Positions 1 through 62,077 of a stretch of 62,077 nt of DNA are shown piece after piece. The position numbers and the translations under genes are program-made. The stretch lies in contig DATDYP010000025.1 of assembly GCA_035288985.1 (NCBI GenBank), positions 1-62,077 of the forward strand, read 5' to 3'. Numbering within the stretch: the stretch's first letter is position 1; each line of letters starts with the position of its first letter. The stretch is from Candidatus Nanoarchaeia archaeon (GTDB lineage Archaea; Nanobdellota; Nanobdellia; Woesearchaeales; GW2011-AR9). Under the pieces are notes generated by a model. The model was not told where the DNA came from. It searched no databases and saw nothing but the letters and a program-made list of their open reading frames with translations.

Positions 1-1583
1 TAGCTGGCTGACCAAGTGCCTGAATTATTCACTGCAGTGGCATTAAATCCTGTACCTGAAGCATTATCAAAACTATAGGTGGCATTTCGCACGCCAGTTC
101 CTGCAGCTAGCAATTGAGTATAATCCTTCAGCTGAACGTTAAAACTCTGATTGAAGGAGTTTACACTGAAGTTCTGGCCGTTAAGGGAGCTTTGAACAGT
201 AGCATTAGAAACATTCGGTGCCATCAAATCAACAGTAATTGCAACCGTTACACTCCGGTTGGCATTGTTTGTATTGTTTACTGTATCATTGGCAAAGACC
301 GTAACAGTGTGCGCTCCCTCTACAACGGCGGATATATTAACATTGGCATTCCAGCTTGTTCCGGAACTGTTGGTGGCGCTTATATTAAAGGGAGTTGTGT
401 TAGTGTTAAACATGAAAATAACAGCGCTGACGTTAGAAAGATCAGTTACAGTTGTATTGAATGGCTGCAGACCTCCGCTCAGATTGGCAGTTGCGACAGG
501 ATTATTGATAGTAACAGCAGGACTGACATTTTCTGCCAGAGTGGTGTAATTGCTGAATGAACTGACGTTGAAGGAGAGAATGCCTGCATAAGGATCATAT
601 GTAGTAGCATTGCAAATCGGTACGCTTACGCTATCACAAACGAAGAGACCATTCCTAAAGATTCGAGGCAGACTCTTGTATACCAAACTTCGGATCTGTA
701 TTTCTGCTGTGGTGTTTAAGTTGAGCATTCCTGGGTTGTCTAGCAGCCCCGTTAAATTATTCTGTACGAAGACTGTTTCCCTGATAAGCAAGCTAAGATT
801 TGTTGTTAGATTTGTTTTAGTCCAATTAATCTCTCCAAGTGTATTATTATACTTTAAAGAATTTGTAGTTTGTGTATTTGAGTCTGCAACATCCTGGATT
901 GCCCTTGTTCCTCCTGGGCCATACACGCTGATATTTGTATTGAGAATAAGATTTCCAGTTGAAGTTCCATTGAGAATGATTCCATTGATATTATTCACTA
1001 GTGGCCCGATAGTAATATTGGTATCAATTATGGTATTATTGGATGAATTGAGGAGTTGAATTGCAAAAATATTTGGACCTGTACTACCACTAATTTCTGT
1101 CAGAAAAATACGGGTTCTGCGTATTGTAGAATTGGTGACATTATTAAATACTATGGCCCCACGACTACCTCCATCAAATGCATCAACTATGATGCAATTA
1201 TCTATAGTCACGTGATGAAAACCACTATCTAGATTCTTAGGCGGACCAGTGGCCCCTTCTGCACCAGTATTGTTAATAGCATATCCTGGATCGATAGTCG
1301 CAAATGTAATTTTGAAGTTGTTACAGTCTAATGTAACACTATTATTTAATATGGTAAAACAAGTACTGGTCGAACTAACATCTGCCCCTAAAGTATACGT
1401 TGCTCCTGTTTCATTGAGCTTTTGGCAGCTAAAAATGGTATATGCTGCTTGCGTTGTTATTCCTTCGGTACCTATGACAGCACCAGTGATCCCTCCTTGA
1501 CGAAGGAAAAGTATGCCCCCTACTAATAATATTAGCCCTAGAGCTATTAAACTAGCTAACTCACCCTTTTTTCCAAAGTACAT
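1..1583 (-). CDS. Large cell-surface/S-layer-like glycoprotein (N-terminal membrane anchor, beta-helix-like then Ig-like repeats); runs off the window start
   Basis: Translated by hand from ATG at 1583: MYFGKKGELASLIALGLILLVGGILFLRQGGITGAVI... with no stop to position 1. Very Asn/Thr/Ser-rich with dense N-x-S/T sequons. Absent from the ORF track because no stop falls inside the window. Confidence 0.85.
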   Translation of the reverse strand, partial: MYFGKKGELASLIALGLILLVGGILFLRQGGITGAVIGTEGITTQAAYTIFSCQKLNETGATYTLGADVSSTSTCFTILNNSVTLDCNNFKITFATIDPGYAINNTGAEGATGPPKNLDSGFHHVTIDNCIIVDAFDGGSRGAIVFNNVTNSTIRRTRIFLTEISGSTGPNIFAIQLLNSSNNTIIDTNITIGPLVNNINGIILNGTSTGNLILNTNISVYGPGGTRAIQDVADSNTQTTNSLKYNNTLGEINWTKTNLTTNLSLLIRETVFVQNNLTGLLDNPGMLNLNTTAEIQIRSLVYKSLPRIFRNGLFVCDSVSVPICNATTYDPYAGILSFNVSSFSNYTTLAENVSPAVTINNPVATANLSGGLQPFNTTVTDLSNVSAVIFMFNTNTTPFNISATNSSGTSWNANVNISAVVEGAHTVTVFANDTVNNTNNANRSVTVAITVDLMAPNVSNATVQSSLNGQNFSVNSFNQSFNVQLKDYTQLLAAGTGVRNATYSFDNASGTGFNATAVNNSGTWSAS

Positions 1584-1742
1584 CTACGTTAATGAAAATC
1601 TTTCAATTTATAAATATTTGTTGTTAGCTCTGGTGGGGTTTAGTTCCTGAAAGCAGAATAAATTAATCTCCGACAAAAGTAAATTATAAATAGTAAAAAA
1701 AAAAGAGAAAATCTTATAAATAGACCCTCTTAAGTAGTAAAA

Positions 1743-2480
1743 ATGATACCTGAAAACCTTACAAGAATTATAAGCTCTTTGACTATTATGAGTACCTTAG
1801 CGTGCGGATATGAAGAATTAAAACCAGCACCCAATGATATGGCTACCACCAGTATTACAAGTTCTCAAAGTGTTGGAGGTTACGGTGGTAGTGGTGGAGC
1901 TATGTCTAACGGAGGTTATGGTGGAATTGGTGGTCAAGGTGGCGTTGGTGGTGAAGATTCATGCCCACAAAGTAGAATGTATGAATTAAAATCACAGGAA
2001 AATTGGGGCAGTAGCATAAGTAACGTTGAAAAAGCTGTCAGCCAATTTCCATTAGATATTACAGATGACGGTTATAGTCTTACATTTGAAACAGCAGAAG
2101 ATGTAGTCAGCTTTCTACCTAGTGAAGGTACGCCAACAGAATTAACTCAGTATACTACTAATCCTGCACCAAATACCGCAGGAGGGTCCTTAGGTGGAGA
2201 AGCAGTTGCACTTAAACTTAACCAATGGAACAATAACGCTGTTGCATATGGTGGTTCACCTACTAATCAGAACTATAATAATCCCTTTAATTTTCTTGTT
2301 TTGACTAATACTGGAACAAAATGTGATGGGTGGTTGCTAAGAGATATTGTAACAGCTTCAAGTGAATCTTTGTCAGGCATGCTAAATTATCCTGGTGCTT
2401 ACATAACTCCTGCTGAAGCCAAGGAATGCGCCAAAGCAGCTAATGAAGCATTTCACTATGGTAATTGTAACTTGGAATAA
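1743..2480 (+). CDS. Putative lipoprotein with Gly-rich linker
   Basis: Hydrophobic N-terminus ending STLAC, GGYGG repeats, Cys-containing C-terminal domain; TATA-like TTATAAAT upstream. Confidence 0.6.
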   Translation: MIPENLTRIISSLTIMSTLACGYEELKPAPNDMATTSITSSQSVGGYGGSGGAMSNGGYGGIGGQGGVGGEDSCPQSRMYELKSQENWGSSISNVEKAVSQFPLDITDDGYSLTFETAEDVVSFLPSEGTPTELTQYTTNPAPNTAGGSLGGEAVALKLNQWNNNAVAYGGSPTNQNYNNPFNFLVLTNTGTKCDGWLLRDIVTASSESLSGMLNYPGAYITPAEAKECAKAANEAFHYGNCNLE

Positions 2481-2547
2481 TTTTTTCTGATTAACAACCC
2501 AAATCTTTTTATATAACAATTCCTAATATCGCCACAAGAGAGGGGAA

Positions 2548-5250
2548 TTGATGGATAAAGGTAATTCTAACCGCGAACAGCAGCTTTCAATTAATTATCA
2601 TTCCTTATCAGTAAAAGAGGCTCTTAAAGAACTAAAGTCCTCCGAAAACGGGCTCACCAACCACGAAGCAGAGATGAGACTGCACCAGCATGGTTTCAAT
2701 GAGCTGAAAGGAGAGGAAAGAACACATCCCGTAAGGATATTGCTACAGCAATTCTCAAGCCCGTTAGTGTGGATGCTGCTGGTTGCCTTGGCAATTTCTC
2801 TTTTTCTTGCAATGCGTGAAACAGGAAGTACCACTTTACAGCAATACGCTGATGCGATCGTCATTGGAGCAATCGTGCTGCTCAACTCTGTCCTCGGCTT
2901 TGTACAGGAGTTCAAGGCAGAAAGATCCATCGAAGCCCTGAAAAAGATGGTTTCGCTGAAGGCAAAAGTGCTGCGCAACGGCAAGGAAGCTAAAATTGAC
3001 AGCAAATTTCTGGTTCCCGGCGATATTCTGGTTTTGACAGCAGGCGACAAAGTTCCTGCCGATGCACGGATACTTGAAGCCTATAGCCTTTACACCCAGG
3101 AAAGCTCCTTGACCGGAGAATCTCTTCCCGTAGGTAAATCCATAGAAACCCTCCCAGAAAAAACACCCCTGGCTGACAGAAAAAACATGGTTTACTCCTC
3201 AACAGCGATTCCAAAAGGAAGAGGAAAAGCCCTGATTACCAATATCGGGATGAGCACCGAGGTCGGGAAAATAGCCAAACTGATCAAAGAATCGCCGCAG
3301 GAAGCAACGCCCCTTCAGAAGAAGTTGCGCGATTTAGGAAAGTACCTTATCCTTGCAGTCATCATGATTGTGCTGGTTGTCTTTATCATTAGACTTCTTT
3401 CAGGAGAAAGTCTTGTAGAAACACTTCTCATAGCCATCGCCCTGGCGATTGCGGCGATTCCTGAAGGCCTGCCGGCAGTAATTACTATTTCGCTTGCAGT
3501 TGGTGTGCAGAGGATGAGCCAGCGAAATGCGCTGGTGCGTCACCTGCCGTCAGTTGAAACTCTTGGCAGTGTTAATGTTATCTGCACGGATAAGACCGGC
3601 ACCCTCACCCATGACGAAATGACAGTTACCAAAATCTGGGCCAGCGGCACTGTCTATGATGTAAGCGGCTCTGGCTATGGTACAGAAGGAGCCTTCTATG
3701 TTGACACAAAGCTGGCAGATCCAAAGCCATTGCAGCTGCTCCTCAAAATCGGTTCCCTCTGCAGCGACGCAGTAGTGGAAGACAAAAAAGAGAATAATAA
3801 AGATGGCCAGAAAAATGTTGTTGGCGATCCCACAGAAGCGGCGCTGGTAATAGCAGCAGAAAAAGCCGGCTTTACTAAAAAAGAACTGCAAAAAAACGAG
3901 CCGCGGATAGATGAAATTCCCTTCCTATCAGAACGGAAGATGATGACCACGATCCACAAGGCACCGAAAGGAACCGTTTCCTACACCAAAGGGGCTGCTG
4001 ATGTGGTCATTGAACGATGCAACAGGATTCTTGTCAACGGAACGGTGCAGCGTTTGGATAGAGCGATGAAGAAAGAAGTGTATGCACAGAATGAATTGTT
4101 TGCTAAGGAAGCCTTACGTGTGCTGGGCTTTGCCTACAAGGATACCTTTACTGACTCTGCTTCAGCCGAAAAGGAGATGATTTTTGTCGGCCTTCAAGCT
4201 ATGATCGATCCGCCCAGGAAGGAAGCCAAAAAATCCATCGCTCTCTGCAAGAAAGCGGGCATCAAAGTGATCATGATCACCGGTGATCATCTCGGTACTG
4301 CAAAGGCCATTGCTGAGCAATTAGGCATCGAAGGAAAGGCGGTCAGCGGGCAGGATTTAGAACAGATGCCCAACTTAAAAAAAGAAATTGAAAAAATTGG
4401 CGTTTTTGCACGTGTTAATCCCGAACATAAGCTGCAAATTGTCACAGCCTTAAAAGAGAAAGGATATATTGTTGCCATGACCGGAGACGGGGTCAATGAC
4501 GCGCCAGCGTTGAAGAAAGCAGACATCGGCATCGCCATGGGAAAAACCGGAACTGATGTAGCTAAAGAAGCAGCAGACATGGTTCTTGCTGATGATAATT
4601 TCACTTCCATCGTCAATGCTGTCGAAGAGGGAAGGGGAATTTTTGACACTATCAAAAAATTTGTCAATTATTTGCTCTCCAGCAATCTGGGAGAGATCTT
4701 GGTTATATTCTTTGCCTCAATTCTGCAGCTTCCACTGCCTCTTACCGCCATCCAGATTTTGTGGGTAAATATGATCACTGATGGATTACCGGCAACCGCC
4801 TTAAGTGTTGATCCTCATTCGGCTGGAATCATGGAACGTCCGCCAAAATCGGCGAAAGAAAGCATCCTCTCCAAGGAATTACGGTGGAGCATCATCCTCA
4901 TCGGCTCTTTAATCGGCATTGTCTGTACGGTTTTATTCTGGCTCTACCAGGCCTCTGGGGCGCAAAAAGCAAGAACTATTGTATTTACATCATTAGTCGT
5001 CTTTGAATTAGTACGGCTGCAAACTATTCGTTCAGAGTTCAAGCTCGGGATATTCAGCAATAAATGGCTGATTGCTGCGGTTGCTGCTTCCATCCTACTA
5101 CATCTGCTGACGATTTACACTCCACTCTCTTCATTTTTTAAAACTGTACCGCTAAACCTTGTTGACTGGGCTGTACTGGCTGTGGCAGGCGCGGTACTGT
5201 TCGGCACGTATATGCTAATACAGCTGCTGAGAAGGAAAATAAGGAAATAA
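2548..5250 (+). CDS. P-type cation-transporting ATPase (type II, Ca2+-ATPase-like)
   Basis: TGES, PEGL, DKTGT phosphorylation site, MITGD, GDGVNDAPAL motifs; multiple transmembrane segments. Confidence 0.95.
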   Translation: MMDKGNSNREQQLSINYHSLSVKEALKELKSSENGLTNHEAEMRLHQHGFNELKGEERTHPVRILLQQFSSPLVWMLLVALAISLFLAMRETGSTTLQQYADAIVIGAIVLLNSVLGFVQEFKAERSIEALKKMVSLKAKVLRNGKEAKIDSKFLVPGDILVLTAGDKVPADARILEAYSLYTQESSLTGESLPVGKSIETLPEKTPLADRKNMVYSSTAIPKGRGKALITNIGMSTEVGKIAKLIKESPQEATPLQKKLRDLGKYLILAVIMIVLVVFIIRLLSGESLVETLLIAIALAIAAIPEGLPAVITISLAVGVQRMSQRNALVRHLPSVETLGSVNVICTDKTGTLTHDEMTVTKIWASGTVYDVSGSGYGTEGAFYVDTKLADPKPLQLLLKIGSLCSDAVVEDKKENNKDGQKNVVGDPTEAALVIAAEKAGFTKKELQKNEPRIDEIPFLSERKMMTTIHKAPKGTVSYTKGAADVVIERCNRILVNGTVQRLDRAMKKEVYAQNELFAKEALRVLGFAYKDTFTDSASAEKEMIFVGLQAMIDPPRKEAKKSIALCKKAGIKVIMITGDHLGTAKAIAEQLGIEGKAVSGQDLEQMPNLKKEIEKIGVFARVNPEHKLQIVTALKEKGYIVAMTGDGVNDAPALKKADIGIAMGKTGTDVAKEAADMVLADDNFTSIVNAVEEGRGIFDTIKKFVNYLLSSNLGEILVIFFASILQLPLPLTAIQILWVNMITDGLPATALSVDPHSAGIMERPPKSAKESILSKELRWSIILIGSLIGIVCTVLFWLYQASGAQKARTIVFTSLVVFELVRLQTIRSEFKLGIFSNKWLIAAVAASILLHLLTIYTPLSSFFKTVPLNLVDWAVLAVAGAVLFGTYMLIQLLRRKIRK

Positions 5251-5314
5251 GGAAGAGGATATAATGCAGATTATTGCCAAATAACTTTATATAATTACAA
5301 ACTATACTAAGGAT

Positions 5315-5932
5315 ATGTTAGGGCATTTCTCAGAGGCAGGTGCTTTTGTAGGCAGCTCGCGATTAGCTGAGATTGTCAATGATGCCGGCTGGCAGTTGTA
5401 TGATATCACCCTTCCCTATTATAGAGCCATGCCTTACACCTGGAAGGAAATAAACAAAAGAGGGCCGGTTAAAATATTTTTACAGACGCACCAGTATCTA
5501 TTTATCCCTAAACCTGCTCGTGAGCAAACACTTGAACAAGCTTGTGCTGCTGTCGGTTTTTTGGGGCCTTCCCTGCAGCTTCCTCCCTTAGAAGAACAGG
5601 AAATCGCTTTTGATAAGAGAGGAATGATGGTTCATAGCAGCCCCTCTTGCAAGGGTTGGGGCGGCATGACTATGGAGAAGCAGTTTAGCAGTAGTTATGT
5701 GTATCTCTTTTCACGATTACAATTTCAATCCCACCACCTTATTGCAACCTCACCGCCAGGCTTGTACCGTCCACGGCAGCCGGACGAGAATTTTGACGGA
5801 TCTAATCTTCGCCCGCCAAAAGTAGAGGTCAGCTATAGCAGCAGCATCGATGTATTTGCAGCCCATTTTTCAATACTCACCACAGCTGATTTAGCTTTGG
5901 GTGTTGCGATTTCCGGAAATAAATATAATTAG
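5315..5932 (+). CDS. Hypothetical protein
   Basis: 205-aa ORF with upstream TATA-like TTTATATA; no recognisable motif. Confidence 0.55.
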   Translation: MLGHFSEAGAFVGSSRLAEIVNDAGWQLYDITLPYYRAMPYTWKEINKRGPVKIFLQTHQYLFIPKPAREQTLEQACAAVGFLGPSLQLPPLEEQEIAFDKRGMMVHSSPSCKGWGGMTMEKQFSSSYVYLFSRLQFQSHHLIATSPPGLYRPRQPDENFDGSNLRPPKVEVSYSSSIDVFAAHFSILTTADLALGVAISGNKYN

Positions 5933-5949
5933 AAATAATCATAATTGAA

Positions 5950-6102
5950 ACGCTGAGTATTCCACCACTCTATTGAGTGGTGGTTTGCAAGCAAACCACA
6001 TAATATTTGTGGAATACTTGCGTGCTCAAAATTAGGCTGGGCGGTGAGCAAAGCGAACATGCCATCGGTCTATTGACCGATGGTCCGCCCAGTCCTATTT
6101 TG
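5950..6102. repeat. Two tandem branched palindromes (nested inverted repeats) in the intergenic gap between convergent genes
   Basis: AGTATTCCAC/GTGGAATACT encloses CACTC-TATT-GAGTG and GTGGTTTGC-AA-GCAAACCAC. CTGGGCGG/CCGCCCAG encloses CCATCGGTC-TATT-GACCGATGG. Confidence 0.8.
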
Positions 6103-6117
6103 ACAATGATCTAGGAG

Positions 6118-8625
6118 TCAAAAACTATCCAAACTTTTCTGCTGCAAAATCTTTTTGACTTTCATTTTCCCAACCATTGCATCATCTTTCTCTAGTTCTG
6201 CTTGGATTTCCTTAGCCCGTTCAATAACGTCATCAGGCAGACCGGCCAGTTTTGCTACATGCACGCCATAGCTCTGATCAGTGCCTCCTTCAACCAGCTT
6301 ATGCAGAAAAACAACTTCTCCGTCAACTTCCTTGGCTGCGATATTATAATTTTTGATCCGTTCAAATTTTTCCGCCAGCTTGTTCAGGACATGATAATGT
6401 GTTGCAAACAGTGTTTTTGCTTTTATCGAATTGTAGATATGTTCAGCAACACTCCAGGCGATAGAGACGCCGTCAAAAGTGCTTGTTCCACGGCCAATTT
6501 CGTCGAGGATGATTAAACTACGTTCAGTAGCATTGTGCAGGATGGATGCAGTTTCATTCATCTCTACCATAAAAGTACTTTGCCCAGAACTAAGATCATC
6601 ATACGCTCCAACGCGAGTGAAGATCCGATCCACTATTCCTAGCACAGCTTCCTCAGCAGGAACGAAGGAACCTACCTGCGCCAGTAAAACAATCAAGGCA
6701 GTCTGGCGCATGATCGTACTTTTTCCTGCCATATTCGGGCCGGTAATGACCATCATCTCGTTTTCATGAAGGTAAATGTCGTTTGGAATAAAACGTGACT
6801 CAAAGGTTTCGATAACTGGATGCCGTCCATTTCTGATTTGGATAACTTTCTCATCAACAAGCGCTGGTTTACTATAATTATGCTCCATGGCTGTCTTTGC
6901 GAATGAGACAAGAACATCAAGAACAGCCAGGGTTGCTGCCGTTTCCTGCACTTCACTGGTTTTCTCTGCAATTTTGGCAAGTAATTCTTGAAACAGGGTA
7001 TACTCCAGTACATTGATTTTTTCTTCCGCGCCAAGGATTTTCTCTTCCTCGATCTTCAATTCTTCTGTAACATAGCGTTCGGAATTAGCCGTAGTCTGCT
7101 TCCTGATGTACTGTGAAGGAACAAGATGCACATTTTTTCTGGTAACTTCAATAAAATAACCAAACACTCTTGTATAGCCTATCTTTAAGGTGTTGATGCC
7201 GGTTTTTTCTTTTTCTTTCTCTTCCAGCTCCTGCAGGTAGCGCTTGCTGTTCAGTTTGATATCGCGCAAGGAGTCTAACTCCTGATTAAATCCGCGTTTA
7301 ATGATATTTCCTTCCCTGAGAGTGATGGGAACTTCTTCTTTCAGCGCATTTTTAAGAAGAGAATAAATATCCTGCAACGTCTCCATCTCTGCCAGTCTTG
7401 AAAGGAGCGGGTCATCAAAGGAGGATACCTTCTCCTTTATAGCTGGAAGCTGCTGCAATGACTTTTGTAAAGCTAGTAGATCACGTGGATTCGCATTTCC
7501 GTAGTTGACTCTGCTGATAAGCCGTTCTAGATCATATACGCCTTTAAGAAGGCCAATCAGCTCCTCCCTGCTGATGACGTTCTTATGCAGCACCTCGACA
7601 GCATTCAGCCGAGCTTGGATAGCTTCTTTTTGCAGGAGCGGTTCCTTAAGCCAGCGTTTCAATAATCGCGCGCCCATCACCGTGACAGTCATGTCCAGCA
7701 CCGACAACAAACTGCCCCGGCTTGTGCCATCTTTGATATTTCTCGACAATTCCAAATTGCGCAAGGTGCTGGAATCGAGGAGCATGGTTGTGGAATTATT
7801 GCGCAAAGTTATTTTTTTTAGATGGGTAAGAGAGTTTTTCTGCGTGTCAAGAAGATATTTCAACAGCGCCCCAGATACAGCAAGATTATTCTTCTGTTCC
7901 TCCAAACCGAGAGAATCGAGAGAGGAAAGCGCAAAATGATGGAGCAGAACTTCCCGGGCCTTGTCAACTTTAAAAAAATAATCCTCCAGAGTGTTAAGGA
8001 AACAGCCGCTGTTTTCAATTTTAGAGACAAGCTCAACATTGACGCGAAGACTTTCAGGAATAAGGCATTCGGAAGGATGAAGGCGAGTTATTTCACTCAT
8101 CAGCTGAGCCTGTGAATGAGCTGAGCTGGTCACAAATTCCCCTGTAGAAAGGTCACAGAAAGCAATGAAAAACGCTTCACCAAATGAAGTAACAGCCAGG
8201 ATATAATTGTTTTCCTTTTCCTCCAACAATGAAGATTCGATCACAGTTCCAGGAGTGACAATACGTACTAATCCCCGTTTCACCAGACCTTTTGCTGTTC
8301 TGGGATCTTCCAGCTGTTCAATGATCGCAACTTTGTGTCCTTTCTTGATCAATCTGCCTAGATATGTTTCTAAGGCATGGAACGGAACGCCTGCTAATGG
8401 TGCCTTTTTTTCATTCTTACCCCTGGAGGTGAGGGTTATTTCTAATTCCCTTGAAGCAGTGATAGCATCCCCATAGAACATCTCATAAAAATCACCCATC
8501 CTAAGCATGATTAAGCAGTCAGGATGCGCTCTCTTTGCTTCCAGATACTGCCTCATTCCCGGAGTAAGATGTTCTTCTGGAACATTAAGAATGTTTGTCT
8601 CTACCACTTTTTGGGATAGAATCAA
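6118..8625 (-). CDS. mutS: DNA mismatch repair protein MutS (MutS1)
   Basis: GDFYEMF mismatch-binding motif, Walker A GPNMAGKST, SGQSTFMVEM, LDEIGRGT, SYGVHVAKLAGLP. Confidence 0.97.
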   Translation of the reverse strand: MILSQKVVETNILNVPEEHLTPGMRQYLEAKRAHPDCLIMLRMGDFYEMFYGDAITASRELEITLTSRGKNEKKAPLAGVPFHALETYLGRLIKKGHKVAIIEQLEDPRTAKGLVKRGLVRIVTPGTVIESSLLEEKENNYILAVTSFGEAFFIAFCDLSTGEFVTSSAHSQAQLMSEITRLHPSECLIPESLRVNVELVSKIENSGCFLNTLEDYFFKVDKAREVLLHHFALSSLDSLGLEEQKNNLAVSGALLKYLLDTQKNSLTHLKKITLRNNSTTMLLDSSTLRNLELSRNIKDGTSRGSLLSVLDMTVTVMGARLLKRWLKEPLLQKEAIQARLNAVEVLHKNVISREELIGLLKGVYDLERLISRVNYGNANPRDLLALQKSLQQLPAIKEKVSSFDDPLLSRLAEMETLQDIYSLLKNALKEEVPITLREGNIIKRGFNQELDSLRDIKLNSKRYLQELEEKEKEKTGINTLKIGYTRVFGYFIEVTRKNVHLVPSQYIRKQTTANSERYVTEELKIEEEKILGAEEKINVLEYTLFQELLAKIAEKTSEVQETAATLAVLDVLVSFAKTAMEHNYSKPALVDEKVIQIRNGRHPVIETFESRFIPNDIYLHENEMMVITGPNMAGKSTIMRQTALIVLLAQVGSFVPAEEAVLGIVDRIFTRVGAYDDLSSGQSTFMVEMNETASILHNATERSLIILDEIGRGTSTFDGVSIAWSVAEHIYNSIKAKTLFATHYHVLNKLAEKFERIKNYNIAAKEVDGEVVFLHKLVEGGTDQSYGVHVAKLAGLPDDVIERAKEIQAELEKDDAMVGKMKVKKILQQKSLDSF

Positions 8626-8675
8626 GAGTTTTTTAAGTATTGTTGTGGTAAAAGTGAGATTTATACCCTTCCTTC

Positions 8676-8797
8676 GGCTAATATGAAACCCTCGCCAATT
8701 GGCCAGTGAGCACTATACTATTCGCAAGACAAGCCATGCCCTCCCCCTACAATATTGAAGGCTGGGAGGGTGCGAACGAGAGAGTTTCATATTAGCT
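8676..8797. mobile_element. MITE-like non-autonomous element, 122 bp
   Basis: Perfect 13-bp inverted repeat GCTAATATGAAAC (8677-8689)/GTTTCATATTAGC (8784-8796). Flanking 9-bp direct repeat CCTTCCTTC (8667-8675, 8798-8806). Internal CCCTCCC/GGGAGGG stem. Confidence 0.65.
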
Positions 8798-8841
8798 CCT
8801 TCCTTCATAAAAGATATAAATGATCTGGAGTAGAACAATTT

Positions 8842-9855
8842 ATGATTAAGGGGATTACCAGTATAGCTGTTTCTGCTTTGCTTTCTGCCTGCGCTCCAAC
8901 TTCCACTACCTTTATTGCTTCTGAACCGATACCTGTCTCCAGTTCACCTTTAGAAGAGCGTGTTCCAGTCCAGTACAAAGAAGGAGTGCAAAGAGTTCTG
9001 GAGATCCGCCAGTTTGCCATCGATTCCCTTGGTTTTCACAAAAACAGCAAACATTATACTTGGTTTACCGAAGAGCAAGATCATCAACATACAGTTTCTC
9101 TTTTATCTATAACTGGAAGAACAACCTTGCCTATCTCGAGAGCAGCTAAGGCAGAAAAGCTCCATTTGGACGGCTTGTACAGAGAAGACATTGCCGGGTT
9201 TCTCTATCTAGAATCTGAAAAAGATCCCCTTACCGATGAACAGGAATATTATAACAGGCAGGGATACGACACCTATTGGAGAGCAGTTACGAGTTATCAT
9301 AGCACTGGTGAAGGATTAGGAAGCCCCATCACTCCCGATTTTTTAAAATCTGATTTTGCAAATCAGGTTGAGATCGCCGTCCATGAAATGTGTCATGAGA
9401 ATGTCGAACATAACATCGGTCCTGGTTTTTCAGATGAGTTAGATGACTCTTTTTGTACCTTGGTTGGATATGCAGCCAGGGTAGAATATTTTTCCCAAAA
9501 AAATCTTGATGAGAAACGTGATGCCGCAAAAGACTCTTTTAATGAACTTACAGCTTTCGCGCAGAAATTTAATGAAATTTACGGGAAGCTTACAGAATTA
9601 TACCGACAGGATCTGCCTATCGAAGAAAAAATGAAACAGCGTGAGCGATTATTTGCCGAAATTCAGCCTTTCAGGTCCATGGAGGCAAACAATGCATCAT
9701 TGTGGAGCTGGCATCCTTATTTAGTTCATCATTCCCTGATGAATGAGGCATATAAGGCTCAGGGAAGTGTGATAACTTTTGTTCAAAAGATGAAAGATTG
9801 TCCTGAAGAAGAAGAGCAAGCGCTTAAATATATTAAAGAATTGGCTAAAAAATAA
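8842..9855 (+). CDS. Putative lipoprotein zinc aminopeptidase-like protein
   Basis: Lipobox LLSAC; HEMCH (HExxH) followed by a downstream acidic ligand region, resembling the putative aminopeptidase family. Confidence 0.65.
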   Translation: MIKGITSIAVSALLSACAPTSTTFIASEPIPVSSSPLEERVPVQYKEGVQRVLEIRQFAIDSLGFHKNSKHYTWFTEEQDHQHTVSLLSITGRTTLPISRAAKAEKLHLDGLYREDIAGFLYLESEKDPLTDEQEYYNRQGYDTYWRAVTSYHSTGEGLGSPITPDFLKSDFANQVEIAVHEMCHENVEHNIGPGFSDELDDSFCTLVGYAARVEYFSQKNLDEKRDAAKDSFNELTAFAQKFNEIYGKLTELYRQDLPIEEKMKQRERLFAEIQPFRSMEANNASLWSWHPYLVHHSLMNEAYKAQGSVITFVQKMKDCPEEEEQALKYIKELAKK

Positions 9856-9863
9856 GAAAATAA

Positions 9864-10061
9864 TTAAGCCCGCTTGAATTCAGCAGCTATATCAATCAAA
9901 TCAACATGCCCCATGAAGACCCCACGGCAGCAGTATCTCTCTAGATCTAGGCTGTCCAGGGCTTTCTTTGCCTTCTCGCCTTTTTCTAACAAGGCTCTGT
10001 ATTCTTCCCAGAGATGACCTACTGGTTTTCCACATGAAAAGCATCGTATTGGAATTATCAT
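9864..10061 (-). CDS. rpoN: RNA polymerase subunit N (Rpo10)
   Basis: MIIPIRCFSCGK...RYCCR motifs; true start at 10061 rather than 10172. Confidence 0.96.
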   Translation of the reverse strand: MIIPIRCFSCGKPVGHLWEEYRALLEKGEKAKKALDSLDLERYCCRGVFMGHVDLIDIAAEFKRA

Positions 10062-10065
10062 TGTA

Positions 10066-10464
10066 TCACCTGTATGATTTCTGTCGTTTTGCCCGGGCTT
10101 TGGAATCGTTGGGCTTGCGCGCTTCTTTCCGCCGTATATCAGCGACAAGAAGCAGCCGGTCATATTCCTCAAAAGTTTTCTTTAGTTTTGGCTCGTGCTT
10201 GATGAGAGACCTGGCAATTGCCAGCCTGATTGCATCAGCCTGGCCGTTAACACCGCCACCTTGCGCAAGCACATCGATATCAACATTCTGGGCCATGCTG
10301 CCAGCAAGAAGCAATGGCTCATGGATGCGCAAGCGCAGCATTTCATTCCCATAACTTTCCAGATGCGTACCATTAATCCTGATTTTTCCCTTTCCTTCTG
10401 TAAGAGTTGCTCGCGCTACGGCGCGTTTTCGCTTTCCTTTGGTCTGAATGATGTTTGTTGCCAT
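10066..10464 (-). CDS. rps9: 30S ribosomal protein S9
   Basis: GKRKRAVARA, GGGVNGQADAIR, C-terminal QKSYR. Confidence 0.97.
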   Translation of the reverse strand: MATNIIQTKGKRKRAVARATLTEGKGKIRINGTHLESYGNEMLRLRIHEPLLLAGSMAQNVDIDVLAQGGGVNGQADAIRLAIARSLIKHEPKLKKTFEEYDRLLLVADIRRKEARKPNDSKARAKRQKSYR

Positions 10465-10515
10465 TTTATATTTTGATGTTATATAGTTATGATCATATCT
10501 CTACTGTTGTGATCC

Positions 10516-10950
10516 TTATTTCTGTGGGTATTCCTTAGCTCCTAACTGCTTGCAGACGTCTCCGACAGTCGTGTACTGCAAACTTGGAAGCTTTTCACGG
10601 GATGATTCTTGAAGATGGATCATCTCCTTGCCTGCCAGTTCTGCTGGTAACCGCGCATAGCAGAAGACCTGCTTGAAAGCTTCCTTGCCTCGAGTATATC
10701 TCCAAGGCAGCATGCCTCTGATCGATCGCCTGACAAACTTGTCTGCCAGCCGGGAAAATTTTGCGCTTTTGAGCGGATAACCTTTACGCTCCCGGCGTTG
10801 ATGCTCATGAGCAACGGTGTTTGTTTTTTTCCCGCTGATAATGATCTTTTCACAATTAACAACGTGGACTTCTTCTCCCAGAAGGGCGTCTTTCGCTACT
10901 CGTGCAGCCAATCTTCCCAGTACAATTCCATCCCCATTGTATATTTTCAT
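10516..10950 (-). CDS. rpl13: 50S ribosomal protein L13
   Basis: GRLAARVAKDALLGE, VRRSIRGMLP; operon position. Confidence 0.96.
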   Translation of the reverse strand: MKIYNGDGIVLGRLAARVAKDALLGEEVHVVNCEKIIISGKKTNTVAHEHQRRERKGYPLKSAKFSRLADKFVRRSIRGMLPWRYTRGKEAFKQVFCYARLPAELAGKEMIHLQESSREKLPSLQYTTVGDVCKQLGAKEYPQK

Positions 10951-10951
10951 G

Positions 10952-11311
10952 CTATCCCAAGATCCTCACATTCCTGCCCTCAGGATTTTGCCGAAACAAT
11001 TCCCTAATTGACAGTGTTTTTCCTTTAGCATCTTCAATCTTTCGTTTTGCTTCCAGTGAAAAAGTAAAGGCTGCAACGTCAACCTTCTTAGTGATGTCAC
11101 CCACACTTAACACTTTTCCAGGCACCAGGACAGTTTCCCCGTCTCTGGCAAACTTATTGATCTTATACACATTGACAATCCTTCTCTGCCGGGTAGGCTT
11201 TTGCAGATCATATAATATTCTCTTCCAAAGCTTGCTGTCCTTTGCTTTCTCTTCTAGGTCGAGAAGCAATTGTTGCAATTGGTAGTTTGTCGGACCTGTT
11301 CGTGTACCCAT
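10952..11311 (-). CDS. rpl18e: 50S ribosomal protein L18e
   Basis: TNYQLQQL, RQRRIVNV, VLVPGKVLS; start reassigned to the ATG at 11311. Confidence 0.94.
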   Translation of the reverse strand: MGTRTGPTNYQLQQLLLDLEEKAKDSKLWKRILYDLQKPTRQRRIVNVYKINKFARDGETVLVPGKVLSVGDITKKVDVAAFTFSLEAKRKIEDAKGKTLSIRELFRQNPEGRNVRILG

Positions 11312-11318
11312 TTTGTTG

Positions 11319-12095
11319 TTAGAGCTGTTTCTCCAATTCCTCAACTTTTTCTGCCAGGATCTCGGCGCTTTTCGTGAGCATCTCTTTACAGCTCAATTGC
11401 CCCCAGCTTTCAACCGTGAAAATAAAATTATCAGAGTAGTCTAGCTGTATTCCCTCATCTGCTTCAGCATAGACTTCCAGCAAGAGGGAATCATAGATTT
11501 TATCAGCGACCAATTCAACCTTGTTGTCCTTCACCTTGAAGACACCATCAGTGCAGAGTTCTGCTAGTTTCTGCGGATGCTGTACTTTTCCTACCTTAAC
11601 CAGTGGCTCTCTCTTATATGCAGCCAAGCCCGGCATCCATTTGGCATGATCCTTTCCCTGGCCCATTACAGCGGTCATGGTTAAATCCACTTTTTGTTTT
11701 GACAATAATTTCACAACTGGCATGCCTGCATGGACAAACGTGCACTTCGGATCGGCGCTTTCCGCATCCCCTGCATAGACATATCCTTTCTTGCCTGCCT
11801 TTAGTTTTAGCTGCAGCGTACAGCTAGCGCTTTTCTCATTGATTTCATCTTCACTCTTAGGCAGCCTGTAACTTTTCAAATCTGTTTTTATTGGCAGCAA
11901 CCCTAAGCGCAAGCCCAGCATCTCATCATATAATGCAGAACTGTTCTCCTTGATCTCAAGATCATCAACTGCCAGCGTAGGAACTTCTTCGATGATCAGG
12001 CGACGGATAGTGTTGGCAAACACTTCATTGCTTCCCTTGAGCAGGAATGACAATTTTCCTCTCTTCTTTTCTTCCTTTAGTTTTTCGCATTTCAT
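11319..12095 (-). CDS. rpoD: RNA polymerase subunit D (Rpo3)
   Basis: ANTIRRLIIEEVPTLAV, LYDEMLGLRLGLLP, GKDHAKW. Confidence 0.96.
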   Translation of the reverse strand: MKCEKLKEEKKRGKLSFLLKGSNEVFANTIRRLIIEEVPTLAVDDLEIKENSSALYDEMLGLRLGLLPIKTDLKSYRLPKSEDEINEKSASCTLQLKLKAGKKGYVYAGDAESADPKCTFVHAGMPVVKLLSKQKVDLTMTAVMGQGKDHAKWMPGLAAYKREPLVKVGKVQHPQKLAELCTDGVFKVKDNKVELVADKIYDSLLLEVYAEADEGIQLDYSDNFIFTVESWGQLSCKEMLTKSAEILAEKVEELEKQL

Positions 12096-12143
12096 GGTGT
12101 AGGTTTGTTGATCAAATATAATGTAGTAATGTAGGGGCGAGCA

Positions 12144-12605
12144 TTAAACTCGTCTACCCCGTCTTCCTCCTTTCATCCGGCAGCCGTTGTGCGGCTCAGG
12201 TGTGACTTCTTCAATTTTTCCTATCCGCAAGCCAGTTCGTGATAAGGCTCTTATCGCAGCCTGAGCACCAGGACCGGGATTCTTTGGACCATTATGTCCA
12301 CCTTTTGACCGTACTCTGATGGAAAGGCCATTGATACCCTTTTCCTTGCATATTTCAGACACTTTTTTTGCCGCGCCCATGGCCGCAGTGGGAGAACTTT
12401 CCAGCCTGTCAATCTTGACGATCTGGCCGCCGCTGGAACGGGCAATGGTTTCTGTGCCCGTAATATCGGTCACGGTAATGATAGTGTTATTATAAGATGC
12501 GTAGATGTGAGCAATTCCCCAACGTATCTTAGGATAGTGATGCTGTTTTTCATATTGCGGTTCCTGATGCTGTTTTTCCGCTTCCTCGGGCATTTCTTGT
12601 TTCAT
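12144..12605 (-). CDS. rps11: 30S ribosomal protein S11
   Basis: [33 protein letters not shown]. Confidence 0.97.
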
Positions 12606-13258
12606 ACTTCCAGCACCTCTTCCGGTTCTTCCACATCGCTTACCAAATCGGCAGGATCGGCAGGCTCAGGAGCTTTCTTTGCATCAACTTTTGCTGGTTG
12701 CTTTGCTTCTTCAGCTGCACCGCTTTTTTTCTTTTCTTCCGGAGCCGCAACAATTCGTTCAGGATGCTCCTCATCAGCCAGCGATGATTTCGCCTTGAAA
12801 CTGATCGAGCCTTCCTCAACAAGAGAAACAAGATAAGAAGGCATGGAAATTTCTTTTTCTCCCACCATCAGATGCCGATGGGTGATAAATTGCCGCGCCT
12901 GTTTCATCGATTTGGCCATCCCTTTCCTGAAAACAAGACTCTGCAGACGCCGTTCAAGTATATCTTTCAGCTCCAGCCCGAGAATGTTATCCAACTCTCC
13001 CCCGGCAGAAAGCAGCCCCAGTGCCTGTAATTTCTGCAACACTTGTGCTTTTTCCTTCTCACCCTGCACGGTATGCGTAGCGATAAGTTTTTTAGCGATA
13101 TTCTTGTATTTTTTTAAGAATGAACTGGCGATGAAAATTTCTCTTTTATTATGGAGCCCGTAATCTCTGACCACGACTCGTTCGCTCTCGATGTTTTCCT
13201 TATTCCAGGGGTGCATCGGTGTCCAGTACTTCTTTTTGAGTTTTTTAGGGTCTCCCAT
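12602..13258 (-). CDS. rps4: 30S ribosomal protein S4
   Basis: MGDPKK...[23 protein letters not shown]; low-complexity C-terminal tail. Confidence 0.96.
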
Positions 13259-13282
13259 GGTAAGTCTTTGTTCAATTCAGTA

Positions 13283-13804
13283 TTATTTTTTCTCTTTCTT
13301 TGCTGGCTTTTCAGCTGTTTTCGTCGCGCTCTTCTGAGGAGCAGCTTTCTTGGTTACACCTACTACTTTTCCTTTACTGCGCCTGAAGTTGGATCGCGTT
13401 CTTTGACCACGCACAGGCAAGCCTTTCTGGTGGCGGATACCTCGCAGGGTTTTGATCTTCTTCAGCCGCTTGAGATCATTATCTTTGACAAAATTAAGTG
13501 TTCCGGTAAGAACATGCTGATCAGTTCCTGAATCGTAATCTTTTCGCCGGTTAAGGCTCCAGACAGGAAGGCCGTTCTGCAAGGGATGTTGAGCAACAGC
13601 GTTGAGTCGTGCTACTTCGTCATCAGGAAGATATCCTACCTTGGTATGCTTATCTACCTTCGCTACCGTACAAATCATGTCGGCAAAATTAATGCCAATT
13701 CCTTTAATTTTAGTAAGTGCAAAGCGCGTCTGCATATTGCCTGGAATATCAACATTTGCAACACGGACGATGTGCTTGAAATTTTGTTCTTGTTTTTCTG
13801 CCAT
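13283..13804 (-). CDS. rps13: 30S ribosomal protein S13
   Basis: ALTKIKGIG, LNRRKD, RGIRHQKGLPVRGQRTRSN. Confidence 0.97.
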   Translation of the reverse strand: MAEKQEQNFKHIVRVANVDIPGNMQTRFALTKIKGIGINFADMICTVAKVDKHTKVGYLPDDEVARLNAVAQHPLQNGLPVWSLNRRKDYDSGTDQHVLTGTLNFVKDNDLKRLKKIKTLRGIRHQKGLPVRGQRTRSNFRRSKGKVVGVTKKAAPQKSATKTAEKPAKKEKK

Positions 13805-13932
13805 AGTATAGTGTCCAAGAAATGACGCAATAGCCCTATACGCGTGAACTCGGACTTGATTGAGCTAAAAACTAGGGCTCATTTATAAAGGTTTCTGTTT
13901 GAAGGGCTAAACCCTATCGTTATGGAGAGTTA

Positions 13933-14736
13933 CTAAACATTCTCATACTCAGGCAAATCCAGAGCAACTTCCTCCGGTTTGAGCTCATCTAAACAGTGAA
14001 CTAGCGCTGGTTTAGTTACATCTGTACCTCTGAGTGCTCCTCTCACATCTTCATACACTACCAAAGCTCTCTGCCTGGCAATTTTAATCAATTTATCTTT
14101 AACTTGTTGAGAATTGGTGGAAGGGTCTACATCCCAGTTAACAACATCATCTGCAGCAAGATGGGTAGGATAGATAAACCTCTTATACATCGGAATGACG
14201 GTCATCCTTAGTTGCCGAACAATATGTTCTACCGCCCTGCCGCGCTCTTTGATATCTCTCTCGATTCTTCGAAGCTGGGCTATGAGCGGATCAGTCGTGA
14301 CAAAGAGCTTATGGTCATACAAATTCACGAGACGCTTGCCAACTTCTGCACCTGAATCTGAATAGAGAGCATAATTTCCTTCGACGATGGCAACATCAAG
14401 ATTTTCTGGCACGTCTATCGCTACAGAATCAGCATCATAGGTGTGAGTCTTAAAATTATAAGTCAGATATGAGAACGGCTGCCCATTTTTGAGATCCTGG
14501 GAAAATTTCAACAAGCGTACAAAATCAATGGAAGACGGATGGTCATAATTTTTATCTGGATTGAAACATAGATTGTCCCGCTCCTGTTCTGTCAGATGGC
14601 TAAAATTGTGATAGCAGTCATCAGTAGTAAGGATATGACAGCGCAGTCCCCATTTTTCCAAATGCAGCTGGATAAGATCTGTAATTGTCCCCTTACCGCT
14701 GCCAGAGCCGCCGCCAACTCCTACCAGATAAGTCAT
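13933..14736 (-). CDS. udk: Uridine kinase
   Basis: P-loop GGSGSGKGT, NYDHPSSID, RRIERDIKERGR. Confidence 0.88.
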   Translation of the reverse strand: MTYLVGVGGGSGSGKGTITDLIQLHLEKWGLRCHILTTDDCYHNFSHLTEQERDNLCFNPDKNYDHPSSIDFVRLLKFSQDLKNGQPFSYLTYNFKTHTYDADSVAIDVPENLDVAIVEGNYALYSDSGAEVGKRLVNLYDHKLFVTTDPLIAQLRRIERDIKERGRAVEHIVRQLRMTVIPMYKRFIYPTHLAADDVVNWDVDPSTNSQQVKDKLIKIARQRALVVYEDVRGALRGTDVTKPALVHCLDELKPEEVALDLPEYENV

Positions 14737-14831
14737 GATGAGATGGAAATAATGAGATTATTTAACTATTTCTATCAAAAAGAAGATCTTCTTCCACAAT
14801 CTTTATATTTCATACACTTCCAAGCTTTGTC

Positions 14832-15842
14832 ATGGTTGATTTAGAATTCCTTATTGAAAAAGCAAAAGGCCATGAGATGAATGGCCAATATCTTGAAGCT
14901 GAGATAGTCTACTCGGCAGCAATGGACGAGACCAGACACATAGATCATGGTTCAGAACAAGGTAGGCTTTCAGTGGTACGGTACTTGACATCCTTGCATA
15001 ACCATCGTGGCGTTGCCAGACGAATGCTCAGGCGCTATGACGAAGCTATGGATGACTTTAGGGCTGCTAGAGAACAAGCAGCACCTTTTAACAATGTAGA
15101 CCTGCTCGATGAGATGGCCCATGCCTGCATCAACATGGCTGACGTGCAGAGAGTAGGGTACAATAATCTTCCAGCAGCACATCAGGCTTTGGATGAAGTA
15201 TTACGATACACTAAACCTAGCTCGCTGACGTGCGCCAAGGCTGTAGACCAGCGCGGCTTGGTTCTGGTTGCGGAGAAACGATTTGAAGAAGCAATTCTTC
15301 ATTACAATATTTCCAGAATGTCTTGCGAAGATCTTCTAAGGTCGGATCCGGATAATAAGGACGTACAGCACCGCCTCAGCCAAGTCCTGCTCCATCTCGG
15401 CTTTGCCTATGTCCAGATAGACGATTCCGAATCGCTGGAAAAAGCCTATGAATCACAAGCAGCTGTTATCGATACTCTTGTAAAACTAGGCGATAAGAAT
15501 GGCATTGTCAATGCCGTCAGGACTATAGGACAGATTTCCTTGCGGCGAGGGAATCCTGAAGAAGCTGTGAAGCAATATACTAAGGCACAGGATATTCTTC
15601 AAGCAACTGGTTATGACAGAGCAACTACCATCCTCGGCTTGTATTTGGCGCAGGCTCATCAAGATCTTAGCTTAAAGAATATGAAAACCTTCCGGCAAGG
15701 CCTTGAAGCAGGGCATGTTGCCGAGCAGGATTTTCAGCCTCTGGAAGGGATGGTTAAAGATGTCTACAAGAAAAGCGCTCACACACTTATTGAAGCATAC
15801 ACTGCTGGGATATCACTTTCACCTAAAAAAGAAAAGACATAA
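14832..15842 (+). CDS. Tetratricopeptide-repeat protein
   Basis: Repeated helical patterns such as HNHRGVARRMLRRYDEAM, DQRGLVLVAEKRFEEAI and GQISLRRGNPEEAVKQY. Confidence 0.7.
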   Translation: MVDLEFLIEKAKGHEMNGQYLEAEIVYSAAMDETRHIDHGSEQGRLSVVRYLTSLHNHRGVARRMLRRYDEAMDDFRAAREQAAPFNNVDLLDEMAHACINMADVQRVGYNNLPAAHQALDEVLRYTKPSSLTCAKAVDQRGLVLVAEKRFEEAILHYNISRMSCEDLLRSDPDNKDVQHRLSQVLLHLGFAYVQIDDSESLEKAYESQAAVIDTLVKLGDKNGIVNAVRTIGQISLRRGNPEEAVKQYTKAQDILQATGYDRATTILGLYLAQAHQDLSLKNMKTFRQGLEAGHVAEQDFQPLEGMVKDVYKKSAHTLIEAYTAGISLSPKKEKT

Positions 15843-15848
15843 TTAAGT

Positions 15849-17399
15849 TTATACTACTATTTCTTGACTCTTCTTCTGCCGTTGTTTCTTTCCTTTTTTT
15901 CCTTCCGCTTCCTCTTCCTTATCCTGCAGATGCCGTTTCCATTTAAGGATCGTATAATTTACGGGATTCTTGATTCGAGGACAAAAACTATCCGGCTTGC
16001 AGATGCCAATGCCTCTGTAATATGCTTCATTATTACAATTAGGAGGAAGTCTCTCTCCGGCTTTAAAACTGTGCAATTGCCCTTTGATATACACCTCACG
16101 CAATGGTTCTGGATCGTTTTTTGTATTCCAGGAGTGAAGATAGGCTTCAATTTCCTCCTTGTTCCAACCGATTTTTCCTAAATAGTTCATCAGAATAAAT
16201 ACTCCCCGCTTCTTGCCATCGCTGATCCCTTGCAGCAATAATTTCATGCAGGGCGGAAAGAACTCTTCTCTGATCGGGCTGGTAAGGGTCAGTTCATCAT
16301 ATTCTTTTTTGAGAGGTTCTTTTTCTTCTTCTAATTTCACATCAAAGTCTAAAGCCTGGAGAAGCAATTGTCGTGCACTCTCACTGGATACATTTCTATC
16401 CAGGAAAGTGAACATCGGCATTAGAATACCATCAGGTTTAGCCATCTCTTTCTGAAACTCCATCACTTTTTCCGGATCGATCGGCAGGCTGACTAATCCG
16501 GATTTCTCATGCAAGCTGTACGGCATGCGATAGAGATGTCGTGAAGAGATTAAGACGGTGTCGATCTCCAATATTGATTCTGGATTAAAATTAGAATTAT
16601 ATTCATCAGAACCGCAGGGACAGAGACTTTTTTTATTCTCTATCTTCTCCATTAAGATTCCGCATTTGTCGCATTTTATGAAATTCTTTTGTTCTTTTTC
16701 TCTTTTTTCACATTTCGGACAAATAAACTCAAAAACAGCATCATTTTCAAAATGTATCTTTTTCTTGCAACTACTGCAGCTATTGATAATAAATTCCCTT
16801 TTCCCAAATTTATTATTTAATTCATCTAATGTATAGACATATTTCTCATCAAAGAAAATTTTATTGTCTTTTATAAGATATCTTTTGGTGATAACATCCA
16901 GTAAATATTGTGAAATTTTTTGCGCAGCTATCGGAAATAAATCTTTAGTCTTCTGTCCTGCAATATGTGCAGGAAAAGCTTCAAAAGGAACACCGATATG
17001 GAACCCTTTATTACCCGAAAATTTACAGCTGATGTCCTTAACTCCATTCTCCTTTAGCGCTTTAATAAAAAGGCAGGTAGTCAGTTTAGAAAATTCCCAA
17101 TCAATACAGTCGATATCCAGCACCAGATCCCAGCCCGAACGCAGCTGGTCAAGCTCTTTTTTTGATTTGCTGCTCTCTAAATCCAAAGGGTTTTCCCATA
17201 ACTCCTCGCTGGCATGGAAGGATGTTACACCGCGAAGAGAAAGTTCAAGAATTTCTTTAGGATAGGTAAGAATATCAGGCCGCTTGCCGAATGCATCAAT
17301 ATAACGGAAGCCTATCTCTTTGTTTTTGGCGTGCGCTATGATAGCATCCTGGATATCTTTCCGTTTATAGAAGCGTACGCAAACTCCTTTGTCAAGCAT
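15849..17399 (-). CDS. priS: Fused PriS-PriL DNA primase (DPANN type) with Cys-rich insertion
   Basis: PriS motifs DLVLDID, FSGNKGFH, RHLYRMPYSLH followed by a PriL-CTD-like region with PPC, PPNC and ICKPDSFC. Confidence 0.88.
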   Translation of the reverse strand: MLDKGVCVRFYKRKDIQDAIIAHAKNKEIGFRYIDAFGKRPDILTYPKEILELSLRGVTSFHASEELWENPLDLESSKSKKELDQLRSGWDLVLDIDCIDWEFSKLTTCLFIKALKENGVKDISCKFSGNKGFHIGVPFEAFPAHIAGQKTKDLFPIAAQKISQYLLDVITKRYLIKDNKIFFDEKYVYTLDELNNKFGKREFIINSCSSCKKKIHFENDAVFEFICPKCEKREKEQKNFIKCDKCGILMEKIENKKSLCPCGSDEYNSNFNPESILEIDTVLISSRHLYRMPYSLHEKSGLVSLPIDPEKVMEFQKEMAKPDGILMPMFTFLDRNVSSESARQLLLQALDFDVKLEEEKEPLKKEYDELTLTSPIREEFFPPCMKLLLQGISDGKKRGVFILMNYLGKIGWNKEEIEAYLHSWNTKNDPEPLREVYIKGQLHSFKAGERLPPNCNNEAYYRGIGICKPDSFCPRIKNPVNYTILKWKRHLQDKEEEAEGKKGKKQRQKKSQEIVV

Positions 17400-17503
17400 A
17401 GAACAGTTTAGAAATGAAGGAGTTTAAATGATTTTCTGAGAATATTTTACTTAAAGCTCGGTAGCCTTGTGTTCCGTCTGCGGACGTTTCTGCGGATAAA
17501 TAA

Positions 17504-17869
17504 TCACCTGTTCAACCCCACAAAAGATTCCCTCCGGAGTGAGATAATCTTTAAGGTCGTAAGTTTGGGCGGATTCCGGAAATGTTCAATATACCTTCTA
17601 GCCTGCCATTCATCCTGTTGGTTTTTAATAAGTGCACAGAACCAGTGATATTCCGCAAATCGACCGATATGAACTCCTTTTACTACATCAGCTTTGCCGT
17701 TGACAATTCTACTGTAATCAAATTCTACAGTTTCTTCAAAAGAACGACGCCCACTTCCTTGAAGCTTTCTTGGCATTGATTCAGGCGTAGGAATCACTGA
17801 TTCTAAATCCGGAAAAAATTGTTCGCATCTTTCTAGTTCTGGTTCACAGGCATACAGAGAAAATGCCAA
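17504..17869 (-). CDS. Hypothetical protein
   Basis: 121-aa ORF co-oriented with rpoL and the primase; no motif. Confidence 0.5.
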   Translation of the reverse strand: MAFSLYACEPELERCEQFFPDLESVIPTPESMPRKLQGSGRRSFEETVEFDYSRIVNGKADVVKGVHIGRFAEYHWFCALIKNQQDEWQARRYIEHFRNPPKLTTLKIISLRRESFVGLNR

Positions 17870-17908
17870 ACGCTATCGCCTTGCTTTTCATATTGCACCG
17901 ACATAAAT

Positions 17909-18178
17909 TCAAAAATCAGCAACTTCCTTCCTAAACGCTTCCGCTTTCTTTTTGAGACTGGCGAGAGCGGTCTTTAAAGCCTTTCGCGGCTCTAGATCCT
18001 TTGTTTCCAGCACCATGGTCGGCACGCCAACTAAAGGGTGATCAATACGATAGGTTGCCAGTGTGACACCCTTCACATCCAGCAATTCCTGTTTTAAGGC
18101 ATTGCAGAAGCTGTGCGTTTCTCCTTTCAGCTCAAAAACAAGTTTTGTTTTTGTTTCTTCCAGAACCTTGAATTCCAT
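17909..18178 (-). CDS. rpoL: RNA polymerase subunit L (Rpo11)
   Basis: GETHSFCNAL, ATYRIDHPL. Confidence 0.95.
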   Translation of the reverse strand: MEFKVLEETKTKLVFELKGETHSFCNALKQELLDVKGVTLATYRIDHPLVGVPTMVLETKDLEPRKALKTALASLKKKAEAFRKEVADF

Positions 18179-18279
18179 GGTAGTGGTGAATTTTACGGTT
18201 TTGTTTATAAAGATTTTGGTTTTGCCGGTTCTTTTGCAGGCAAAAATCTAAAAATAGCTTCGTATTATTCCCTTTTCCC

Positions 18280-19440
18280 ATGCTCCAGACAACACAGACT
18301 GCTGAATACAAGGCCTTCAAATACTTGCAGCACTGGCAACGGGAGGACAATCTCGAAAAATTAAAAGCATCTTTTTCTCAGATCAGCCCCTTCTTTTCCT
18401 ATCTTCTGCAAAAAACAGAGCAGCTTTATGCCCAGCTTCCTTTAAGAAAAGACGGACAAAAACCGTTTATCCACCCCTTGAATGTAGTCTTAGCATTGAA
18501 AGATGCCAAGATCAGCGATGAAATAACTCTTTCTGTCGGCCTATTACACGATTACGTAGAAGAGACGGTAGATATCTATCAGCATGAACTTGGCGCTGGC
18601 AAAAAAGAGATTGACATGAACGCGCTGGAAAAGTATGAGGAACGTGTTTTTAGAGAGCTGGAGAAAGACCTTCTGCAGCACGGCGAAACAGCAAAAGTAA
18701 AGACCATCATTGAAGCATTAAAGCTTCTTACCCGGCACAAGCGGGATTTTTACTACCGTTCCATTTCTGCCATCTTTCAATATCCTGACGAAAAAATAAA
18801 AGAAATCGCCATCCCAGTCAAGCTTGCCGACCGGATGCACAACATTCTCAGCATCAATTGTTTTACCGAGCAGGAAAGGATCTACCAATGTTTCAAAAAC
18901 TTGTTTATTCTTAACAATACCAAGAAATACCTATTGGAAAAACCTGAGGAAAGAATTTCCAAGACGACGACAGTTCCATCTACACAGTTATTATTTAAGA
19001 GATGCTCCAAAGCGACCTATGACGCTTTTTTAACCATCTGCCATCTGTGCCTTAGGAAAGGCATCGGCGACATCAAGTCCATGATCCAGCTGGCCTTCAA
19101 GAAATTTGCTCTGGAGAAAGCCGGAGTGTGGGAAGTTACCACAGTCGATCCTGACGAGACTCACCTGATGCGCTTATTCCACGGCGTGGTGCGAAAATAT
19201 GACGCCAGATTGCATCAGGAGTGGACAAAATTTGAGGAGTTGAAAGAGTCTGAGTACGAGTACTGCCGCAGATTCTTTGCTGATTTTAATTTTTCTGAGG
19301 AGCAGATAAAGACGATCATTGATTATAAGGATGCCTATTCGCTGAAAGAAGTTGTTGCGTACCTGTTGTACTTACCGGATTATGTGGTGCACCGGTTTTT
19401 GAGTTCAGACTTGGGCGAGGATGCCAGGATTTGTGGTTAG
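18280..19440 (+). CDS. HD-domain protein, RelA/SpoT hydrolase-like N-terminal domain plus unknown helical C-terminal part
   Basis: RKDGQKPFIHPLNV, GLLHDYVEE, VKLADRMHN. Confidence 0.75.
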   Translation: MLQTTQTAEYKAFKYLQHWQREDNLEKLKASFSQISPFFSYLLQKTEQLYAQLPLRKDGQKPFIHPLNVVLALKDAKISDEITLSVGLLHDYVEETVDIYQHELGAGKKEIDMNALEKYEERVFRELEKDLLQHGETAKVKTIIEALKLLTRHKRDFYYRSISAIFQYPDEKIKEIAIPVKLADRMHNILSINCFTEQERIYQCFKNLFILNNTKKYLLEKPEERISKTTTVPSTQLLFKRCSKATYDAFLTICHLCLRKGIGDIKSMIQLAFKKFALEKAGVWEVTTVDPDETHLMRLFHGVVRKYDARLHQEWTKFEELKESEYEYCRRFFADFNFSEEQIKTIIDYKDAYSLKEVVAYLLYLPDYVVHRFLSSDLGEDARICG

Positions 19441-19446
19441 TTATAA

Positions 19447-20298
19447 TTACTGAATCTCCCTGTAAGTTGGAGTAAAGCCTACATAGGCAAGATCTTCTAA
19501 TCTTTCCGGATCTTCTGTTTTGAGTAACTGCTCCAGATTTTTCAAATATTCCTCATTTCTCACTTTTGCAGTCTTAAATGCTTCTTCTGGCGAGACGATT
19601 CCGTTTTTGTCAGTATCATTTTCTGGATTGTTCATCTCTTCAGAAAAGAACACCGCAAAGGAGTACTCTTTGTTTCCTACTCCTTCCTCACCTTCTTTGG
19701 TGGAAGATACGGCAATGGCTTTATGCTTTATGTTCTTGGTAAATGATTCGGAATAACAACTGTTAACCACGACGAGAATCTCTTCAGATCGATTTCCATC
19801 AAGAATGGTATCAAGATCATAACCTCGCATAGATGAATGGTCATACTCAAAGCCGATTTTTCCCAAAGGCGAGGCGGAACCATGCTGCATAAAGTAAACG
19901 GTGAATCTCTCTTCTGGTCTTATAGTGCTTTCTAGATCGTTAAGGAGCGTCTTGACATTCTCAGCAGTGGCAATATTGTTATAGGAGCCGTTAAATTCCA
20001 TTCCTAATTCTGCAATTTTATCTTTCGTCACCGGATCGTCAAGTACGGGTTTTCCATCATAGTACAAGACAAAAATATTTTCCGGTTTGTAGCCGTTCTT
20101 GAGCAGTTCATGGTAAACTTGTGCGGTGTAAACCCAGAAGGAATTATGAACTAATGATCTTTCCTCATCCCTTATTTCTGCTCCGGTAACAATCACTGCC
20201 TTATCTCCAGGTACAGTACCGTATCCAGGGTAAGTAGATTCGTATCCTAGCACTGCTAATGCTAGAGGAAGAGCCAGAAAATTTTTTTTGAATGTCAT
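19447..20298 (-). CDS. Secreted clan CD cysteine peptidase (C13/legumain-like)
   Basis: Hydrophobic N-terminus; His-Gly in YFMQHGS, catalytic Cys in VNSCYS, DTDKNGIVSPEEAF tail. Confidence 0.7.
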   Translation of the reverse strand: MTFKKNFLALPLALAVLGYESTYPGYGTVPGDKAVIVTGAEIRDEERSLVHNSFWVYTAQVYHELLKNGYKPENIFVLYYDGKPVLDDPVTKDKIAELGMEFNGSYNNIATAENVKTLLNDLESTIRPEERFTVYFMQHGSASPLGKIGFEYDHSSMRGYDLDTILDGNRSEEILVVVNSCYSESFTKNIKHKAIAVSSTKEGEEGVGNKEYSFAVFFSEEMNNPENDTDKNGIVSPEEAFKTAKVRNEEYLKNLEQLLKTEDPERLEDLAYVGFTPTYREIQ

Positions 20299-20363
20299 TT
20301 AGTTTATCTTATTACTGTTACTTTATAAAATCTCCCCTATTAAGTCACTATCTGGTGGCAAAT

Positions 20364-20399
20364 TCATTTCCCAAAAATCTTCTGATAATTCTTCCAGAT
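20364..20399 (-). repeat. Displaced copy of the tatD 3' end (direct repeat of 22535-22570)
   Basis: 35 of 36 nt identical; encodes IWKNYQKIFGK-stop like the tatD terminus. Confidence 0.9.
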
Positions 20400-20472
20400 T
20401 TGGCAGCCAACATTTTTGCTGGAAACATTTAAATATAAACACATATTAAACGTAATAAACATAATATACAAG

Positions 20473-20703
20473 ATGGTAAGCATAACTTTGGCCGTTCCGG
20501 CGGAACTAAAAACAGAAATGGACCAGCATCCAGAAATGAATTGGTCTGAAGTAGCTCGGCAAGCAATAAAAGAAAAGCTGATGCTTCTTTCAAGAATGGA
20601 CCAGCTTCTTTCCAAAAGCAGGTTGACTGAGAAGGATGCTCTGGAGTTAGGTAGAAAAGTTAATAAGGCCGTGGCAAAACGAGTTTTGAAGTCATGGAAT
20701 TAG
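20473..20703 (+). CDS. Ribbon-helix-helix antitoxin (VapB-like)
   Basis: MVSITLAVPAELK...NWSEVARQAI; overlaps the downstream PIN gene; start reassigned to the ATG at 20473. Confidence 0.85.
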   Translation: MVSITLAVPAELKTEMDQHPEMNWSEVARQAIKEKLMLLSRMDQLLSKSRLTEKDALELGRKVNKAVAKRVLKSWN

Positions 20704-21098
20704 TAGTGGATGCAAATGTTTTCTTTTCTGCGTTAATGAGGGATAGCCATACTCGGCATTTTCTTGTTTTTAGCGGGCACACTCTTTACACTTCTGAATT
20801 TGTATTTGGGGAGATTATGAAACACGGAGGCGAAGTTTCTAAGAAAACGCTGCTTTCAGAAGAAGAAATTAAATCTCTTTTGAATGATATTATGGCCTTA
20901 GCGAATATTCGAGTTATTGCCCTATCAGAATATAAAGAATTCATTAAAGCAGCTCAGACAATATGCCCAGATATAGATGATGTCCATTATTTTGCCTTAG
21001 CCATAAAATTGAAGTGTGCAATTTGGAGCAATGATAAAAAGCTGAAAGAACAGGATAAAATAAAAGTGTATGCTAGCCATGAATTAGTGAGATTGTGA
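20694..21098 (+). CDS. vapC: PIN-domain toxin (VapC-like)
   Basis: VVDANVFFSAL, DIDDVHY, IWSNDKKL acidic PIN motifs. Confidence 0.88.
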   Translation: MELVVDANVFFSALMRDSHTRHFLVFSGHTLYTSEFVFGEIMKHGGEVSKKTLLSEEEIKSLLNDIMALANIRVIALSEYKEFIKAAQTICPDIDDVHYFALAIKLKCAIWSNDKKLKEQDKIKVYASHELVRL

Positions 21099-21125
21099 GG
21101 AAAGAGATTTGTAGTTAGAAGAGAT

Positions 21126-22538
21126 TTAGGGTATAGTGATAATATCATCATCTACTTCAGGTTTGATTATTAAGCCTTCATCAATACATTCGTTTAGCAA
21201 TTTAATTATTCTTAAATAAAATTTAGGTGCTATTTTTTTAACATTTTTTATCGAAATATTTTCATCTTCTACTAATTTAAGTAGAGACTCTGCTTCAATA
21301 ATCTCTTGCTCTAATTCTTCGATAGTTGATGATTGTTTTGGAGTTAAAGTTCCTTTTTCTTTTAACAATAATTTTTCAAGGACCATTCTGTATTCAAGTA
21401 AGCCTTCAATTTGTTTTTTTATTTTTTCTTCTCTAAAACATACTCTGAATCTTATATCAAATAATTTCTCTTTAGTTTCATTTAATTCTTGCAATTTTAA
21501 GAAACTTTTAATCTTATATAAAGATGGAAAATGTTCTGAGTTTAGTTCTTCTGGAGTTATATCCGGTTTATGACCTAAAAAATCTAGAATAAATGATATG
21601 AAATTATGGGTTGATATGTTGAATTTTCTAAGTATTGTCTCTTCGTATGGTTTCCATTTATTTTCTTCTAATCTCTTAGATAAGTAATAAGTTATCACAC
21701 CTGCTATAATACTTGCGATAAAACCAAGGATAGCACCTAAAATTAAATTATTCCGATTTGTTCTGTTTTGGGCTGCTTTTGCTTCTTTATCGTTCCAAAA
21801 CCAAATTGTTTTGTCACCATCTCCTTCAAATATGAAGGCCCAACGATAAAATATTTTATCTCCGACATGATAAGGTTCTCTTTTTGATTCTTTAGCATTT
21901 GGGAGAAAACGAGGTATATCTGATTCAGCAGGTAAGACTATGCTGTTTTCTATTTGCTTTTCCTTCATGTTCGGTAAAAATAAGTTTGCAACTTGATAGT
22001 CTCCTTGCTCAAAAATAAAAGTAGGCGTTTTATAATATATAATAATAGCAAATCTCTCTCCAGATGTATTGAATTCTGGATTAAAATGTATTCTGTAATT
22101 GGGGTAATTCTTTAACTCTAATTTTCCGTTACTAACATAATATCTGTTATTGTTGGATGTTGTTAATGTGTAGTTATATTTCTCTAAACAATCTTTCATG
22201 GGAAATCCAGTTTGCCAGTCGAAACCATATTGATTTCCTAATCTACAGATGTTAACTGAAAATTCCTCAATCGGAGCGCTAGTCATTCTTTCCCATGGAT
22301 CAAAAGAGATATCAACCTCTAGATGATTTTTTAAATAATCATCATCAACATAAAGAATAGCGAGTATATTTGACTCAAGATTTCCTTCTAGTGTAATCAA
22401 GTTTGCTCCTTTAATATCTTCAAATCGAAGATATTCACTTTCCTCTGCTACATATATCTCGTATGCTTCTACAGAAAAAGAGAAAAACATAATTAAAATG
22501 ATATAAACAATAAGGGGTTTTTTCATTTTCAATATCAT
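21126..22538 (-). CDS. Membrane-anchored hypothetical protein (signal peptide, extracellular domain, transmembrane helix, cytoplasmic domain)
   Basis: N-terminal hydrophobic stretch, internal LILGAILGFIASIIAGVITYYL; visibly AT-rich; start overlaps the tatD stop. Confidence 0.65.
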   Translation of the reverse strand: MILKMKKPLIVYIILIMFFSFSVEAYEIYVAEESEYLRFEDIKGANLITLEGNLESNILAILYVDDDYLKNHLEVDISFDPWERMTSAPIEEFSVNICRLGNQYGFDWQTGFPMKDCLEKYNYTLTTSNNNRYYVSNGKLELKNYPNYRIHFNPEFNTSGERFAIIIYYKTPTFIFEQGDYQVANLFLPNMKEKQIENSIVLPAESDIPRFLPNAKESKREPYHVGDKIFYRWAFIFEGDGDKTIWFWNDKEAKAAQNRTNRNNLILGAILGFIASIIAGVITYYLSKRLEENKWKPYEETILRKFNISTHNFISFILDFLGHKPDITPEELNSEHFPSLYKIKSFLKLQELNETKEKLFDIRFRVCFREEKIKKQIEGLLEYRMVLEKLLLKEKGTLTPKQSSTIEELEQEIIEAESLLKLVEDENISIKNVKKIAPKFYLRIIKLLNECIDEGLIIKPEVDDDIITIP

Positions 22539-23341
22539 TTCCCAAATATCTTCTGATAATTCTTCCAGATCTGCTCAGCCACTTCTCTCTCAGAAAGTTC
22601 TTTCACTAAAGCTATCTGCTTGATACTCTCAGTCACAAAAGCAGGCTCGTTCATCTGATCTTTGTACGGGCTTAGCCATGGTGAATCAGTTTCGGTCAGC
22701 AGTTGAGTTAATGGCACTTTCTTTACCAAAGTCTGAAAGTTAGACGACTTCACAATACACGGAGGAATAGAAAAATAATGTCCAAGTTCTACCCCTTTGC
22801 TGATCAACGATTTCCGTCCGGAGAAGCAGTGCTGTATGACCGGAATTTCCTGGTTCTTGACCTCTTCTTCCAATATCTGCATACATTCCTCTTCTGCTTT
22901 TCTGGAATGGATGACTAAAGGCTTCTTGACTTTGATAGCAAAGCGGATGATCTTGCGAAAGTTTTCAGCTTGTTGTTGATACGTTTTTTCTTTATCGGCC
23001 CAGTGGAAATCCATGCCCACTTCGCCGATGCAGTGCACTACAGCTTTATTCTTTTCAATGAATTTGAATTCTTCGTTTAGATTGATTGCGCCTTTATGAT
23101 GCGGCAATCCTACACCATCCGGCTGGATTCCAAGAGCGTCTATAGGGTATATTCCTAGACTGGCTTTGATTAGCTTTGGATGTTTTTTTGCTAAAGCAAG
23201 AACTTCCCTATTTGCTTCAGGATTGACGCCCGAAACAACGATCGCTTTCAAGCCCGCTTTCTCTGCGCGCTTAATAACAGCATCGAGCTTGTCTTTGAAA
23301 TAAGCATGGTTCAGATGGCAGTGCACGTCAATGAGATTCAT
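22535..23341 (-). CDS. tatD: TatD-family DNase
   Basis: IDVHCHL, IGEVGMDF, VIHSRKAE, IQHCFSG, LLTETDSP. Confidence 0.94.
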   Translation of the reverse strand: MNLIDVHCHLNHAYFKDKLDAVIKRAEKAGLKAIVVSGVNPEANREVLALAKKHPKLIKASLGIYPIDALGIQPDGVGLPHHKGAINLNEEFKFIEKNKAVVHCIGEVGMDFHWADKEKTYQQQAENFRKIIRFAIKVKKPLVIHSRKAEEECMQILEEEVKNQEIPVIQHCFSGRKSLISKGVELGHYFSIPPCIVKSSNFQTLVKKVPLTQLLTETDSPWLSPYKDQMNEPAFVTESIKQIALVKELSEREVAEQIWKNYQKIFGK

Positions 23342-23493
23342 AACTTATGTGTATTGTGAGGTGATATAAACTTTTCTCTACTGCTGATCTTTATGATATC
23401 ATACTCCTTAAAGGGATGATAACCTCCAGAAATACCAAAAGCAGAAGCTACTTTTTCTAAAAACCTATGCCATACTGTACTTTTTGAAGCCAT
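23338..23493 (-). CDS. Possible small protein, 51 aa (MASKSTVWHRFLEKVASAFGISGGYHPF...)
   Basis: Hand translation; TTTATAAA about 27 nt upstream of the ATG; stop overlaps the tatD ATG. Confidence 0.35.
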   Translation of the reverse strand: MASKSTVWHRFLEKVASAFGISGGYHPFKEYDIIKISSREKFISPHNTHKL

Positions 23494-23547
23494 GGCAATA
23501 TAAGAGTCTTTTTATTTATAAAGTTTACTACTGAATAAGTGTAACAA

Positions 23548-23850
23548 CTACTTCAAACCGCCAAACGCCGCTTCCTCAAGCAAGTCATCTAAAACACGGT
23601 TTAAGACTTCCCGTTCTAGTCTCCGTGAGGGTTTCGCTGTCACATTTCTACGGACATGGTCGTAGTCAGCTTTTCGTTGGGGGTGTGAAAGAACTGCGTA
23701 GGCTTCAGCGATGACTGTAAGGTGCTGCAATGCATGTCCGCTCTGGTCTAAGCTATGTAAAAAAACCTGTTGCCGATAGGTTCTCTCAATCTCTTCTGGT
23801 GATGCGGTATCGTGAATTCCTAGAAGGGCATAAAGGTCTGCCACAATCAA
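23548..23850 (-). CDS. Small J-domain-like protein lacking HPD
   Basis: DLYALLGIHDTASPEEIERTYR, IAEAYAVLSHPQRKADYD; HSLD in place of HPD. Confidence 0.75.
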   Translation of the reverse strand: MIVADLYALLGIHDTASPEEIERTYRQQVFLHSLDQSGHALQHLTVIAEAYAVLSHPQRKADYDHVRRNVTAKPSRRLEREVLNRVLDDLLEEAAFGGLK

Positions 23851-24233
23851 TCAACTCTCACCAGATACTCCAGCGTCAGTGCACGTGCCGGAATGACCGC
23901 TGCTCCCTGAACAGTGAACTTATCCAGCAAATCGGCATGAAAATTAAAGTAATGTTTTTCCCGTTCCCGGCCAGAGAAGACCTGGTAGCGTATGCTGACC
24001 GATTCCCCAGGCCTGCCATGAAAATGTTCCCGGGCAAATTTAGCAGCTTCGGCCGGCATTACCGGTTCCAGATGGTATCTGATCCCATAGACATGCCCAT
24101 GGATGTAAATTCCATCTAACAACGACTTTTCCGTAATTGCTCCAATGAGCACACAAGCAGCTTCCCGAGTGACTGGCAGGTCTGTTTTCTGCTTTCTTCC
24201 GGCGAGAAAGTTACCTATTGTTCGCAGAACCAT
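23847..24233 (-). CDS. Hypothetical protein
   Basis: 128-aa ORF, stop overlaps the next start. Confidence 0.55.
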   Translation of the reverse strand: MVLRTIGNFLAGRKQKTDLPVTREAACVLIGAITEKSLLDGIYIHGHVYGIRYHLEPVMPAEAAKFAREHFHGRPGESVSIRYQVFSGREREKHYFNFHADLLDKFTVQGAAVIPARALTLEYLVRVD

Positions 24234-24330
24234 TGCTAAAAGATACTATAGAGGTTTTTAATATTTTTGTTTTTATATGTTAAAAGGACAGATAGCTCCG
24301 CACTTTTATGAGATCTTGTTATTTTAAAAT

Positions 24331-24960
24331 TTATTCAAGAATACAAATGCTTGAACTGTAAAGAATTCCAGTATGCTTTAATAATCTTCTTTCCAATTCT
24401 TCCGTAGCCTGCTTATCGGATGCATAGTGTCCTGCTCCAAAATTATCAATAACAACATCAGCTATTCCTTGAAGTTCAGGATATTGCCTAAATGCATCTT
24501 CTAAATTGAGATTAATCAACCATATTTTATCTTTGTTTAAGAAAAGTCTACATCTTTCTTGGTAGATTTTAAGTCTTCTTTTAGTTTCTTCCTTCACTGG
24601 AAGAGATTCAGCAAAAAGGAGCATCTCAAGCATTAATTTATAATTTGCTGGATCTATAACTATAGGTTTTTGGAGAGGGTTGTTATGAACTACTGAAGGT
24701 ATAAATTCACCTAATCCAGCTCCAACCTCTACATATAATAACAAAGGATTGATTCTTCTTTCTCCGATTGTATAGTGGTATTCCTTTAGATCGCGCCCAG
24801 TTATCAAAAAATTACCGTGGTCTTCTCGGCGTTCTACAGAAAACATAGCAGGAGTATGATCTACCCACTTAGGATAATCTCTAATCTTTAGTGTATACCC
24901 TTCTCTTTTAGCTTTTATATTAGTCGTGAACGCTTCTCTCCTTTCAACTTCATATCCCAT
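24331..24960 (-). CDS. Hypothetical protein, possible class I SAM-methyltransferase-like fold
   Basis: YVEVGAGLGEF glycine-rich motif, DVVIDNFG; AT-rich. Confidence 0.45.
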   Translation of the reverse strand: MGYEVERREAFTTNIKAKREGYTLKIRDYPKWVDHTPAMFSVERREDHGNFLITGRDLKEYHYTIGERRINPLLLYVEVGAGLGEFIPSVVHNNPLQKPIVIDPANYKLMLEMLLFAESLPVKEETKRRLKIYQERCRLFLNKDKIWLINLNLEDAFRQYPELQGIADVVIDNFGAGHYASDKQATEELERRLLKHTGILYSSSICILE

Positions 24961-25165
24961 AGAATAGGCCCACTCTTCATTGTATTATAAATGTTACCCT
25001 CAAATTGTGACAAAAGATATTTAAATAAAGGACAATCTGATTATAAACATGGATTCCGTCCGCGCTTGTGGAAGTTAAGAAATTCTTGTTCTTTTAGTAG
25101 TTGTTAAGCCATTAACAAATTAAAATTTAATAAAAAAGATAATCACAGCATCACGAGGCAATAAC

Positions 25166-26176
25166 ATGAAACTCAACCAAAATCCAAAAGAAAAACATGT
25201 ACAGTATGCAGTCAGGGAATGTATCACCCTAGAAGGGCATCCGGAAATAAAAGGCTATGATTTTGAACAGCCCTTCAATTTCCAGGAATTCCTAAAAGCC
25301 TATTCATTAACTGGTTTTCAGGCCACTCATCTAGCTCAAGGCATAGAAATTATCAAAGCCATGCGCCGGGAGAAGGCAACAATTTTCCTCAGCTTTACCT
25401 CCAATCAAGTCAGTTCTGGGAATAGAGAGATCATTAAATATTTAGTGAAGCACAGGAAAGTTGATGTACTAGTCACCTCTGCTGGCGGAGTGGAAGAAGA
25501 CATTATCAAGTGCCTTAAGCCATTTGTGCTGGGTAATTTTGATGTCTCTGGTCGAATGATGTTTGAGAATGGCGTGAACAGAACCGGAAATATCTTTGTC
25601 CCTAATGATCGCTTTGCCTTATTTGATGATTTCATGCAGAAGTTCTTCGAGCGGATCTACAAGATTCAGAAAGAGACCGGAAAAGTATTCTGTCCTAAGG
25701 ATTTGATCAAGGAATTAGGTATCGAGATCAATGATGAGAATTCCATTCTCTACTGGGCGGCAAAAAATAATATTCCGATCTTCTGTCCGGGATTGATTGA
25801 TGGTTCTTTAGGAGACCTGATTTACTTCTTCAAGCAAAGCCATCCTGATTTCCTGATTGATGTGACTAAAGAAATGAAAGATATTGTTGATTTAGTATTG
25901 AATTCAGAAAAGACCGGCGCAATTGTCTTAGGCGGCGGCATCAGCAAGCATTTCACCCTTAATGCCAATATTTTTAAGGAAGGGCTTGACTATGCCGTGT
26001 ACGTTAATACAGCACAGGAATATGACGGTTCAGATTCTGGCGCTCGCGTTGAGGAAGCGATCACCTGGGGAAAGATCAAAGTGAATGCGCCTAGTGTGAA
26101 AATTCACTGCGATGCAACGATTGTGTTTCCGTTGTTGGTGGCTGGAGCGTTTGTAAATGCTGAAGAAACTGCGTGA
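25166..26176 (+). CDS. dys: Deoxyhypusine synthase
   Basis: GFQATHL, TSAGGVEEDIIKC, LGGGISKH, DGSDSGARVEEAITWGK. Confidence 0.95.
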   Translation: MKLNQNPKEKHVQYAVRECITLEGHPEIKGYDFEQPFNFQEFLKAYSLTGFQATHLAQGIEIIKAMRREKATIFLSFTSNQVSSGNREIIKYLVKHRKVDVLVTSAGGVEEDIIKCLKPFVLGNFDVSGRMMFENGVNRTGNIFVPNDRFALFDDFMQKFFERIYKIQKETGKVFCPKDLIKELGIEINDENSILYWAAKNNIPIFCPGLIDGSLGDLIYFFKQSHPDFLIDVTKEMKDIVDLVLNSEKTGAIVLGGGISKHFTLNANIFKEGLDYAVYVNTAQEYDGSDSGARVEEAITWGKIKVNAPSVKIHCDATIVFPLLVAGAFVNAEETA

Positions 26177-26906
26177 TTTTGTTACGGGAGAACCAAGAAA
26201 AAGACAGCTAATTGCTACACTTGACGATTTTCTAGCTTCTGCACAAGATAATTCTTTAACAGATGAACAAGCAAAGAAAAATTTAGAGGAAGGTGTAATT
26301 GAGCTTCTCGAATATGGGCGACATTCCTCTAACGGCCTTCTGATTACTGATGATGGTTATTTTCTAACTGCCAAGCATTGCCTTGAAAAACCAGTTCCAG
26401 GAGCAGTTAGATCCTATGATGGAAAGATATACAAGTTAGAGAGATGGTCATTATCGCTTCCAAAATATTTTGGAGTGTTTGATGTCGCTATTGGAAAAGC
26501 AGTCATACCAGAAAAACAAAACAGTAAGAAATATCGCATATGTTCGCTTGGCAAATTTATTTCCCCTTTTACTACTATTCCTTTTAAGAGAGATATTGTA
26601 CGTCTTAGTAGATTGAATCAAGAATTAATTTTTCACCATCAGAAAGTGCTGGATGTAATCACATTAAAGGGATATAATCATCTCCCGGTCGCAATTAGGT
26701 ATCAAGGATATGGTGCTACTGATGAACTACAACCTGGTGAATCTGGTGGGATACTTGCAACTACAGATGCAAGAATCTTGGGTATCCATACGAGCAAACA
26801 GAAAAAATTAGATTGCAATGATTATGCTTGTAATTTTGGGATTAGTATAGATGTGGGGTTGTGGCTTATTTCTCACTACAAAGGTATGCTAGAATCACGC
26901 TTATAA
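26157..26906 (+). CDS. Trypsin-like serine protease (S1) with N-terminal extension
   Basis: Catalytic triad motifs LTAKHC, FDVAI, PGESGG. Confidence 0.75.
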   Translation: MLKKLRDFVTGEPRKRQLIATLDDFLASAQDNSLTDEQAKKNLEEGVIELLEYGRHSSNGLLITDDGYFLTAKHCLEKPVPGAVRSYDGKIYKLERWSLSLPKYFGVFDVAIGKAVIPEKQNSKKYRICSLGKFISPFTTIPFKRDIVRLSRLNQELIFHHQKVLDVITLKGYNHLPVAIRYQGYGATDELQPGESGGILATTDARILGIHTSKQKKLDCNDYACNFGISIDVGLWLISHYKGMLESRL

Positions 26907-26977
26907 TCCCCCCAGACCCAGAAAATTTATAAAGAATTTGCAGTTGATACCTCTACAACTAGAAAAGGTGGTCATTT

Positions 26978-27403
26978 ATGCCAATCATAAAAATAAACAT
27001 ACATAAGTTGAACGCAGAACGAAGCCTAAAAGCCAAGGGCGGGCAAGTGAAGATTAATAATAATGTTTCTATCAAGGATGTTGAAGATATGTCCTTTGCC
27101 CTGGAAGGCAAGAAAGGGCTAAAATTCACTTTTGATTTTACCTGCAATTACGAGCCCGATTTGGGAAAGATAGAAGTGGAAGGCCAAGTATTATTTGTCG
27201 ACGAAACCGCAACAATTGAAAACGTTAAAAAAGCCTGGGAGAAGGGCAAGAAGATCCCTATGGATGTGATGGAGCAGATTGTCAACGGCGCTCTGCACAA
27301 GGGTAATATCCAAGCCATCAAGATCAGCGAGGATGTTAGTCTACCCAGTCCTTTACCCTTGCCGAAAGTCCGGCCTGGATCAGGGAAAGAAGAGAAGGAG
27401 TAA
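26978..27403 (+). CDS. Conserved archaeal hypothetical protein, possibly SecB-like fold
   Basis: KINNNVSIKDVE, FTFDFTCNYEP, LPSPLPLPKV pattern recalled from uncharacterised archaeal proteins; fold is inferred. Confidence 0.5.
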   Translation: MPIIKINIHKLNAERSLKAKGGQVKINNNVSIKDVEDMSFALEGKKGLKFTFDFTCNYEPDLGKIEVEGQVLFVDETATIENVKKAWEKGKKIPMDVMEQIVNGALHKGNIQAIKISEDVSLPSPLPLPKVRPGSGKEEKE

Positions 27404-27515
27404 AAAGGGTTTTTCTTAGCATTTTTAGGACCTTTATGAAGCATAATCTTTATAAAGTAATAAAGCAAAAAATCTCTAGGGGTAGGGGTACCGATCAGTT
27501 ATAAGACCACTAACA

Positions 27516-29801
27516 ATGCCAGAGGAAATCAAACTGAAAGTAATGGAAGCTGTACAGGATGATGTCAATAAGGGCATCGTCAAGATAGATTCCAATTTCA
27601 TGAAACAGATTGAAGTCAATCCAGGCGATATTGTCGAAGTTAAGGGAGAACGAGCAACCGCAGCTATCGTTGACCGTGCTTATCCTGGCGACATCGGCTT
27701 GAATATCATCCGCATGGATGGGAATATCAGGAAAAACAGCCGTACTTCTATTGGTGAGATGGTCACGGTACGAAAAGCGGAAGTGAAACCGGCTGTGAAA
27801 GTGTCCATTGCTCCGGTCAATAAGGGCGTGATGGTCAAAGCCTCTCCAGAACTGTTTAAACAAGGCTTACTGGGAAAGGCACTGATCAAGGGCGACATCG
27901 TTTCCTTAGGAGGACCGCGACGAAGGTCAGCATTCAGAGGAAATGATATTAATGACATCTTCTCTATGATGGAATCACATTTTGCCGGCTATGGCTTTGG
28001 TTCATTGAAGTTTATTGTTGTTGACACCCTGCCGCGCAAGGAAACGGTTGTCGTAACGCCAGAAACAGAAGTTGAATTTAATCCCAAGGCTATCGAGCTG
28101 AAAGAAGAAAGCATCAGTTTAGGGATCAACTATGAAGATATCGGCGGCCTAAGTGAGGAAATCAATAAAGTGAGGGAGATGATCGAGCTGCCGCTGAAAC
28201 ATCCGGAGATTTTTGAAAAGCTGGGCATTGAACCTCCTAAAGGAGTGCTGCTGCACGGCCCGCCGGGAACAGGAAAAACCCTATTAGCAAAAGCAGTTGC
28301 CTCTGAAACAAATGCACATTTTATCTTAATCAACGGTCCGGAAGTGATCTCCAAATTTTATGGCGAATCGGAGGCTAACCTGCGCAAGAAATTTGAAGAA
28401 GCAGAGCAGAATGCACCATCCATCATCTTCTTTGACGAGATTGATGCCATCGCCACAAAACGGGAAGAAACCAGAGGCGATGTTGAGAAACGTGTCGTAG
28501 CACAATTACTAGGCCTGATGGACGGCTTGAAAAGCAGGGGCAAGGTGATTGTCATCGCCGCTACCAACATACCTAATCTTCTTGATGCAGCCTTACGGCG
28601 GCCAGGACGTTTTGACCGGGAAATTGAGATCGGCGTTCCCGACAAGAATGGAAGATTGGATATTTTGAAAATCCATACGCGGAACATGCCTTTGGCAAAA
28701 AATGTCAGCCTTAAAGAAACCGCCAAAGTTACCCATGGCTTTGTAGGAGCGGATTTAAATTCATTAGCTAAAGAAGCAGCCATGATCGTCCTGCGGCGGA
28801 TCTTGCCGCAGTTAAAAGTTGAAGGAGTTGAGGATGGTGAGCCAATCCCAAAAGAGATCCTGGAAAAACTGATGGTGACGCAGAAAGATTTCCTGGAAGC
28901 GTTGAAAGTGGTCAGGCCTTCAGCAATGCGTGAAGTCCTTGTTGAAACTCCGGATGTAGCTTGGACAGATATCGGCGGTTTGGAGGACGTGAAAGAAAGG
29001 TTAAAGGAAGCAGTGGAATTGCCATTGAAAAGGCCGGAAGTGTTCAAGCGCCTGGGCATCAGGCCGCCGCGGGGAATACTATTGTATGGTCCGCCTGGAA
29101 CCGGAAAAACGTTATTGGCAAAAGCGGTAGCCAGGGAAAGTGAAGCTAATTTTATCCTCGTCAATGGTCCGAGCTTGTTAAGCAAATGGGTAGGAGAGTC
29201 TGAAAAGGCAGTCAGGGAAATTTTCCGCAAAGCCAGACAGACCGCGCCAACAATATTGTTCTTTGATGAGATTGATGCTCTCGTTCCGCGGCGGAATTCC
29301 GGGAGCGATGCCAAAGTTAATGAGCGTGTTGTTAACCAGATGCTAACTGAGATGGACGGATTAGAAAGTTTAAATGATGTTGTGATCATCGGTGCAACCA
29401 ACAGACCTGATATTGTTGATCCAGCATTATTGCGGCAAGGGCGTTTTGATCGCGTTATCTTAACACCAGTTGCTGATGAAGAAGGAAGGAAGAAAATATT
29501 TGAGATTTACACCAAGAAAATGCCGGTTGCAGCAGATGTTGATGTGGCTGAATTGGCAGCCAAGACACAGGGCTATGTGGGAGCAGATATTGAAGGAGTC
29601 TGCCGGGAAGCTGGCATGATCGCGCTGCGGGAAAATATAGACAGCAGCAAGATTACCATGGAACATTTCATGAAAGCGTTGGAGATTGTCAATCCTTCCG
29701 TTGACGAAGAAGTTGAGGAAGTGTATGATAAGCTTAAGGATTATTTCAGTTCAGCCAGAGCTAAGGAAATCAAGATTGAGAAAGCGGCTTATTTTGGGTG
29801 A
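27516..29801 (+). CDS. cdc48: Cdc48/VCP-family AAA+ ATPase
   Basis: N-domain plus two AAA modules with GPPGTGKT Walker A, FFDEID Walker B and second region of homology RRPGRFDRE / RQGRFDR. Confidence 0.97.
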
Positions 29802-30553
29802 TGGCAGCAAACAATTCTAGAGTTTTAGCAGTCCTTGCTTCTTCGTTGTTAGGTTGTGGTTCTGACACAGAAACACACGAACAACCATTGATTGTATGTG
29901 TTGATAAAACAAGATACCAGGCAGCAGTTCAGCAATATTATGAAAAATCAAGGGTAGAAGCAGAAGTGCTTCCTCCTGATTGGCCAGCATGGGTGAATGA
30001 TAATTACGATCGTTTTTGTCGCGCTTTTGATCTTACCGAATATAATTCTCAGGTAAAACAAAAAACAGTATCAGTGGTAGTGTTTTATTACAACAATGTT
30101 CCTATCCCTTACAAGAATCCCTGGCCTTCAGAAGAAGAGCATATGGAAGATTTAGAAAAACTATTAGAATTGACCTTTCCAAGCTGGAATTTTGTGGTTG
30201 ATTTTGGAGGGGAGGAATCGTTAGAGAAAATACAAGCTTATGATACCTCTGTATACCTCAATGCCGGAATCAATTTAGGGGGAGCCGGAAGTATCTTTTT
30301 AGATAGGGAAGGAGCGCTTCAACATGAGATGGCGCATGAATTAGGCTTAGAACACCATTATGATGTAATTGAAAATTACGGTAAAGGGATGAATATGGCG
30401 CCTGGTGAAACAAGATGCCTGATGGATATCTCTTCTAACCAATTAGGCAGTCCAGATCGGTTTGCCACCGATATTTCCATGCATATCGATAATGGCGCAA
30501 AAATCAAGGGACTTAAAAAAGAGATTAATGCTCGCTATCCTGATGAATATTAA
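29798..30553 (+). CDS. Putative lipoprotein metzincin-type zinc metalloprotease
   Basis: Lipobox LLGC; [11 protein letters not shown] (HExxHxxGxxH) and Met-turn CLMD. Confidence 0.75.
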
Positions 30554-30574
30554 TAAAAACCTCTCTCTTTATCC

Positions 30575-30914
30575 GTAATACTTTATCTTCTTGAAGTCAA
30601 AGTCGTCGTCTAGGCCTAGTTTTGTAAAATCTACTATGTATACTTTAGTCAAAGTTAAGTTCCGAGCCTATCAAATTCTGTTTTAATATCTAGGCTCAGT
30701 AGATTTTACTGGCCAAGACGACTTTGACTTCTCAATGAGAAAAATAGGGGCAGGCCAGCCAAATCTGGCGAAAATTATTTGTTATTATAACAGTAAAGTT
30801 GATCTTCTTATCAAAGATTTTCGCACCTTAACTATTTCTGACGAATGGTTTAGCAGATTTGGCAACATTGTAGGCCAAGCCCCTATTTTTCTCTTCAGAA
30901 AGCTAAAGTATTAC
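30575..30914. mobile_element. MITE-like element, 340 bp, containing two long nested hairpins
   Basis: Terminal inverted repeats GTAATACTTTA/TAAAGTATTAC, extending to 22 bp with 3 mismatches. 8-bp direct repeat CTTTATCC (30567-30574, 30915-30922). Internal perfect 15-bp stems 30593-30607/30717-30731 and 30737-30751/30879-30893. Confidence 0.7.
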
Positions 30915-30957
30915 CTTTATCCACAATCTTTTTAACTAAAACCCTTATTTTTGCCTT

Positions 30958-31638
30958 ATGAATGGCATAAAGCATCTTGGCATCATTCTGGACGGCAACC
31001 GCAGGTATGCAACAGCAAAAGGCCTGCCGCCCTGGGAAGGGCATAGATTAGGTATAAAGAACGGAAATAAGTTAATCAGCGAGTGGATGGTAGACCTTAA
31101 TATCAAAGAACTGACATTATATCTGTTCTCGATGCAGAATTTTAACAGGGATCCTAAAGAAGTCAAATTCCTTATGAAATTGTTTAAGGAATGGCTAAAA
31201 TCTCTTGATTTTAAGGAATTGAAAAAGAAAGGCATTAAAGTTAATTTTATTGGTAGAATCTATTTGTTCTCTAAAGATATACATTCTTCAATGAAAGAGA
31301 TCATGGAAAAGACTAAGGATAACGAGAATCATATTGTCAATCTGGCCATGGGTTATGGCGGGCAGGAAGAGATTGTTGATGCGGTTAACACTATTTTGAA
31401 GGAGGGAAGATTAAAACAAGTTGATGAGAAAGAATTTTCAAAATATCTTTACCTACAGAGTGAACCTGACATCATCATCAGAACTGGTGGAGCCAGAAGA
31501 ACTTCTAATTTCTTAGTCTGGCAGTCTTGGTATAGTGAATGGTTCTTTACAGAGAAAACCTGGCCGGAATTTACGAAAGAAGATCTGGTTAAAGTGATGG
31601 AAGAATATAAAAAAAGAGAACGAAGGTTTGGGAAGTAA
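30958..31638 (+). CDS. uppS: cis-prenyltransferase (undecaprenyl diphosphate synthase family)
   Basis: IILDGNRRYA, FSMQNFNR, IIRTGG, SNFLVWQSWYSE. Confidence 0.94.
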   Translation: MNGIKHLGIILDGNRRYATAKGLPPWEGHRLGIKNGNKLISEWMVDLNIKELTLYLFSMQNFNRDPKEVKFLMKLFKEWLKSLDFKELKKKGIKVNFIGRIYLFSKDIHSSMKEIMEKTKDNENHIVNLAMGYGGQEEIVDAVNTILKEGRLKQVDEKEFSKYLYLQSEPDIIIRTGGARRTSNFLVWQSWYSEWFFTEKTWPEFTKEDLVKVMEEYKKRERRFGK

Positions 31639-31641
31639 GGT

Positions 31642-32277
31642 ATGCATAAAGTAGAACTAAGTATTCACCATAGAACCTGCTGGGGATCAGAAATAAGCAG
31701 TAAATTCCCGTATCACCAGTTTTCATCAGTAGATTGCAGATGGATAAAAGACCAAGTTGTCCATATTTTACTAGCACGAGGGGATTCATCACAATTTAAG
31801 ATGATTATTGGATATCTCAACAAGAGAAAAGATGTGATGAAAGTGGAATTTCTTAGTGAAGATGACCAGAGTATCTATCTTAGGGTTCTAACCAAGAAAG
31901 ATGAACATACTCCCCAATTTTCCGATTTATTCTTTGAACATCATTGTTTCCCTGTTCTGCCTACTAGATTTGAAGGGAAGTATGAAGTCTGGACGTTGGG
32001 AACAGCCGAAAAGAATAATATTACAGATGTATATAATTTACTGAAAAAGAAACATTCTGTAAAAATAGATTACCTTAAAGAAGAAACAATTCAAAATGCT
32101 CTTACAAAAAAACAAAGAGAAGTTCTAAATTACGCAAAGCATTTTGGGTATTATGAATGGCCAAGGAAAAAAACAGTTACAGACATTTGTATTATAATAA
32201 ATATGCCAAAAACAGTTTTTCTCTCGCATCTGAGAAAAGCCGAGAATAAAATTATGTCTGACTTCTTATCCCGATGA
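31642..32277 (+). CDS. Transcription regulator with C-terminal bacterio-opsin-activator-type HTH
   Basis: LTKKQREVLNYAKHFGYYEWPRK...SHLRKAENKI. Confidence 0.8.
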   Translation: MHKVELSIHHRTCWGSEISSKFPYHQFSSVDCRWIKDQVVHILLARGDSSQFKMIIGYLNKRKDVMKVEFLSEDDQSIYLRVLTKKDEHTPQFSDLFFEHHCFPVLPTRFEGKYEVWTLGTAEKNNITDVYNLLKKKHSVKIDYLKEETIQNALTKKQREVLNYAKHFGYYEWPRKKTVTDICIIINMPKTVFLSHLRKAENKIMSDFLSR

Positions 32278-32310
32278 AAGTAGACCATGGTCTATAGAAA
32301 TTTAATATAG

Positions 32311-32757
32311 ATGTCGGTATTTTTCTCTGCCATGGAGTTTAAACCATTTGAAAATAAGCTTGTAGCAGTCTTGAGTAAGAACATAGAGACAGGTAGAGCT
32401 ATGAATGCTTTGGCTCATATGGCGTTAGGATTAAGCGGAAGTGTTAAAAATAGAGAGGAACTAAGACTACAAGATTATACTGATGCTGACAGAGAAAGAC
32501 ACCCTCAAATTTCAGACATACCATTCATTATTCTTAAAGGAAGCTCTGGTCAGATACGAAACCTACGAAAATCTGCTCTTGAAAATGGTTTGCATTTTAC
32601 TGATTTTACCAATACTATGATTGGAGAGACGTATGTTCAACAACATCAAAATACCCAGAAAACGAGAGAAGAAGACTTGGAGTATTTTGGAATTTGTTTG
32701 TTTGGGAATTGGGGAAAAATTTCTGAACTTACCAAAAAATTTTCGTTATGGAGGTAG
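32311..32757 (+). CDS. DUF2000-like (peptidyl-tRNA hydrolase II-like) protein
   Basis: KLVAVLSKNIETGRAMNALAHMALGL, YTDAD, ISDIPFIILKG. Confidence 0.7.
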   Translation: MSVFFSAMEFKPFENKLVAVLSKNIETGRAMNALAHMALGLSGSVKNREELRLQDYTDADRERHPQISDIPFIILKGSSGQIRNLRKSALENGLHFTDFTNTMIGETYVQQHQNTQKTREEDLEYFGICLFGNWGKISELTKKFSLWR

Positions 32758-32763
32758 AATAAC

Positions 32764-33105
32764 ATGGATCCTGACCTTCGACAACTGATAGACAGCCGGG
32801 AATATAGGGGATTTACTGGCGAAGCTGCTGTAGAAGAAGCATATCAACGAATTTCTGAAAGATATGACCAACCTAGAAACGAATCTGATTTGATTATGAC
32901 TCTTATTAATTCTAATGGATTTAAATCCTTGTTTGAGATGTATTTTGCCCTACATCCAGAAGAAGCTCAACAGATTGTGGACGAGCATAATGCCAGATTT
33001 ACTGGATTACGAGGATGGTTAGAACCGTTTGCATACTTTTGCAATCCAGTTCGTGGTGCAAGATATGAGGCTGCAAGAAGGCAATTAGAAGAGCATAAGG
33101 AATAA
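32764..33105 (+). CDS. Hypothetical protein
   Basis: 113-aa co-oriented ORF. Confidence 0.55.
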   Translation: MDPDLRQLIDSREYRGFTGEAAVEEAYQRISERYDQPRNESDLIMTLINSNGFKSLFEMYFALHPEEAQQIVDEHNARFTGLRGWLEPFAYFCNPVRGARYEAARRQLEEHKE

Positions 33106-33111
33106 AAAAAA

Positions 33112-33900
33112 TTACAACTTACTCCCTAACTCAATTGCCGCCTGCCGCATGTCTCTTGCTTCATAGATTCCTCTGCCAACGATGGCATGGAAACGTTGGC
33201 CAGCTGCCGCTGCTCCTTTTGAAACCTCCCCGCCTTGAGCTACAAAACCAGGAGAGAAGAAGGAAGGATTTTCTATCCCGCCCTGTTCCTCAATGTAGGA
33301 TTTGTAGAGAGCAATTCGCTCCGGCTTATTGCCGGGAACGACAAAGTCTTCCACACCCAATTTTGCTGCAATGAGATACATCATCAGAACACCTTCTGGC
33401 CTGATAAATCCAGTTTGATCGACCATCCCAAGTTGATGGAAGATTGCACTATAATCAGTCTTGACCGTACCATCTTTGTTCCTTTCATTGCTAAAATCAC
33501 CATCCAGATAACGGGCATGAGTCATCTCACCACCTACGATAACACCTAATCCTAGTTCTTGGGCAGTTTTGATCCAACTGTATTCAGTTACCGGACCTGA
33601 TTGAGGAAATAATATTACAGCGTCAATTCCAGATTCCTTCATCTGCTCCAAAATACTGCGAGCGGTGTCTGGGGTGTCTGTTCCCAATTTTTGCCCGTCA
33701 AAGATCAGCGGCTTGCCAGTTTCATATCTTGCGACTTCAACGACCGCATCATAACCAGGCCTTCCTGTTAACGCCGGCCCAATCTTATAGCCGCCAATTA
33801 CATCCAAATCCCCCGTTGCTTTGACAAGCTGTTCAAAAACCTTCAAAGGCACGTCACATGCCGGTATGATACTTCGATCTCGTTCAATTATCTTTCCCAT
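33112..33900 (-). CDS. pyrF: Orotidine 5'-phosphate decarboxylase
   Basis: IPACDV, GGYKIG, IFDGQKLGTDTPDT (DxKxxD-type), PGFVAQGG, IVGRGIY; adjacent to pyrE. Confidence 0.85.
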   Translation of the reverse strand: MGKIIERDRSIIPACDVPLKVFEQLVKATGDLDVIGGYKIGPALTGRPGYDAVVEVARYETGKPLIFDGQKLGTDTPDTARSILEQMKESGIDAVILFPQSGPVTEYSWIKTAQELGLGVIVGGEMTHARYLDGDFSNERNKDGTVKTDYSAIFHQLGMVDQTGFIRPEGVLMMYLIAAKLGVEDFVVPGNKPERIALYKSYIEEQGGIENPSFFSPGFVAQGGEVSKGAAAAGQRFHAIVGRGIYEARDMRQAAIELGSKL

Positions 33901-33902
33901 TT

Positions 33903-34631
33903 TTATTCACCTAAATGTATCGGTTCAACACCATATTGTCTAAATTCAGCTTCAACTTTATCAGCAATATCACGTCCTGGCTGCAATTTCTGATATGCTA
34001 GCGGCAATAGATCAAGAGCATTGCTGAGCGATCTATATGGAACATTCATGCGTGCTAGAGCTCTCCGAACACTTAAACCATCATCACGCAGTTCCATGCG
34101 ATTAGTAAGGCCGATAGCAGCAACGACAGGTACCCCATCATTCCTAAGACGTTCTATTTCATCAATTAAGGAACCTCCAGTGGTAGTGACATCTTCCAGA
34201 ACAAGAGTTGGTCCTTTAGGCACCCCGCCTATATAATGTCTATCTTCCGGTCTGCCATGATCTTTTGGCTTGCTCCGCCTCAACGTCAGCTTATCGCTTC
34301 CAAAATCATATTCTGGTGATCGTTTAGCTAGTTCGACTTTTGTGAAGGCAGCAAGAAACGTCGCTCCGTCAGGAACACCATAAATATACTGTGCTTTGAT
34401 ACCATAGTCACTGATATAATCTGTGATAAAATCTGCAACATGAGTTGCCAGAACGCCAAGCGTAAACACATCAGTAGTAGCTTCCCGCCAATTGACATAC
34501 CAATTAGACTGCCGTCCTGATTTAAGCGTAACCGGCTCTTCAAAAAAACCAATCACACCTCGATCCAGAACAAAATTGTTAAATCTCTCTTGATTGAATC
34601 TTCGCATGTTCAAAACCCCCATTTCCAGCAT
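33903..34631 (-). CDS. pyrE: Orotate phosphoribosyltransferase
   Basis: LKSGRQSNWY, KPKDHG, PRPP-binding LVLEDVTTTGGS. Confidence 0.88.
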   Translation of the reverse strand: MLEMGVLNMRRFNQERFNNFVLDRGVIGFFEEPVTLKSGRQSNWYVNWREATTDVFTLGVLATHVADFITDYISDYGIKAQYIYGVPDGATFLAAFTKVELAKRSPEYDFGSDKLTLRRSKPKDHGRPEDRHYIGGVPKGPTLVLEDVTTTGGSLIDEIERLRNDGVPVVAAIGLTNRMELRDDGLSVRRALARMNVPYRSLSNALDLLPLAYQKLQPGRDIADKVEAEFRQYGVEPIHLGE

Positions 34632-34716
34632 TCCAACAAGAACTCTTTAATAAATGTTTTGAATTATCCACTTAACCACAACAATCCATATAAATGCCTT
34701 TTTGTACTGAAAACAG

Positions 34717-36519
34717 ATGTCTGCAATACACCTTCTCGATGAAGATCTGATCAATAAGATTGCCGCAGGAGAGGTAGTTGAACGCCCGGCTTCAGTAGTA
34801 AAAGAGATAGTAGAAAATTCCCTGGATGCCCAGGCGACGAAGATAGATGTAGAAATACAAGATTCCGGCAAGAAGCTGATAAAAGTAAGTGATAACGGCG
34901 AAGGGATGAGCAAAGAAGATGTCTTAAAATCCGTCCTCAGGCATGCTACCAGCAAGATCCAGTCCGTGGAAGAATTATTTTCCATCACCACTCTCGGCTT
35001 TCGCGGCGAAGCCCTGGCCAGCATCGCAGCCGTATCACAACTTTCTATTACTTCAAAACAGAAAGGAAAACTAGAAGGGTTTACTATGGTACTAGAAAAC
35101 GGAGGTATCATCAATTCTGGAATCGCTGCAGCAGAAGAAGGTACAACTGTAGAAGTTCGTAATCTCTTTTTCAATACACCAGCAAGAAAAAAATTTCTCA
35201 AGACCGATGCCGTGGAGTTGCGGCATATCATTGATGTGGTCATTAACTACGCTCTAGCCAACCCGAAAGTTTCTTTCAAACTAACACACGAAGGGCACAC
35301 GCTGCTGCATTCGCCTGCTGTTGCTGATGCACGGAGCAATATTGCTTCTATCTACGGGATACAGCTGGCCAAGGAATTGCTGGAAGTGCAGTATCAAGAT
35401 GAGTTTGTAAAAATTAACGGCTTCATCGCCAAACCGTATCAAGTCAGGAATGATAAAACCCAGCAAGTTCTGTTGGTCAATAAAAGATGGGTCAAAAATA
35501 ATGACATCACCAAGGCTGTTTACGACGGCTATCATTCCATGTTGTTTGTGAATAAGCATCCTGTTTTTGTCTTGAATCTGGATCTTGATCCGCAGAAGAT
35601 TGACGTCAATGTCCATCCGCAGAAATCTGAAATCAAGATTGAACAGAAAGAACTGGTGATAAAGGCCGTAACTACGGCTGTTAACCAGACCTTGAGGAAG
35701 CATAACCTTATCCCGGTATTGGATGTTGAGTTTGAACAGCAAACCAGTTTTGGCATCCCTGCACAAAAGAAGGTAGAAAAACCTGCCTACAAATATCAGT
35801 TTGAAAAAGCCCAGCAGACCATGTTTGTGCGGGAAGAAGCCTTGCCATTGCAGGAAGCAGAGGAAGATAAAGAAGTATATCAGGAGCAGGAACCAGTAAT
35901 CATCCCGGAACAGGAAGCTGCTGCAGAAAGAACTGAAACATCAGCAATTCCAGCATTAAAAATTCTCGGACAGGTGCACAAGACCTTTTTCGTAGCCGAA
36001 ACGCCGGGAGGGATGATGTGTATCGATCAGCATGCTGCCCATGAACGGGTCTTGTATGAGCAGTTTATGAAGCAGTACATGAACAAGCAGATTGAGGTCC
36101 AGCATCTGCTGCAGGGCGAAATGATGGAATTTTCTCCGGCAGAGAAAATACTAGTAATGGAAAGAAAGGCAGAGCTAGAACGATACGGCTTCAGGCTGGA
36201 AGAGTTTGGCGACAATGCTTTTGTCCTTAAGACAGTGCCGTCATTGCTAGGCAGGATACAGCCGGCAGAAATAACCTACGAAATAGTCAACAAGCTGCAG
36301 CAGGAGAAAGGTTCATTACAGGAGATACAGGAAGAGATCATCACCAGGATGGCCTGTCGTGCTGCAGTGATGGCTGGAGAAGTTCTAAGCATTTTTCAAA
36401 TTAATGCCATCTTAGATGATCTGTCGTTGTGCCAACATCCCTATACCTGCCCGCATGGACGCCCGACTATGATCAAGACCTCGTATGAGGAGTTGGAGAA
36501 GAAGTTTAAACGGAAGTAA
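34717..36519 (+). CDS. mutL: DNA mismatch repair endonuclease MutL
   Basis: KIAAGEVVERPASVVKE, DNGEG, TLGFRGEALASI, DVNVHPQK, endonuclease motifs DQHAAHERVLYE and CPHGRP. Confidence 0.97.
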   Translation: MSAIHLLDEDLINKIAAGEVVERPASVVKEIVENSLDAQATKIDVEIQDSGKKLIKVSDNGEGMSKEDVLKSVLRHATSKIQSVEELFSITTLGFRGEALASIAAVSQLSITSKQKGKLEGFTMVLENGGIINSGIAAAEEGTTVEVRNLFFNTPARKKFLKTDAVELRHIIDVVINYALANPKVSFKLTHEGHTLLHSPAVADARSNIASIYGIQLAKELLEVQYQDEFVKINGFIAKPYQVRNDKTQQVLLVNKRWVKNNDITKAVYDGYHSMLFVNKHPVFVLNLDLDPQKIDVNVHPQKSEIKIEQKELVIKAVTTAVNQTLRKHNLIPVLDVEFEQQTSFGIPAQKKVEKPAYKYQFEKAQQTMFVREEALPLQEAEEDKEVYQEQEPVIIPEQEAAAERTETSAIPALKILGQVHKTFFVAETPGGMMCIDQHAAHERVLYEQFMKQYMNKQIEVQHLLQGEMMEFSPAEKILVMERKAELERYGFRLEEFGDNAFVLKTVPSLLGRIQPAEITYEIVNKLQQEKGSLQEIQEEIITRMACRAAVMAGEVLSIFQINAILDDLSLCQHPYTCPHGRPTMIKTSYEELEKKFKRK

Positions 36520-36549
36520 GGCCGTGGGATTAGACAAAAAACTCTTAAT

Positions 36550-37233
36550 TTATTTCTCACCAACCGCATACCCTTTTGGAACTTCTACATCTTCAGTCTT
36601 CACCGAATTTAAACCGAGCTGAGTGAAGGAATGCTCCTCGCCAGAACCTTCAACCACATACTTCATCGTTAATCCAGAAAACTTGTCCAGATTGATTGTG
36701 GTAGTCCCATAAGCAACGATCATCGTTTTACGCTGTTCGATCAACTCATCCCCTCTGATAACTGCATCGGCAGGAATTCCTTGCGACAAGAGATGCGGCA
36801 AATATGGTAGATCCTCAGTAGAATAGGCAATAGGATAAATTTTTAACCTCAAGCCTTCGCAGGCAACACTCAACGATTCACAGACTGCAAACGCTGTCTT
36901 TTCTATCGGATCAAGATACACAGTATCATATGATAACATCTTGCTCACTCTCACAGGGGTAGAATATTCCTTCTTGATTTTCCCCTTGTAATAAAATACT
37001 AAATATCCACTGGAAGCTATAGAAGTTGTTTTCTTGTAGAAATACCTGTAATTGTCAGCGGTCTTGCTTTTTTCCACCAGTTCTGCTATGGCTGGATCCA
37101 GCTTAAGTTGCTCGACAATGATTGGCTTTTCGGTGATTTCACTCGGCAACGGTTCAGGAGGCGATTCCTGAACTGGTACACAGGCTGTAAGCATAAGAAT
37201 GGATAAGATACATCCAATAATCACCAGCTTCAT
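36550..37233 (-). CDS. Putative lipoprotein (LolA-like/outer-surface beta protein, function unknown)
   Basis: MKLVIIGCILSILMLTAC lipobox; start reassigned to the ATG at 37233. Confidence 0.6.
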   Translation of the reverse strand: MKLVIIGCILSILMLTACVPVQESPPEPLPSEITEKPIIVEQLKLDPAIAELVEKSKTADNYRYFYKKTTSIASSGYLVFYYKGKIKKEYSTPVRVSKMLSYDTVYLDPIEKTAFAVCESLSVACEGLRLKIYPIAYSTEDLPYLPHLLSQGIPADAVIRGDELIEQRKTMIVAYGTTTINLDKFSGLTMKYVVEGSGEEHSFTQLGLNSVKTEDVEVPKGYAVGEK

Positions 37234-37317
37234 AGGCAGAAAGAAATACAAAATACTATTTAAAGCTATTCTTCACCCACCGCAAACTATTTTAACCCTT
37301 ACGTTTTCCAATAAGAT

Positions 37318-37947
37318 ATGAAAATCATCCTTGTCGGCCCTCCGGGAAGCGGGAAGGGAACCATCTCCGAACGACTGGAAAAGGACTTTAAGCTGAAACA
37401 TCTTTCTGCTGGGGAATTGCTGCGGGAAGAGGTAAAAAAAGACACCACCATCGGCAGGGATATCAAAAACCTTATTGAGAAAGGAAACTTAGTTCCCGAT
37501 CAATTGGTAGTAGAGATCATCAAGCTGGAAGTAAAGGGGAAGGATAATTATATCCTGGACGGCTTCCCTCGATCACTGAAACAGGCCGAGGCAATTGATA
37601 ATATGAACATTAGCACGGTCATTTATGTTGAGGTTCCGGAGAATGTCATTGTAGAACGCCTCTCCGGACGACGGGTATGCGCAACAGGAGTGCATGGCTA
37701 CCATCTCAAATACCTCCCTCCCAAAAAACCAGGTGTCTGCGATCATGATGGAACAAAACTTACCATGCGGAAGGACGACGCTCCAGAGATTGTCAAGGAG
37801 CGCTTCAGAGTCTACTATAAGACTACCCAGCCGCTGATCAAATATTACAGCCAAAAAGGGCTTCTAGCAACAGTTGACGGTACTCTTGCTCCAGAGCAGG
37901 TTTATGCTTCGGTAAAAAAGATTATCTTACTACAGAAAAAAAAATAA
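37318..37947 (+). CDS. adk: Adenylate kinase (bacterial type with LID)
   Basis: GPPGSGKGT, YILDGFPR, RLSGRRVC, RKDD. Confidence 0.94.
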   Translation: MKIILVGPPGSGKGTISERLEKDFKLKHLSAGELLREEVKKDTTIGRDIKNLIEKGNLVPDQLVVEIIKLEVKGKDNYILDGFPRSLKQAEAIDNMNISTVIYVEVPENVIVERLSGRRVCATGVHGYHLKYLPPKKPGVCDHDGTKLTMRKDDAPEIVKERFRVYYKTTQPLIKYYSQKGLLATVDGTLAPEQVYASVKKIILLQKKK

Positions 37948-37973
37948 GAGAACAAATAAAAAATCGGTGAACG

Positions 37974-38345
37974 ATGACAACTCAAGTGCTTGCAGCAATT
38001 GGCTTCCTGCTCTCAGCTTATGCTTTCTACGTCAAGATAAGGGCAGGAAAATCAAAATCATATAAACCATTATGCGATATCAAGAAAAATATCTCCTGCA
38101 CAAAGGCCTTTACCAGCAAGTATGGAAGCATAGCAGTTCTTCCCAATCCAGTGTATGGGATGGTGTTTTACCTTCTGCTGTTCATAATCCATGAACACCG
38201 GGTGCTGTTATACTTAAGCACCGTCGCAATGCTGGGAACGATCTATTTGGCTTACTTATCCTACATCAAACAACAGAATTACTGCCTCGTCTGCAGTGGT
38301 ATTTATGTAGTCAATATATTACTGTTTCTAGTCAATCTATTCTAA
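37974..38345 (+). CDS. Vitamin K epoxide reductase (VKOR) family protein
   Basis: CDIKKNISC loop, LPNPVYG, active-site CLVC, four transmembrane segments. Confidence 0.85.
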   Translation: MTTQVLAAIGFLLSAYAFYVKIRAGKSKSYKPLCDIKKNISCTKAFTSKYGSIAVLPNPVYGMVFYLLLFIIHEHRVLLYLSTVAMLGTIYLAYLSYIKQQNYCLVCSGIYVVNILLFLVNLF

Positions 38346-39110
38346 AAACACCAAGCCCAGCATTAAGAGAATACCCATAATTAAGGCAATGATATGCCAG
38401 AAAGATTCCTTCCAGCCGCAGTTCTTGTGCAGTTCCGGGATGAGGTTTGCGCCAGCGATGTAGATGAATCCTCCAGCAGCAAAGGGAAGGATAAAATGGA
38501 TGAATTGTTCGCCTTTCGCTCCCAGAAGTAAACCGACAACAGCGCCGACAATGGCAACAGCTGCAGAAAGAAAATTGAACAGCACAGCTTTGCTTTTAGA
38601 GTAGCCAGCATACAACAACACACCAAAATCAGCAATTTCCTGAGGAACTTCATGCAAGATAACAGCAATAGTAGTAGCAATCCCTGCCGGAACACTCACT
38701 AAGTAGGCTCCAGCAATGACCAAACCGTCAAGAAAATTGTGCAGCCCGTCACCAGCCAGGTTAAGAATTCCAATATGATGCTTATGCGGTTCATGCAGTA
38801 AAGGATAACTATGTTTGTGATGTGGAGTTCCACAATGATGCGCATGGATGAATTTCTCAACAATGAAAAACGCCAGCACGCCGCCAAGAACTGACAAGGC
38901 TACCGGTATTCCAAATCCCTGCTCTTCCACCGCTTCTGGAAGGAGATGCAGAAAAGCGCCGCCCAGCAATGTGCCTGCAGAAACACTCACCATGACCAGA
39001 AGCATCTTGCTGAGCTTCTGCTTTGTCAGAATCAGAGAGACCACTCCTACTAACGAGACTAAGGAAACGATGATGACGCTTATTATCGCATAGATTGAAT
39101 TCAGATCCAT
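38337..39110 (-). CDS. ZIP-family zinc transporter
   Basis: HLLPEA, His-rich loop, LHNFLDG, LHEVPQEIADF. Confidence 0.93.
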   Translation of the reverse strand: MDLNSIYAIISVIIVSLVSLVGVVSLILTKQKLSKMLLVMVSVSAGTLLGGAFLHLLPEAVEEQGFGIPVALSVLGGVLAFFIVEKFIHAHHCGTPHHKHSYPLLHEPHKHHIGILNLAGDGLHNFLDGLVIAGAYLVSVPAGIATTIAVILHEVPQEIADFGVLLYAGYSKSKAVLFNFLSAAVAIVGAVVGLLLGAKGEQFIHFILPFAAGGFIYIAGANLIPELHKNCGWKESFWHIIALIMGILLMLGLVFLE

Positions 39111-39171
39111 GCCAGAAGTAAAAAAGACAGTCTTTATAAATATTATTGATTCTCATTATCAATAAAAGGGA

Positions 39172-40074
39172 TTAAATTATAGTTTGCGAATGTTCATGCG
39201 CTGGACATCCCACTTGTCCTACCGGACTGAAAGGAATTCCGTCCTCGTACATCATTGCTTCTACAGTGTGCTGGAAACTATGAGCGACCGAAGGATTGTA
39301 ACGGAAAATAGGAGAATGTGTTACAAGGCGCACATGGGTTTCTGAGTCGTAGCCATTTTTAATGTCTGTCTGGGTAAGCCTCCGAGCTGACAACTCCAGG
39401 TCGTATTTGCTGCCCATAACAAGCAAGGAATTAGGTTGATTCTCAAAAACAACATCAAGATTACCATCAAGGCTCTCCTCTATTTTGTCAAAGAGTTTAG
39501 GAAAATCATCTTCATGCAAAAGATAACTTGGTCCTGACTGCCTCCGATATAATGTGCTAAGACTCATGGCGCCAAGAGCCATGGGAAAGCCCAGTACTAC
39601 TCCGACAAGGTGAGTTGCGGCATTTTCCAATGATACAACAGCAGCATTAACATATGCACCTAATCCAGCTTCCACAGCAGTTCCTGAAACTACACAAGAT
39701 GATTCGTTTATTACAACTGCTGCAAGCATGTCAGTGCCAGCAATCTTTTTATCGGCATTTCTTGCCGCAGTATATACGTGTACAGCGCCATAAATCAGCC
39801 CGCTGCTTAAGCCCAGGACAGTTCCAGATATTTGCGGATTTACTTCAACTATTTCTGCCGCTCTTAAGCCTGCTGCTATCAGTTCACCAGAAAATTCTCC
39901 AACAGTACAGGCACCATAACATCCTAACTCCATGGAAACATTGCTGCCAAGCTCCCGCTTAAAAGCCTGCCATCTGGTCAATTCCTGGCGTTTTCCATTA
40001 AGAGCATCTGCGAGATCATCTAAAGTGCAAGGATGTCGTATCTGATTCATTTTACCACTCACCTTGAATAACAT
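39172..40074 (-). CDS. Hypothetical protein with Gly/Ala-rich hydrophobic helices
   Basis: 300-aa ORF, no known motif. Confidence 0.55.
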   Translation of the reverse strand: MLFKVSGKMNQIRHPCTLDDLADALNGKRQELTRWQAFKRELGSNVSMELGCYGACTVGEFSGELIAAGLRAAEIVEVNPQISGTVLGLSSGLIYGAVHVYTAARNADKKIAGTDMLAAVVINESSCVVSGTAVEAGLGAYVNAAVVSLENAATHLVGVVLGFPMALGAMSLSTLYRRQSGPSYLLHEDDFPKLFDKIEESLDGNLDVVFENQPNSLLVMGSKYDLELSARRLTQTDIKNGYDSETHVRLVTHSPIFRYNPSVAHSFQHTVEAMMYEDGIPFSPVGQVGCPAHEHSQTII

Positions 40075-40107
40075 TTATAAAGATTATTGAGAATTCTTAT
40101 CAATTAG

Positions 40108-40467
40108 ATGAAACGAGAGACCAAGCAGAAACAGATAATTCTGGGGGAAATAACAGCGCTTAGTTCCTTCTTTAACGCAGAAGAATTACATCAAAAGGTT
40201 TCCCAGAATAATCCAAAAATAGGAATCGCCACCGTCTATCGTTTTCTGAACGATTTGGCAGCCAAAGGAGAAATCCATTCCTTCCTCTGCGACAGAAGGA
40301 CAATCTATTCCAACAGCAAAAAGAACCACTGCCACTTCACCTGCGAGAGATGCGGGGAGCGGAAGCACATTGATATCAGAAAACTAGACTTTCTAGATAA
40401 GCAGGTGGATGGAGAGGTTTGTCATTTCCAGATTGATGTGACGGGAGTTTGTAAGAAGTGTAGGTGA
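40108..40467 (+). CDS. fur: Fur-family metalloregulator (probably Zur)
   Basis: IGIATVYRFL, HCHFTCERC, CKKC; close to the ZIP transporter. Confidence 0.9.
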   Translation: MKRETKQKQIILGEITALSSFFNAEELHQKVSQNNPKIGIATVYRFLNDLAAKGEIHSFLCDRRTIYSNSKKNHCHFTCERCGERKHIDIRKLDFLDKQVDGEVCHFQIDVTGVCKKCR

Positions 40468-40500
40468 GGGGTTATAAAATAGATTCTATTTGTGTTAATT

Positions 40501-41514
40501 TTACCCAACCATCCTTTTTACGACCATCGTCGCATAACTCCCTTTTCCTAAAGTAAAACTAATCTTCACTTTTTTCTTTCCGAGATTCAATTCATCGTTT
40601 GTTTTCCTTCCGATCCTCATCTCTTTCACCGCAACAAAAACATTCCGCAATTCCCCTTCTAAACTTAATTCTGGAATCTGCTTGATCACAAAATCAGAAT
40701 GAGCAAGCTGTTCTTCTTTAAGTATTGTATTTATGATCTCCTGAACATCTTTTTCAAAATCAGATTTGCCAAAACCGAGTAAAGGAATCTTCAAATCCTG
40801 AAACCGTTCCGCGTCAGTCACAAAGATAAAATCCCCTTCAGAATAAGGAACAATTTTCAAAACTTTCCCTTTTTTATTCAAATATTCTGCAACAGTCTTA
40901 TTCCACAGATAACTCTGATAAGCATTGACATACATCCGTAATAGCCGGAGAGGCAGCTTCTTCAAGGCACCGACATAATCTTTAGGCTTTTCCTCTAAAT
41001 ATCTCTTAACCTTAAAATCATCGATCAAAGAAGTGGCCTGGGCAAAGTCTTTCTTTACTAAATTCCTTCCGATCAGTACATTATGTTTAGAAAACCGTTG
41101 TTCGTCAAAATAATTTTCCACCAGAGAAGTTTTCTCAATCGTTTCATCTTCAATATTTCTGATAGTGATCTCAAAATGATTCCCTTCCAAGTCTCCCAAT
41201 GATATCGGTTTATTCCCGTAACCAAGAAAATCTACTGAAACATTGGGTATATCTACCTGTTCCACTCGTTCTTTCTTTACCCCAGCGACAGAAATAACCT
41301 GCTTGGTTACCGCTTGTTTATCCTTGCTGCCGGCAAAGCCGATATCTTTTTCTTTCACCCCTAACCTTCGCGCCAGCTCCTTGACTGCATCGAGAGTATT
41401 TCTTCCTCTCTTGGTAAGCCAGAAATAAGAATACCTTCCTTGCGGAGAAGTTTCCACTGCCGGAAGCTCGGTGACAACAAAATCTTCAGGAAGCTGTTTG
41501 AGTTGGTATGCCAT
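40501..41514 (-). CDS. truD: tRNA pseudouridine(13) synthase
   Basis: PEDFVVTE, GFAGSKDKQAVTKQ, GNHFEITIR, NYFDEQRFS, FTLGKGSYAT. Confidence 0.94.
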   Translation of the reverse strand: MAYQLKQLPEDFVVTELPAVETSPQGRYSYFWLTKRGRNTLDAVKELARRLGVKEKDIGFAGSKDKQAVTKQVISVAGVKKERVEQVDIPNVSVDFLGYGNKPISLGDLEGNHFEITIRNIEDETIEKTSLVENYFDEQRFSKHNVLIGRNLVKKDFAQATSLIDDFKVKRYLEEKPKDYVGALKKLPLRLLRMYVNAYQSYLWNKTVAEYLNKKGKVLKIVPYSEGDFIFVTDAERFQDLKIPLLGFGKSDFEKDVQEIINTILKEEQLAHSDFVIKQIPELSLEGELRNVFVAVKEMRIGRKTNDELNLGKKKVKISFTLGKGSYATMVVKRMVG

Positions 41515-42490
41515 TATTCCAGTTGTAATTTCGTACTCTTCCTTCTAAAAGAGCGGTGTCGTCAAATGCGGCTTCATAACCTTGCCGCTGCGGCAAAAAT
41601 CCCATGATCGGTTCTATATGAGCTTGGTTTAGACGCCGTAGCCTGGTTTTTTCACCGAATTGAACAAGCAGTAAAGTTCTGTTCAGCAGCTTCATATACA
41701 AGCCTACAGCCTGCTGCGAAACTACTGGAAAAGGCAGAAAGGTAAGCGGGTTTTTATTGCCTCCTTTCAGCTTCGCTTCTGCAATAGCATAAGCAGCAGC
41801 TATTTCATGAGCTTCAATGTATTCGATCAAGCTTGGTTCAGGACTGTTTTCTCTGGTATAACGCAATCCCCGGAATACTTTGCTTTCTACACCTAACTCC
41901 TTGCTGGCAAAACTATAAGGGATAAGATATTCTGAAATTGATGTTGGAAAATACACCTGAATACTCTGGATTTTAAAACGATGCCTAGCATGATGCTCCC
42001 TTCTGGAAGGAGTGCTGACTAAATAGGAGCCGCCTTCAGCACGAACCCTGCGTGCGTTGTCATATGTCCCTTCTACTTTTATATCAGCACCTGGAAGTGT
42101 AGGTCCATAAGCAAGAATACGAGCTGCTTCCAAAAGCTCTACCAAAGGGACACGCCGAGTAACCCGATCCTGGCCTTGTAGCGGCCTGAAAGAGTATCCG
42201 CACAAGTAAGGATTGATTTTTAGCTGCGGATTGGTGAGGGCTTCCCTAAACAGATCTAATGGTCTTTTTCCAAAAAGAGAACTTCTACTCAAAGTGAGGG
42301 TCTCACCATGCTTCAAGAATTTAGCAGTCCAGAAGCGAGGATAAAAAACAGTTTCAGGTATGACTGCATATTGATGGGGTTGTAACCCTTCTAATCCGGC
42401 GATGATTCTTCTTTCTAACAAAAGAGGTTCTTTCCCTTCCCTAATCTCCGCAGGTGTCGGTCTTGCAAAAAACTGTTTCTTCTCATCCAT
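41486..42490 (-). CDS. Hypothetical protein
   Basis: 334-aa ORF in an operon-like arrangement with truD. Confidence 0.6.
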   Translation of the reverse strand: MDEKKQFFARPTPAEIREGKEPLLLERRIIAGLEGLQPHQYAVIPETVFYPRFWTAKFLKHGETLTLSRSSLFGKRPLDLFREALTNPQLKINPYLCGYSFRPLQGQDRVTRRVPLVELLEAARILAYGPTLPGADIKVEGTYDNARRVRAEGGSYLVSTPSRREHHARHRFKIQSIQVYFPTSISEYLIPYSFASKELGVESKVFRGLRYTRENSPEPSLIEYIEAHEIAAAYAIAEAKLKGGNKNPLTFLPFPVVSQQAVGLYMKLLNRTLLLVQFGEKTRLRRLNQAHIEPIMGFLPQRQGYEAAFDDTALLEGRVRNYNWNNGIPTQTAS

Positions 42491-42518
42491 GGTTATACTG
42501 CAGAATATAGGTCTGCTT

Positions 42519-43031
42519 TTAAAATTTCACTTCCAAATAAACAACTTTTGCATCTTCCGGATTGTCAAAAAAGACCATATTTTTACAGTTCCTGAAAAAA
42601 GAAAATGCCCGGCCTTGATTTTCTTTTATTTTTTGTTCATCAACCCTAACCGCATTAAAGCCCTTCCCTTTCTGTTCAATACCTAGCACAAAGCCAGCTT
42701 TCCCTAACCACAGATGAAATTTATGTGGGGCTTTAAATTCAGAATGATTCAGGCTGTTTGATCCGGCTTCGTTGAGGAAATAAGCCACTTCATCTTCCTT
42801 ATTTTGTTCCAGCCAATTATAAAGATCATATTTATTGGACAGAATAACGCCATATTCTTCATTCAGAAGATCCACAATTGCCCACTTGGCATTACCGTAT
42901 CTAGCAATAACCTCATCAGAAATTAAATGCGAGCGCGGCTCTTCTGGTTCATATATTGGTAACTCCTGATAACTAGAACAGTCAATATTTCCCAATGCCT
43001 GCTGAAGGGTTTTGCTGAAATGAAGCACCAT
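42519..43031 (-). CDS. Degenerate GHKL/HATPase_c-like protein
   Basis: N-box-like NEAGSNSLNH, G1-like EQKGKGF (canonical DxGxG), QGRAF. Confidence 0.5.
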   Translation of the reverse strand: MVLHFSKTLQQALGNIDCSSYQELPIYEPEEPRSHLISDEVIARYGNAKWAIVDLLNEEYGVILSNKYDLYNWLEQNKEDEVAYFLNEAGSNSLNHSEFKAPHKFHLWLGKAGFVLGIEQKGKGFNAVRVDEQKIKENQGRAFSFFRNCKNMVFFDNPEDAKVVYLEVKF

Positions 43032-43103
43032 AAAATTAAGATTCCTTTATTTCTTTTAAAAACTTGCCCAGAAGAAAGATTATTAAACAAATAATATTTA
43101 CTC

Positions 43104-43850
43104 TTGAGTATGAAAAAAGAGTTAGGGCTTTTGTTATGTTTAATAATGGTACTGGGATGCTCTGAACAGCAATCTTTTGATACAGTCACCCCAGAACAAC
43201 CAGCAAATTCTTTGTCTGAAGAGACTAATGATGATCTCCGCTTTATCGTTGCCAATCCGCTAGAACTTTCCCAGATCCAAAGGATGTCCACGTTTCGGAG
43301 TTGTATCGGCCATGATTATAGTGGCTTAAATACTGACGGAGAAAAGGAAACCTTGCGCTCCATGAAACATTACCTTGAACCACTTCCCTCCTTAATCGGC
43401 ATAGATCAAATTAAGATTTTCGCGCCCTTTGAGGGGAAAGTTGTCGAAATTCTGGATGGACCGCCGGGCAAAGCAATATATATCTCTGCCAAGGCCGCTC
43501 CCAGCTGGAAATTTATTTTCTTCCATGCTGATATTATGCCTGGACTACAAGAAGGGGCTACTGTTAAAGCGGGTCAATTACTCGGCCATGCTTCTCCAGG
43601 GATCTCAGCTAATTTTGATATCGGTTTAAAACAGTTTAGCTGGAAGGGCCAGGTTTTCGATTCGCCATTTATGCACATGGCTAATTCAATTTTAGAGGAG
43701 TACGCTGCAAACGGCATTACCCCAGAAAATATTATTTTCTCCAAAGAAGCGAGGGATGCTGAACCCTGTCCGGTTGAAGGAACTAAGAATGGTGATGCGC
43801 TCTTTACCGGTTATAGAGATCAAGATTTTGTAGCGCTCTATGAACGCTAA
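43104..43850 (+). CDS. Putative lipoprotein with M23/LytM-like fold
   Basis: Lipobox VLGC; IFAPFEGKVV, FIFFHAD and ATVKAGQLLGHA resemble M23 strands; canonical HxH absent. Confidence 0.55.
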   Translation: MSMKKELGLLLCLIMVLGCSEQQSFDTVTPEQPANSLSEETNDDLRFIVANPLELSQIQRMSTFRSCIGHDYSGLNTDGEKETLRSMKHYLEPLPSLIGIDQIKIFAPFEGKVVEILDGPPGKAIYISAKAAPSWKFIFFHADIMPGLQEGATVKAGQLLGHASPGISANFDIGLKQFSWKGQVFDSPFMHMANSILEEYAANGITPENIIFSKEARDAEPCPVEGTKNGDALFTGYRDQDFVALYER

Positions 43851-43888
43851 ATAGCAACAATTATAAATTCATAAAAAGTACTACAGCT

Positions 43889-43951
43889 ATGAAGAAGGTG
43901 ATTTATATTGTGGTAGGAATCATCATTTTTTCATAGGCTGTGAACACTAAC
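43889..43951 (+). pseudogene. Truncated lipoprotein signal-peptide stub MKKVIYIVVGIIIFFIGCEH
   Basis: Promoter and start region 43856-43902 matches 45234-45280 at 40 of 47 nt. Confidence 0.65.
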
Positions 43952-43969
43952 TTTATATATTCTCATTAA

Positions 43970-45193
43970 TTGATAAAGAGAGTGAGAGATGTTAAAGAAA
44001 AAGAGGCGATAGGAAGAAACATCTGGAAATTTGGGTTATATAATTTTATAGATCACATTAGAATGATCTGGATGATTAAAACTCTTTTTCTTCTATGGTT
44101 GGGATTTAATTTCAGCAACATAAGTATATATGAATCTATTTTAGCTTTTGTAATCTTCTTGTTTGAAGTCCCCTTAGGGGCTTTAGCAGATTTTATAGGT
44201 AAAAGAAAAGCACTCATTATTTCTGCAGTTCTGCATGGTCTTGGGTTTATGTTAATGGGAATAATGAATGCCCCTTTGCATTATTATTTTATTGCCATAA
44301 TCATGGGCTTAGCGTTCTCTTTCTTTTCTGGTTCTGATGTTGCCTTACTTTATGATTCATTAAAAAGAGTAAATCGAGAGAAAGAGTATAAGAGAATAAG
44401 GGGAAGAATTAATGCAATTGGGCATGTTGGCTTAGTAATTGGTGTTTTTGTAGGACCGGCCCTCTATTTAATGAATCCAAAACTGGGTTTTCTTTCTAAT
44501 GGAGCAATATACTTTTTAGGAGCAATAGTTCTAATGACCATGAAGGAACCATATCAATGCCCCCATAAATTTACAATTAAGAAACATTGGCAACAAACAA
44601 TTGATGGCTTAACATTTTCTTTCAAACATATTCAAGTAAGGTGGGTGATCTTTTACTTTTTTCTGGGACATATTATCTACGAATTGGTTTTTACATTTTT
44701 TCAGCAACCAGTATTAACAAATGTAGGGATAGCCGTTGAGTTTTTTGGGATATTTTTTGCGAGCATGATTGGGATAAGAGCAATAGGTGCTTATTTTGCA
44801 GATTACATTGAAAAATTTCTACAAGAAAATATTACATTACTATTTGTTCTGTTAAGTCATGTTGCTATCTTGTGGTTCTTAGCAAGTGGGAACTTATTTG
44901 TAGTTGTCCCCTTCATCGGCCTGTTGTATTTCATTTATGGTTTTGAAGATGTGATACTAGAAGATTACATTAATGCGCATATCTCTTCAAATAAACGGGC
45001 CACCGTCCTCTCTGTCCAAAGTATGTTTCATAATGCAATGATGATATTTATCTTCGTTGTCGTAGGTAAAGCTATTGATATTTTTTCAATGGGAACAACT
45101 TTACGATATGCTTCAATGCTGCTGCTATTATTCACTTTTATTCTGTTTATGTATAAGAGAGGGTTAACTATAAAGAATAAGCTCCAAGCTTAG
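43970..45193 (+). CDS. MFS transporter
   Basis: EVPLGALADFIGKRK MFS motif A, FSGSDVALLYDSL, about 12 hydrophobic segments; AT-rich. Confidence 0.9.
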   Translation: MIKRVRDVKEKEAIGRNIWKFGLYNFIDHIRMIWMIKTLFLLWLGFNFSNISIYESILAFVIFLFEVPLGALADFIGKRKALIISAVLHGLGFMLMGIMNAPLHYYFIAIIMGLAFSFFSGSDVALLYDSLKRVNREKEYKRIRGRINAIGHVGLVIGVFVGPALYLMNPKLGFLSNGAIYFLGAIVLMTMKEPYQCPHKFTIKKHWQQTIDGLTFSFKHIQVRWVIFYFFLGHIIYELVFTFFQQPVLTNVGIAVEFFGIFFASMIGIRAIGAYFADYIEKFLQENITLLFVLLSHVAILWFLASGNLFVVVPFIGLLYFIYGFEDVILEDYINAHISSNKRATVLSVQSMFHNAMMIFIFVVVGKAIDIFSMGTTLRYASMLLLLFTFILFMYKRGLTIKNKLQA

Positions 45194-45266
45194 TTTAATT
45201 CTAATACTCTGAAAATCAAAAACTGAAAATAATAACAATTATAAACTCATAAAAACTACTAACCCT

Positions 45267-46493
45267 ATGAAAAAAGTGATAGTATTTCTTTTATTCTTAG
45301 TTTTGATTATGGTAGGTTGCGTTCAACAACCAGAAGAAACTAAATCGGATAACCAACCAGTAACTGAAGAAGCAATACCTGAACCTGCTGAAGATTCTTT
45401 AACAGATGATGCAGAAGGATATGACCCAGAGAAAGAACTATCTGTAGAAGAACGGCACTGGAAGAGAGTATTTGCTAAAGCATTTGAAACAGCTGAATGT
45501 CCTGAGCCTCGTGATCCGAGTAGTTTGCCAGAGGGGTATTATAAGGGTCCAATGATAGATACACATATCCATCTACAAAACTTACCGGGCGGTGCGCCAG
45601 GATTCCCTGATGATTACTATACGGGAGATAATTTAGGAATAAAGCGCAGCATGGATGAATGGGTTTGTATGATCAATGTTGAAGGCACTAAACAAGTGTG
45701 GGGTTTCTTTCCAGTTGCTGAGCCTATAGTGCAAGAATCTGTAGACGTAGTTAAGATGACTTTAGAAAAATATCCTAATCTTTTTGTCCCTTTTATCAAT
45801 CCGCCAGGCCAGGTTGAAGCTACAGTCGCTGCAGAAGAACTGGAGATGATGTTAAATTTGGAACACGGATTATTCAAAGGTTATGGTGAAATAGGTTTAT
45901 ATGGAAATCCTAATTCTCCGCCACTTTCACCAACTTCTACAATATTGATGGGAATTTATCCAGTAATCGAGAAGCATAAATTAGTTGTCTATTTCCATCT
46001 TGGCGAGGGTCAAAAAGAATCATATCAGGATGTTGCTAGAGCAAATCCAAATATTACTTTTGTTTTCCATGGGGGTAATTTGTTTGATATCAGTAAGACT
46101 CAAGCAGGTATATCGCATGATGAAAAAGTTTTAGTGCTTATAGAAGAATTACTTTACAATAATCCAAATATTTATTATACGGTGAATGAACTTTATGGAG
46201 GGGATTGGTTATTAGAGCCAGGCAGAAGCAAAGAGAAATTTTTAGAAAATTTTGCGGATTATGAAGCTTTACTTGAGATCGATCTTCCCATGTGGAAATG
46301 GTTTATTGAAAGACATCCGGATCAAGTGTTATGGGGCACAGATAGGGGAGGTCCAGCTATTTGGGATAAAGATCCTGAGGTTGCATTGACTTTGAATAAT
46401 TATACCCGTGTATTTATTGACAGGCTTGATCCTGCTGTTCAGGAAAATTTTGCCTATAAGAATGCAGAAAGAATAGTGGGAAAAATACAATAA
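45267..46493 (+). CDS. Putative lipoprotein amidohydrolase (TIM-barrel metallohydrolase)
   Basis: Lipobox MVGC; IDTHIH, GYGEIGLY, YFHL, WGTD. Confidence 0.75.
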   Translation: MKKVIVFLLFLVLIMVGCVQQPEETKSDNQPVTEEAIPEPAEDSLTDDAEGYDPEKELSVEERHWKRVFAKAFETAECPEPRDPSSLPEGYYKGPMIDTHIHLQNLPGGAPGFPDDYYTGDNLGIKRSMDEWVCMINVEGTKQVWGFFPVAEPIVQESVDVVKMTLEKYPNLFVPFINPPGQVEATVAAEELEMMLNLEHGLFKGYGEIGLYGNPNSPPLSPTSTILMGIYPVIEKHKLVVYFHLGEGQKESYQDVARANPNITFVFHGGNLFDISKTQAGISHDEKVLVLIEELLYNNPNIYYTVNELYGGDWLLEPGRSKEKFLENFADYEALLEIDLPMWKWFIERHPDQVLWGTDRGGPAIWDKDPEVALTLNNYTRVFIDRLDPAVQENFAYKNAERIVGKIQ

Positions 46494-46494
46494 C

Positions 46495-47760
46495 ATGAAA
46501 ATAATGATAGTTCTATTTTTGCTCGGAGTAATTTTTTTAAGCAGCTGCTCTATTAGTGAACAGATCCAGGAAAACAAAGAAATAATTGAGAATATTGATA
46601 TTGAGCCTAAAGAGGAGGCAGTTGTCCAGAAACCTGCTGAACTAGAAAATGAATCTCAAATCATTCTTGAACCTGAACAGCCAGAAATAATTCTTTCTCC
46701 TGAAGAACAACTCTGGCGAAAAAGAATAGAAAAAGCCCTAGCACCAACTCCTTGTCCAGATATTGTTAAATTAGAATACCCTGCCTCTTATTACCACGGC
46801 CCCTTAATTGATACACATCTACATATTCCTTCAATACCTGATTGGTCAGCTGAAGAGGAAGAAGATTTGCCAACCGATCAGGCACCAGAAGGCAGGTTCG
46901 GTGGTCCACAAGCACTTCTGGGCTGGAATGTAAAAATGAGTGAGATTGCCTGTACCTTACAACGTGAAGGTACGCACAACAATTTTGCCTTCTTCCCTGC
47001 TTACGAAGGAGAAATCTCTCTCTATCAGCTTGAGATCTGGAAGAGAACTATGCAAGAATATCCAGATCAGTTTACTCCTTTCATCATGTCTTCCGGAAAT
47101 GATGATGATCCTAATGGCTTCCCAACTGTTGATGCTGATACTCTGAAAGAAATGCTGGCTGTTTACCCTGGTTTGTTTGACGGCTACGGTGAAATAGGTT
47201 TGTACGCTCGTGAAAATGGCGGATCTCCAGAACTTCCTCCTGATTCCAAGAGACTTTTAGAGATTTATCCCCTTATCAAAGAAAACAACTTAGTTATCTA
47301 CTTCCATCTTGGCGACGGCCATAAAGATAATTTTGAAAAAGTCTTGAAACAATATCCAGATATTACCTTCATCTGGCATGGAGACCAACTCACTGTAGAT
47401 GAGGTTAAGAACATACTCAGTAAATATCCTAATGCTTACTACGGAATCGATGAATTTTTTGGCGGGGAAAGAGAGATTTTTGAACTTTATGTAGGGAAAA
47501 GTAAAGAAGAGTATCTGAAAGCAGCCAATACCAAGTTTGATAAGATTATCCAGCAAGCGATAAGTCACTGGAAATCCCTAATTGAACAGTATCCTGATCA
47601 AGTTATTTGGGGTACTGATCGCGGCGATGCAGTGTGGAATTACGACCAGGATGTAGGGCAAATGCAGGTGAAAATTGCAAGAGCTTTTATCGGAAAGCTT
47701 GATCCTGTAGTGCAAGAAAAGTTTGCCTATAAGAATGCAGAACGATTATTAAAAGAATAG
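46495..47760 (+). CDS. Putative lipoprotein amidohydrolase, tandem paralog
   Basis: Lipobox LSSC; IDTHLH, GYGEIGLY, YFHL, IWHG, WGTD; C-terminus nearly identical to the upstream gene. Confidence 0.75.
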   Translation: MKIMIVLFLLGVIFLSSCSISEQIQENKEIIENIDIEPKEEAVVQKPAELENESQIILEPEQPEIILSPEEQLWRKRIEKALAPTPCPDIVKLEYPASYYHGPLIDTHLHIPSIPDWSAEEEEDLPTDQAPEGRFGGPQALLGWNVKMSEIACTLQREGTHNNFAFFPAYEGEISLYQLEIWKRTMQEYPDQFTPFIMSSGNDDDPNGFPTVDADTLKEMLAVYPGLFDGYGEIGLYARENGGSPELPPDSKRLLEIYPLIKENNLVIYFHLGDGHKDNFEKVLKQYPDITFIWHGDQLTVDEVKNILSKYPNAYYGIDEFFGGEREIFELYVGKSKEEYLKAANTKFDKIIQQAISHWKSLIEQYPDQVIWGTDRGDAVWNYDQDVGQMQVKIARAFIGKLDPVVQEKFAYKNAERLLKE

Positions 47761-47796
47761 AGCAAGATTTTTAAAACAGAATAAGAATTATCTTCT

Positions 47797-48930
47797 ATGC
47801 AATACCAAGTCATTTCCTTTTACAAATATGTAGCAGTACAAAACCCTGAAGAATTACGAGATTCACTTAGAAAATACTGCCAAGACCAGCAAATTCTAGG
47901 AAGGATCCTGGTTGGAAAAGAAGGCATCAATGGAGCCGTTTCCGGAAAAAAAGAACAAATACAACTATTCAAACAATTTCTTAAAGGAAATTCTCTATTT
48001 ACCGGGATGACGTTCCGAGAACAGGACTATCATCAAAATACTTATCACAAATTAGTTATTCGGGTAAGAGATGAAATCTGCGCCTTCGGAGCAGAGGTCA
48101 ATGTAGCCAAGAACAAAGGACAGCATCTTTCACCGCAGAAACTCAAAGGATGGTATGAACAGAACAAAGATTTTGTGATTGTTGATGCGCGAAATGAGCA
48201 TGAGTTTGAAGTTGGCAGATTCAAGAATGCAGTTAATCTTAATATTAAGAATTTTAGAGAATTTCCTGCAACGGTACAAAAATTAGAGGCAATAAAAAAC
48301 AAAAAGATAGTTCTCTACTGCACAGGCGGCATCCGCTGCGAGAAAGCCTCTGCTTACTTGAAAGAGCAAGGATTTCCTGAAGTGTATCAAGTGGAAGGCG
48401 GGATTATAAATTATGTTAATCAATACCCAAACACTTTCTGGGAAGGCGGTTTGTTCGTCTTTGATGACCGCTTAGTTTCTGATGTAGCAAGCCCGATTAC
48501 GTTCTGCAAACATTGCCAGAAAGACTGTGAACAGTACGTAAACTGCCACAATCTAGACTGCGATAAACTTACAATAATGTGTGGTGAATGCCAACATAGG
48601 ATGAATAACACCTGTTCTGAAGAATGTAAGACTGCACCTAGACAAAGAAAAATCAGAAACACAAAAGAAGATAGGAAAGTAATAGGTGTCGTGGAAAACT
48701 ATTATCCTAAATCTAAAGTAGCATTGATTAAAACTATTGAGCCTATTCTTCTCAACACCAACATTTCTTTTTATGGAAAAACGACAGAAAACGTCTTTGA
48801 GAGAATAACTGAAATGAGGGATGATAGTGGCAATGAAATTACTATGGCGGAAGCAGAACAATATATAACTATCCCTATCAAAGAAAAAATTAGAAAGAAT
48901 GATAAAGTTCTTGTAGAGGCGAGGATATGA
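47797..48930 (+). CDS. trhO: Oxygen-dependent tRNA uridine(34) hydroxylase-like rhodanese protein with extra C-terminal beta-barrel
   Basis: ISFYKY, GRILVGKEGINGAVSG, DARNEHEFEVGRF, LYCTGGIRCEKAS, GGIINY, FVFDDR, NCHNLDC. Confidence 0.85.
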   Translation: MQYQVISFYKYVAVQNPEELRDSLRKYCQDQQILGRILVGKEGINGAVSGKKEQIQLFKQFLKGNSLFTGMTFREQDYHQNTYHKLVIRVRDEICAFGAEVNVAKNKGQHLSPQKLKGWYEQNKDFVIVDARNEHEFEVGRFKNAVNLNIKNFREFPATVQKLEAIKNKKIVLYCTGGIRCEKASAYLKEQGFPEVYQVEGGIINYVNQYPNTFWEGGLFVFDDRLVSDVASPITFCKHCQKDCEQYVNCHNLDCDKLTIMCGECQHRMNNTCSEECKTAPRQRKIRNTKEDRKVIGVVENYYPKSKVALIKTIEPILLNTNISFYGKTTENVFERITEMRDDSGNEITMAEAEQYITIPIKEKIRKNDKVLVEARI

Positions 48931-49502
48931 AGAAAAGGCTCATTGGATTAGCAGCCCTGCTCGCTGCTTGTTCACCACAGAAAGAAATCCTAACCCCGCC
49001 AGTAATACCAGAAATAAAATTAGAAGAAAGAACGGCACCTGAAGTTGATCCAGAACCTCTGGAAGAGAAGGAGAAAGTATCACCTCACAACGAATACCGC
49101 AACTTAGGAGAACAATGCGGCCAAATCCAGCTGGAAAGAGGGACGTATCCAGTAAAGAAGGAGGGCTGGGATGCCATATATACGGTACAGACTTGGGATT
49201 CTGGAAAAAATTGCTACCTTGCTCTATCAAACCCAGAGCTTTCGGTTGAAATGAGGGATGACGACTGTGATAATACGATCGATCGCATAGGCGTAGAAGA
49301 ATACCCCCTCGTAGAATACCGTATCGGTCTTCGCGGAGACCGCATCGACCTTAGTCTTGACCGTGCTGCATTATCGAGGCTTGGTTACACAAAGCCTTTT
49401 GACAAGATCCTTGAAGAAGCGCAGCAATTTGCCTGTCCGGAAAACAAAAGACACTTAGAAGAATATCTTTTGAAAAGAGTCCTAGAAATTGGGAATAAAT
49501 AA
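48927..49502 (+). CDS. Putative lipoprotein
   Basis: MKKRLIGLAALLAAC lipobox. Confidence 0.6.
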   Translation: MKKRLIGLAALLAACSPQKEILTPPVIPEIKLEERTAPEVDPEPLEEKEKVSPHNEYRNLGEQCGQIQLERGTYPVKKEGWDAIYTVQTWDSGKNCYLALSNPELSVEMRDDDCDNTIDRIGVEEYPLVEYRIGLRGDRIDLSLDRAALSRLGYTKPFDKILEEAQQFACPENKRHLEEYLLKRVLEIGNK

Positions 49503-49524
49503 AAATAAGAAAATAACTCCTTAC

Positions 49525-49959
49525 CTACGGCAAAAAGCTCAATCCGCCTACAATCGCTCCCATCAACAGCAAGTTCACCAAATCATAGGCTGTATTAAGA
49601 AAGTATAAATTCCAGGACTTACCCTCCCAGAAAACGCTGCCTAAAGATTTAGTAGCTACAAAGCCTAGCCAGATCAAAGCTCCAACAAGTGCACCACCCA
49701 AAGCATTCCATAAAACTGGGGTTGCTCCGGTAATGTCTACAAAATCTTTAACTAGAAAAGCTAAAACAGCCGCTGTCACCAGTGAAGCCACAAAACTCAT
49801 CGAATACGTTTTAGCCATGCCTTTCTGCTTGGCTTTCTCCATATCCTTCTCAGTAAACTTCATCAAAGCCATCCATTTCTTGCCAAATAAAGGCCCATAC
49901 CACAAAAAGCCCAAGGCATGGGATACCACAGCTGCAATTAAAACTTCCAAGTATACCAT
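49525..49959 (-). CDS. DUF1761-like membrane protein
   Basis: LGFLWYGPLFGKKWMAL, four transmembrane segments, FLNTAYDLV. Confidence 0.8.
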   Translation of the reverse strand: MVYLEVLIAAVVSHALGFLWYGPLFGKKWMALMKFTEKDMEKAKQKGMAKTYSMSFVASLVTAAVLAFLVKDFVDITGATPVLWNALGGALVGALIWLGFVATKSLGSVFWEGKSWNLYFLNTAYDLVNLLLMGAIVGGLSFLP

Positions 49960-50074
49960 CTTTTATCACGCTCCAGATATTTTTGATGATAGAGGAAGAG
50001 AAGTGTTATAAGTCTTTCTCTACCAGCCTTCTCTTAGAAAGATTTATAAGTCTGCTTTTTATCACCACTAGAAA

Positions 50075-50683
50075 ATGACGGAAGATTCTCAAGAGGCCAT
50101 AGGACTCGGGACTCGCTTCTCTGACGAGTACAGAAAACACTATAGTAAGATCTACTCCCAGCTGATGCGAAAAACCGGAAACAAGACTGTGGCTGAAGAT
50201 TTAACCCAAGAAACATTCAGGAAGGCATTTGAAAGTCTTAACACCTTCAGAGAGGGAGCTAGTTTTGGCACCTGGCTCTATGGCATAGCCCATAATGTTG
50301 CTCTCGATTATTTCCGAGACAGAAGGATGCAATCAGCATTTTATAATGGAGCTATGGAAGGTCTGCGGCAAAAAGACGGTCATCACAGAAGTTCTGATGA
50401 AAAAAGTCAACGCTGGTTCCTGGGCGGGCTGGAGCAGGTTCTTGCCGTTGTCAGCAGCACTCCTGAACAGGATGCAATAACCTGCGAGGAAGTTGCTGAA
50501 GCACGGAAATATATCATGACAGCTCTTTCTGAAAAGCTGCGACATGCATACTCACTGCATCTTCAAGGATATACTGATCGGGAAATTGCAGAACAGCTTG
50601 GAATGAAAGAACAGGCAGTAACGACACGAATCAGCAGGGCACGACAGCAACTTCGCAACTACCACCAGGAGCAGTCAGCATGA
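50075..50683 (+). CDS. ECF-type sigma-70-family protein
   Basis: Region 2 AEDLTQETFRKAF...SFGTWLYGIAHNVALDYFR; region 4 HTH GYTDREIAEQLGMKEQAVTTRISRARQQLR. Confidence 0.85.
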   Translation: MTEDSQEAIGLGTRFSDEYRKHYSKIYSQLMRKTGNKTVAEDLTQETFRKAFESLNTFREGASFGTWLYGIAHNVALDYFRDRRMQSAFYNGAMEGLRQKDGHHRSSDEKSQRWFLGGLEQVLAVVSSTPEQDAITCEEVAEARKYIMTALSEKLRHAYSLHLQGYTDREIAEQLGMKEQAVTTRISRARQQLRNYHQEQSA

Positions 50684-51228
50684 AACAAACCATCATCGCA
50701 CGTCTTCAACAACTTGAACAGAAATCGATCAAAAGAGGCATACCTATCCTTGGCTCGCAAAAAGGCGCCTGGCTATTGCAGCAAGTGCAAAAACTGAAAC
50801 CAAAACGTATTCTGGAATTAGGAACTGCTAACGGCTATAGTGGCTGCATTCTAGGCAGTGAAGGAGCTGACCTAACAACCGTTGAAATTGATGACAAGAT
50901 CGCTGAAGAAGCAGTTGTGAATTTTGCTGCCTTTGATATCAAAGCGAACATCATCCTTGGCGATGGCGTGGAAATCGTAGGTGATCTGGCCAGGCAAAAA
51001 AAAGAGTATTATGATCTCATTTTTATTGACTTCTCAAAAAAGAATTATATCAAAGTCCTGGAACAGTGCATCAAACTGGTTCGACAAGACGGCTTGATCA
51101 TCGCTGACAATATCAGTTTTGAAAACTGCCAAGATTTCAAAGAAGCAGTGCTTGCACATCCAAAGCTGGAAACAGAAATCATCAGCATCAAAGACGGGCT
51201 GAGCTGCAGCCGAAAGAGAGAGGTATGA
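50680..51228 (+). CDS. Class I O-methyltransferase (TrmR/YrrM-like)
   Basis: GIPIL, KRILELGTANGYSG, DLIFID, GLIIADN. Confidence 0.8.
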   Translation: MKQTIIARLQQLEQKSIKRGIPILGSQKGAWLLQQVQKLKPKRILELGTANGYSGCILGSEGADLTTVEIDDKIAEEAVVNFAAFDIKANIILGDGVEIVGDLARQKKEYYDLIFIDFSKKNYIKVLEQCIKLVRQDGLIIADNISFENCQDFKEAVLAHPKLETEIISIKDGLSCSRKREV

Positions 51229-51923
51229 ATAAGAATACAATAAGCATGCTGGTTTTTCTTGCAGGATGCGCAGAAACACCCCTTCCTACCCCACCAACAC
51301 CGGAAGTCATCATTCCTGAACGTATTGTCACTAATAAAGATTTAAAGCAGGAACCTACAGACGTTCTTGCACAACAGATCTTCCATGATCTTGAGCATTT
51401 GACAACAGGTGACGAAGCGGGAGTACGACTGATCAAACATTATAATGTTGATACAGAAAAGTGGGAAGAAAAACCAGTCTATCAACTGCAAAGATCAGCG
51501 GTGAAGCTCCCTTCTTATCACTCAGATATCATCGTTTCAGTAAGGGATGTTTATCACGACGGAACAACAGACTTAGAAATCAGAAGAGTTGCTAAAAAGG
51601 AGATCAGAGTCTACCGCGATCTTCCGCCATTCGGCACCCTGGATTCATATGAAGAATGCCGCCGAAGACCGTATCATGTCGTGGTTTGTGTCGGCCAATC
51701 CTGTTCGGGAAGTGATAAAACAGAATACTTCGCCTGCAACGGCAAGGAAATCAGCCCAAAAGTGAAAGAAGCCTTCAACACCCTGGTTGCCCGCGTCCAT
51801 AACAGCCTGAATGAAGCAACTCCTCTGGATAAGCAGGATTATCATTACATGGAACTGGAGTTTATCTTAGAAAGGAGTGAGGCGGTAATTAATCTTGCTG
51901 GAACCAAGAGTCCGTATAAGTGA
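51225..51923 (+). CDS. Putative lipoprotein
   Basis: MNKNTISMLVFLAGC lipobox followed by a Pro-rich linker. Confidence 0.6.
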   Translation: MNKNTISMLVFLAGCAETPLPTPPTPEVIIPERIVTNKDLKQEPTDVLAQQIFHDLEHLTTGDEAGVRLIKHYNVDTEKWEEKPVYQLQRSAVKLPSYHSDIIVSVRDVYHDGTTDLEIRRVAKKEIRVYRDLPPFGTLDSYEECRRRPYHVVVCVGQSCSGSDKTEYFACNGKEISPKVKEAFNTLVARVHNSLNEATPLDKQDYHYMELEFILERSEAVINLAGTKSPYK

Positions 51924-51964
51924 CTGGATCGTAGACATCAGGAATAAAGACAAAAATTGGGCTG

Positions 51965-52933
51965 TTAAAGATATTGATAATAGACTTCAAAGAATTTTCG
52001 ATACGTTTCTTTTGCTTTTTCTATTCCGAATCTTAGTAAAGGGATATAACGATCTGTGTCTGCTGATTGTAAGGCTTTGATATATTTATTACGATGAGTA
52101 TTCCTGATAATGATAGGATAATATCCTTTTCTGATCAAGATGTGATTTAAGAGCATTCTACCCACTCTTCCATTTCCATCTGCAAAAGGATGAATCTGCT
52201 CAAATTTATGATGAAACCTAAATGCCAATTCTAAAGGATAAACCTTATTTTCCGTTTCCCAGTACCATTTTAAAAGATTCTTAATCTCCCGAGAAACATT
52301 CTCTGGAGCAGTTAATGTAATAGCTCTGCCTAAAATAATATTCGGCAATTTTTTATAGCCAACGCGCTCATCAACGTTTTTCATAAGCTTCTTATGCAGT
52401 TCAATAATAAATTCTTCCGTTATTTCCTTCTTCGAGTCAAATAACTTTGAAAAAATTTCATAAGAATTTTTGGCATCATAAACTTCTCTCAGATCAGCAG
52501 AAGCGACTATTTTATTCTCAAAAACAATTTCAGAAAAGTTCTTTAGAGTGAGGGAATTGCCCTCCAAGGCGTTTGATTCAAACACGAAATTAGCCACGAA
52601 TCTTTTTTTAACGTCTTCCCAATCTTTTTTATTCAATGCTCTTCGAATTTCTTTATATTTTAGGTTCATTTCTTCGATCTTTTTTATTTCTTCAATAGTA
52701 AGGGGGAAGTCCAAAGAATACTTTTTTTTAGCGTCTGCTACTAAAAAGGAAACAATTTTTTTATCTAGTTCTAAGGCAAATTTTTTCTTTTCTTTCTCAA
52801 TTTGTTCTGGAGATATTCCTGATTTTTTCCCCAAGAACTTGCTGATTTTGTGCACTTTCTTTCCGATCCGGATAGATTTATCTAAGTAAAGGTAAACCTC
52901 TCCCTTTGCCTTTCGTTTCTGGATAAAGACCAT
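51965..52933 (-). CDS. Fic-domain protein
   Basis: Catalytic HPFADGNGRVGR and inhibitory-helix-like ESNALEGN. Confidence 0.92.
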   Translation of the reverse strand: MVFIQKRKAKGEVYLYLDKSIRIGKKVHKISKFLGKKSGISPEQIEKEKKKFALELDKKIVSFLVADAKKKYSLDFPLTIEEIKKIEEMNLKYKEIRRALNKKDWEDVKKRFVANFVFESNALEGNSLTLKNFSEIVFENKIVASADLREVYDAKNSYEIFSKLFDSKKEITEEFIIELHKKLMKNVDERVGYKKLPNIILGRAITLTAPENVSREIKNLLKWYWETENKVYPLELAFRFHHKFEQIHPFADGNGRVGRMLLNHILIRKGYYPIIIRNTHRNKYIKALQSADTDRYIPLLRFGIEKAKETYRKFFEVYYQYL

Positions 52934-52940
52934 ACCAGCA

Positions 52941-52986
52941 GTTATACCTACATATATTTAAATCCTTCGTTTATTGTAGGTATAAC
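52941..52986. promoter_or_regulatory. Inverted-repeat operator candidate flanking the Fic gene TATA box
   Basis: GTTATACCTACA (52941-52952)/TGTAGGTATAAC (52975-52986) around ATATTTAAAT. Confidence 0.55.
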
Positions 52987-53002
52987 CAGGTGCTGCAAGA
53001 CT

Positions 53003-53096
53003 TATACTAAAGGATTGAAATTTTCGAACAAAATTTCCCTCCTTTATATATACAAAGGGCTTAAATTTTCTTCGAAAATTTATGTCCTTTGGTATA
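53003..53096. repeat. Long imperfect hairpin
   Basis: AAATTTTCGAA (53018-53028)/TTCGAAAATTT (53071-53081) plus outer TATAC/GTATA and inner CCTTT/AAAGG. Confidence 0.7.
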
Positions 53097-53171
53097 TTAC
53101 AAAAATGTCATACCTACTACATTAATGCAACACTTTTCTTTTTCCATCTGCAATAAACACCATAATACACC

Positions 53172-53323
53172 GGCTCTGTAGAAAGCCTTAAAAAAGTCGC
53201 CTTGGCCGCTCGGTTCGTGCTTCTAAATAAGTATCTTCTCGCAGGAAGCACCAATAATATCTGCAAGCAGTGGATGCTCTCACTTCGCCTTAAGGCCCAG
53301 GCGGCGACTTTTTCTACAGAGCC
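53172..53323. mobile_element. MITE-like element, 152 bp
   Basis: Perfect 13-bp terminal inverted repeat GGCTCTGTAGAAA/TTTCTACAGAGCC; 9-bp direct repeat TAATACACC (53163-53171, 53324-53332); internal AAAAGTCGCC/GGCGACTTTT stem. Confidence 0.75.
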
Positions 53324-53330
53324 TAATACA

Positions 53331-53350
53331 CCACAATCTTTAAATATAAT
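53331..53350 (+). promoter_or_regulatory. BRE/TATA promoter of the aro leader and operon
   Basis: CCACAATC-TTTAAATA with an ATG 30 nt after the box start. Confidence 0.7.
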
Positions 53351-53368
53351 TCTGCATTTCACATCCAA

Positions 53369-53422
53369 ATGGTCCACAGCAGCAGGAAGAACTGGACTGC
53401 TTTTCTCTACTATTTTTATTAG
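53369..53422 (+). CDS. Aromatic-rich leader peptide MVHSSRKNWTAFLYYFY (candidate attenuator)
   Basis: Six of the last nine sense codons are Trp/Phe/Tyr; directly upstream of DAHP synthase-tyrA-pheA; overlaps a long RNA stem. Confidence 0.75.
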   Translation: MVHSSRKNWTAFLYYFY

Positions 53423-53493
53423 TTTTGGGTTCGTCAGACATTACGGATCCTGAAAAAAGGAAATAGAGAAAAAGCTATACTGAAACAGCGAGG

Positions 53494-54384
53494 ATGAAAA
53501 TGAGACAGGAAGCCAAACTTGCAAAAACCATACCAACAGGAAAGGAATACTGGCTTGTAGCCAGGGAAAGCAGGGACGAGTTCAGAAACAACTTAGACAC
53601 GGTCTCATTCACGATCGGCAATGTAACCGTATCACAGCACAGACCGCTGATCATTGCCGGGCCTTGTGCAGTACATTCACGAGAACAGACTCTTGCCATT
53701 GCCCAACACGTTAAAGAAGCTGGCGCAGACATGCTGCGCGGAGGAGCCTATAAGCCCAGAACATCTCCTTATGCTTTCCAAGGCTTAGAAGAAGAGGGAC
53801 TGAAAATACTTGCGGAAGCACGGGAGCTAACCGGACTACCTATCGTTACAGAAGTTATGGACCCGCGTTTAGTCGAGTTAGTCGGCCAGTACACCGATGT
53901 GCTGCAGATCGGCGCGCGAAACATGCAGAATTTTCCACTCCTGCGGGAAGTAGGAAAATATGCCGCACAACATCAAAAGGGAATATTGCTAAAAACAGGA
54001 TTGATGCCTAAGCTAAAGGAAGTCCTCTGCGCAGCAGAATATCTCGCTCATGAAGGGGCAGAAAAAATCATCATCTGTGAACGAGGCATTTCCCTAACTA
54101 CTGGCGATACGAGAAACACGCCCCACCCCAGTTTTGTACGCGAACTGCGGCAGGCGACCTTCCTTCCTGTCATCGGTGATCCCAGCCATTCTACGGGAGA
54201 TCGGGAATTGGTGGAACATACTTCAGACATGTATCTGGCAGCCAAAGCAAATGGACTGTTAATTGACGTCATCCGCGATGATGAGCCTGATGTCATTAAC
54301 GGGCATCCGGTCTGTGACTATAAACAGGGATTGCCTGCCAGCCGGTTTAAAGCATACCTCAACTCGCTCAGGAAAGAGAAATAA
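53494..54384 (+). CDS. aroF: DAHP synthase, class I-beta, without a full N-terminal ACT domain
   Basis: IIAGPC, RGGAYKPRTSP, QIGARNMQN, CERGI, DPSHSTG; GAGG upstream suggests a start at 53500. Confidence 0.9.
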   Translation: MKMRQEAKLAKTIPTGKEYWLVARESRDEFRNNLDTVSFTIGNVTVSQHRPLIIAGPCAVHSREQTLAIAQHVKEAGADMLRGGAYKPRTSPYAFQGLEEEGLKILAEARELTGLPIVTEVMDPRLVELVGQYTDVLQIGARNMQNFPLLREVGKYAAQHQKGILLKTGLMPKLKEVLCAAEYLAHEGAEKIIICERGISLTTGDTRNTPHPSFVRELRQATFLPVIGDPSHSTGDRELVEHTSDMYLAAKANGLLIDVIRDDEPDVINGHPVCDYKQGLPASRFKAYLNSLRKEK

Positions 54385-54385
54385 A

Positions 54386-55429
54386 ATGAGTCTAGAAAAA
54401 ATCAGAACAGAACTTGATGCGATAGATAAGTCAATCCTGGAATTGCTGGCAAAACGCTTTTCTTTCTGCAAAGACGTCAGCGATTACAAAAAAAAGAACA
54501 AGCTTAAAGTGAAAGATTCTACAAGAGAGGAGGAGATCATCAACGACAGGATCAAAATCTTCTCCGAGCTAGGATATGATGAACCAGAGTTTATTACTGC
54601 ATTATTTACCTTAATTTTAGAAAAGTCACGGGAAAAGATCGCAACCTACTCCTCGGAATCAGAACCAGAACGTAAGGGAAAGAAAAAAACAATCTCCATC
54701 ATCGGAGGAGGGGGAAAGATGGGCTCTTTATTTGCAGAAGAGTTCAGGAAACACGGGCATACTGTGCTTATCTCCAACAAAGAAAAGACCAATTCGGTTG
54801 AACTGGCACAGAAAGGCGATCTTGTTATTGTTACAGTTCCTTTGGAGAAGACAGAAAAAGTTCTAACAGAGATCATCCCGCATCTCCGAAAAGAAGCCTT
54901 GCTGACTGATTTTACATCAATAAAAGAACGACCTTTAGAGATTATGAAAACGGCTGCATCAAATGTGGTGGGAGGACATCCCTTGTTCGGTCCAACGACA
55001 AGCTTTGAAGATAAATGTTTCATCCTCTGTCCTGGGAAAGGTGATTTTAGCTGGTATAAACAATTGCTGCAATCCCTAAACCTTACTGTCATCGAACTCT
55101 CTGCTGAAGAGCACGACAAAACCATGGCCGTGATCCAAAGCTTAACTCATTTCTCCAATCTTGCCTTAGCCTCTACGCTGCAGAAGCTTGGATTTAAAAA
55201 AACGTTTTCCACACCCACCTATGCATTAAAAATGGAATCTATCCAAAAAATGTTCTCCCAGGATGCAGAGCTGTTCGCAGAGATCCAGTTTGCAAATGCA
55301 CATTCGCAAGAAACTATCATCAGCTACCTTGCTGCGGTGCACGAACTGCATCAATGCCTCCTCTCAGGCAACAAAGAGGAGTTTGAACGTCTCTTCGAAA
55401 GCACAAAACAGCATCTACAAAAAAAGTAA
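54386..55429 (+). CDS. tyrA: Chorismate mutase / prephenate dehydrogenase fusion
   Basis: LEKIRTELDAIDKSILELLAKR (chorismate mutase), IIGGGGKMG, DFTSIK, GGHPLFGP, HDKTMAVIQSLTH; start reassigned to 54386. Confidence 0.9.
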   Translation: MSLEKIRTELDAIDKSILELLAKRFSFCKDVSDYKKKNKLKVKDSTREEEIINDRIKIFSELGYDEPEFITALFTLILEKSREKIATYSSESEPERKGKKKTISIIGGGGKMGSLFAEEFRKHGHTVLISNKEKTNSVELAQKGDLVIVTVPLEKTEKVLTEIIPHLRKEALLTDFTSIKERPLEIMKTAASNVVGGHPLFGPTTSFEDKCFILCPGKGDFSWYKQLLQSLNLTVIELSAEEHDKTMAVIQSLTHFSNLALASTLQKLGFKKTFSTPTYALKMESIQKMFSQDAELFAEIQFANAHSQETIISYLAAVHELHQCLLSGNKEEFERLFESTKQHLQKK

Positions 55430-55439
55430 CCAGACCAAG

Positions 55440-56243
55440 ATGATCAAGACCATCGCCATCCTCGGGCCAGAATACAGTTTCTCCCATCTAGCAGGCCTGA
55501 AACTATTTCCGGAAGGGAAATTTTTGTTCTGTAACAGGATAGAAGACATCTTCAAGACCATAACGAGAGCAGATACAACTGCAGATGAAACACTTGGGAT
55601 GGTCCCTTTAGAAAATATGCTGCAGGGAACGGTGCGGGAAACGCTGATGTCCCTGCTAAACTATCAAGTCAAGATCCACAAAAGCTGCAGTGTTCCTATC
55701 CATCATTGCCTGGCTGCTAAAAGTGTGGGATTTACAACTATTGCTTCACATGCACAGGCGCTGGCACAATGCGCGCGCTTTCTGGAAGGAAAGAAAACTG
55801 TCGAACAGGTCAGTACCTCAAAAGCGATGCAGGCAGCAACAGAAGACAATACCCTGGCTGCCATCGGCTCCAGAGAAGCAGCACAATATTACGGACTAAC
55901 AGTGCTGCAGGACAATATCGAAGACAATCATGATAATGTGACACGATTTGTGGTCATTTCTGCTGAACCATGCCCGGATAAGGGTGCAAGAACCAGCCTG
56001 ATGGTGCATCCTAAAGAAGACCGTCCTGGACTATTGTTCACGATCCTAGCGCCCTTTGCGACACAGGGAATTAACTTAACCAAGATCGAGTCCCTGCCTT
56101 CAGGAAAAAAACTTGGTGAGTATATTTTTTATATTGAGATCGCTGGAAATAGTAGTGAGCTAAAAGTGAAATCGGCTATTGATTTTCTCAAAAACAGCGC
56201 GGAAGTCTATTCTTTTGGGTCGTATGATGTGGTGGAGATGTGA
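55440..56243 (+). CDS. pheA: Prephenate dehydratase
   Basis: ILGPEYSFS, VPLENMLQG, SHAQALAQC, NVTRF, C-terminal ACT NLTKIESLP; start reassigned to 55440. Confidence 0.9.
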   Translation: MIKTIAILGPEYSFSHLAGLKLFPEGKFLFCNRIEDIFKTITRADTTADETLGMVPLENMLQGTVRETLMSLLNYQVKIHKSCSVPIHHCLAAKSVGFTTIASHAQALAQCARFLEGKKTVEQVSTSKAMQAATEDNTLAAIGSREAAQYYGLTVLQDNIEDNHDNVTRFVVISAEPCPDKGARTSLMVHPKEDRPGLLFTILAPFATQGINLTKIESLPSGKKLGEYIFYIEIAGNSSELKVKSAIDFLKNSAEVYSFGSYDVVEM

Positions 56244-56275
56244 GCAAAACATTCTTCATAAAAACTCAAAAAACC

Positions 56276-56419
56276 GTACGTATTTAGTTAGTAGGCCAAG
56301 GGTGAATTTTGCTAAGCTTTAGTGACAGGAACAGAAGTGAAAATTATCGATAACAAATCTGTTTACCAACTATTTATCATCAAATTTTCACCAAAATTCA
56401 CGGCCAACTAAATACGTAC
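56276..56419. mobile_element. MITE-like palindromic element, 144 bp
   Basis: Perfect 14-bp inverted repeat GTACGTATTTAGTT/AACTAAATACGTAC; near-direct repeat AAAAAACC/AAAAAGCC; inner GTGAATTTTG/CAAAATTCAC and GTGAAAATT/AATTTTCAC stems. Confidence 0.6.
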
Positions 56420-56466
56420 AAAAAGCCACAATATTTATATTGTCCTGCCCCTTTAGTAGCTCTATA

Positions 56467-57429
56467 ATGCCTGTGCTTTCTGATCTGAAGAAGAGCCTGG
56501 AAAAAATCTGCCTTGCCGGGCTGGTCAGCCTTACTTCCTGCACGCCAGGAGAATTTAAAGTCGTCCGGCTCAATAATGCTCCTACTTATGATGAAGTGAC
56601 TTCTCAAGAAGATATCAGGGAAGTTCCATTTGCATACTGGAATGCAGCCGATCTTAGAGGCGATACGCCAAATCTGTTTGAGTTTATTTCAGCAGCAACA
56701 TCCCAGCAGCGCGCAGATTCTGTAGGAACATATTTCAGAGAACAGGGTCTTGGCATCATCGGCTTGGGGGAAGTGGATTACGACGATACCGCCAAGACCG
56801 GGTTTCGGGATCAGGCTATAGATATAGCAGCAGCCATGAATTCTCCCTATGATTATGTAGTTGTAGATCAGTACATGGTCTCGCGTCTCTTCCCCTGGAC
56901 AACCGGCAATGGCATGGTCTTACAATATCCAGCTAAAGTTGTCCATCGGCATCTTTTTGGAGAGGATGAGCCGTTCGATAGCAGGCTGGGGCACCTCTTC
57001 AAGGATTTTATTCACGTTAAAATAAAAGTAGGAAAACGGGAGCTGGATGTAATTCTATCCCACCTTGATGATGAAGACAACTTGACCTTCTCAAGAAGGA
57101 GGGACGAACTTGAAAAAATATTGGCGTATGCTGCAAAGGTAAAGCAGGAGAATGAACATGCCTACATTGCCTTCATGGCCGATGCTAATGCAGTACAGGA
57201 CAGCAGCGAGATGAGGAGAGTGTTGACCCACGGCCTGTTCCATCCTCCCGAAAGAAACTATGGAATTCCAACCCACCGCTCCCACAACCCGACAATGGGG
57301 ATAAGCCATGTTTTTGTCACGCAGAACATGGAGATACAGGATTACGACAGGTTCTGCCCTCAAGATAACAAAGGAGAATACATTTCTGATCATTGCGGCG
57401 TGAAGGGAGTATTTGTGTTTAAAGATTAA
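56467..57429 (+). CDS. Putative lipoprotein of the endonuclease/exonuclease/phosphatase (EEP) superfamily
   Basis: LTSC lipobox; YWN, GLGEVD, SHL, MADAN, ISDH motifs. Confidence 0.75.
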   Translation: MPVLSDLKKSLEKICLAGLVSLTSCTPGEFKVVRLNNAPTYDEVTSQEDIREVPFAYWNAADLRGDTPNLFEFISAATSQQRADSVGTYFREQGLGIIGLGEVDYDDTAKTGFRDQAIDIAAAMNSPYDYVVVDQYMVSRLFPWTTGNGMVLQYPAKVVHRHLFGEDEPFDSRLGHLFKDFIHVKIKVGKRELDVILSHLDDEDNLTFSRRRDELEKILAYAAKVKQENEHAYIAFMADANAVQDSSEMRRVLTHGLFHPPERNYGIPTHRSHNPTMGISHVFVTQNMEIQDYDRFCPQDNKGEYISDHCGVKGVFVFKD

Positions 57430-57498
57430 TCAGGACAGTAGTCATCAAGACGCAGTCACACAATAATTAAATACTACCTTCTTCTGAAAGGACGGCGT

Positions 57499-59172
57499 AT
57501 GTCACGCGCCCAAATTATGAAGGATTATTTCAAGCAGAACTTCTTCTACGATCTTAAAGCAGGTTTCATTACGGCAGTTGTTGCTCTTCCTTTAGCTTTA
57601 GCTTTTGCCATAGCTTCCGGCGTTCCTCCAGTTATGGGGTTGTATACTGCCGTGGTGGCGGGAATTTTAGCCTCGCTCCTGGGCGGATCAGTTTTTTCCA
57701 TCACCGGCCCGACAGGAGCGATGGTAGTGCTTATCCTTAGCACGGTTTCCAAATTTGGGCTTGAAGGATTGTTACTGGCCGGCTTCTTTGCAGGAGTATT
57801 CCAAATCATTTTTGGCTTGATGAAAGTAGGAAAAGTAGTCAAGTATTTGCCTCTGCCCCTTATTTCCGGATTCACTGCCGGGATTGGCGCGATTATCTTC
57901 ATTGGACAGATTGGAAATTTTCTGGGTGTTTCATTAGAGCCGAAAGAGCATGTCTGGGAGACGCTGGGGCAGATTTTCCTCCATCTCCCCGATCTAAAAG
58001 CAGCTGCGGTGGTTGTAACTTTAGGAACAGTCTTATTGCTGGTATTCCTGCCCAAACTTCTGGCGAAAAGCAGATACACCAGAAACATTCCTGCTTCCAT
58101 TGTTGCCTTAGTTCTGTTTACAGTCGCAGCCGCAGTTTTGGCCTTAAATGTGCCTATCGTTGGAGAGATCCCGCAAGGCCTGCCATCGCTAAGTGTTCCA
58201 AATTTTTCATGGGAATTGATCAAAAATATACTTCCTGCCTCAGTTACCATCGCTTTATTGGGAGCCATTGAAGCCTTGCTCTGCGCAGTGGTATGCGATG
58301 GCATGACCTCTACCAAGCATAACAGTAACCGAGAATTGGTATCCCAAGGAGTTGTAAATGTGATTATGCCTTTCTTTGGCGGCATGGCCGCTACTGCAGC
58401 AATTGCCAGGAGCGCGGTTAATATCCGGGAAGGGGCAAAGACACGATATGCAGGAGTATTTCACGGCTTATTTTTGATGAGCACCCTTTTATTTCTCGGC
58501 CCTTTGGCAGAAGAAATTCCCAGAGCTTTTTTAGCCGGTGTGTTGATGGTAGTTTCCGTGAAGATGATCGACATTCAGGAATTTAAGACCATCCTTCGAT
58601 TAAGTAAACTGGATGCCATGGTCTTCTTGGTTACGTTTGGCTTAACCGTAGTGACGGATTTAGTGGTTGCCGTGCAGGTCGGCATGGTCTTGGCAATTTT
58701 GTTGTTATTTATCCGCCTTACAGAAGGTATCGAGATAAGCCACATGGAGCAATATCCCAAGACAAACCAGATCAACCAGCTCATAAATAATAATCCTTTA
58801 TTGAAAGAAAAAGTGAGCGTCTATACAATCAACGGCCCCTTCTTCTTTGGTGCCATGAATGTTTTTGAGCATAAGTTGAATGAACATCTCCAGATTAAGA
58901 AGTCTGTGATCATTTTACGCATGAAATACGTGCCCTTCATTGACAGCACCGGAGTGGTACGGCTAGCCAGTTTTATCAGGAAGCTGGAAAAGCAAGGGAG
59001 CACAGTTCTATTGAGCAACCTCCATGAGAATGTAAAAAAGGTCTTACTCAAAGACCGAGAATTCCAAGCGCTAATGAAAGGAGAACATAAGAAACAATTC
59101 CGCCTGTTTGAGAACACGCCTGAAGCCTTGGAGTATGTGGAAAAGGAATTGTTGACAGAAGAGAAGAAGTGA
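57499..59172 (+). CDS. sulP: SulP/SLC26 anion permease with STAS domain
   Basis: DLKAGFITAVVALPLALAFAI, GLYTAVV, ITGPTGA, AIARSAVN, STAS FIDSTG. Confidence 0.94.
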   Translation: MSRAQIMKDYFKQNFFYDLKAGFITAVVALPLALAFAIASGVPPVMGLYTAVVAGILASLLGGSVFSITGPTGAMVVLILSTVSKFGLEGLLLAGFFAGVFQIIFGLMKVGKVVKYLPLPLISGFTAGIGAIIFIGQIGNFLGVSLEPKEHVWETLGQIFLHLPDLKAAAVVVTLGTVLLLVFLPKLLAKSRYTRNIPASIVALVLFTVAAAVLALNVPIVGEIPQGLPSLSVPNFSWELIKNILPASVTIALLGAIEALLCAVVCDGMTSTKHNSNRELVSQGVVNVIMPFFGGMAATAAIARSAVNIREGAKTRYAGVFHGLFLMSTLLFLGPLAEEIPRAFLAGVLMVVSVKMIDIQEFKTILRLSKLDAMVFLVTFGLTVVTDLVVAVQVGMVLAILLLFIRLTEGIEISHMEQYPKTNQINQLINNNPLLKEKVSVYTINGPFFFGAMNVFEHKLNEHLQIKKSVIILRMKYVPFIDSTGVVRLASFIRKLEKQGSTVLLSNLHENVKKVLLKDREFQALMKGEHKKQFRLFENTPEALEYVEKELLTEEKK

Positions 59173-59182
59173 GATAACTTTT

Positions 59183-59893
59183 CTACTCAACACTAAAATG
59201 TGCCACATTTGCGGCGATGAGCCTGGCATGATGCGCGACCGTTTCTAAACTATGTAGCAAAGTATAATCAACAAATATGCCTTGCGGATTGTTCTTTAGG
59301 TCATCAGCAATTTTGGTGACAGCAGGTAATACATCAAGAGCATATCTCTTATAACGTGGAATTTGCTGCGGAGTACCGATGAGGAAATTCTCTGCAAATT
59401 CAGACACTATATATCTAAATGATCCCTCATCTCCAGGATGCCCGTGACAATCTGCGCTTACGGCATAATCTATAGCAAAATTCCAGAGCTTCTCGAAGTA
59501 AGGCATCTCCGGCACCCAGCTGGCGGCATCGCAGACCACTTCACCGCCTAGATTGTATATTTTTATTTCTGCCGGCGTAGGGTAATGCCGATTCAGTTTT
59601 TCTATATCAGCATTAACATGGAAAGCCATATCGGAATATTTTTCAACTCCTCTCTCCCGCAGCTGAGCTAGAAAGACGGCAAGGAGGTAAAGGTTTCGTT
59701 CCGTGGTTAAATAATGTTGTAGTCCACTTCCTTGTATTCTCATTTTATTGCCAGACTTGTACACTAAGTGTTCTACTAAATTTTTATTAGACTTGCCAAA
59801 CCTTTTCAGATCAGTATCCAGTTTTCTTCCGTATGAACAGAATTCAATCTCTTTATTGCGGATCAATTCTTCAAGTGAAGGGTCTGCCGGCAT
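59183..59893 (-). CDS. Hypothetical protein
   Basis: Start reassigned to the ATG at 59893 (MPADPSLEE) to avoid overlap with asnS. Confidence 0.55.
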   Translation of the reverse strand: MPADPSLEELIRNKEIEFCSYGRKLDTDLKRFGKSNKNLVEHLVYKSGNKMRIQGSGLQHYLTTERNLYLLAVFLAQLRERGVEKYSDMAFHVNADIEKLNRHYPTPAEIKIYNLGGEVVCDAASWVPEMPYFEKLWNFAIDYAVSADCHGHPGDEGSFRYIVSEFAENFLIGTPQQIPRYKRYALDVLPAVTKIADDLKNNPQGIFVDYTLLHSLETVAHHARLIAANVAHFSVE

Positions 59894-59924
59894 AGTGGTA
59901 GGAAAAGAAAAGAAGTATTTAAAG

Positions 59925-61229
59925 TTACGGCTTATACCGTTCCATCGTCCTTGGGAAAGGAATCGCATCTTTGACCGTTTCCAAGCCGCAGATCCAGGCA
60001 ATCAATCGTTCTACACCCAGGCCAAAGCCGCCGTGTGGAACACTGCCATATCTTCGAGTATCTAAGTAAAATTCATATTGCGAGGGATCTTCTCCTTGTG
60101 CAAGCAAACGTTTCTTAATCTTCTCCAGATCATGCTCACGATGCGAGCCGCCGACAATTTCTCCATATCCCTCTGGAGCCAGCACATCACAGCCCTGCAC
60201 TGTTTTCGGATTCTTAGGATCTTCAGTCATGTAAAATGCCTTGACCACCTTAGGGTAATGGGTAACTATGACCGGCACGTCATATAATTTAGTCAATTTC
60301 TCTTCTTCGATCGTGCGCAAGTCTTTTCCCCATTGCACTTTCATCTTGCATTTCTGATCTAAGATTTTAAGAGCGTCATCATAGGTCATGCGCACAAATG
60401 GTTTTTTCATGACCGGCTCCAGCTTTTTCAGATCACGCTGCAATACTTCCAGCTCTGCCTGATGCTTTTCGAGAACTTTTCGTACGACATGCTTAATCAG
60501 GCCTTCGGCATGATCCTGAATGTCCTTAAAGTCAGCCCAAGCCATTTCCATCTCCGCATGCCAGTACTCTGTCAGATGCCGGGAGGTTTTGCTTTTCTCG
60601 GCTCGAAAGCTAGGTGAAATAGTATAAATCTTCTCCAAGGCAAAAATGGCTGGTTCGGCATACAACTGCCAGGTTTGTCCTAAAAAGACATCCTTCTTGC
60701 CGAAGTAATCGACACTGAATAATTCAGCTCCACCTTCGCACTGCACGGCCTGAAAAATAGGGGAGTGATATTCATAAAACCCTTGCCCGCGGAAATAGTC
60801 ATGAATAGCATTGAAGACTGTACTGCGAATTTTAAGGATGGCAATCATTCTCTGGCTGCGCAGCCATAAATGCCTGTTGTCAGCCAGAAATTCGATGGAC
60901 TGATCTTTTCCGATGGGATAGTTCTCGCTTACTCCAACAATAGTGTAAGACTCAACCTGAATTTCATACCCTGTTGGTGCACGTTCATCTTTCTTTATCT
61001 GTCCGCTGATTTCCAGAGAGGCTTCAACCTGTAAATGATCAATTTCTTCCCACATCTTTCCGAATTTCTCGCGTTCAAAAATGCATTGGATGGTGCTGCT
61101 GGAATCACGCAAGACGATGAACTTGAACTTATTACTGCCCCGTTGGCGGTGGATCCAGCCTCTAACTGAAACCTTGCCGGAACCTTTGTTCATCGCTTCT
61201 AGGATGGACAGATATTGAGCCATAACCAA
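59925..61229 (-). CDS. asnS: Asparagine--tRNA ligase
   Basis: OB-fold VSVRGWI, NRHLWLR, FRAEKSKTSRHLTEYW, EIVGGSHRE, GSVPHGGFGLGVERL. Confidence 0.85.
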   Translation of the reverse strand: MVMAQYLSILEAMNKGSGKVSVRGWIHRQRGSNKFKFIVLRDSSSTIQCIFEREKFGKMWEEIDHLQVEASLEISGQIKKDERAPTGYEIQVESYTIVGVSENYPIGKDQSIEFLADNRHLWLRSQRMIAILKIRSTVFNAIHDYFRGQGFYEYHSPIFQAVQCEGGAELFSVDYFGKKDVFLGQTWQLYAEPAIFALEKIYTISPSFRAEKSKTSRHLTEYWHAEMEMAWADFKDIQDHAEGLIKHVVRKVLEKHQAELEVLQRDLKKLEPVMKKPFVRMTYDDALKILDQKCKMKVQWGKDLRTIEEEKLTKLYDVPVIVTHYPKVVKAFYMTEDPKNPKTVQGCDVLAPEGYGEIVGGSHREHDLEKIKKRLLAQGEDPSQYEFYLDTRRYGSVPHGGFGLGVERLIAWICGLETVKDAIPFPRTMERYKP

Positions 61230-61276
61230 CGTAAATAACGGGAAGATATAAAAATGTTTTTGTCTTTCTGTCTTTT

Positions 61277-61684
61277 ATGGAAGAAACTGAGAGCCCACAG
61301 TTAGAATGGATGACTCTATTTTCTTGCAATCTTACCGAAATAAGGGAATTTTACCAGTCTTTGCTAGGTGTAGAGTTTACGGAAGAGCAGCATGATCGTA
61401 CTCCAGTCCATTATTCTTACCAAGCTGCTGGTTTGCTGATAGAATTATATCCTCTCCACAACAAAGCTAGTAAACAAGACGCGCCTGGCTCAACCAACAC
61501 TTCAGAGGCAGGATCAGTTATGGCTCTTGGTTTTTCAGTCTCTGACTTGGAAGGAGTTGTAAAAAGGATGGATAGTTATGTAATTGCCCCAATCACGCAA
61601 CGACCTTACGGTCGGGTCGCTTTCCTGAAAGACCCTGATGGGAGAAAGATCACTCTTCGTGAAAGGATAAAAGAGCAAAAATAG
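61277..61684 (+). CDS. VOC/glyoxalase-family protein
   Basis: FYQSLLG, HYS, LGFSVSDL, FLKDPDGRKI. Confidence 0.8.
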   Translation: MEETESPQLEWMTLFSCNLTEIREFYQSLLGVEFTEEQHDRTPVHYSYQAAGLLIELYPLHNKASKQDAPGSTNTSEAGSVMALGFSVSDLEGVVKRMDSYVIAPITQRPYGRVAFLKDPDGRKITLRERIKEQK

Positions 61685-61693
61685 AGTCCAAAC

Positions 61694-62077
61694 TCAAATT
61701 TTCTGAACCGCTTCTTTATGGACTGCCACTGCTCTTCCTGAAGGATCGGCCATCCCTTGGAAAGCTTTGCTCCAGCGATAGGCAGTAGGGGTAGAGCAAG
61801 CGATGGACGGACCATACTCAACCGTCAGAGCTGCTTCTGCACTCGGAAAGAATTCTTCAAAAATACTTCTGTAGAGATACCCTTCTTTAGTTGCTGGCGG
61901 CTGTACAGGGAATCGCTCCGCTGCTTTCACCATCATCTCATCTGAGATTTTTTCCTGAGCATATGCTTTCAGAGAGTCTATCCAGCTATAGCCAACACCA
62001 TCAGAGAACTGTTCTTTCTGACGCCAAAGCACTGACTCTGGCAAGAATCCTTCAAAGGCTTTGCGAAGAACATATTT
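61694..62077 (-). CDS. asnB: Asparagine synthetase B (glutamine-hydrolysing), C-terminal part; runs off the window end
   Basis: KYVLRKAF, WRQKEQFSDGVGYSWID, ACST, DPSGRAV. Confidence 0.92.
   Translation of the reverse strand, partial: KYVLRKAFEGFLPESVLWRQKEQFSDGVGYSWIDSLKAYAQEKISDEMMVKAAERFPVQPPATKEGYLYRSIFEEFFPSAEAALTVEYGPSIACSTPTAYRWSKAFQGMADPSGRAVAVHKEAVQKI

Follow-up and report, generated by a model that had tools for sequence, protein, structure and literature searches.

An ECF-type sigma-70 gene with an archaeal promoter in a conserved trhO/trmR-like neighbourhood of Woesearchaeales

Sigma factors on one side and TBP/TFB on the other form the textbook divide between bacterial and archaeal/eukaryotic transcription initiation. 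Gene-specific regulators of archaea are mostly bacterial-type HTH proteins that work at BRE/TATA promoters, often co-transcribed with the genes they control. Sigma-70 genes (fam00359) have been described from DPANN genomes as "particularly prevalent in Woesearchaeota" (Castelle et al. 2021, Front Microbiol 12:660052, PMC8204110). The same paper excluded mis-binning, reported the coexistence of TBP, TFB and TFE and the absence of anti-sigma factors, and left the mechanism open (PMC8204110). A literature search reaching past Castelle et al. 2021 turned up no experimental work on DPANN sigma proteins. Here, we report the analysis of an ECF-type (group 4) sigma-70 family gene in a 62,077-nucleotide stretch of Woesearchaeales DNA (contig DATDYP010000025.1 of Candidatus Nanoarchaeia archaeon assembly GCA_035288985.1), the whole of which is called the window below.

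The gene resembles those of Castelle et al. 2021 in its co-encoded archaeal genes, in the presence of TBP/TFB, in the lack of a detected anti-sigma factor and in its prevalence, as 40 of 61 relatives, drawn from the family and order of the host, contain PF04542; the likeness is one of description, and the protein may itself belong to fam00359. Many PF04542 proteins of these relatives are long and RpoD-like, with near-bacterial regions 2 and 4, whereas the window sigma is a short two-domain ECF protein. It also heads an operon with a trmR-like methyltransferase gene near trhO, in contrast to a published account without locus-level description.

With bacterial ECF sigmas (SigH 5zx2, SigE, SigW 5wuq, AlgU 6in7, sigmaE 1or7/6jbq), the window sigma shares the sigma-2/sigma-4 architecture, the fold, the motifs and ~25-27% full-length identity. 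It differs from them in its archaeal BRE/TATA promoter, its long linker, its lack of a specific NCBIfam ECF equivalog and its host, in which neither a bacterial core RNA polymerase (RNAP) nor an anti-sigma partner was detected. The bacterial-type HTH regulators of archaea (Lrp/AsnC, ArsR, TrmB, HTH_10/Bat) offer an analogy for the mode of action proposed below, modulation of a TBP/TFB/RNAP promoter; homology to them is limited to the sigma-4 HTH, whereas the window sigma also keeps the core- and single-strand-binding motifs of sigma-2. A further likeness, to TrmR (YrrM) and TrhO of the Bacillus subtilis ho5U/mo5U34 pathway, belongs to the neighbouring methyltransferase and trhO genes and not to the sigma. 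The methyltransferase of the window is shorter than B. subtilis TrmR (182 versus ~215-225 aa) and ~30% identical or less, and its activity is predicted. One account describes xo5U derivatives as bacterial (PMC10516636).

The window gene encodes an intact ECF-type sigma-70 protein of two domains, whose fold is confidently predicted. The original prediction, made from the letters of the DNA, had named full sigma-2 and sigma-4 signatures, and profile searches bear this out: residues 19-84 match Sigma70_r2 (PF04542, Pfam; 63.4 bits, cut-off 24), residues 148-193 match Sigma70_r4_2 (Pfam; 41.4 bits, cut-off 25.7), and the whole protein passes TIGR02937, sigma70-ECF (NCBIfam; 83.4 bits, cut-off 42.9). 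Sigma-4 was defined as a PF08281/PF04545 domain with an HTH, and the Sigma70_r4_2 match and the modelled helices agree with this. Regions 1.1 and 3 are absent, regions 2 and 4 alone being matched in Pfam, and the size lies in the ECF range of ~170-220 aa. No NCBIfam subfamily or equivalog cut-off was reached that would assign the protein to a specific ECF group, and it has no signal peptide.

An AlphaFold2 (AF2) model built on a 42-sequence alignment has a mean pLDDT of 83.7; most of each domain exceeds 90, and the sigma-4 helices exceed 85. Residues 97-124 are disordered and form part of an unusually long linker between sigma-2 and sigma-4 (~45-60 residues, about residues 86-129). Top Foldseek hits in the PDB were ECF sigmas only (Mycobacterium tuberculosis SigH and SigE, AlgU, SigW, SigL and Escherichia coli sigmaE), and phmmer on solved structures agreed, with SigH/SigE, AlgU and SigW at the top.

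Seventeen Woesearchaeal homologues with 25-45% overall identity were compared for the retention of core-binding residues. The region 2.2 motif A40-E-D-L-T-Q45-x-x-F48 (AEDLTQETF in the window sigma) is kept throughout, as are W67 and I71-A-x-N74 of regions 2.3/2.4 (IAHN in the window sigma), and P130-E131 is fixed. Fixed positions in sigma-4 are L161, E170-I171 and the helix G-T-V-x-S-R-x-x-R-A-R, which includes R185, R188 and R190 of the window sigma. These are the classical ECF positions, and their frequencies resemble those of bacterial-type matches, which suggests that the protein still has an interface for a protein partner and still contacts nucleic acid.

The sigma gene has an archaeal promoter (Table 1). 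Its ATG at 50075 lies 32 nt downstream of the TATA box, and an earlier start is ruled out by an in-frame TAG two codons upstream. From this spacing, the mRNA leader is predicted to be 0-2 nt long. Among 940 crude genes called in the 989-kb genome to which the window belongs, TTTAWA piles up at -27 to -33 from the ATG (mode at -30 with 64 genes, 13 genes at -32, background of ~3 per position), indicating that the organism mostly makes leaderless mRNAs from TATA boxes. The sigma gene fits this pattern, and the TATA box and leaderless ATG read from its sequence alone are thereby upheld. The element (A/G)AAA-N-TTTATAA(T/A) recurs at -32 in five orthologous loci (L025, L027, L030, L035 and L037). 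By inspection, the 115-bp upstream region holds no ECF-type autoregulated promoter (-35 GGAAC-like/-10 CGT-like), having BRE/TATA there, and no operator-like motif conserved in orthologous loci was found beyond the TATA box.

The same region carries two copies of TTATAAGTCT, which may serve as a further promoter or as an operator. This sequence has five copies in the 989-kb genome, two of them in this one intergenic region, and is not conserved in the orthologous loci; from base composition, we take the chance expectation to be ~4 copies. A role as a genome-wide operator was rejected, as five copies are near that expectation and the other three lie away from promoters.

Sigma is the first cistron of a predicted sigma/trmR-like methyltransferase/lipoprotein operon. 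Its stop codon (TGA, 50681-50683) overlaps the start (ATG, 50680-50682) of a TrmR/YrrM-like O-methyltransferase (OMT) gene in an ATGA at 50680-50683, an overlap already seen in the original prediction, and OMT should therefore be translationally coupled to sigma. Among solved structures, OMT comes closest to B. subtilis YrrM/TrmR (5zw3, E 1e-18) and to 8k1f, a tRNA 5-hydroxyuridine methyltransferase, and it is 57-68% identical to the OMTs of other Woesearchaeota. The third gene, whose start overlaps the OMT stop, encodes a lipobox protein with no Pfam or NCBIfam match; a homologue (E 2e-37) follows OMT in L059, the locus of the sigma homologue P0031. Lacking a cytoplasmic domain, this protein is not a classical anti-sigma factor. 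No anti-sigma domain was found by Pfam or NCBIfam in the neighbours of the window sigma (OMT, the signal-peptide lipoprotein and a DUF1761 protein), its neighbourhood contains no secretion system, and scanning the window for tRNAs and Rfam families gave no hits.

The DUF1761 gene is divergent from sigma, the 115-bp intergenic region being common to both. It adjoins sigma in L027, L034 and L041 and is also present in six sigma-less loci (L043, L044, L072, L084, L087 and L090). The conserved neighbourhood is anchored by trhO, which lies directly upstream of sigma in several relatives; in the window, TrhO has a C-terminal Peptidase_U32_C-like extension. LIPO2, a lipobox protein encoded after trhO, has a homologue in L041/L070. 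A 130-aa LIPO2 homologue fills the trhO-OMT slot in sigma-less congeners of genus g75, and the gap ORFs of L071 and L078 share a CDNT(A/I)D motif.

Table 1. Features of the window discussed in the text, with their positions in nucleotides
Feature	Position	Strand	Basis or remark
S13-S4-S11-Rpo3/RpoD-L18e-L13 operon	10516-13804	-	Archaeal core genes on the contig of sigma
Fused PriS/PriL primase	15849-17399		Archaeal core gene on the contig of sigma
CDC48	27516-29801		Archaeal core gene on the contig of sigma
TrhO, oxygen-dependent tRNA uridine(34) hydroxylase	47797..48930	+	NCBIfam NF001133, 257 bits (cut-off 170); Pfam
LIPO2, lipobox protein, 191 aa	48927..49502	+	ORF between trhO and DUF1761
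DUF1761 membrane protein	49525..49959	-	PF08570, 106 bits (Pfam)
Two copies of TTATAAGTCT	50006-50015 and 50044-50053	+	38 bp apart; second copy within the sigma TATA box
Archaeal promoter of the sigma gene	50036..50050	+	Purine-rich, BRE-like AGAAAGA (50036-50042) and TATA box TTTATAAG (50043-50050)
ECF-type (group 4) sigma-70 family gene, 202 aa	50075..50683	+	Pfam, NCBIfam, AF2
Sigma-2 of the window sigma	50129-50326		Followed by a long disordered linker
Sigma-4 of the window sigma	50516-50653		Preceded by the linker
TrmR/YrrM-like SAM-dependent O-methyltransferase (OMT), 182 aa	50680..51228	+	PF01596 (Pfam)
Lipobox (LAGC) protein, 232 aa, third operon gene	51225..51923	+	ORF; N-terminal MNKNTISMLVFLAGC

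Of 114 family genomes, 17 carry ECF-type homologues of the window sigma, and in protein libraries numbering billions of entries the matches drop from 100% straight to ~34-43% identity. The window genome has two short ECF-type sigma genes only, the second lying on another contig (C15), where its neighbours are genes for a PIN toxin and RNase HII. The placeable full-length relatives of the window sigma all share the same neighbourhood, with sigma and OMT nearly always overlapping or abutting; overlapping pairs recur in nine loci (L023, L025, L027, L029, L030, L035, L037, L041 and L059). Gene order is trhO, sigma, OMT in L025, L030 and L059, the last encoding the closest homologue, P0031; trhO, two sigmas, OMT in L062; DUF1761 divergent from sigma and OMT in L027; and trhO, lipoprotein, DUF1761, sigma, OMT in L041, as in the window. 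The order trhO ... sigma, OMT is found in the window genus, in g75 and in the metagenomic lineages of P0031 and P0032, while genus g66 has trhO followed by sigma (L031). Sigma is duplicated in tandem in L024 and L062.

OMT itself is present in 51 of the 114 genomes of the family, spread over 27 of the 58 genera, and sigma precedes it only in the window genus and in 9-11 of the 16 g75 species. Sigma is missing from the OMT slot in ~5 of the 16 g75 congeners and in most genera that have OMT; elsewhere in Woesearchaeota the slot holds a SET-domain gene, an unrelated gene or a small lipoprotein. No decayed sigma copies were detected in sigma-less slots. The neighbourhood (trhO, DUF1761, OMT, SulP and an Asp/Asn-tRNA synthetase) is older and wider than sigma, and sigma is dispensable among congeners.

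Sigma is kept by purifying selection yet evolves fast. It is 25-46% identical between species whose OMTs are 65-83% identical, and the window sigma is 25-33% identical to all of its relatives (OMT, ~63%; TrhO, 56-75%). At usable divergence, Nei-Gojobori omega was 0.18-0.28 for sigma and 0.07-0.13 for OMT, with sigma dN at about four times OMT dN (~0.4-0.5 versus ~0.1). Per-domain omega was 0.1-0.36; both domains are constrained, sigma-4 evolving somewhat faster than sigma-2. Codon use is host-like (GC3 of 0.429 versus a genome mean of 0.432; codon index at the 36th percentile). Relaxed selection on a singleton recent transfer, which had been named as the outcome that would overturn the reading of the gene, does not describe it, given syntenic orthologues in other genera, these omega values and these codons. 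In a quick maximum-likelihood tree, the OMT-linked sigmas fell into two weakly supported groups, and sigma may have undergone cassette replacement at the OMT slot; the AU test did not reject a single OMT-linked clade (p = 0.15) or a clade of all Woesearchaeal ECF types (p = 0.26), and the dN contrast between sigma and OMT is compatible with fast evolution in situ.

We tentatively read the window sigma as a domesticated, sequence-specific DNA-binding regulator at BRE/TATA promoters. A bacterial ECF sigma factor would have been acquired long ago by Woesearchaeales and would now reside there as an accessory gene that evolves fast, with a predicted leaderless or near-leaderless mRNA driven by an archaeal BRE/TATA promoter of its own. 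Sigma-4, perhaps together with sigma-2, would recognise a particular DNA site close to promoters of the BRE/TATA type, and the bound protein would modulate recruitment of TBP/TFB/RNAP, plausibly at its own operon too. The conserved, exposed region 2.2 face (AEDLTQxxF) suggests that a protein partner has been kept.

The transcription machinery of the host argues for this reading. The window genome, of 989 kb at 79% completeness and 0.3% contamination, has single genes for TBP and TFB and a canonical Rpo1N. The C-terminal domain of bacterial RNAP alpha (RNA_pol_A_CTD) was found neither there nor in 57 of 61 relatives, the control being positive in 10 of 10 bacteria; the zf-HC2 anti-sigma domain was likewise not found in the window genome, in a search of low sensitivity (control positive in only 3 of 10 bacteria). 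With only archaeal RNAP and TBP/TFB present and no bacterial core or anti-sigma factor detected, we infer that sigma most likely acts in the manner of the bacterial-type HTH regulators of archaea. The intact fold and motifs, the host-like codon use, the low omega and the spread of PF04542 among relatives are in keeping with a regulator, as are the -32 promoter, which fits the genome pattern and is kept in orthologues, and the ATGA-type overlaps in at least nine other genomes. Against it, the kept residues are those with which bacterial ECF sigmas bind core (region 2.2) and capture the -10 strand (W67, I71-A-x-N74), for which a plain HTH protein has no need; the gene is dispensable, and beyond the TATA box no operator-like motif is conserved. 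A function beyond those considered here is a real, if minor, possibility.

The residues that a plain HTH protein would not need are a point in favour of a hybrid initiation factor, in which sigma-2 would dock on the clamp coiled-coil of Rpo1N (the TFE-alpha/Spt5 site) and add promoter specificity or strand opening alongside TBP/TFB. We consider such docking rather unlikely. AEDLTQxxF, W67 and I71-A-x-N74 are as conserved in the 17 Woesearchaeal homologues as in bacterial-like matches, and beta' and Rpo1N share a homologous clamp coiled-coil (33% identity over 135 residues, E 7e-23). The WH domain of TFE-alpha binds the clamp coiled-coil, and TFE-beta is absent from DPANN (PMC7289017), which also counts for docking, as does the retention by relatives of RpoD-like sigmas with near-bacterial region 2. 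When Rpo1N of the window genome was aligned with E. coli beta' 253-310 (rpoC from NC_000913.3), the positions of R275, E295 and A302 were taken by I, L and H. The promoter of sigma itself is plain BRE/TATA, a further point against docking. The three beta' residues, which we take from the mutational literature to be critical for sigma70 binding, are thus replaced in Rpo1N, and this speaks weakly against docking; the coiled-coil is presumably a canonical archaeal one, like that of other archaeal A' sequences.

Sigma does not replace TFE-alpha, which 57 of the 61 relatives encode whether or not they have sigma. Substitution was considered and set aside: the four genomes without TFE-alpha, including the 79%-complete window genome, all have sigma, an association that is not significant. 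The fuller form of the docking model places sigma-2 on the Rpo1N clamp and the non-template strand and sigma-4 on a promoter-proximal element, giving sigma-assisted, TBP/TFB-dependent hybrid initiation with rapidly diversifying specificity; we regard it as unlikely.

The recurrence of trhO ... sigma, OMT across lineages, always with tight spacing or overlaps, could mean that sigma is tied to the genes of tRNA U34 hydroxylation and methylation, as a dedicated regulator of the trhO/trmR-like pair (oxygen-linked, for example) or as a nucleic-acid-binding accessory. This too we doubt: OMT is far more widespread than the sigma that precedes it in the window genus and 9-11 g75 species, trhO-OMT neighbourhoods without sigma exist elsewhere, and the second ECF-type sigma of the window genome sits in an unrelated context, with the PIN toxin and RNase HII genes.

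A neutral passenger, a horizontally acquired remnant with no function of its own, expressed only through a promoter that it landed behind or brought along, would also be expected to be patchily distributed, to be dispensable among congeners and to evolve fast. We hold this improbable, as omega is 0.18-0.28 with both domains constrained, the frame is intact at 25-30% identity, the key motifs are kept, composition is fully ameliorated and the empty slots show no decayed copies.

Very improbable is an effector or decoy delivered by the DPANN cell against the RNAP of a bacterial partner or prey, redirecting bacterial transcription. The canonical bacterial-type constraint profile would suit one, and the very fast divergence relative to OMT, the presence and absence within a genus and the tandem duplicates are typical of interaction or arms-race genes. 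The protein has no signal peptide, however, and no secretion system in its neighbourhood; it is translationally coupled to a cytoplasmic, housekeeping-type tRNA-modification enzyme (OMT), and its overall omega is well under 1. Association with other archaea, generally inferred for Woesearchaeota in part of the literature, also counts against this reading.

The probability that assembly or binning joined a bacterial fragment to an archaeal contig is practically nil. At least seven independent assemblies, made from different samples, match the gene order of the window across 46.8-56.7 kb in colinear fashion (99.3-100% nucleotide identity, up to 9.7 kb), and the identical sigma protein is present on 12 public contigs. 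As first noticed in the sequence, the contig of sigma bears archaeal core genes (Table 1); it also encodes an HTH_10 regulator, and archaeal genes flank sigma on both sides; GC is uniform, other Woesearchaeota MAGs share the synteny, and sigma has an archaeal promoter. The nearest relatives of the OMT locus are named Candidatus Woesearchaeota/Nanoarchaeia. A chimeric contig, against which the original prediction had asked for read coverage, is contradicted by the seven assemblies.

An intact sigma gene embedded in archaeal expression, the core of the original prediction, thus stands. Among the mechanisms it had offered, the DNA-binding regulator is the most economical, docking on the archaeal clamp met a weak negative result, and the effector aimed at a bacterial partner gained no positive support.

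The locus adds no new category, since sigma-70 genes in Woesearchaeota have already been published (Castelle et al. 2021). New here are the conserved trhO/sigma/trmR-like slot, the estimates of rate and selection, the conservation of the archaeal promoter and the comparison of the clamps. The locus makes a compact test case, with a 202-aa protein, a known promoter, a conserved three-gene operon, orthologues at 25-95% identity and natural sigma-less congeners. The conserved trhO/trmR-like neighbourhood suggests an archaeal pathway of tRNA wobble modification, so far described as bacterial. A sigma gene under selection in cells with archaeal machinery only would mean either that the sigma fold has been re-used as an ordinary regulator or that a sigma talks to an RNAPII-like enzyme.

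Possession of the ECF-type sigma factor is variable within a single genus (g75), since the slot between trhO and the O-methyltransferase gene in two sigma-less congeners (loci L071 and L078, genomes G104 and G111) contains a 130-aa lipobox protein and no detectable sigma remnant. This protein is a homologue of the product of window 48927-49502, and both share a CDNT(A/I)D motif.

Sigma genes were also identified elsewhere in the genome under study and in its relatives (see table). The genome's second ECF-type sigma, 33% identical to that of the window, immediately follows a PIN/VapC-like toxin-antitoxin pair and lies near RNase HII, on a contig (C15) that also carries Rpo1N. Tandem ECF-type pairs at two loci indicate that the family has been duplicated locally in other Woesearchaeota. 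Long RpoD-like sigmas were found in relatives of the same family, with regions 2.1-2.4 and 4.2 close to bacterial consensus (e.g., DLIQEGNxGLMKAVxKFDxxxGxKFSTYAxWWIRQ) and long, unrelated N-terminal extensions; none was found in the 79% complete genome carrying the window.

The intergenic region between the window's sigma gene and the divergent DUF1761 gene contains the 10-mer TTATAAGTCT twice (50006-50015 and 50044-50053, 38 bp apart), the second copy overlapping the sigma TATA box; the whole genome has only five copies. The next gene after the sigma operon, encoded on the other strand, specifies a Fic-domain protein that resembles 'mobile mystery protein B' (TIGR02613), scoring below the TIGR02613 cut-off.

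Among other components of transcription, the bacterial RNA polymerase alpha C-terminal domain was matched confidently in two relatives, and a TFE-alpha (PF02002) match was absent in only 4 of 61 (G000, which carries the window, G019, G032, and G050). All four are sigma-positive, as are 66% of genomes, and assemblies are incomplete; a link between TFE-alpha absence and sigma was not significant. Separately, the window of this small archaeal genome encodes a primase with PriS (small-subunit) and PriL (large-subunit) domains fused in a single open reading frame, and MutS and MutL of bacterial type, both full length.

Features in the window, in contig C15 of the same genome, and in loci (L) and genomes (G) of relatives
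Feature	Location	Strand	Details
Second ECF-type sigma	C15, ~33017-33535 (L002 1231-1749)	-	172 aa
RpoD-like sigma	L003 955-2250		431 aa
RpoD-like sigma	L005 979-2937	-	652 aa
RpoD-like sigma	L006 934-3111	-	725 aa
Tandem ECF-type pair	L024 1489-2852	-	G015, Woesearchaeota
Tandem ECF-type pair	L062 1295-2477	+	JGI metagenome contig, Woesearchaeota
Alpha C-terminal domain	G017:C1:32139-32312	-	E 9e-19, inside ~400-aa open frame
Alpha C-terminal domain	G054:C24:959-1132	+	E 1e-8, inside ~400-aa open frame
MutS	window 6118-8625	-	full length, domains I-V
Fused primase	window 15849-17399	-	516 aa
MutL	window 34717-36519	+
Amidohydro_2 lipobox protein	window 45267-46493	+
Amidohydro_2 lipobox protein	window 46495-47760	+
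TrhO equivalog	window 47797-48930	+	C-terminal Peptidase_U32_C-like domain, residues 293-369
TrmR/YrrM-like O-methyltransferase	window 50680-51228	+
Fic-domain protein	window 51965-52933	-	322 aa

Two paralogous genes in tandem upstream of trhO encode lipobox proteins that carry an Amidohydro_2 domain, and the pair is kept in relatives (L025). The TrhO equivalog and the TrmR/YrrM-like O-methyltransferase, the latter found in 51 of 114 family genomes, share one neighbourhood that is conserved across Woesearchaeales. Modification of the ho5U/mo5U34 type is described as bacterial in the literature (PMC10516636); the conserved gene neighbourhood suggests that DPANN archaea may also possess such a tRNA wobble modification pathway.

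Follow-up and report, generated by a model that had tools for sequence, protein, structure and literature searches.

Ribosome-mediated attenuation is a result of the coupling of transcription and translation in bacteria, and archaea couple both processes too. Termination by the archaeal RNA polymerase takes place at U-tracts, with the help of aCPSF1/FttA, and is not dependent on hairpins. Among the closest described systems are the enterobacterial pheL-pheA and trpL-trpE leaders and the tnaC-tnaA operon of E. coli, in which the stalled ribosome covers the site, beside the leader's stop codon, where a termination factor would load. Another is the set of polycysteine leaderless small ORFs (sORFs) of mycobacteria (Canestrari et al., 10.1101/834739). 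Full-text literature searches returned no description of an archaeal amino-acid-sensing leader peptide. Here we report a candidate from a small DPANN archaeon (Candidatus Nanoarchaeia) of an uncultured lineage, found on a contig (DATDYP010000025.1) of which the analysed stretch of 62,077 nucleotides is termed the window. We consider it fairly probable that the peptide encoded ahead of the aromatic amino acid (aro) operon is a Phe/Tyr sensor controlling that operon, and that ribosome stalling on it raises expression.

Leader ORF, promoter and operon

An earlier note, made from the letters of the window, had described a TATA box and a leaderless, aromatic-rich ORF of 17 codons directly before DAHP synthase (DAHPS), tyrA and pheA in an archaeon, and both its coordinates and the protein domains hold (Table 1), as does the GAGG Shine-Dalgarno (SD) sequence that it placed before the ATG at 53500. 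Archaeal markers are present as TBP and an archaeal SSU rRNA in the genome and as CDC48 and TATA/leaderless promoters on the contig. Contigs that bear the identical gene occur in ERZ4903137, SRR2090155 and ERZ27254845. The TATA box starts 30 nt 5′ of the ATG of the upstream ORF (uORF). TATA starts in this genome show a sharp peak 29-31 nt 5′ of gene ATGs (119 genes), and the spacing of the uORF is the modal value among the leaderless genes. SD sequences are rare in leaderless-type genes (10 of 155); DAHPS has one and has no TATA box of its own. All this is best explained by an aro operon transcript whose 5′ end is the A of the ATG at 53369, so that the 17-codon ORF would be its leaderless first cistron and DAHPS a second cistron driven by the SD, a reading in which we have reasonable overall confidence.

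Table 1. Features of the leader and of the aro operon (positions in the window)
Feature	Position	Strand	Details
Promoter	53333..53346	+	BRE-like ACAATC and TATA box TTTAAATA (53339-53346)
Candidate leaderless leader-peptide ORF	53369..53422	+	17 codons; ATG 53369; TAG 53420-22; product MVHSSRKNWTAFLYYFY
Helix P1, inside uORF	53378..53401	+	AGCAGCAG (53378-85) : CTG (53392-94) and CTGCT (53397-53401); MFE fold
Helix P2	53399..53475	+	sensor arm GCTTTTCTCTA : purine arm AAATAGAGAAAAAGC; P3 enclosed
Sensor run	53402..53419	+	TTT CTC TAC TAT TTT TAT (F L Y Y F Y); adjoins stop
Helix P3, hairpin	53427..53450	+	GGGTTCGT (53427-34) : ACGGATCC (53443-50); 8 bp including two G-U
Shine-Dalgarno and DAHPS start	53490..53502	+	GAGG 53490-93; ATG 53500, start of gene model P0001
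DAHP synthase (type I-beta)	53500..54384	+	DAHP_synth_1, PF00793, E = 2e-53
Chorismate mutase-prephenate dehydrogenase (tyrA-like)	54386..55429	+	CM_2, PDH_N, PDH_C
Prephenate dehydratase with ACT domain (pheA-like)	55440..56243	+	PDT, ACT

Viewed by itself in this single genome, the uORF is statistically unremarkable; equally aromatic short ATG ORFs make up 0.6% there, and it is the comparison with relatives that lifts the uORF above chance. One short ORF at 26540-26587 is more aromatic still and was rejected, since it lies out of frame inside an ORF of 249 aa. Neither a link to the aromatic pathway nor any of the features of the leader is seen in the genome's four other uORFs with an aromatic tail. 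When the same genome (G000) was searched for leaderless uORFs with a terminal run of one amino acid, whichever it was, none was convincing, and its pheS has no uORF. Gene callers overlook uORFs of this kind or wrongly fuse them, P0012 being an example.

Conservation in related archaea

The absence of a comparable uORF from relatives had been named in the earlier note as grounds against its reading, and the relatives do not bear this objection out. A leaderless uORF with a terminal Phe/Tyr(/Trp) run is present at all 13 loci whose DAHPS is 62-100% identical, that is, in the window and in 12 other operons, the latter being all those fetched with a DAHPS of 62-84% identity. Of 40 more distant DAHPS loci, in other families belonging to this archaeal order, 11 carry such a uORF, against a background of 5 in 778 genes of G000 (binomial P = 1.5e-15). 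The known leaders now number at least 25, spread over many families of one order plus one Micrarchaeota MAG, and a matching TATA box and spacing were seen in 22 of 25. The uORFs of the close loci have 17-30 codons and very different lengths and N-terminal parts. Among the 200 tail residues of the 25 leaders there are 75 F, 55 Y and 11 W. The sensor for all three aromatic amino acids that was first proposed is thus mainly one for Phe and Tyr; Trp has a minor part in it, and the single TGG of the window's uORF (53393-95) falls outside the sensor run.

A covariance model of the leader RNA (R1), run against 401 genomes of the order, matched G000 and G418 and, weakly, G277. The RNA sequence family thus appears to be narrow and the peptide-level design broad. 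In G277 and G325, both of which are without DAHPS, a homologous leader with the peptide end AFFFF precedes pheS, which has its own TATA box at -30. This leader is probably a leftover after the loss of DAHPS, and its Phe-rich end gives a hint, as a matter of sequence, of the specificity of the design.

Among the matches listed in a metagenome search with DAHPS there were only bacterial relatives, at about 50% identity, which served as a source of bacterial leaders for comparison. The bacterial DAHPS leaders (L150, L031, L175, L154, L167, L145, L139, L130) carry aromatic leader peptides and classical terminators, with 2-12 further codons after the aromatic run.

RNA helices of the leader

Three helices were delimited in the leader of the window, termed P1, P2 and P3 (Table 1). 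They are paired in 95.8-97.6% of alignment cells versus 33-52% in slid controls, five to seven of their pairs show double changes, and the observed score was reached by none of 500 shuffles. The columns of P1, which ends where the sensor run starts, are 100% paired, and both of its doubly changed pairs come from the window's own sequence; the conserved Ala-Ser codons of the uORF coincide with its 3′ arm. In most relatives a further helix, P0, buries the 5′ AUG of the uORF, and in the window P0 is weak or absent. These pairings bear on whether the uORF might yield a short, hydrophobic and aromatic peptide whose function is independent and which shares no more than a transcript with the operon. 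The ORF does show conservation and is likely to be translated, and trans-acting bacterial leader peptides exist (PMC7298713), but over its 17 to 30 residues the composition is conserved and not the sequence, and pairing in P0 and P1 explains what conservation there is at the N-terminus, so we regard an independent peptide function as highly improbable.

The overlap of the control codons with a pairing arm, proposed in the earlier note, is borne out in P2: GCTTTTCTCTA is complementary to TAGAGAAAAAGC inside 53461-53475, with one A bulged. The sensor arm covers 53399-53409 and extends to about 53420, and faces the purine arm at 53461-75 plus an A-run at 53452-59. Across five variants of P2 the purine arm covaries with the sensor arm (sensor:purine UUCUAC:GUAGAA, UUUCUCU:AGAGAAA, UCUGCAU:AUGCAGA, UUUCUUCU:AGAAGAAA and UUCUAUUAU:AUAAUUAGAA). 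Pairing of the sensor arm with downstream sequence is no stronger than in composition-matched shuffles (mean z = -0.42), and the support for P2 therefore comes from covariation and not from energy; the fold z-score of the window's leader alone (-1.35) is likewise not significant. P3, the inner 8-bp stem with two G-U pairs that had been picked out before (53427-34 : 53443-50), begins 4 nt past the stop codon of the uORF, is paired in 100% of alignment cells and shows changes on both sides in three of its eight pairs. A stable hairpin near the stop is a trait of the whole family, found 0-6 nt from it in 76% of leaders versus 16% of controls (P = 1.2e-8). Selection at the RNA level, as the earlier note had supposed, is confirmed by this covariation for both P2 and P3. 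Its idea that the two stems are alternatives did not survive, since P2 encloses P3 and the nested pair is able to coexist.

Searches for mutually exclusive helices, in which alternative partners were sought for the 3′ arm of P3 and for the sensor arm, found none, and the z-scores were non-significant. Between the uORF and DAHPS there is no intrinsic terminator with a G+C hairpin and a U-run, P3 being followed by an A-run; no U-tract lies 3′ of the hairpin in the window's subfamily, and the only T-tracts in the leader of the window are in or beside the uORF. Rfam gave no match to the window at gathering score and nothing relevant at E <= 10 in 53100-53620.

As the constraint on the RNA is real and partly independent of frame (UUUCUCU:AGAGAAA is read in one frame in the window and in another in L222), the element may also be taken as one that senses no amino acid, be it a folded 5′ region or a U-tract terminator of partial, constitutive action, with a role in mRNA stability or basal attenuation. 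On this view, a strand rich in U and C that has to pair with the purine arm would give rise to the aromatic codons as a side effect; Phe and Tyr codons arise easily from U-rich sequence in a genome of 43% G+C, and the 3′ arm of P1 accounts for the conserved Ala-Ser codons. What makes such a reading quite unlikely is that the enrichment is frame-specific: in the last 8 codons of the 25 leaders, aromatic codons are at 70% in frame 0 versus 21% and 24% in the other two. T is invariably at codon position 1, the ATG has precisely the position of a leaderless start, and 25 diverged leaders keep the frame open for 17-30 codons, with a stop that always comes 0-2 codons past the run. Furthermore, the association is limited to DAHPS/tyrA/pheA, such features being absent from the genome's four other uORFs of this aromatic-tailed kind, and the bacterial homologues of the same gene are preceded by aromatic leader peptides with classical terminators.

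The strictly C-terminal place of the run also invites a TnaC-like reading, in which abundant free Phe or Tyr would stall the terminating ribosome, hold P3 open and switch the operon off. The last residue is F, Y or W in 17 of 25 peptides and in the others the run ends within 1-2 residues, whereas the bacterial leaders continue beyond it, and a hairpin 0-6 nt past the stop is within reach of a terminating ribosome. That said, F and Y follow each other in any order, runs differ freely in length and in their final residue, with no conserved peptide motif of the TnaC style, and no alternative downstream structure was found for an opened P3 to feed. We hold this to be very unlikely.

Access to the ribosome-binding site of DAHPS is the subject of yet another reading, namely translational attenuation of the mycobacterial Cys leaderless sORF or ermC type, where the position of the ribosome refolds the leader and alters 30S access with transcription unaffected. 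Leaderless sORF attenuators of mycobacteria (10.1101/834739) share the architecture of the leader. The best partner of the sensor arm takes in the SD itself in L183 and L221 and, to a part, in L224; the 3′ arm of P3 (GGAUCCU) resembles an anti-SD and has the SD as its best downstream partner in 9 of 13 leaders; and the closed fold stops just 2-25 nt 5′ of the SD. However, the z-scores of these duplexes are not significant, and the SD, placed in an A-rich stretch, is predicted to be 0.5-0.75 unpaired, whether the leader is free or carries a stalled or a terminating ribosome, in most relatives as well as in the window (0.71 there, with the P2 partner strand 53461-75 ending 14 nt upstream of it). 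Constrained folding of eight leaders in the three states gave no consistent change in accessibility, which speaks against SD sequestration. In addition, P0 hides the uORF start in the finished leader, and repeated sensing on a mature mRNA therefore seems disfavoured, which would indicate a co-transcriptional decision. Taken together, translational attenuation seems unlikely.

A model of sensing and its output

Returning to the Phe/Tyr sensor, we regard the sensing part as well supported by what the sequences offer, namely the ORF, the promoter geometry, the selection on the tail and the covarying helices. In the model, the last six codons of the uORF would sense, as hungry codons, the supply of Phe and Tyr, which are the two end products of the operon's tyrA and pheA. 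If charged tRNA-Phe or tRNA-Tyr runs short, the pioneer ribosome would stall on these codons, covering the U-rich sensor tract and holding P1 and P2 open. With ample supply it would reach the stop codon 4 nt before P3 and depart, the leader would fold into P1/P2/P3, and in most relatives P0 would additionally bury the 5′ AUG in the closed leader. With nested stems, no terminator hairpin with a U-run and an SD that is predicted to be accessible, the output step is less certain than the sensor, and we infer that stalling leads to higher operon expression.

As a tentative proposal for this output, the sensor codons may themselves be an archaeal U-tract termination signal for RNA polymerase and aCPSF1/FttA, which the stalled ribosome would mask in the brief interval until the purine arm is transcribed; in read-through transcripts the tract would later be masked by P2. 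aCPSF1 binds U4 tracts, and more tracts give a higher termination efficiency (PMC8716108). The codon run is indeed an oligo-U tract as noted earlier, with T5 at 53413-17 inside it and T4 just past the stop at 53423-26, both where a stalled ribosome would sit and together a candidate aCPSF1 signal; runs of T>=5 are depleted in ORFs of this genome. Intrinsic U-tract termination governed by the same codons was considered and rejected, since by the time a ribosome can read the codons, RNA polymerase is already about 30 nt beyond the tract.

Several points weigh against the proposed output. A stalled ribosome would also uncouple RNA polymerase, and a polarity model then predicts more FttA termination, which is the wrong sign. 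The nesting of P2 and P3 leaves no mutually exclusive structure, all modelled states have the DAHPS SD accessible, the window's subfamily has no U-tract 3′ of the hairpin, the pairing of the sensor arm is at shuffle level, and the window's own P0 is weak or missing. No beta-CASP gene was matched in the window's assembly, which is 79% complete and in which aroB, aroDE and aroC were not found either, which leaves gaps in the context of the pathway. A beta-CASP domain in an open frame of about 630 aa, the size of aCPSF1, was found in 29 of 31 relatives, among them each of the 18 genomes searched from the same family.

In its fullest form the model would describe a native archaeal attenuator, widespread in DPANN aro operons, whose Phe/Tyr codons double as a U-tract signal hidden by the ribosome from RNA polymerase and aCPSF1/FttA, in which P2 locks the read-through transcripts and P0, in relatives, makes the sensing one-shot and co-transcriptional, and which was re-engineered from bacterial attenuators that arrived with a horizontally acquired DAHPS. 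This whole chain we consider doubtful.

Comparison with known leader peptides

The uORF family offers a concrete archaeal leader-peptide candidate, backed by comparison across lineages, with an architecture set apart from the bacterial one by leaderless initiation, a C-terminal sensor adjoining a hairpin and the lack of a terminator hairpin. It gives access to the questions of whether translation controls the elongation or termination of archaeal transcripts, and of the interplay of aCPSF1/FttA termination with the lead ribosome.

With pheL-pheA and trpL-trpE the leader shares a short ORF that heads a biosynthetic operon and holds a codon run for the operon's end products, the placing of sensor codons in one strand of a helix, and a stop codon near a hairpin. 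It differs in being leaderless, with a TATA promoter and no SD for the uORF, in having the run at the extreme C-terminus, and in its helices, which are nested instead of mutually exclusive and come with no G+C hairpin and U-run; the bacterial DAHPS leaders, on the other hand, are of the pheL/trpL type. The leader of G277 and G325 recalls pheM-pheST of E. coli by its AFFFF end and its position upstream of pheS, but there pheS has a promoter of its own and the leader is probably a remnant. The mycobacterial polycysteine sORFs are similar in that a leaderless first cistron holds the sensor codon run, that the sensor codons pair with a purine-rich strand downstream, and that an SD-led operon follows; in the window, an archaeal and not a bacterial case, the partner strand lies at least 14 nt upstream of an SD predicted to be accessible. 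As for tnaC-tnaA, the proposed termination would involve aCPSF1/FttA on U-tracts instead of Rho on a rut site, the stalling would be due to uncharged tRNA and not to free Trp in the exit tunnel, and the operon is biosynthetic instead of catabolic; if the favoured model holds, the two would have in common a ribosome halted where the leader ends, so placed that it hides the sequence used by a termination factor.

A Leaderless uORF in Front of the aro Operon

The genome assembly of the window (G000; 0.99 Mb, 79% complete, with the window as contig C25) has genes for TBP and for an archaeal SSU rRNA, a CDC48 ATPase gene lies on the window contig, and the closest named homologues of its DAHP synthase (DAHPS) carry the labels Woesearchaeota, Nanoarchaeota or Micrarchaeota; the source is therefore a DPANN-type archaeon. 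Re-reading of the sequence confirmed every coordinate of the earlier note.

Features of the leader and the aro operon in the window
Feature	Position	Strand	Basis
TATA box TTTAAATA	53339-46	+	read from sequence
uORF MVHSSRKNWTAFLYYFY, 17 codons	ATG 53369 to TAG 53420-22	+	read from sequence
T5 run within final uORF codons	53413-17	+	read from sequence
T4 run directly 3′ of uORF stop	53423-26	+	read from sequence
Helix P3, arms GGGTTCGT / ACGGATCC	53427-34 / 53443-50	+	base pairing
Helix P2, arms GCTTTTCTCTA / TAGAGAAAAAGC	53399-53409 / within 53461-75	+	base pairing
GAGG, then DAHPS start	53490-93, ATG 53500	+	read from sequence
Operon genes, in order: DAHP synthase; chorismate mutase-prephenate dehydrogenase; prephenate dehydratase with ACT domain			domain matches, gene models

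For the start of the transcript at the uORF, the promoter statistics of G000 are decisive. TATA-box starts peak 29-31 nt 5′ of the ATG (119 genes), a Shine-Dalgarno sequence (SD) is rare among genes with TATA at that distance (10/155), and a separate set of 181 genes carries one. The TATA box of the uORF sits exactly 30 nt 5′ of the ATG; DAHPS lacks a TATA box and is preceded by an SD. The uORF is therefore leaderless, as had been proposed, and is the first cistron of a transcript in which DAHPS is an internal one. Despite the presence of DAHPS-tyrA-pheA, genes for aroB, aroD/E and chorismate synthase were not found in the 79%-complete assembly, and the pathway may be split over missing contigs or incomplete; these genes adjoin the leader in two relatives (loci L099 and L185).

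Conservation of the Aromatic Tail

Taken alone, the window leader is weak evidence, because its fold is no better than shuffled (z = -1.35) and 61 of 10,508 short ATG ORFs in G000 are equally aromatic. Comparable uORFs, which the earlier note had asked for in relatives, are present in the same design in 12 of 12 further close loci (DAHPS 62-84% identical, traced to contigs or taken from same-family genomes, upstream sequence required): a TATA box, 22-25 nt, an ATG, 17-30 codons with a Phe/Tyr(/Trp) run at the end, and a stop, as in the peptides MAQTGNKHLNVSASYFYYFYW, MIQAGKTKNSAASYFYFY, MVQTGKARIKYASASYFYFFYW, MVQASIKKENSFASDFFTFFYW, MAHTSSYVNWSASYFSAFYFSW and MKTHASNIVQQSVSASFWFFYFY. A wider search for DAHPS covered 401 same-order genomes, of which 87 carry the gene. 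Of 40 distinct loci in other families, 11 are preceded by an ORF with at least five aromatic residues in the final eight, against a background of 5/778 genes in G000 (binomial P = 1.5e-15, which overstates independence, yet DAHPS identity among these is only 40-62%). All our statistical tests count related loci as independent. The remaining four background hits show no connection to aromatic metabolism. A Micrarchaeota MAG contig also has an aromatic-tailed ORF upstream of DAHPS; all relatives used are uncultured. Leaders of this kind are hidden by gene callers: the public model P0012 (364 aa; L186 2501-3595) starts out of frame, at an ATG that overlaps the start of the uORF, and continues across the leader, where the actual layout is the uORF MVQTGIIQSIIQRSAGFFSAFIYYFSC followed by a DAHPS beginning MLRQEK.

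Across 25 leaders, aromatic codons make up 70% of the final eight in frame, vs. 21% and 24% in the other frames; the very last residue is aromatic in 17 peptides and lies within 1-2 residues of an aromatic one in the others, and 22 have a TATA start 28-36 nt 5′ of the ATG. Of the three aromatic amino acids that the earlier note had the tail sense, Phe (75 of 200 tail residues) and Tyr (55) stand and Trp is minor (11), thus the putative sensor is mainly one for Phe and Tyr, the products of the operon's own tyrA and pheA genes. Comparison among relatives shows a leaderless ORF that is conserved, sits in a conserved fold and has an aromatic tail under selection.

RNA Helices of the Leader

Selection at the RNA level, suspected from the window stems, gained support from two alignments of eight leaders, in which three helices covary. 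P1 lies within the uORF and ends at the sensor start, P2 joins the sensor codons to a purine arm, and P3 is a hairpin beginning 0-6 nt past the stop. Cells are paired in 95.8-97.6% of cases vs. 33-52% with partners slid, 5-7 pairs are altered on both sides, and the observed covariation score was reached by 0/500 shuffles. The purine arm tracks the sensor in five variants (UUCUAC:GUAGAA, UUUCUCU:AGAGAAA in the window, UCUGCAU:AUGCAGA, UUUCUUCU:AGAAGAAA and UUCUAUUAU:AUAAUUAGAA). UUUCUCU is read in another frame in the window than in the relative L222, a difference that accounts for the odd Leu in FLYYFY and shows an RNA constraint on top of the coding one. Rfam gave no match to the leader.

The post-stop hairpin, predicted to be stable, is a family-wide trait: its median energy is -9.2 kcal/mol, where 250 random post-stop controls have a median of -4.5, and a value of -8 or below is reached by 76% of leaders vs. 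16% of controls (P = 1.2e-8). A further helix, P0 (mean z = -1.3, P = 0.012), pairs the 5′-terminal AUGGYU with RRCCAU just past the purine arm in eight of 10 close relatives. P0, weak in the window itself, closes a predicted three-way junction and would bury the start codon in the finished leader, which argues for sensing as a one-shot event during transcription.

Proposed Mechanism

By analogy, we consider it fairly probable that the leader is a Phe/Tyr sensor, in which scarcity of Phe- or Tyr-tRNA would stall a ribosome on the aromatic tail. The stems had been read as alternatives, but P2 and P3 are nested; classical terminator switching is excluded in the window, with no alternative helices and no U-run past the hairpin. 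Timing rules out that the sensor codons control intrinsic termination at their own T-tract, because RNA polymerase would be gone before the ribosome reads them. Masking of the SD as the output has its attraction in loci L183 and L221, where the sensor's pairing partner includes the SD, but is not supported in the window: predictions for the free, stalled and terminating states all leave the SD 0.5-0.75 unpaired, and candidate pairing of the P3 arm or sensor arm with it is no better than in shuffles.

The output that we prefer, though only as a tentative and rather doubtful proposal, is that the sensor U4/U5 tracts serve as an aCPSF1/FttA signal, U4 tracts being bound by aCPSF1 (PMC8716108). 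A stalled ribosome would cover the tracts until the purine arm emerges and P2 takes over; under good supply the ribosome would depart, leaving the U-tract briefly naked and the transcript cut. Runs of T>=5 are depleted in G000 ORFs and an aCPSF1-sized beta-CASP protein is encoded in 29/31 relatives, both in favor of such masking, but the beta-CASP gene was not found in the incomplete G000 assembly, P2 would shield the tract under good supply too, and stalling also uncouples polymerase, whereupon the polarity model favors termination.

A pheS Variant and Neighboring Elements

A homologous leaderless leader ending AFFFF (peptides MKHLNQFAVSFGLDSAFFFF and MKQLNQLTFSFGLVGAFFFF) occurs in two relatives, G277 (contig C2, L228/L229, uORF at L228 1470-1532) and G325 (L230), ahead of pheS (PheRS alpha), a gene with a TATA box of its own at -30. 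It carries its own hairpin and the matching purine arm UUUCUUCU:AGAAGAAA. The order-wide search gave no DAHPS match in G277, and in the sister genome G216 the order is leader (MLLETSVKNNELFLARAFYYLFW), DAHPS, pheS; the AFFFF leader has probably outlived DAHPS loss and turned Phe-only.

The aro operon is bracketed by a MITE-like insertion and a palindromic element (56268-56436, ends GTACGTATTTAGTT...AACTAAATACGTAC) just 3′ of pheA. The insertion (152 nt, 53172-53323; region 53163-53332) lies 7 nt 5′ of the TATA box, with BRE and TATA intact, and has perfect 13-nt terminal inverted repeats (GGCTCTGTAGAAA/TTTCTACAGAGCC), a 9-nt direct duplication on both sides (TAATACACC), a strong fold (z = -4.4) and at least 10 more copies (77-96% identity) on other G000 contigs; it is absent at the homologous position in relatives. 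Between it and a Fic gene (51965-52933, minus strand) sits an imperfect 94-nt palindrome (53003-53096) of two 47-nt arms, 79% complementary, holding two similar 37-nt units, each a hairpin. Further upstream, this archaeal contig carries an ECF-type sigma-70-like ORF (Sigma70_r2 and r4_2; 50075-50683) and then an O-methyltransferase, an order that recurs ahead of the leader in L096 and, in part, in L097.

Comparison with Bacterial Attenuators

Many bacterial type I-beta DAHPS genes among the matches listed (~44-54% identical; e.g., L150, L031, L175, L154, L167, L145, L139 and L130, range L013-L182), from Acidobacteriota, Ignavibacteria, gut and soil contigs, have aromatic leader peptides with canonical hairpin/U-run terminators. 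These are textbook attenuators, with the aromatic run in mid-peptide, 2-12 more codons and then a G+C hairpin with a U-run, whereas the archaeal leaders differ in every one of these respects. A mis-binned bacterial origin is rejected. Attenuators may have come in with the DAHPS gene and been re-engineered into the archaeal leaders. Full-text searches on leader peptides, uORFs, and ribosome-mediated or aCPSF1-linked attenuation in archaea yielded only bacterial cases; one tool paper makes the general remark that uORFs are active in all domains (PMC10219788). In mechanism, the mycobacterial leaderless Cys sORF (10.1101/834739) comes closest.
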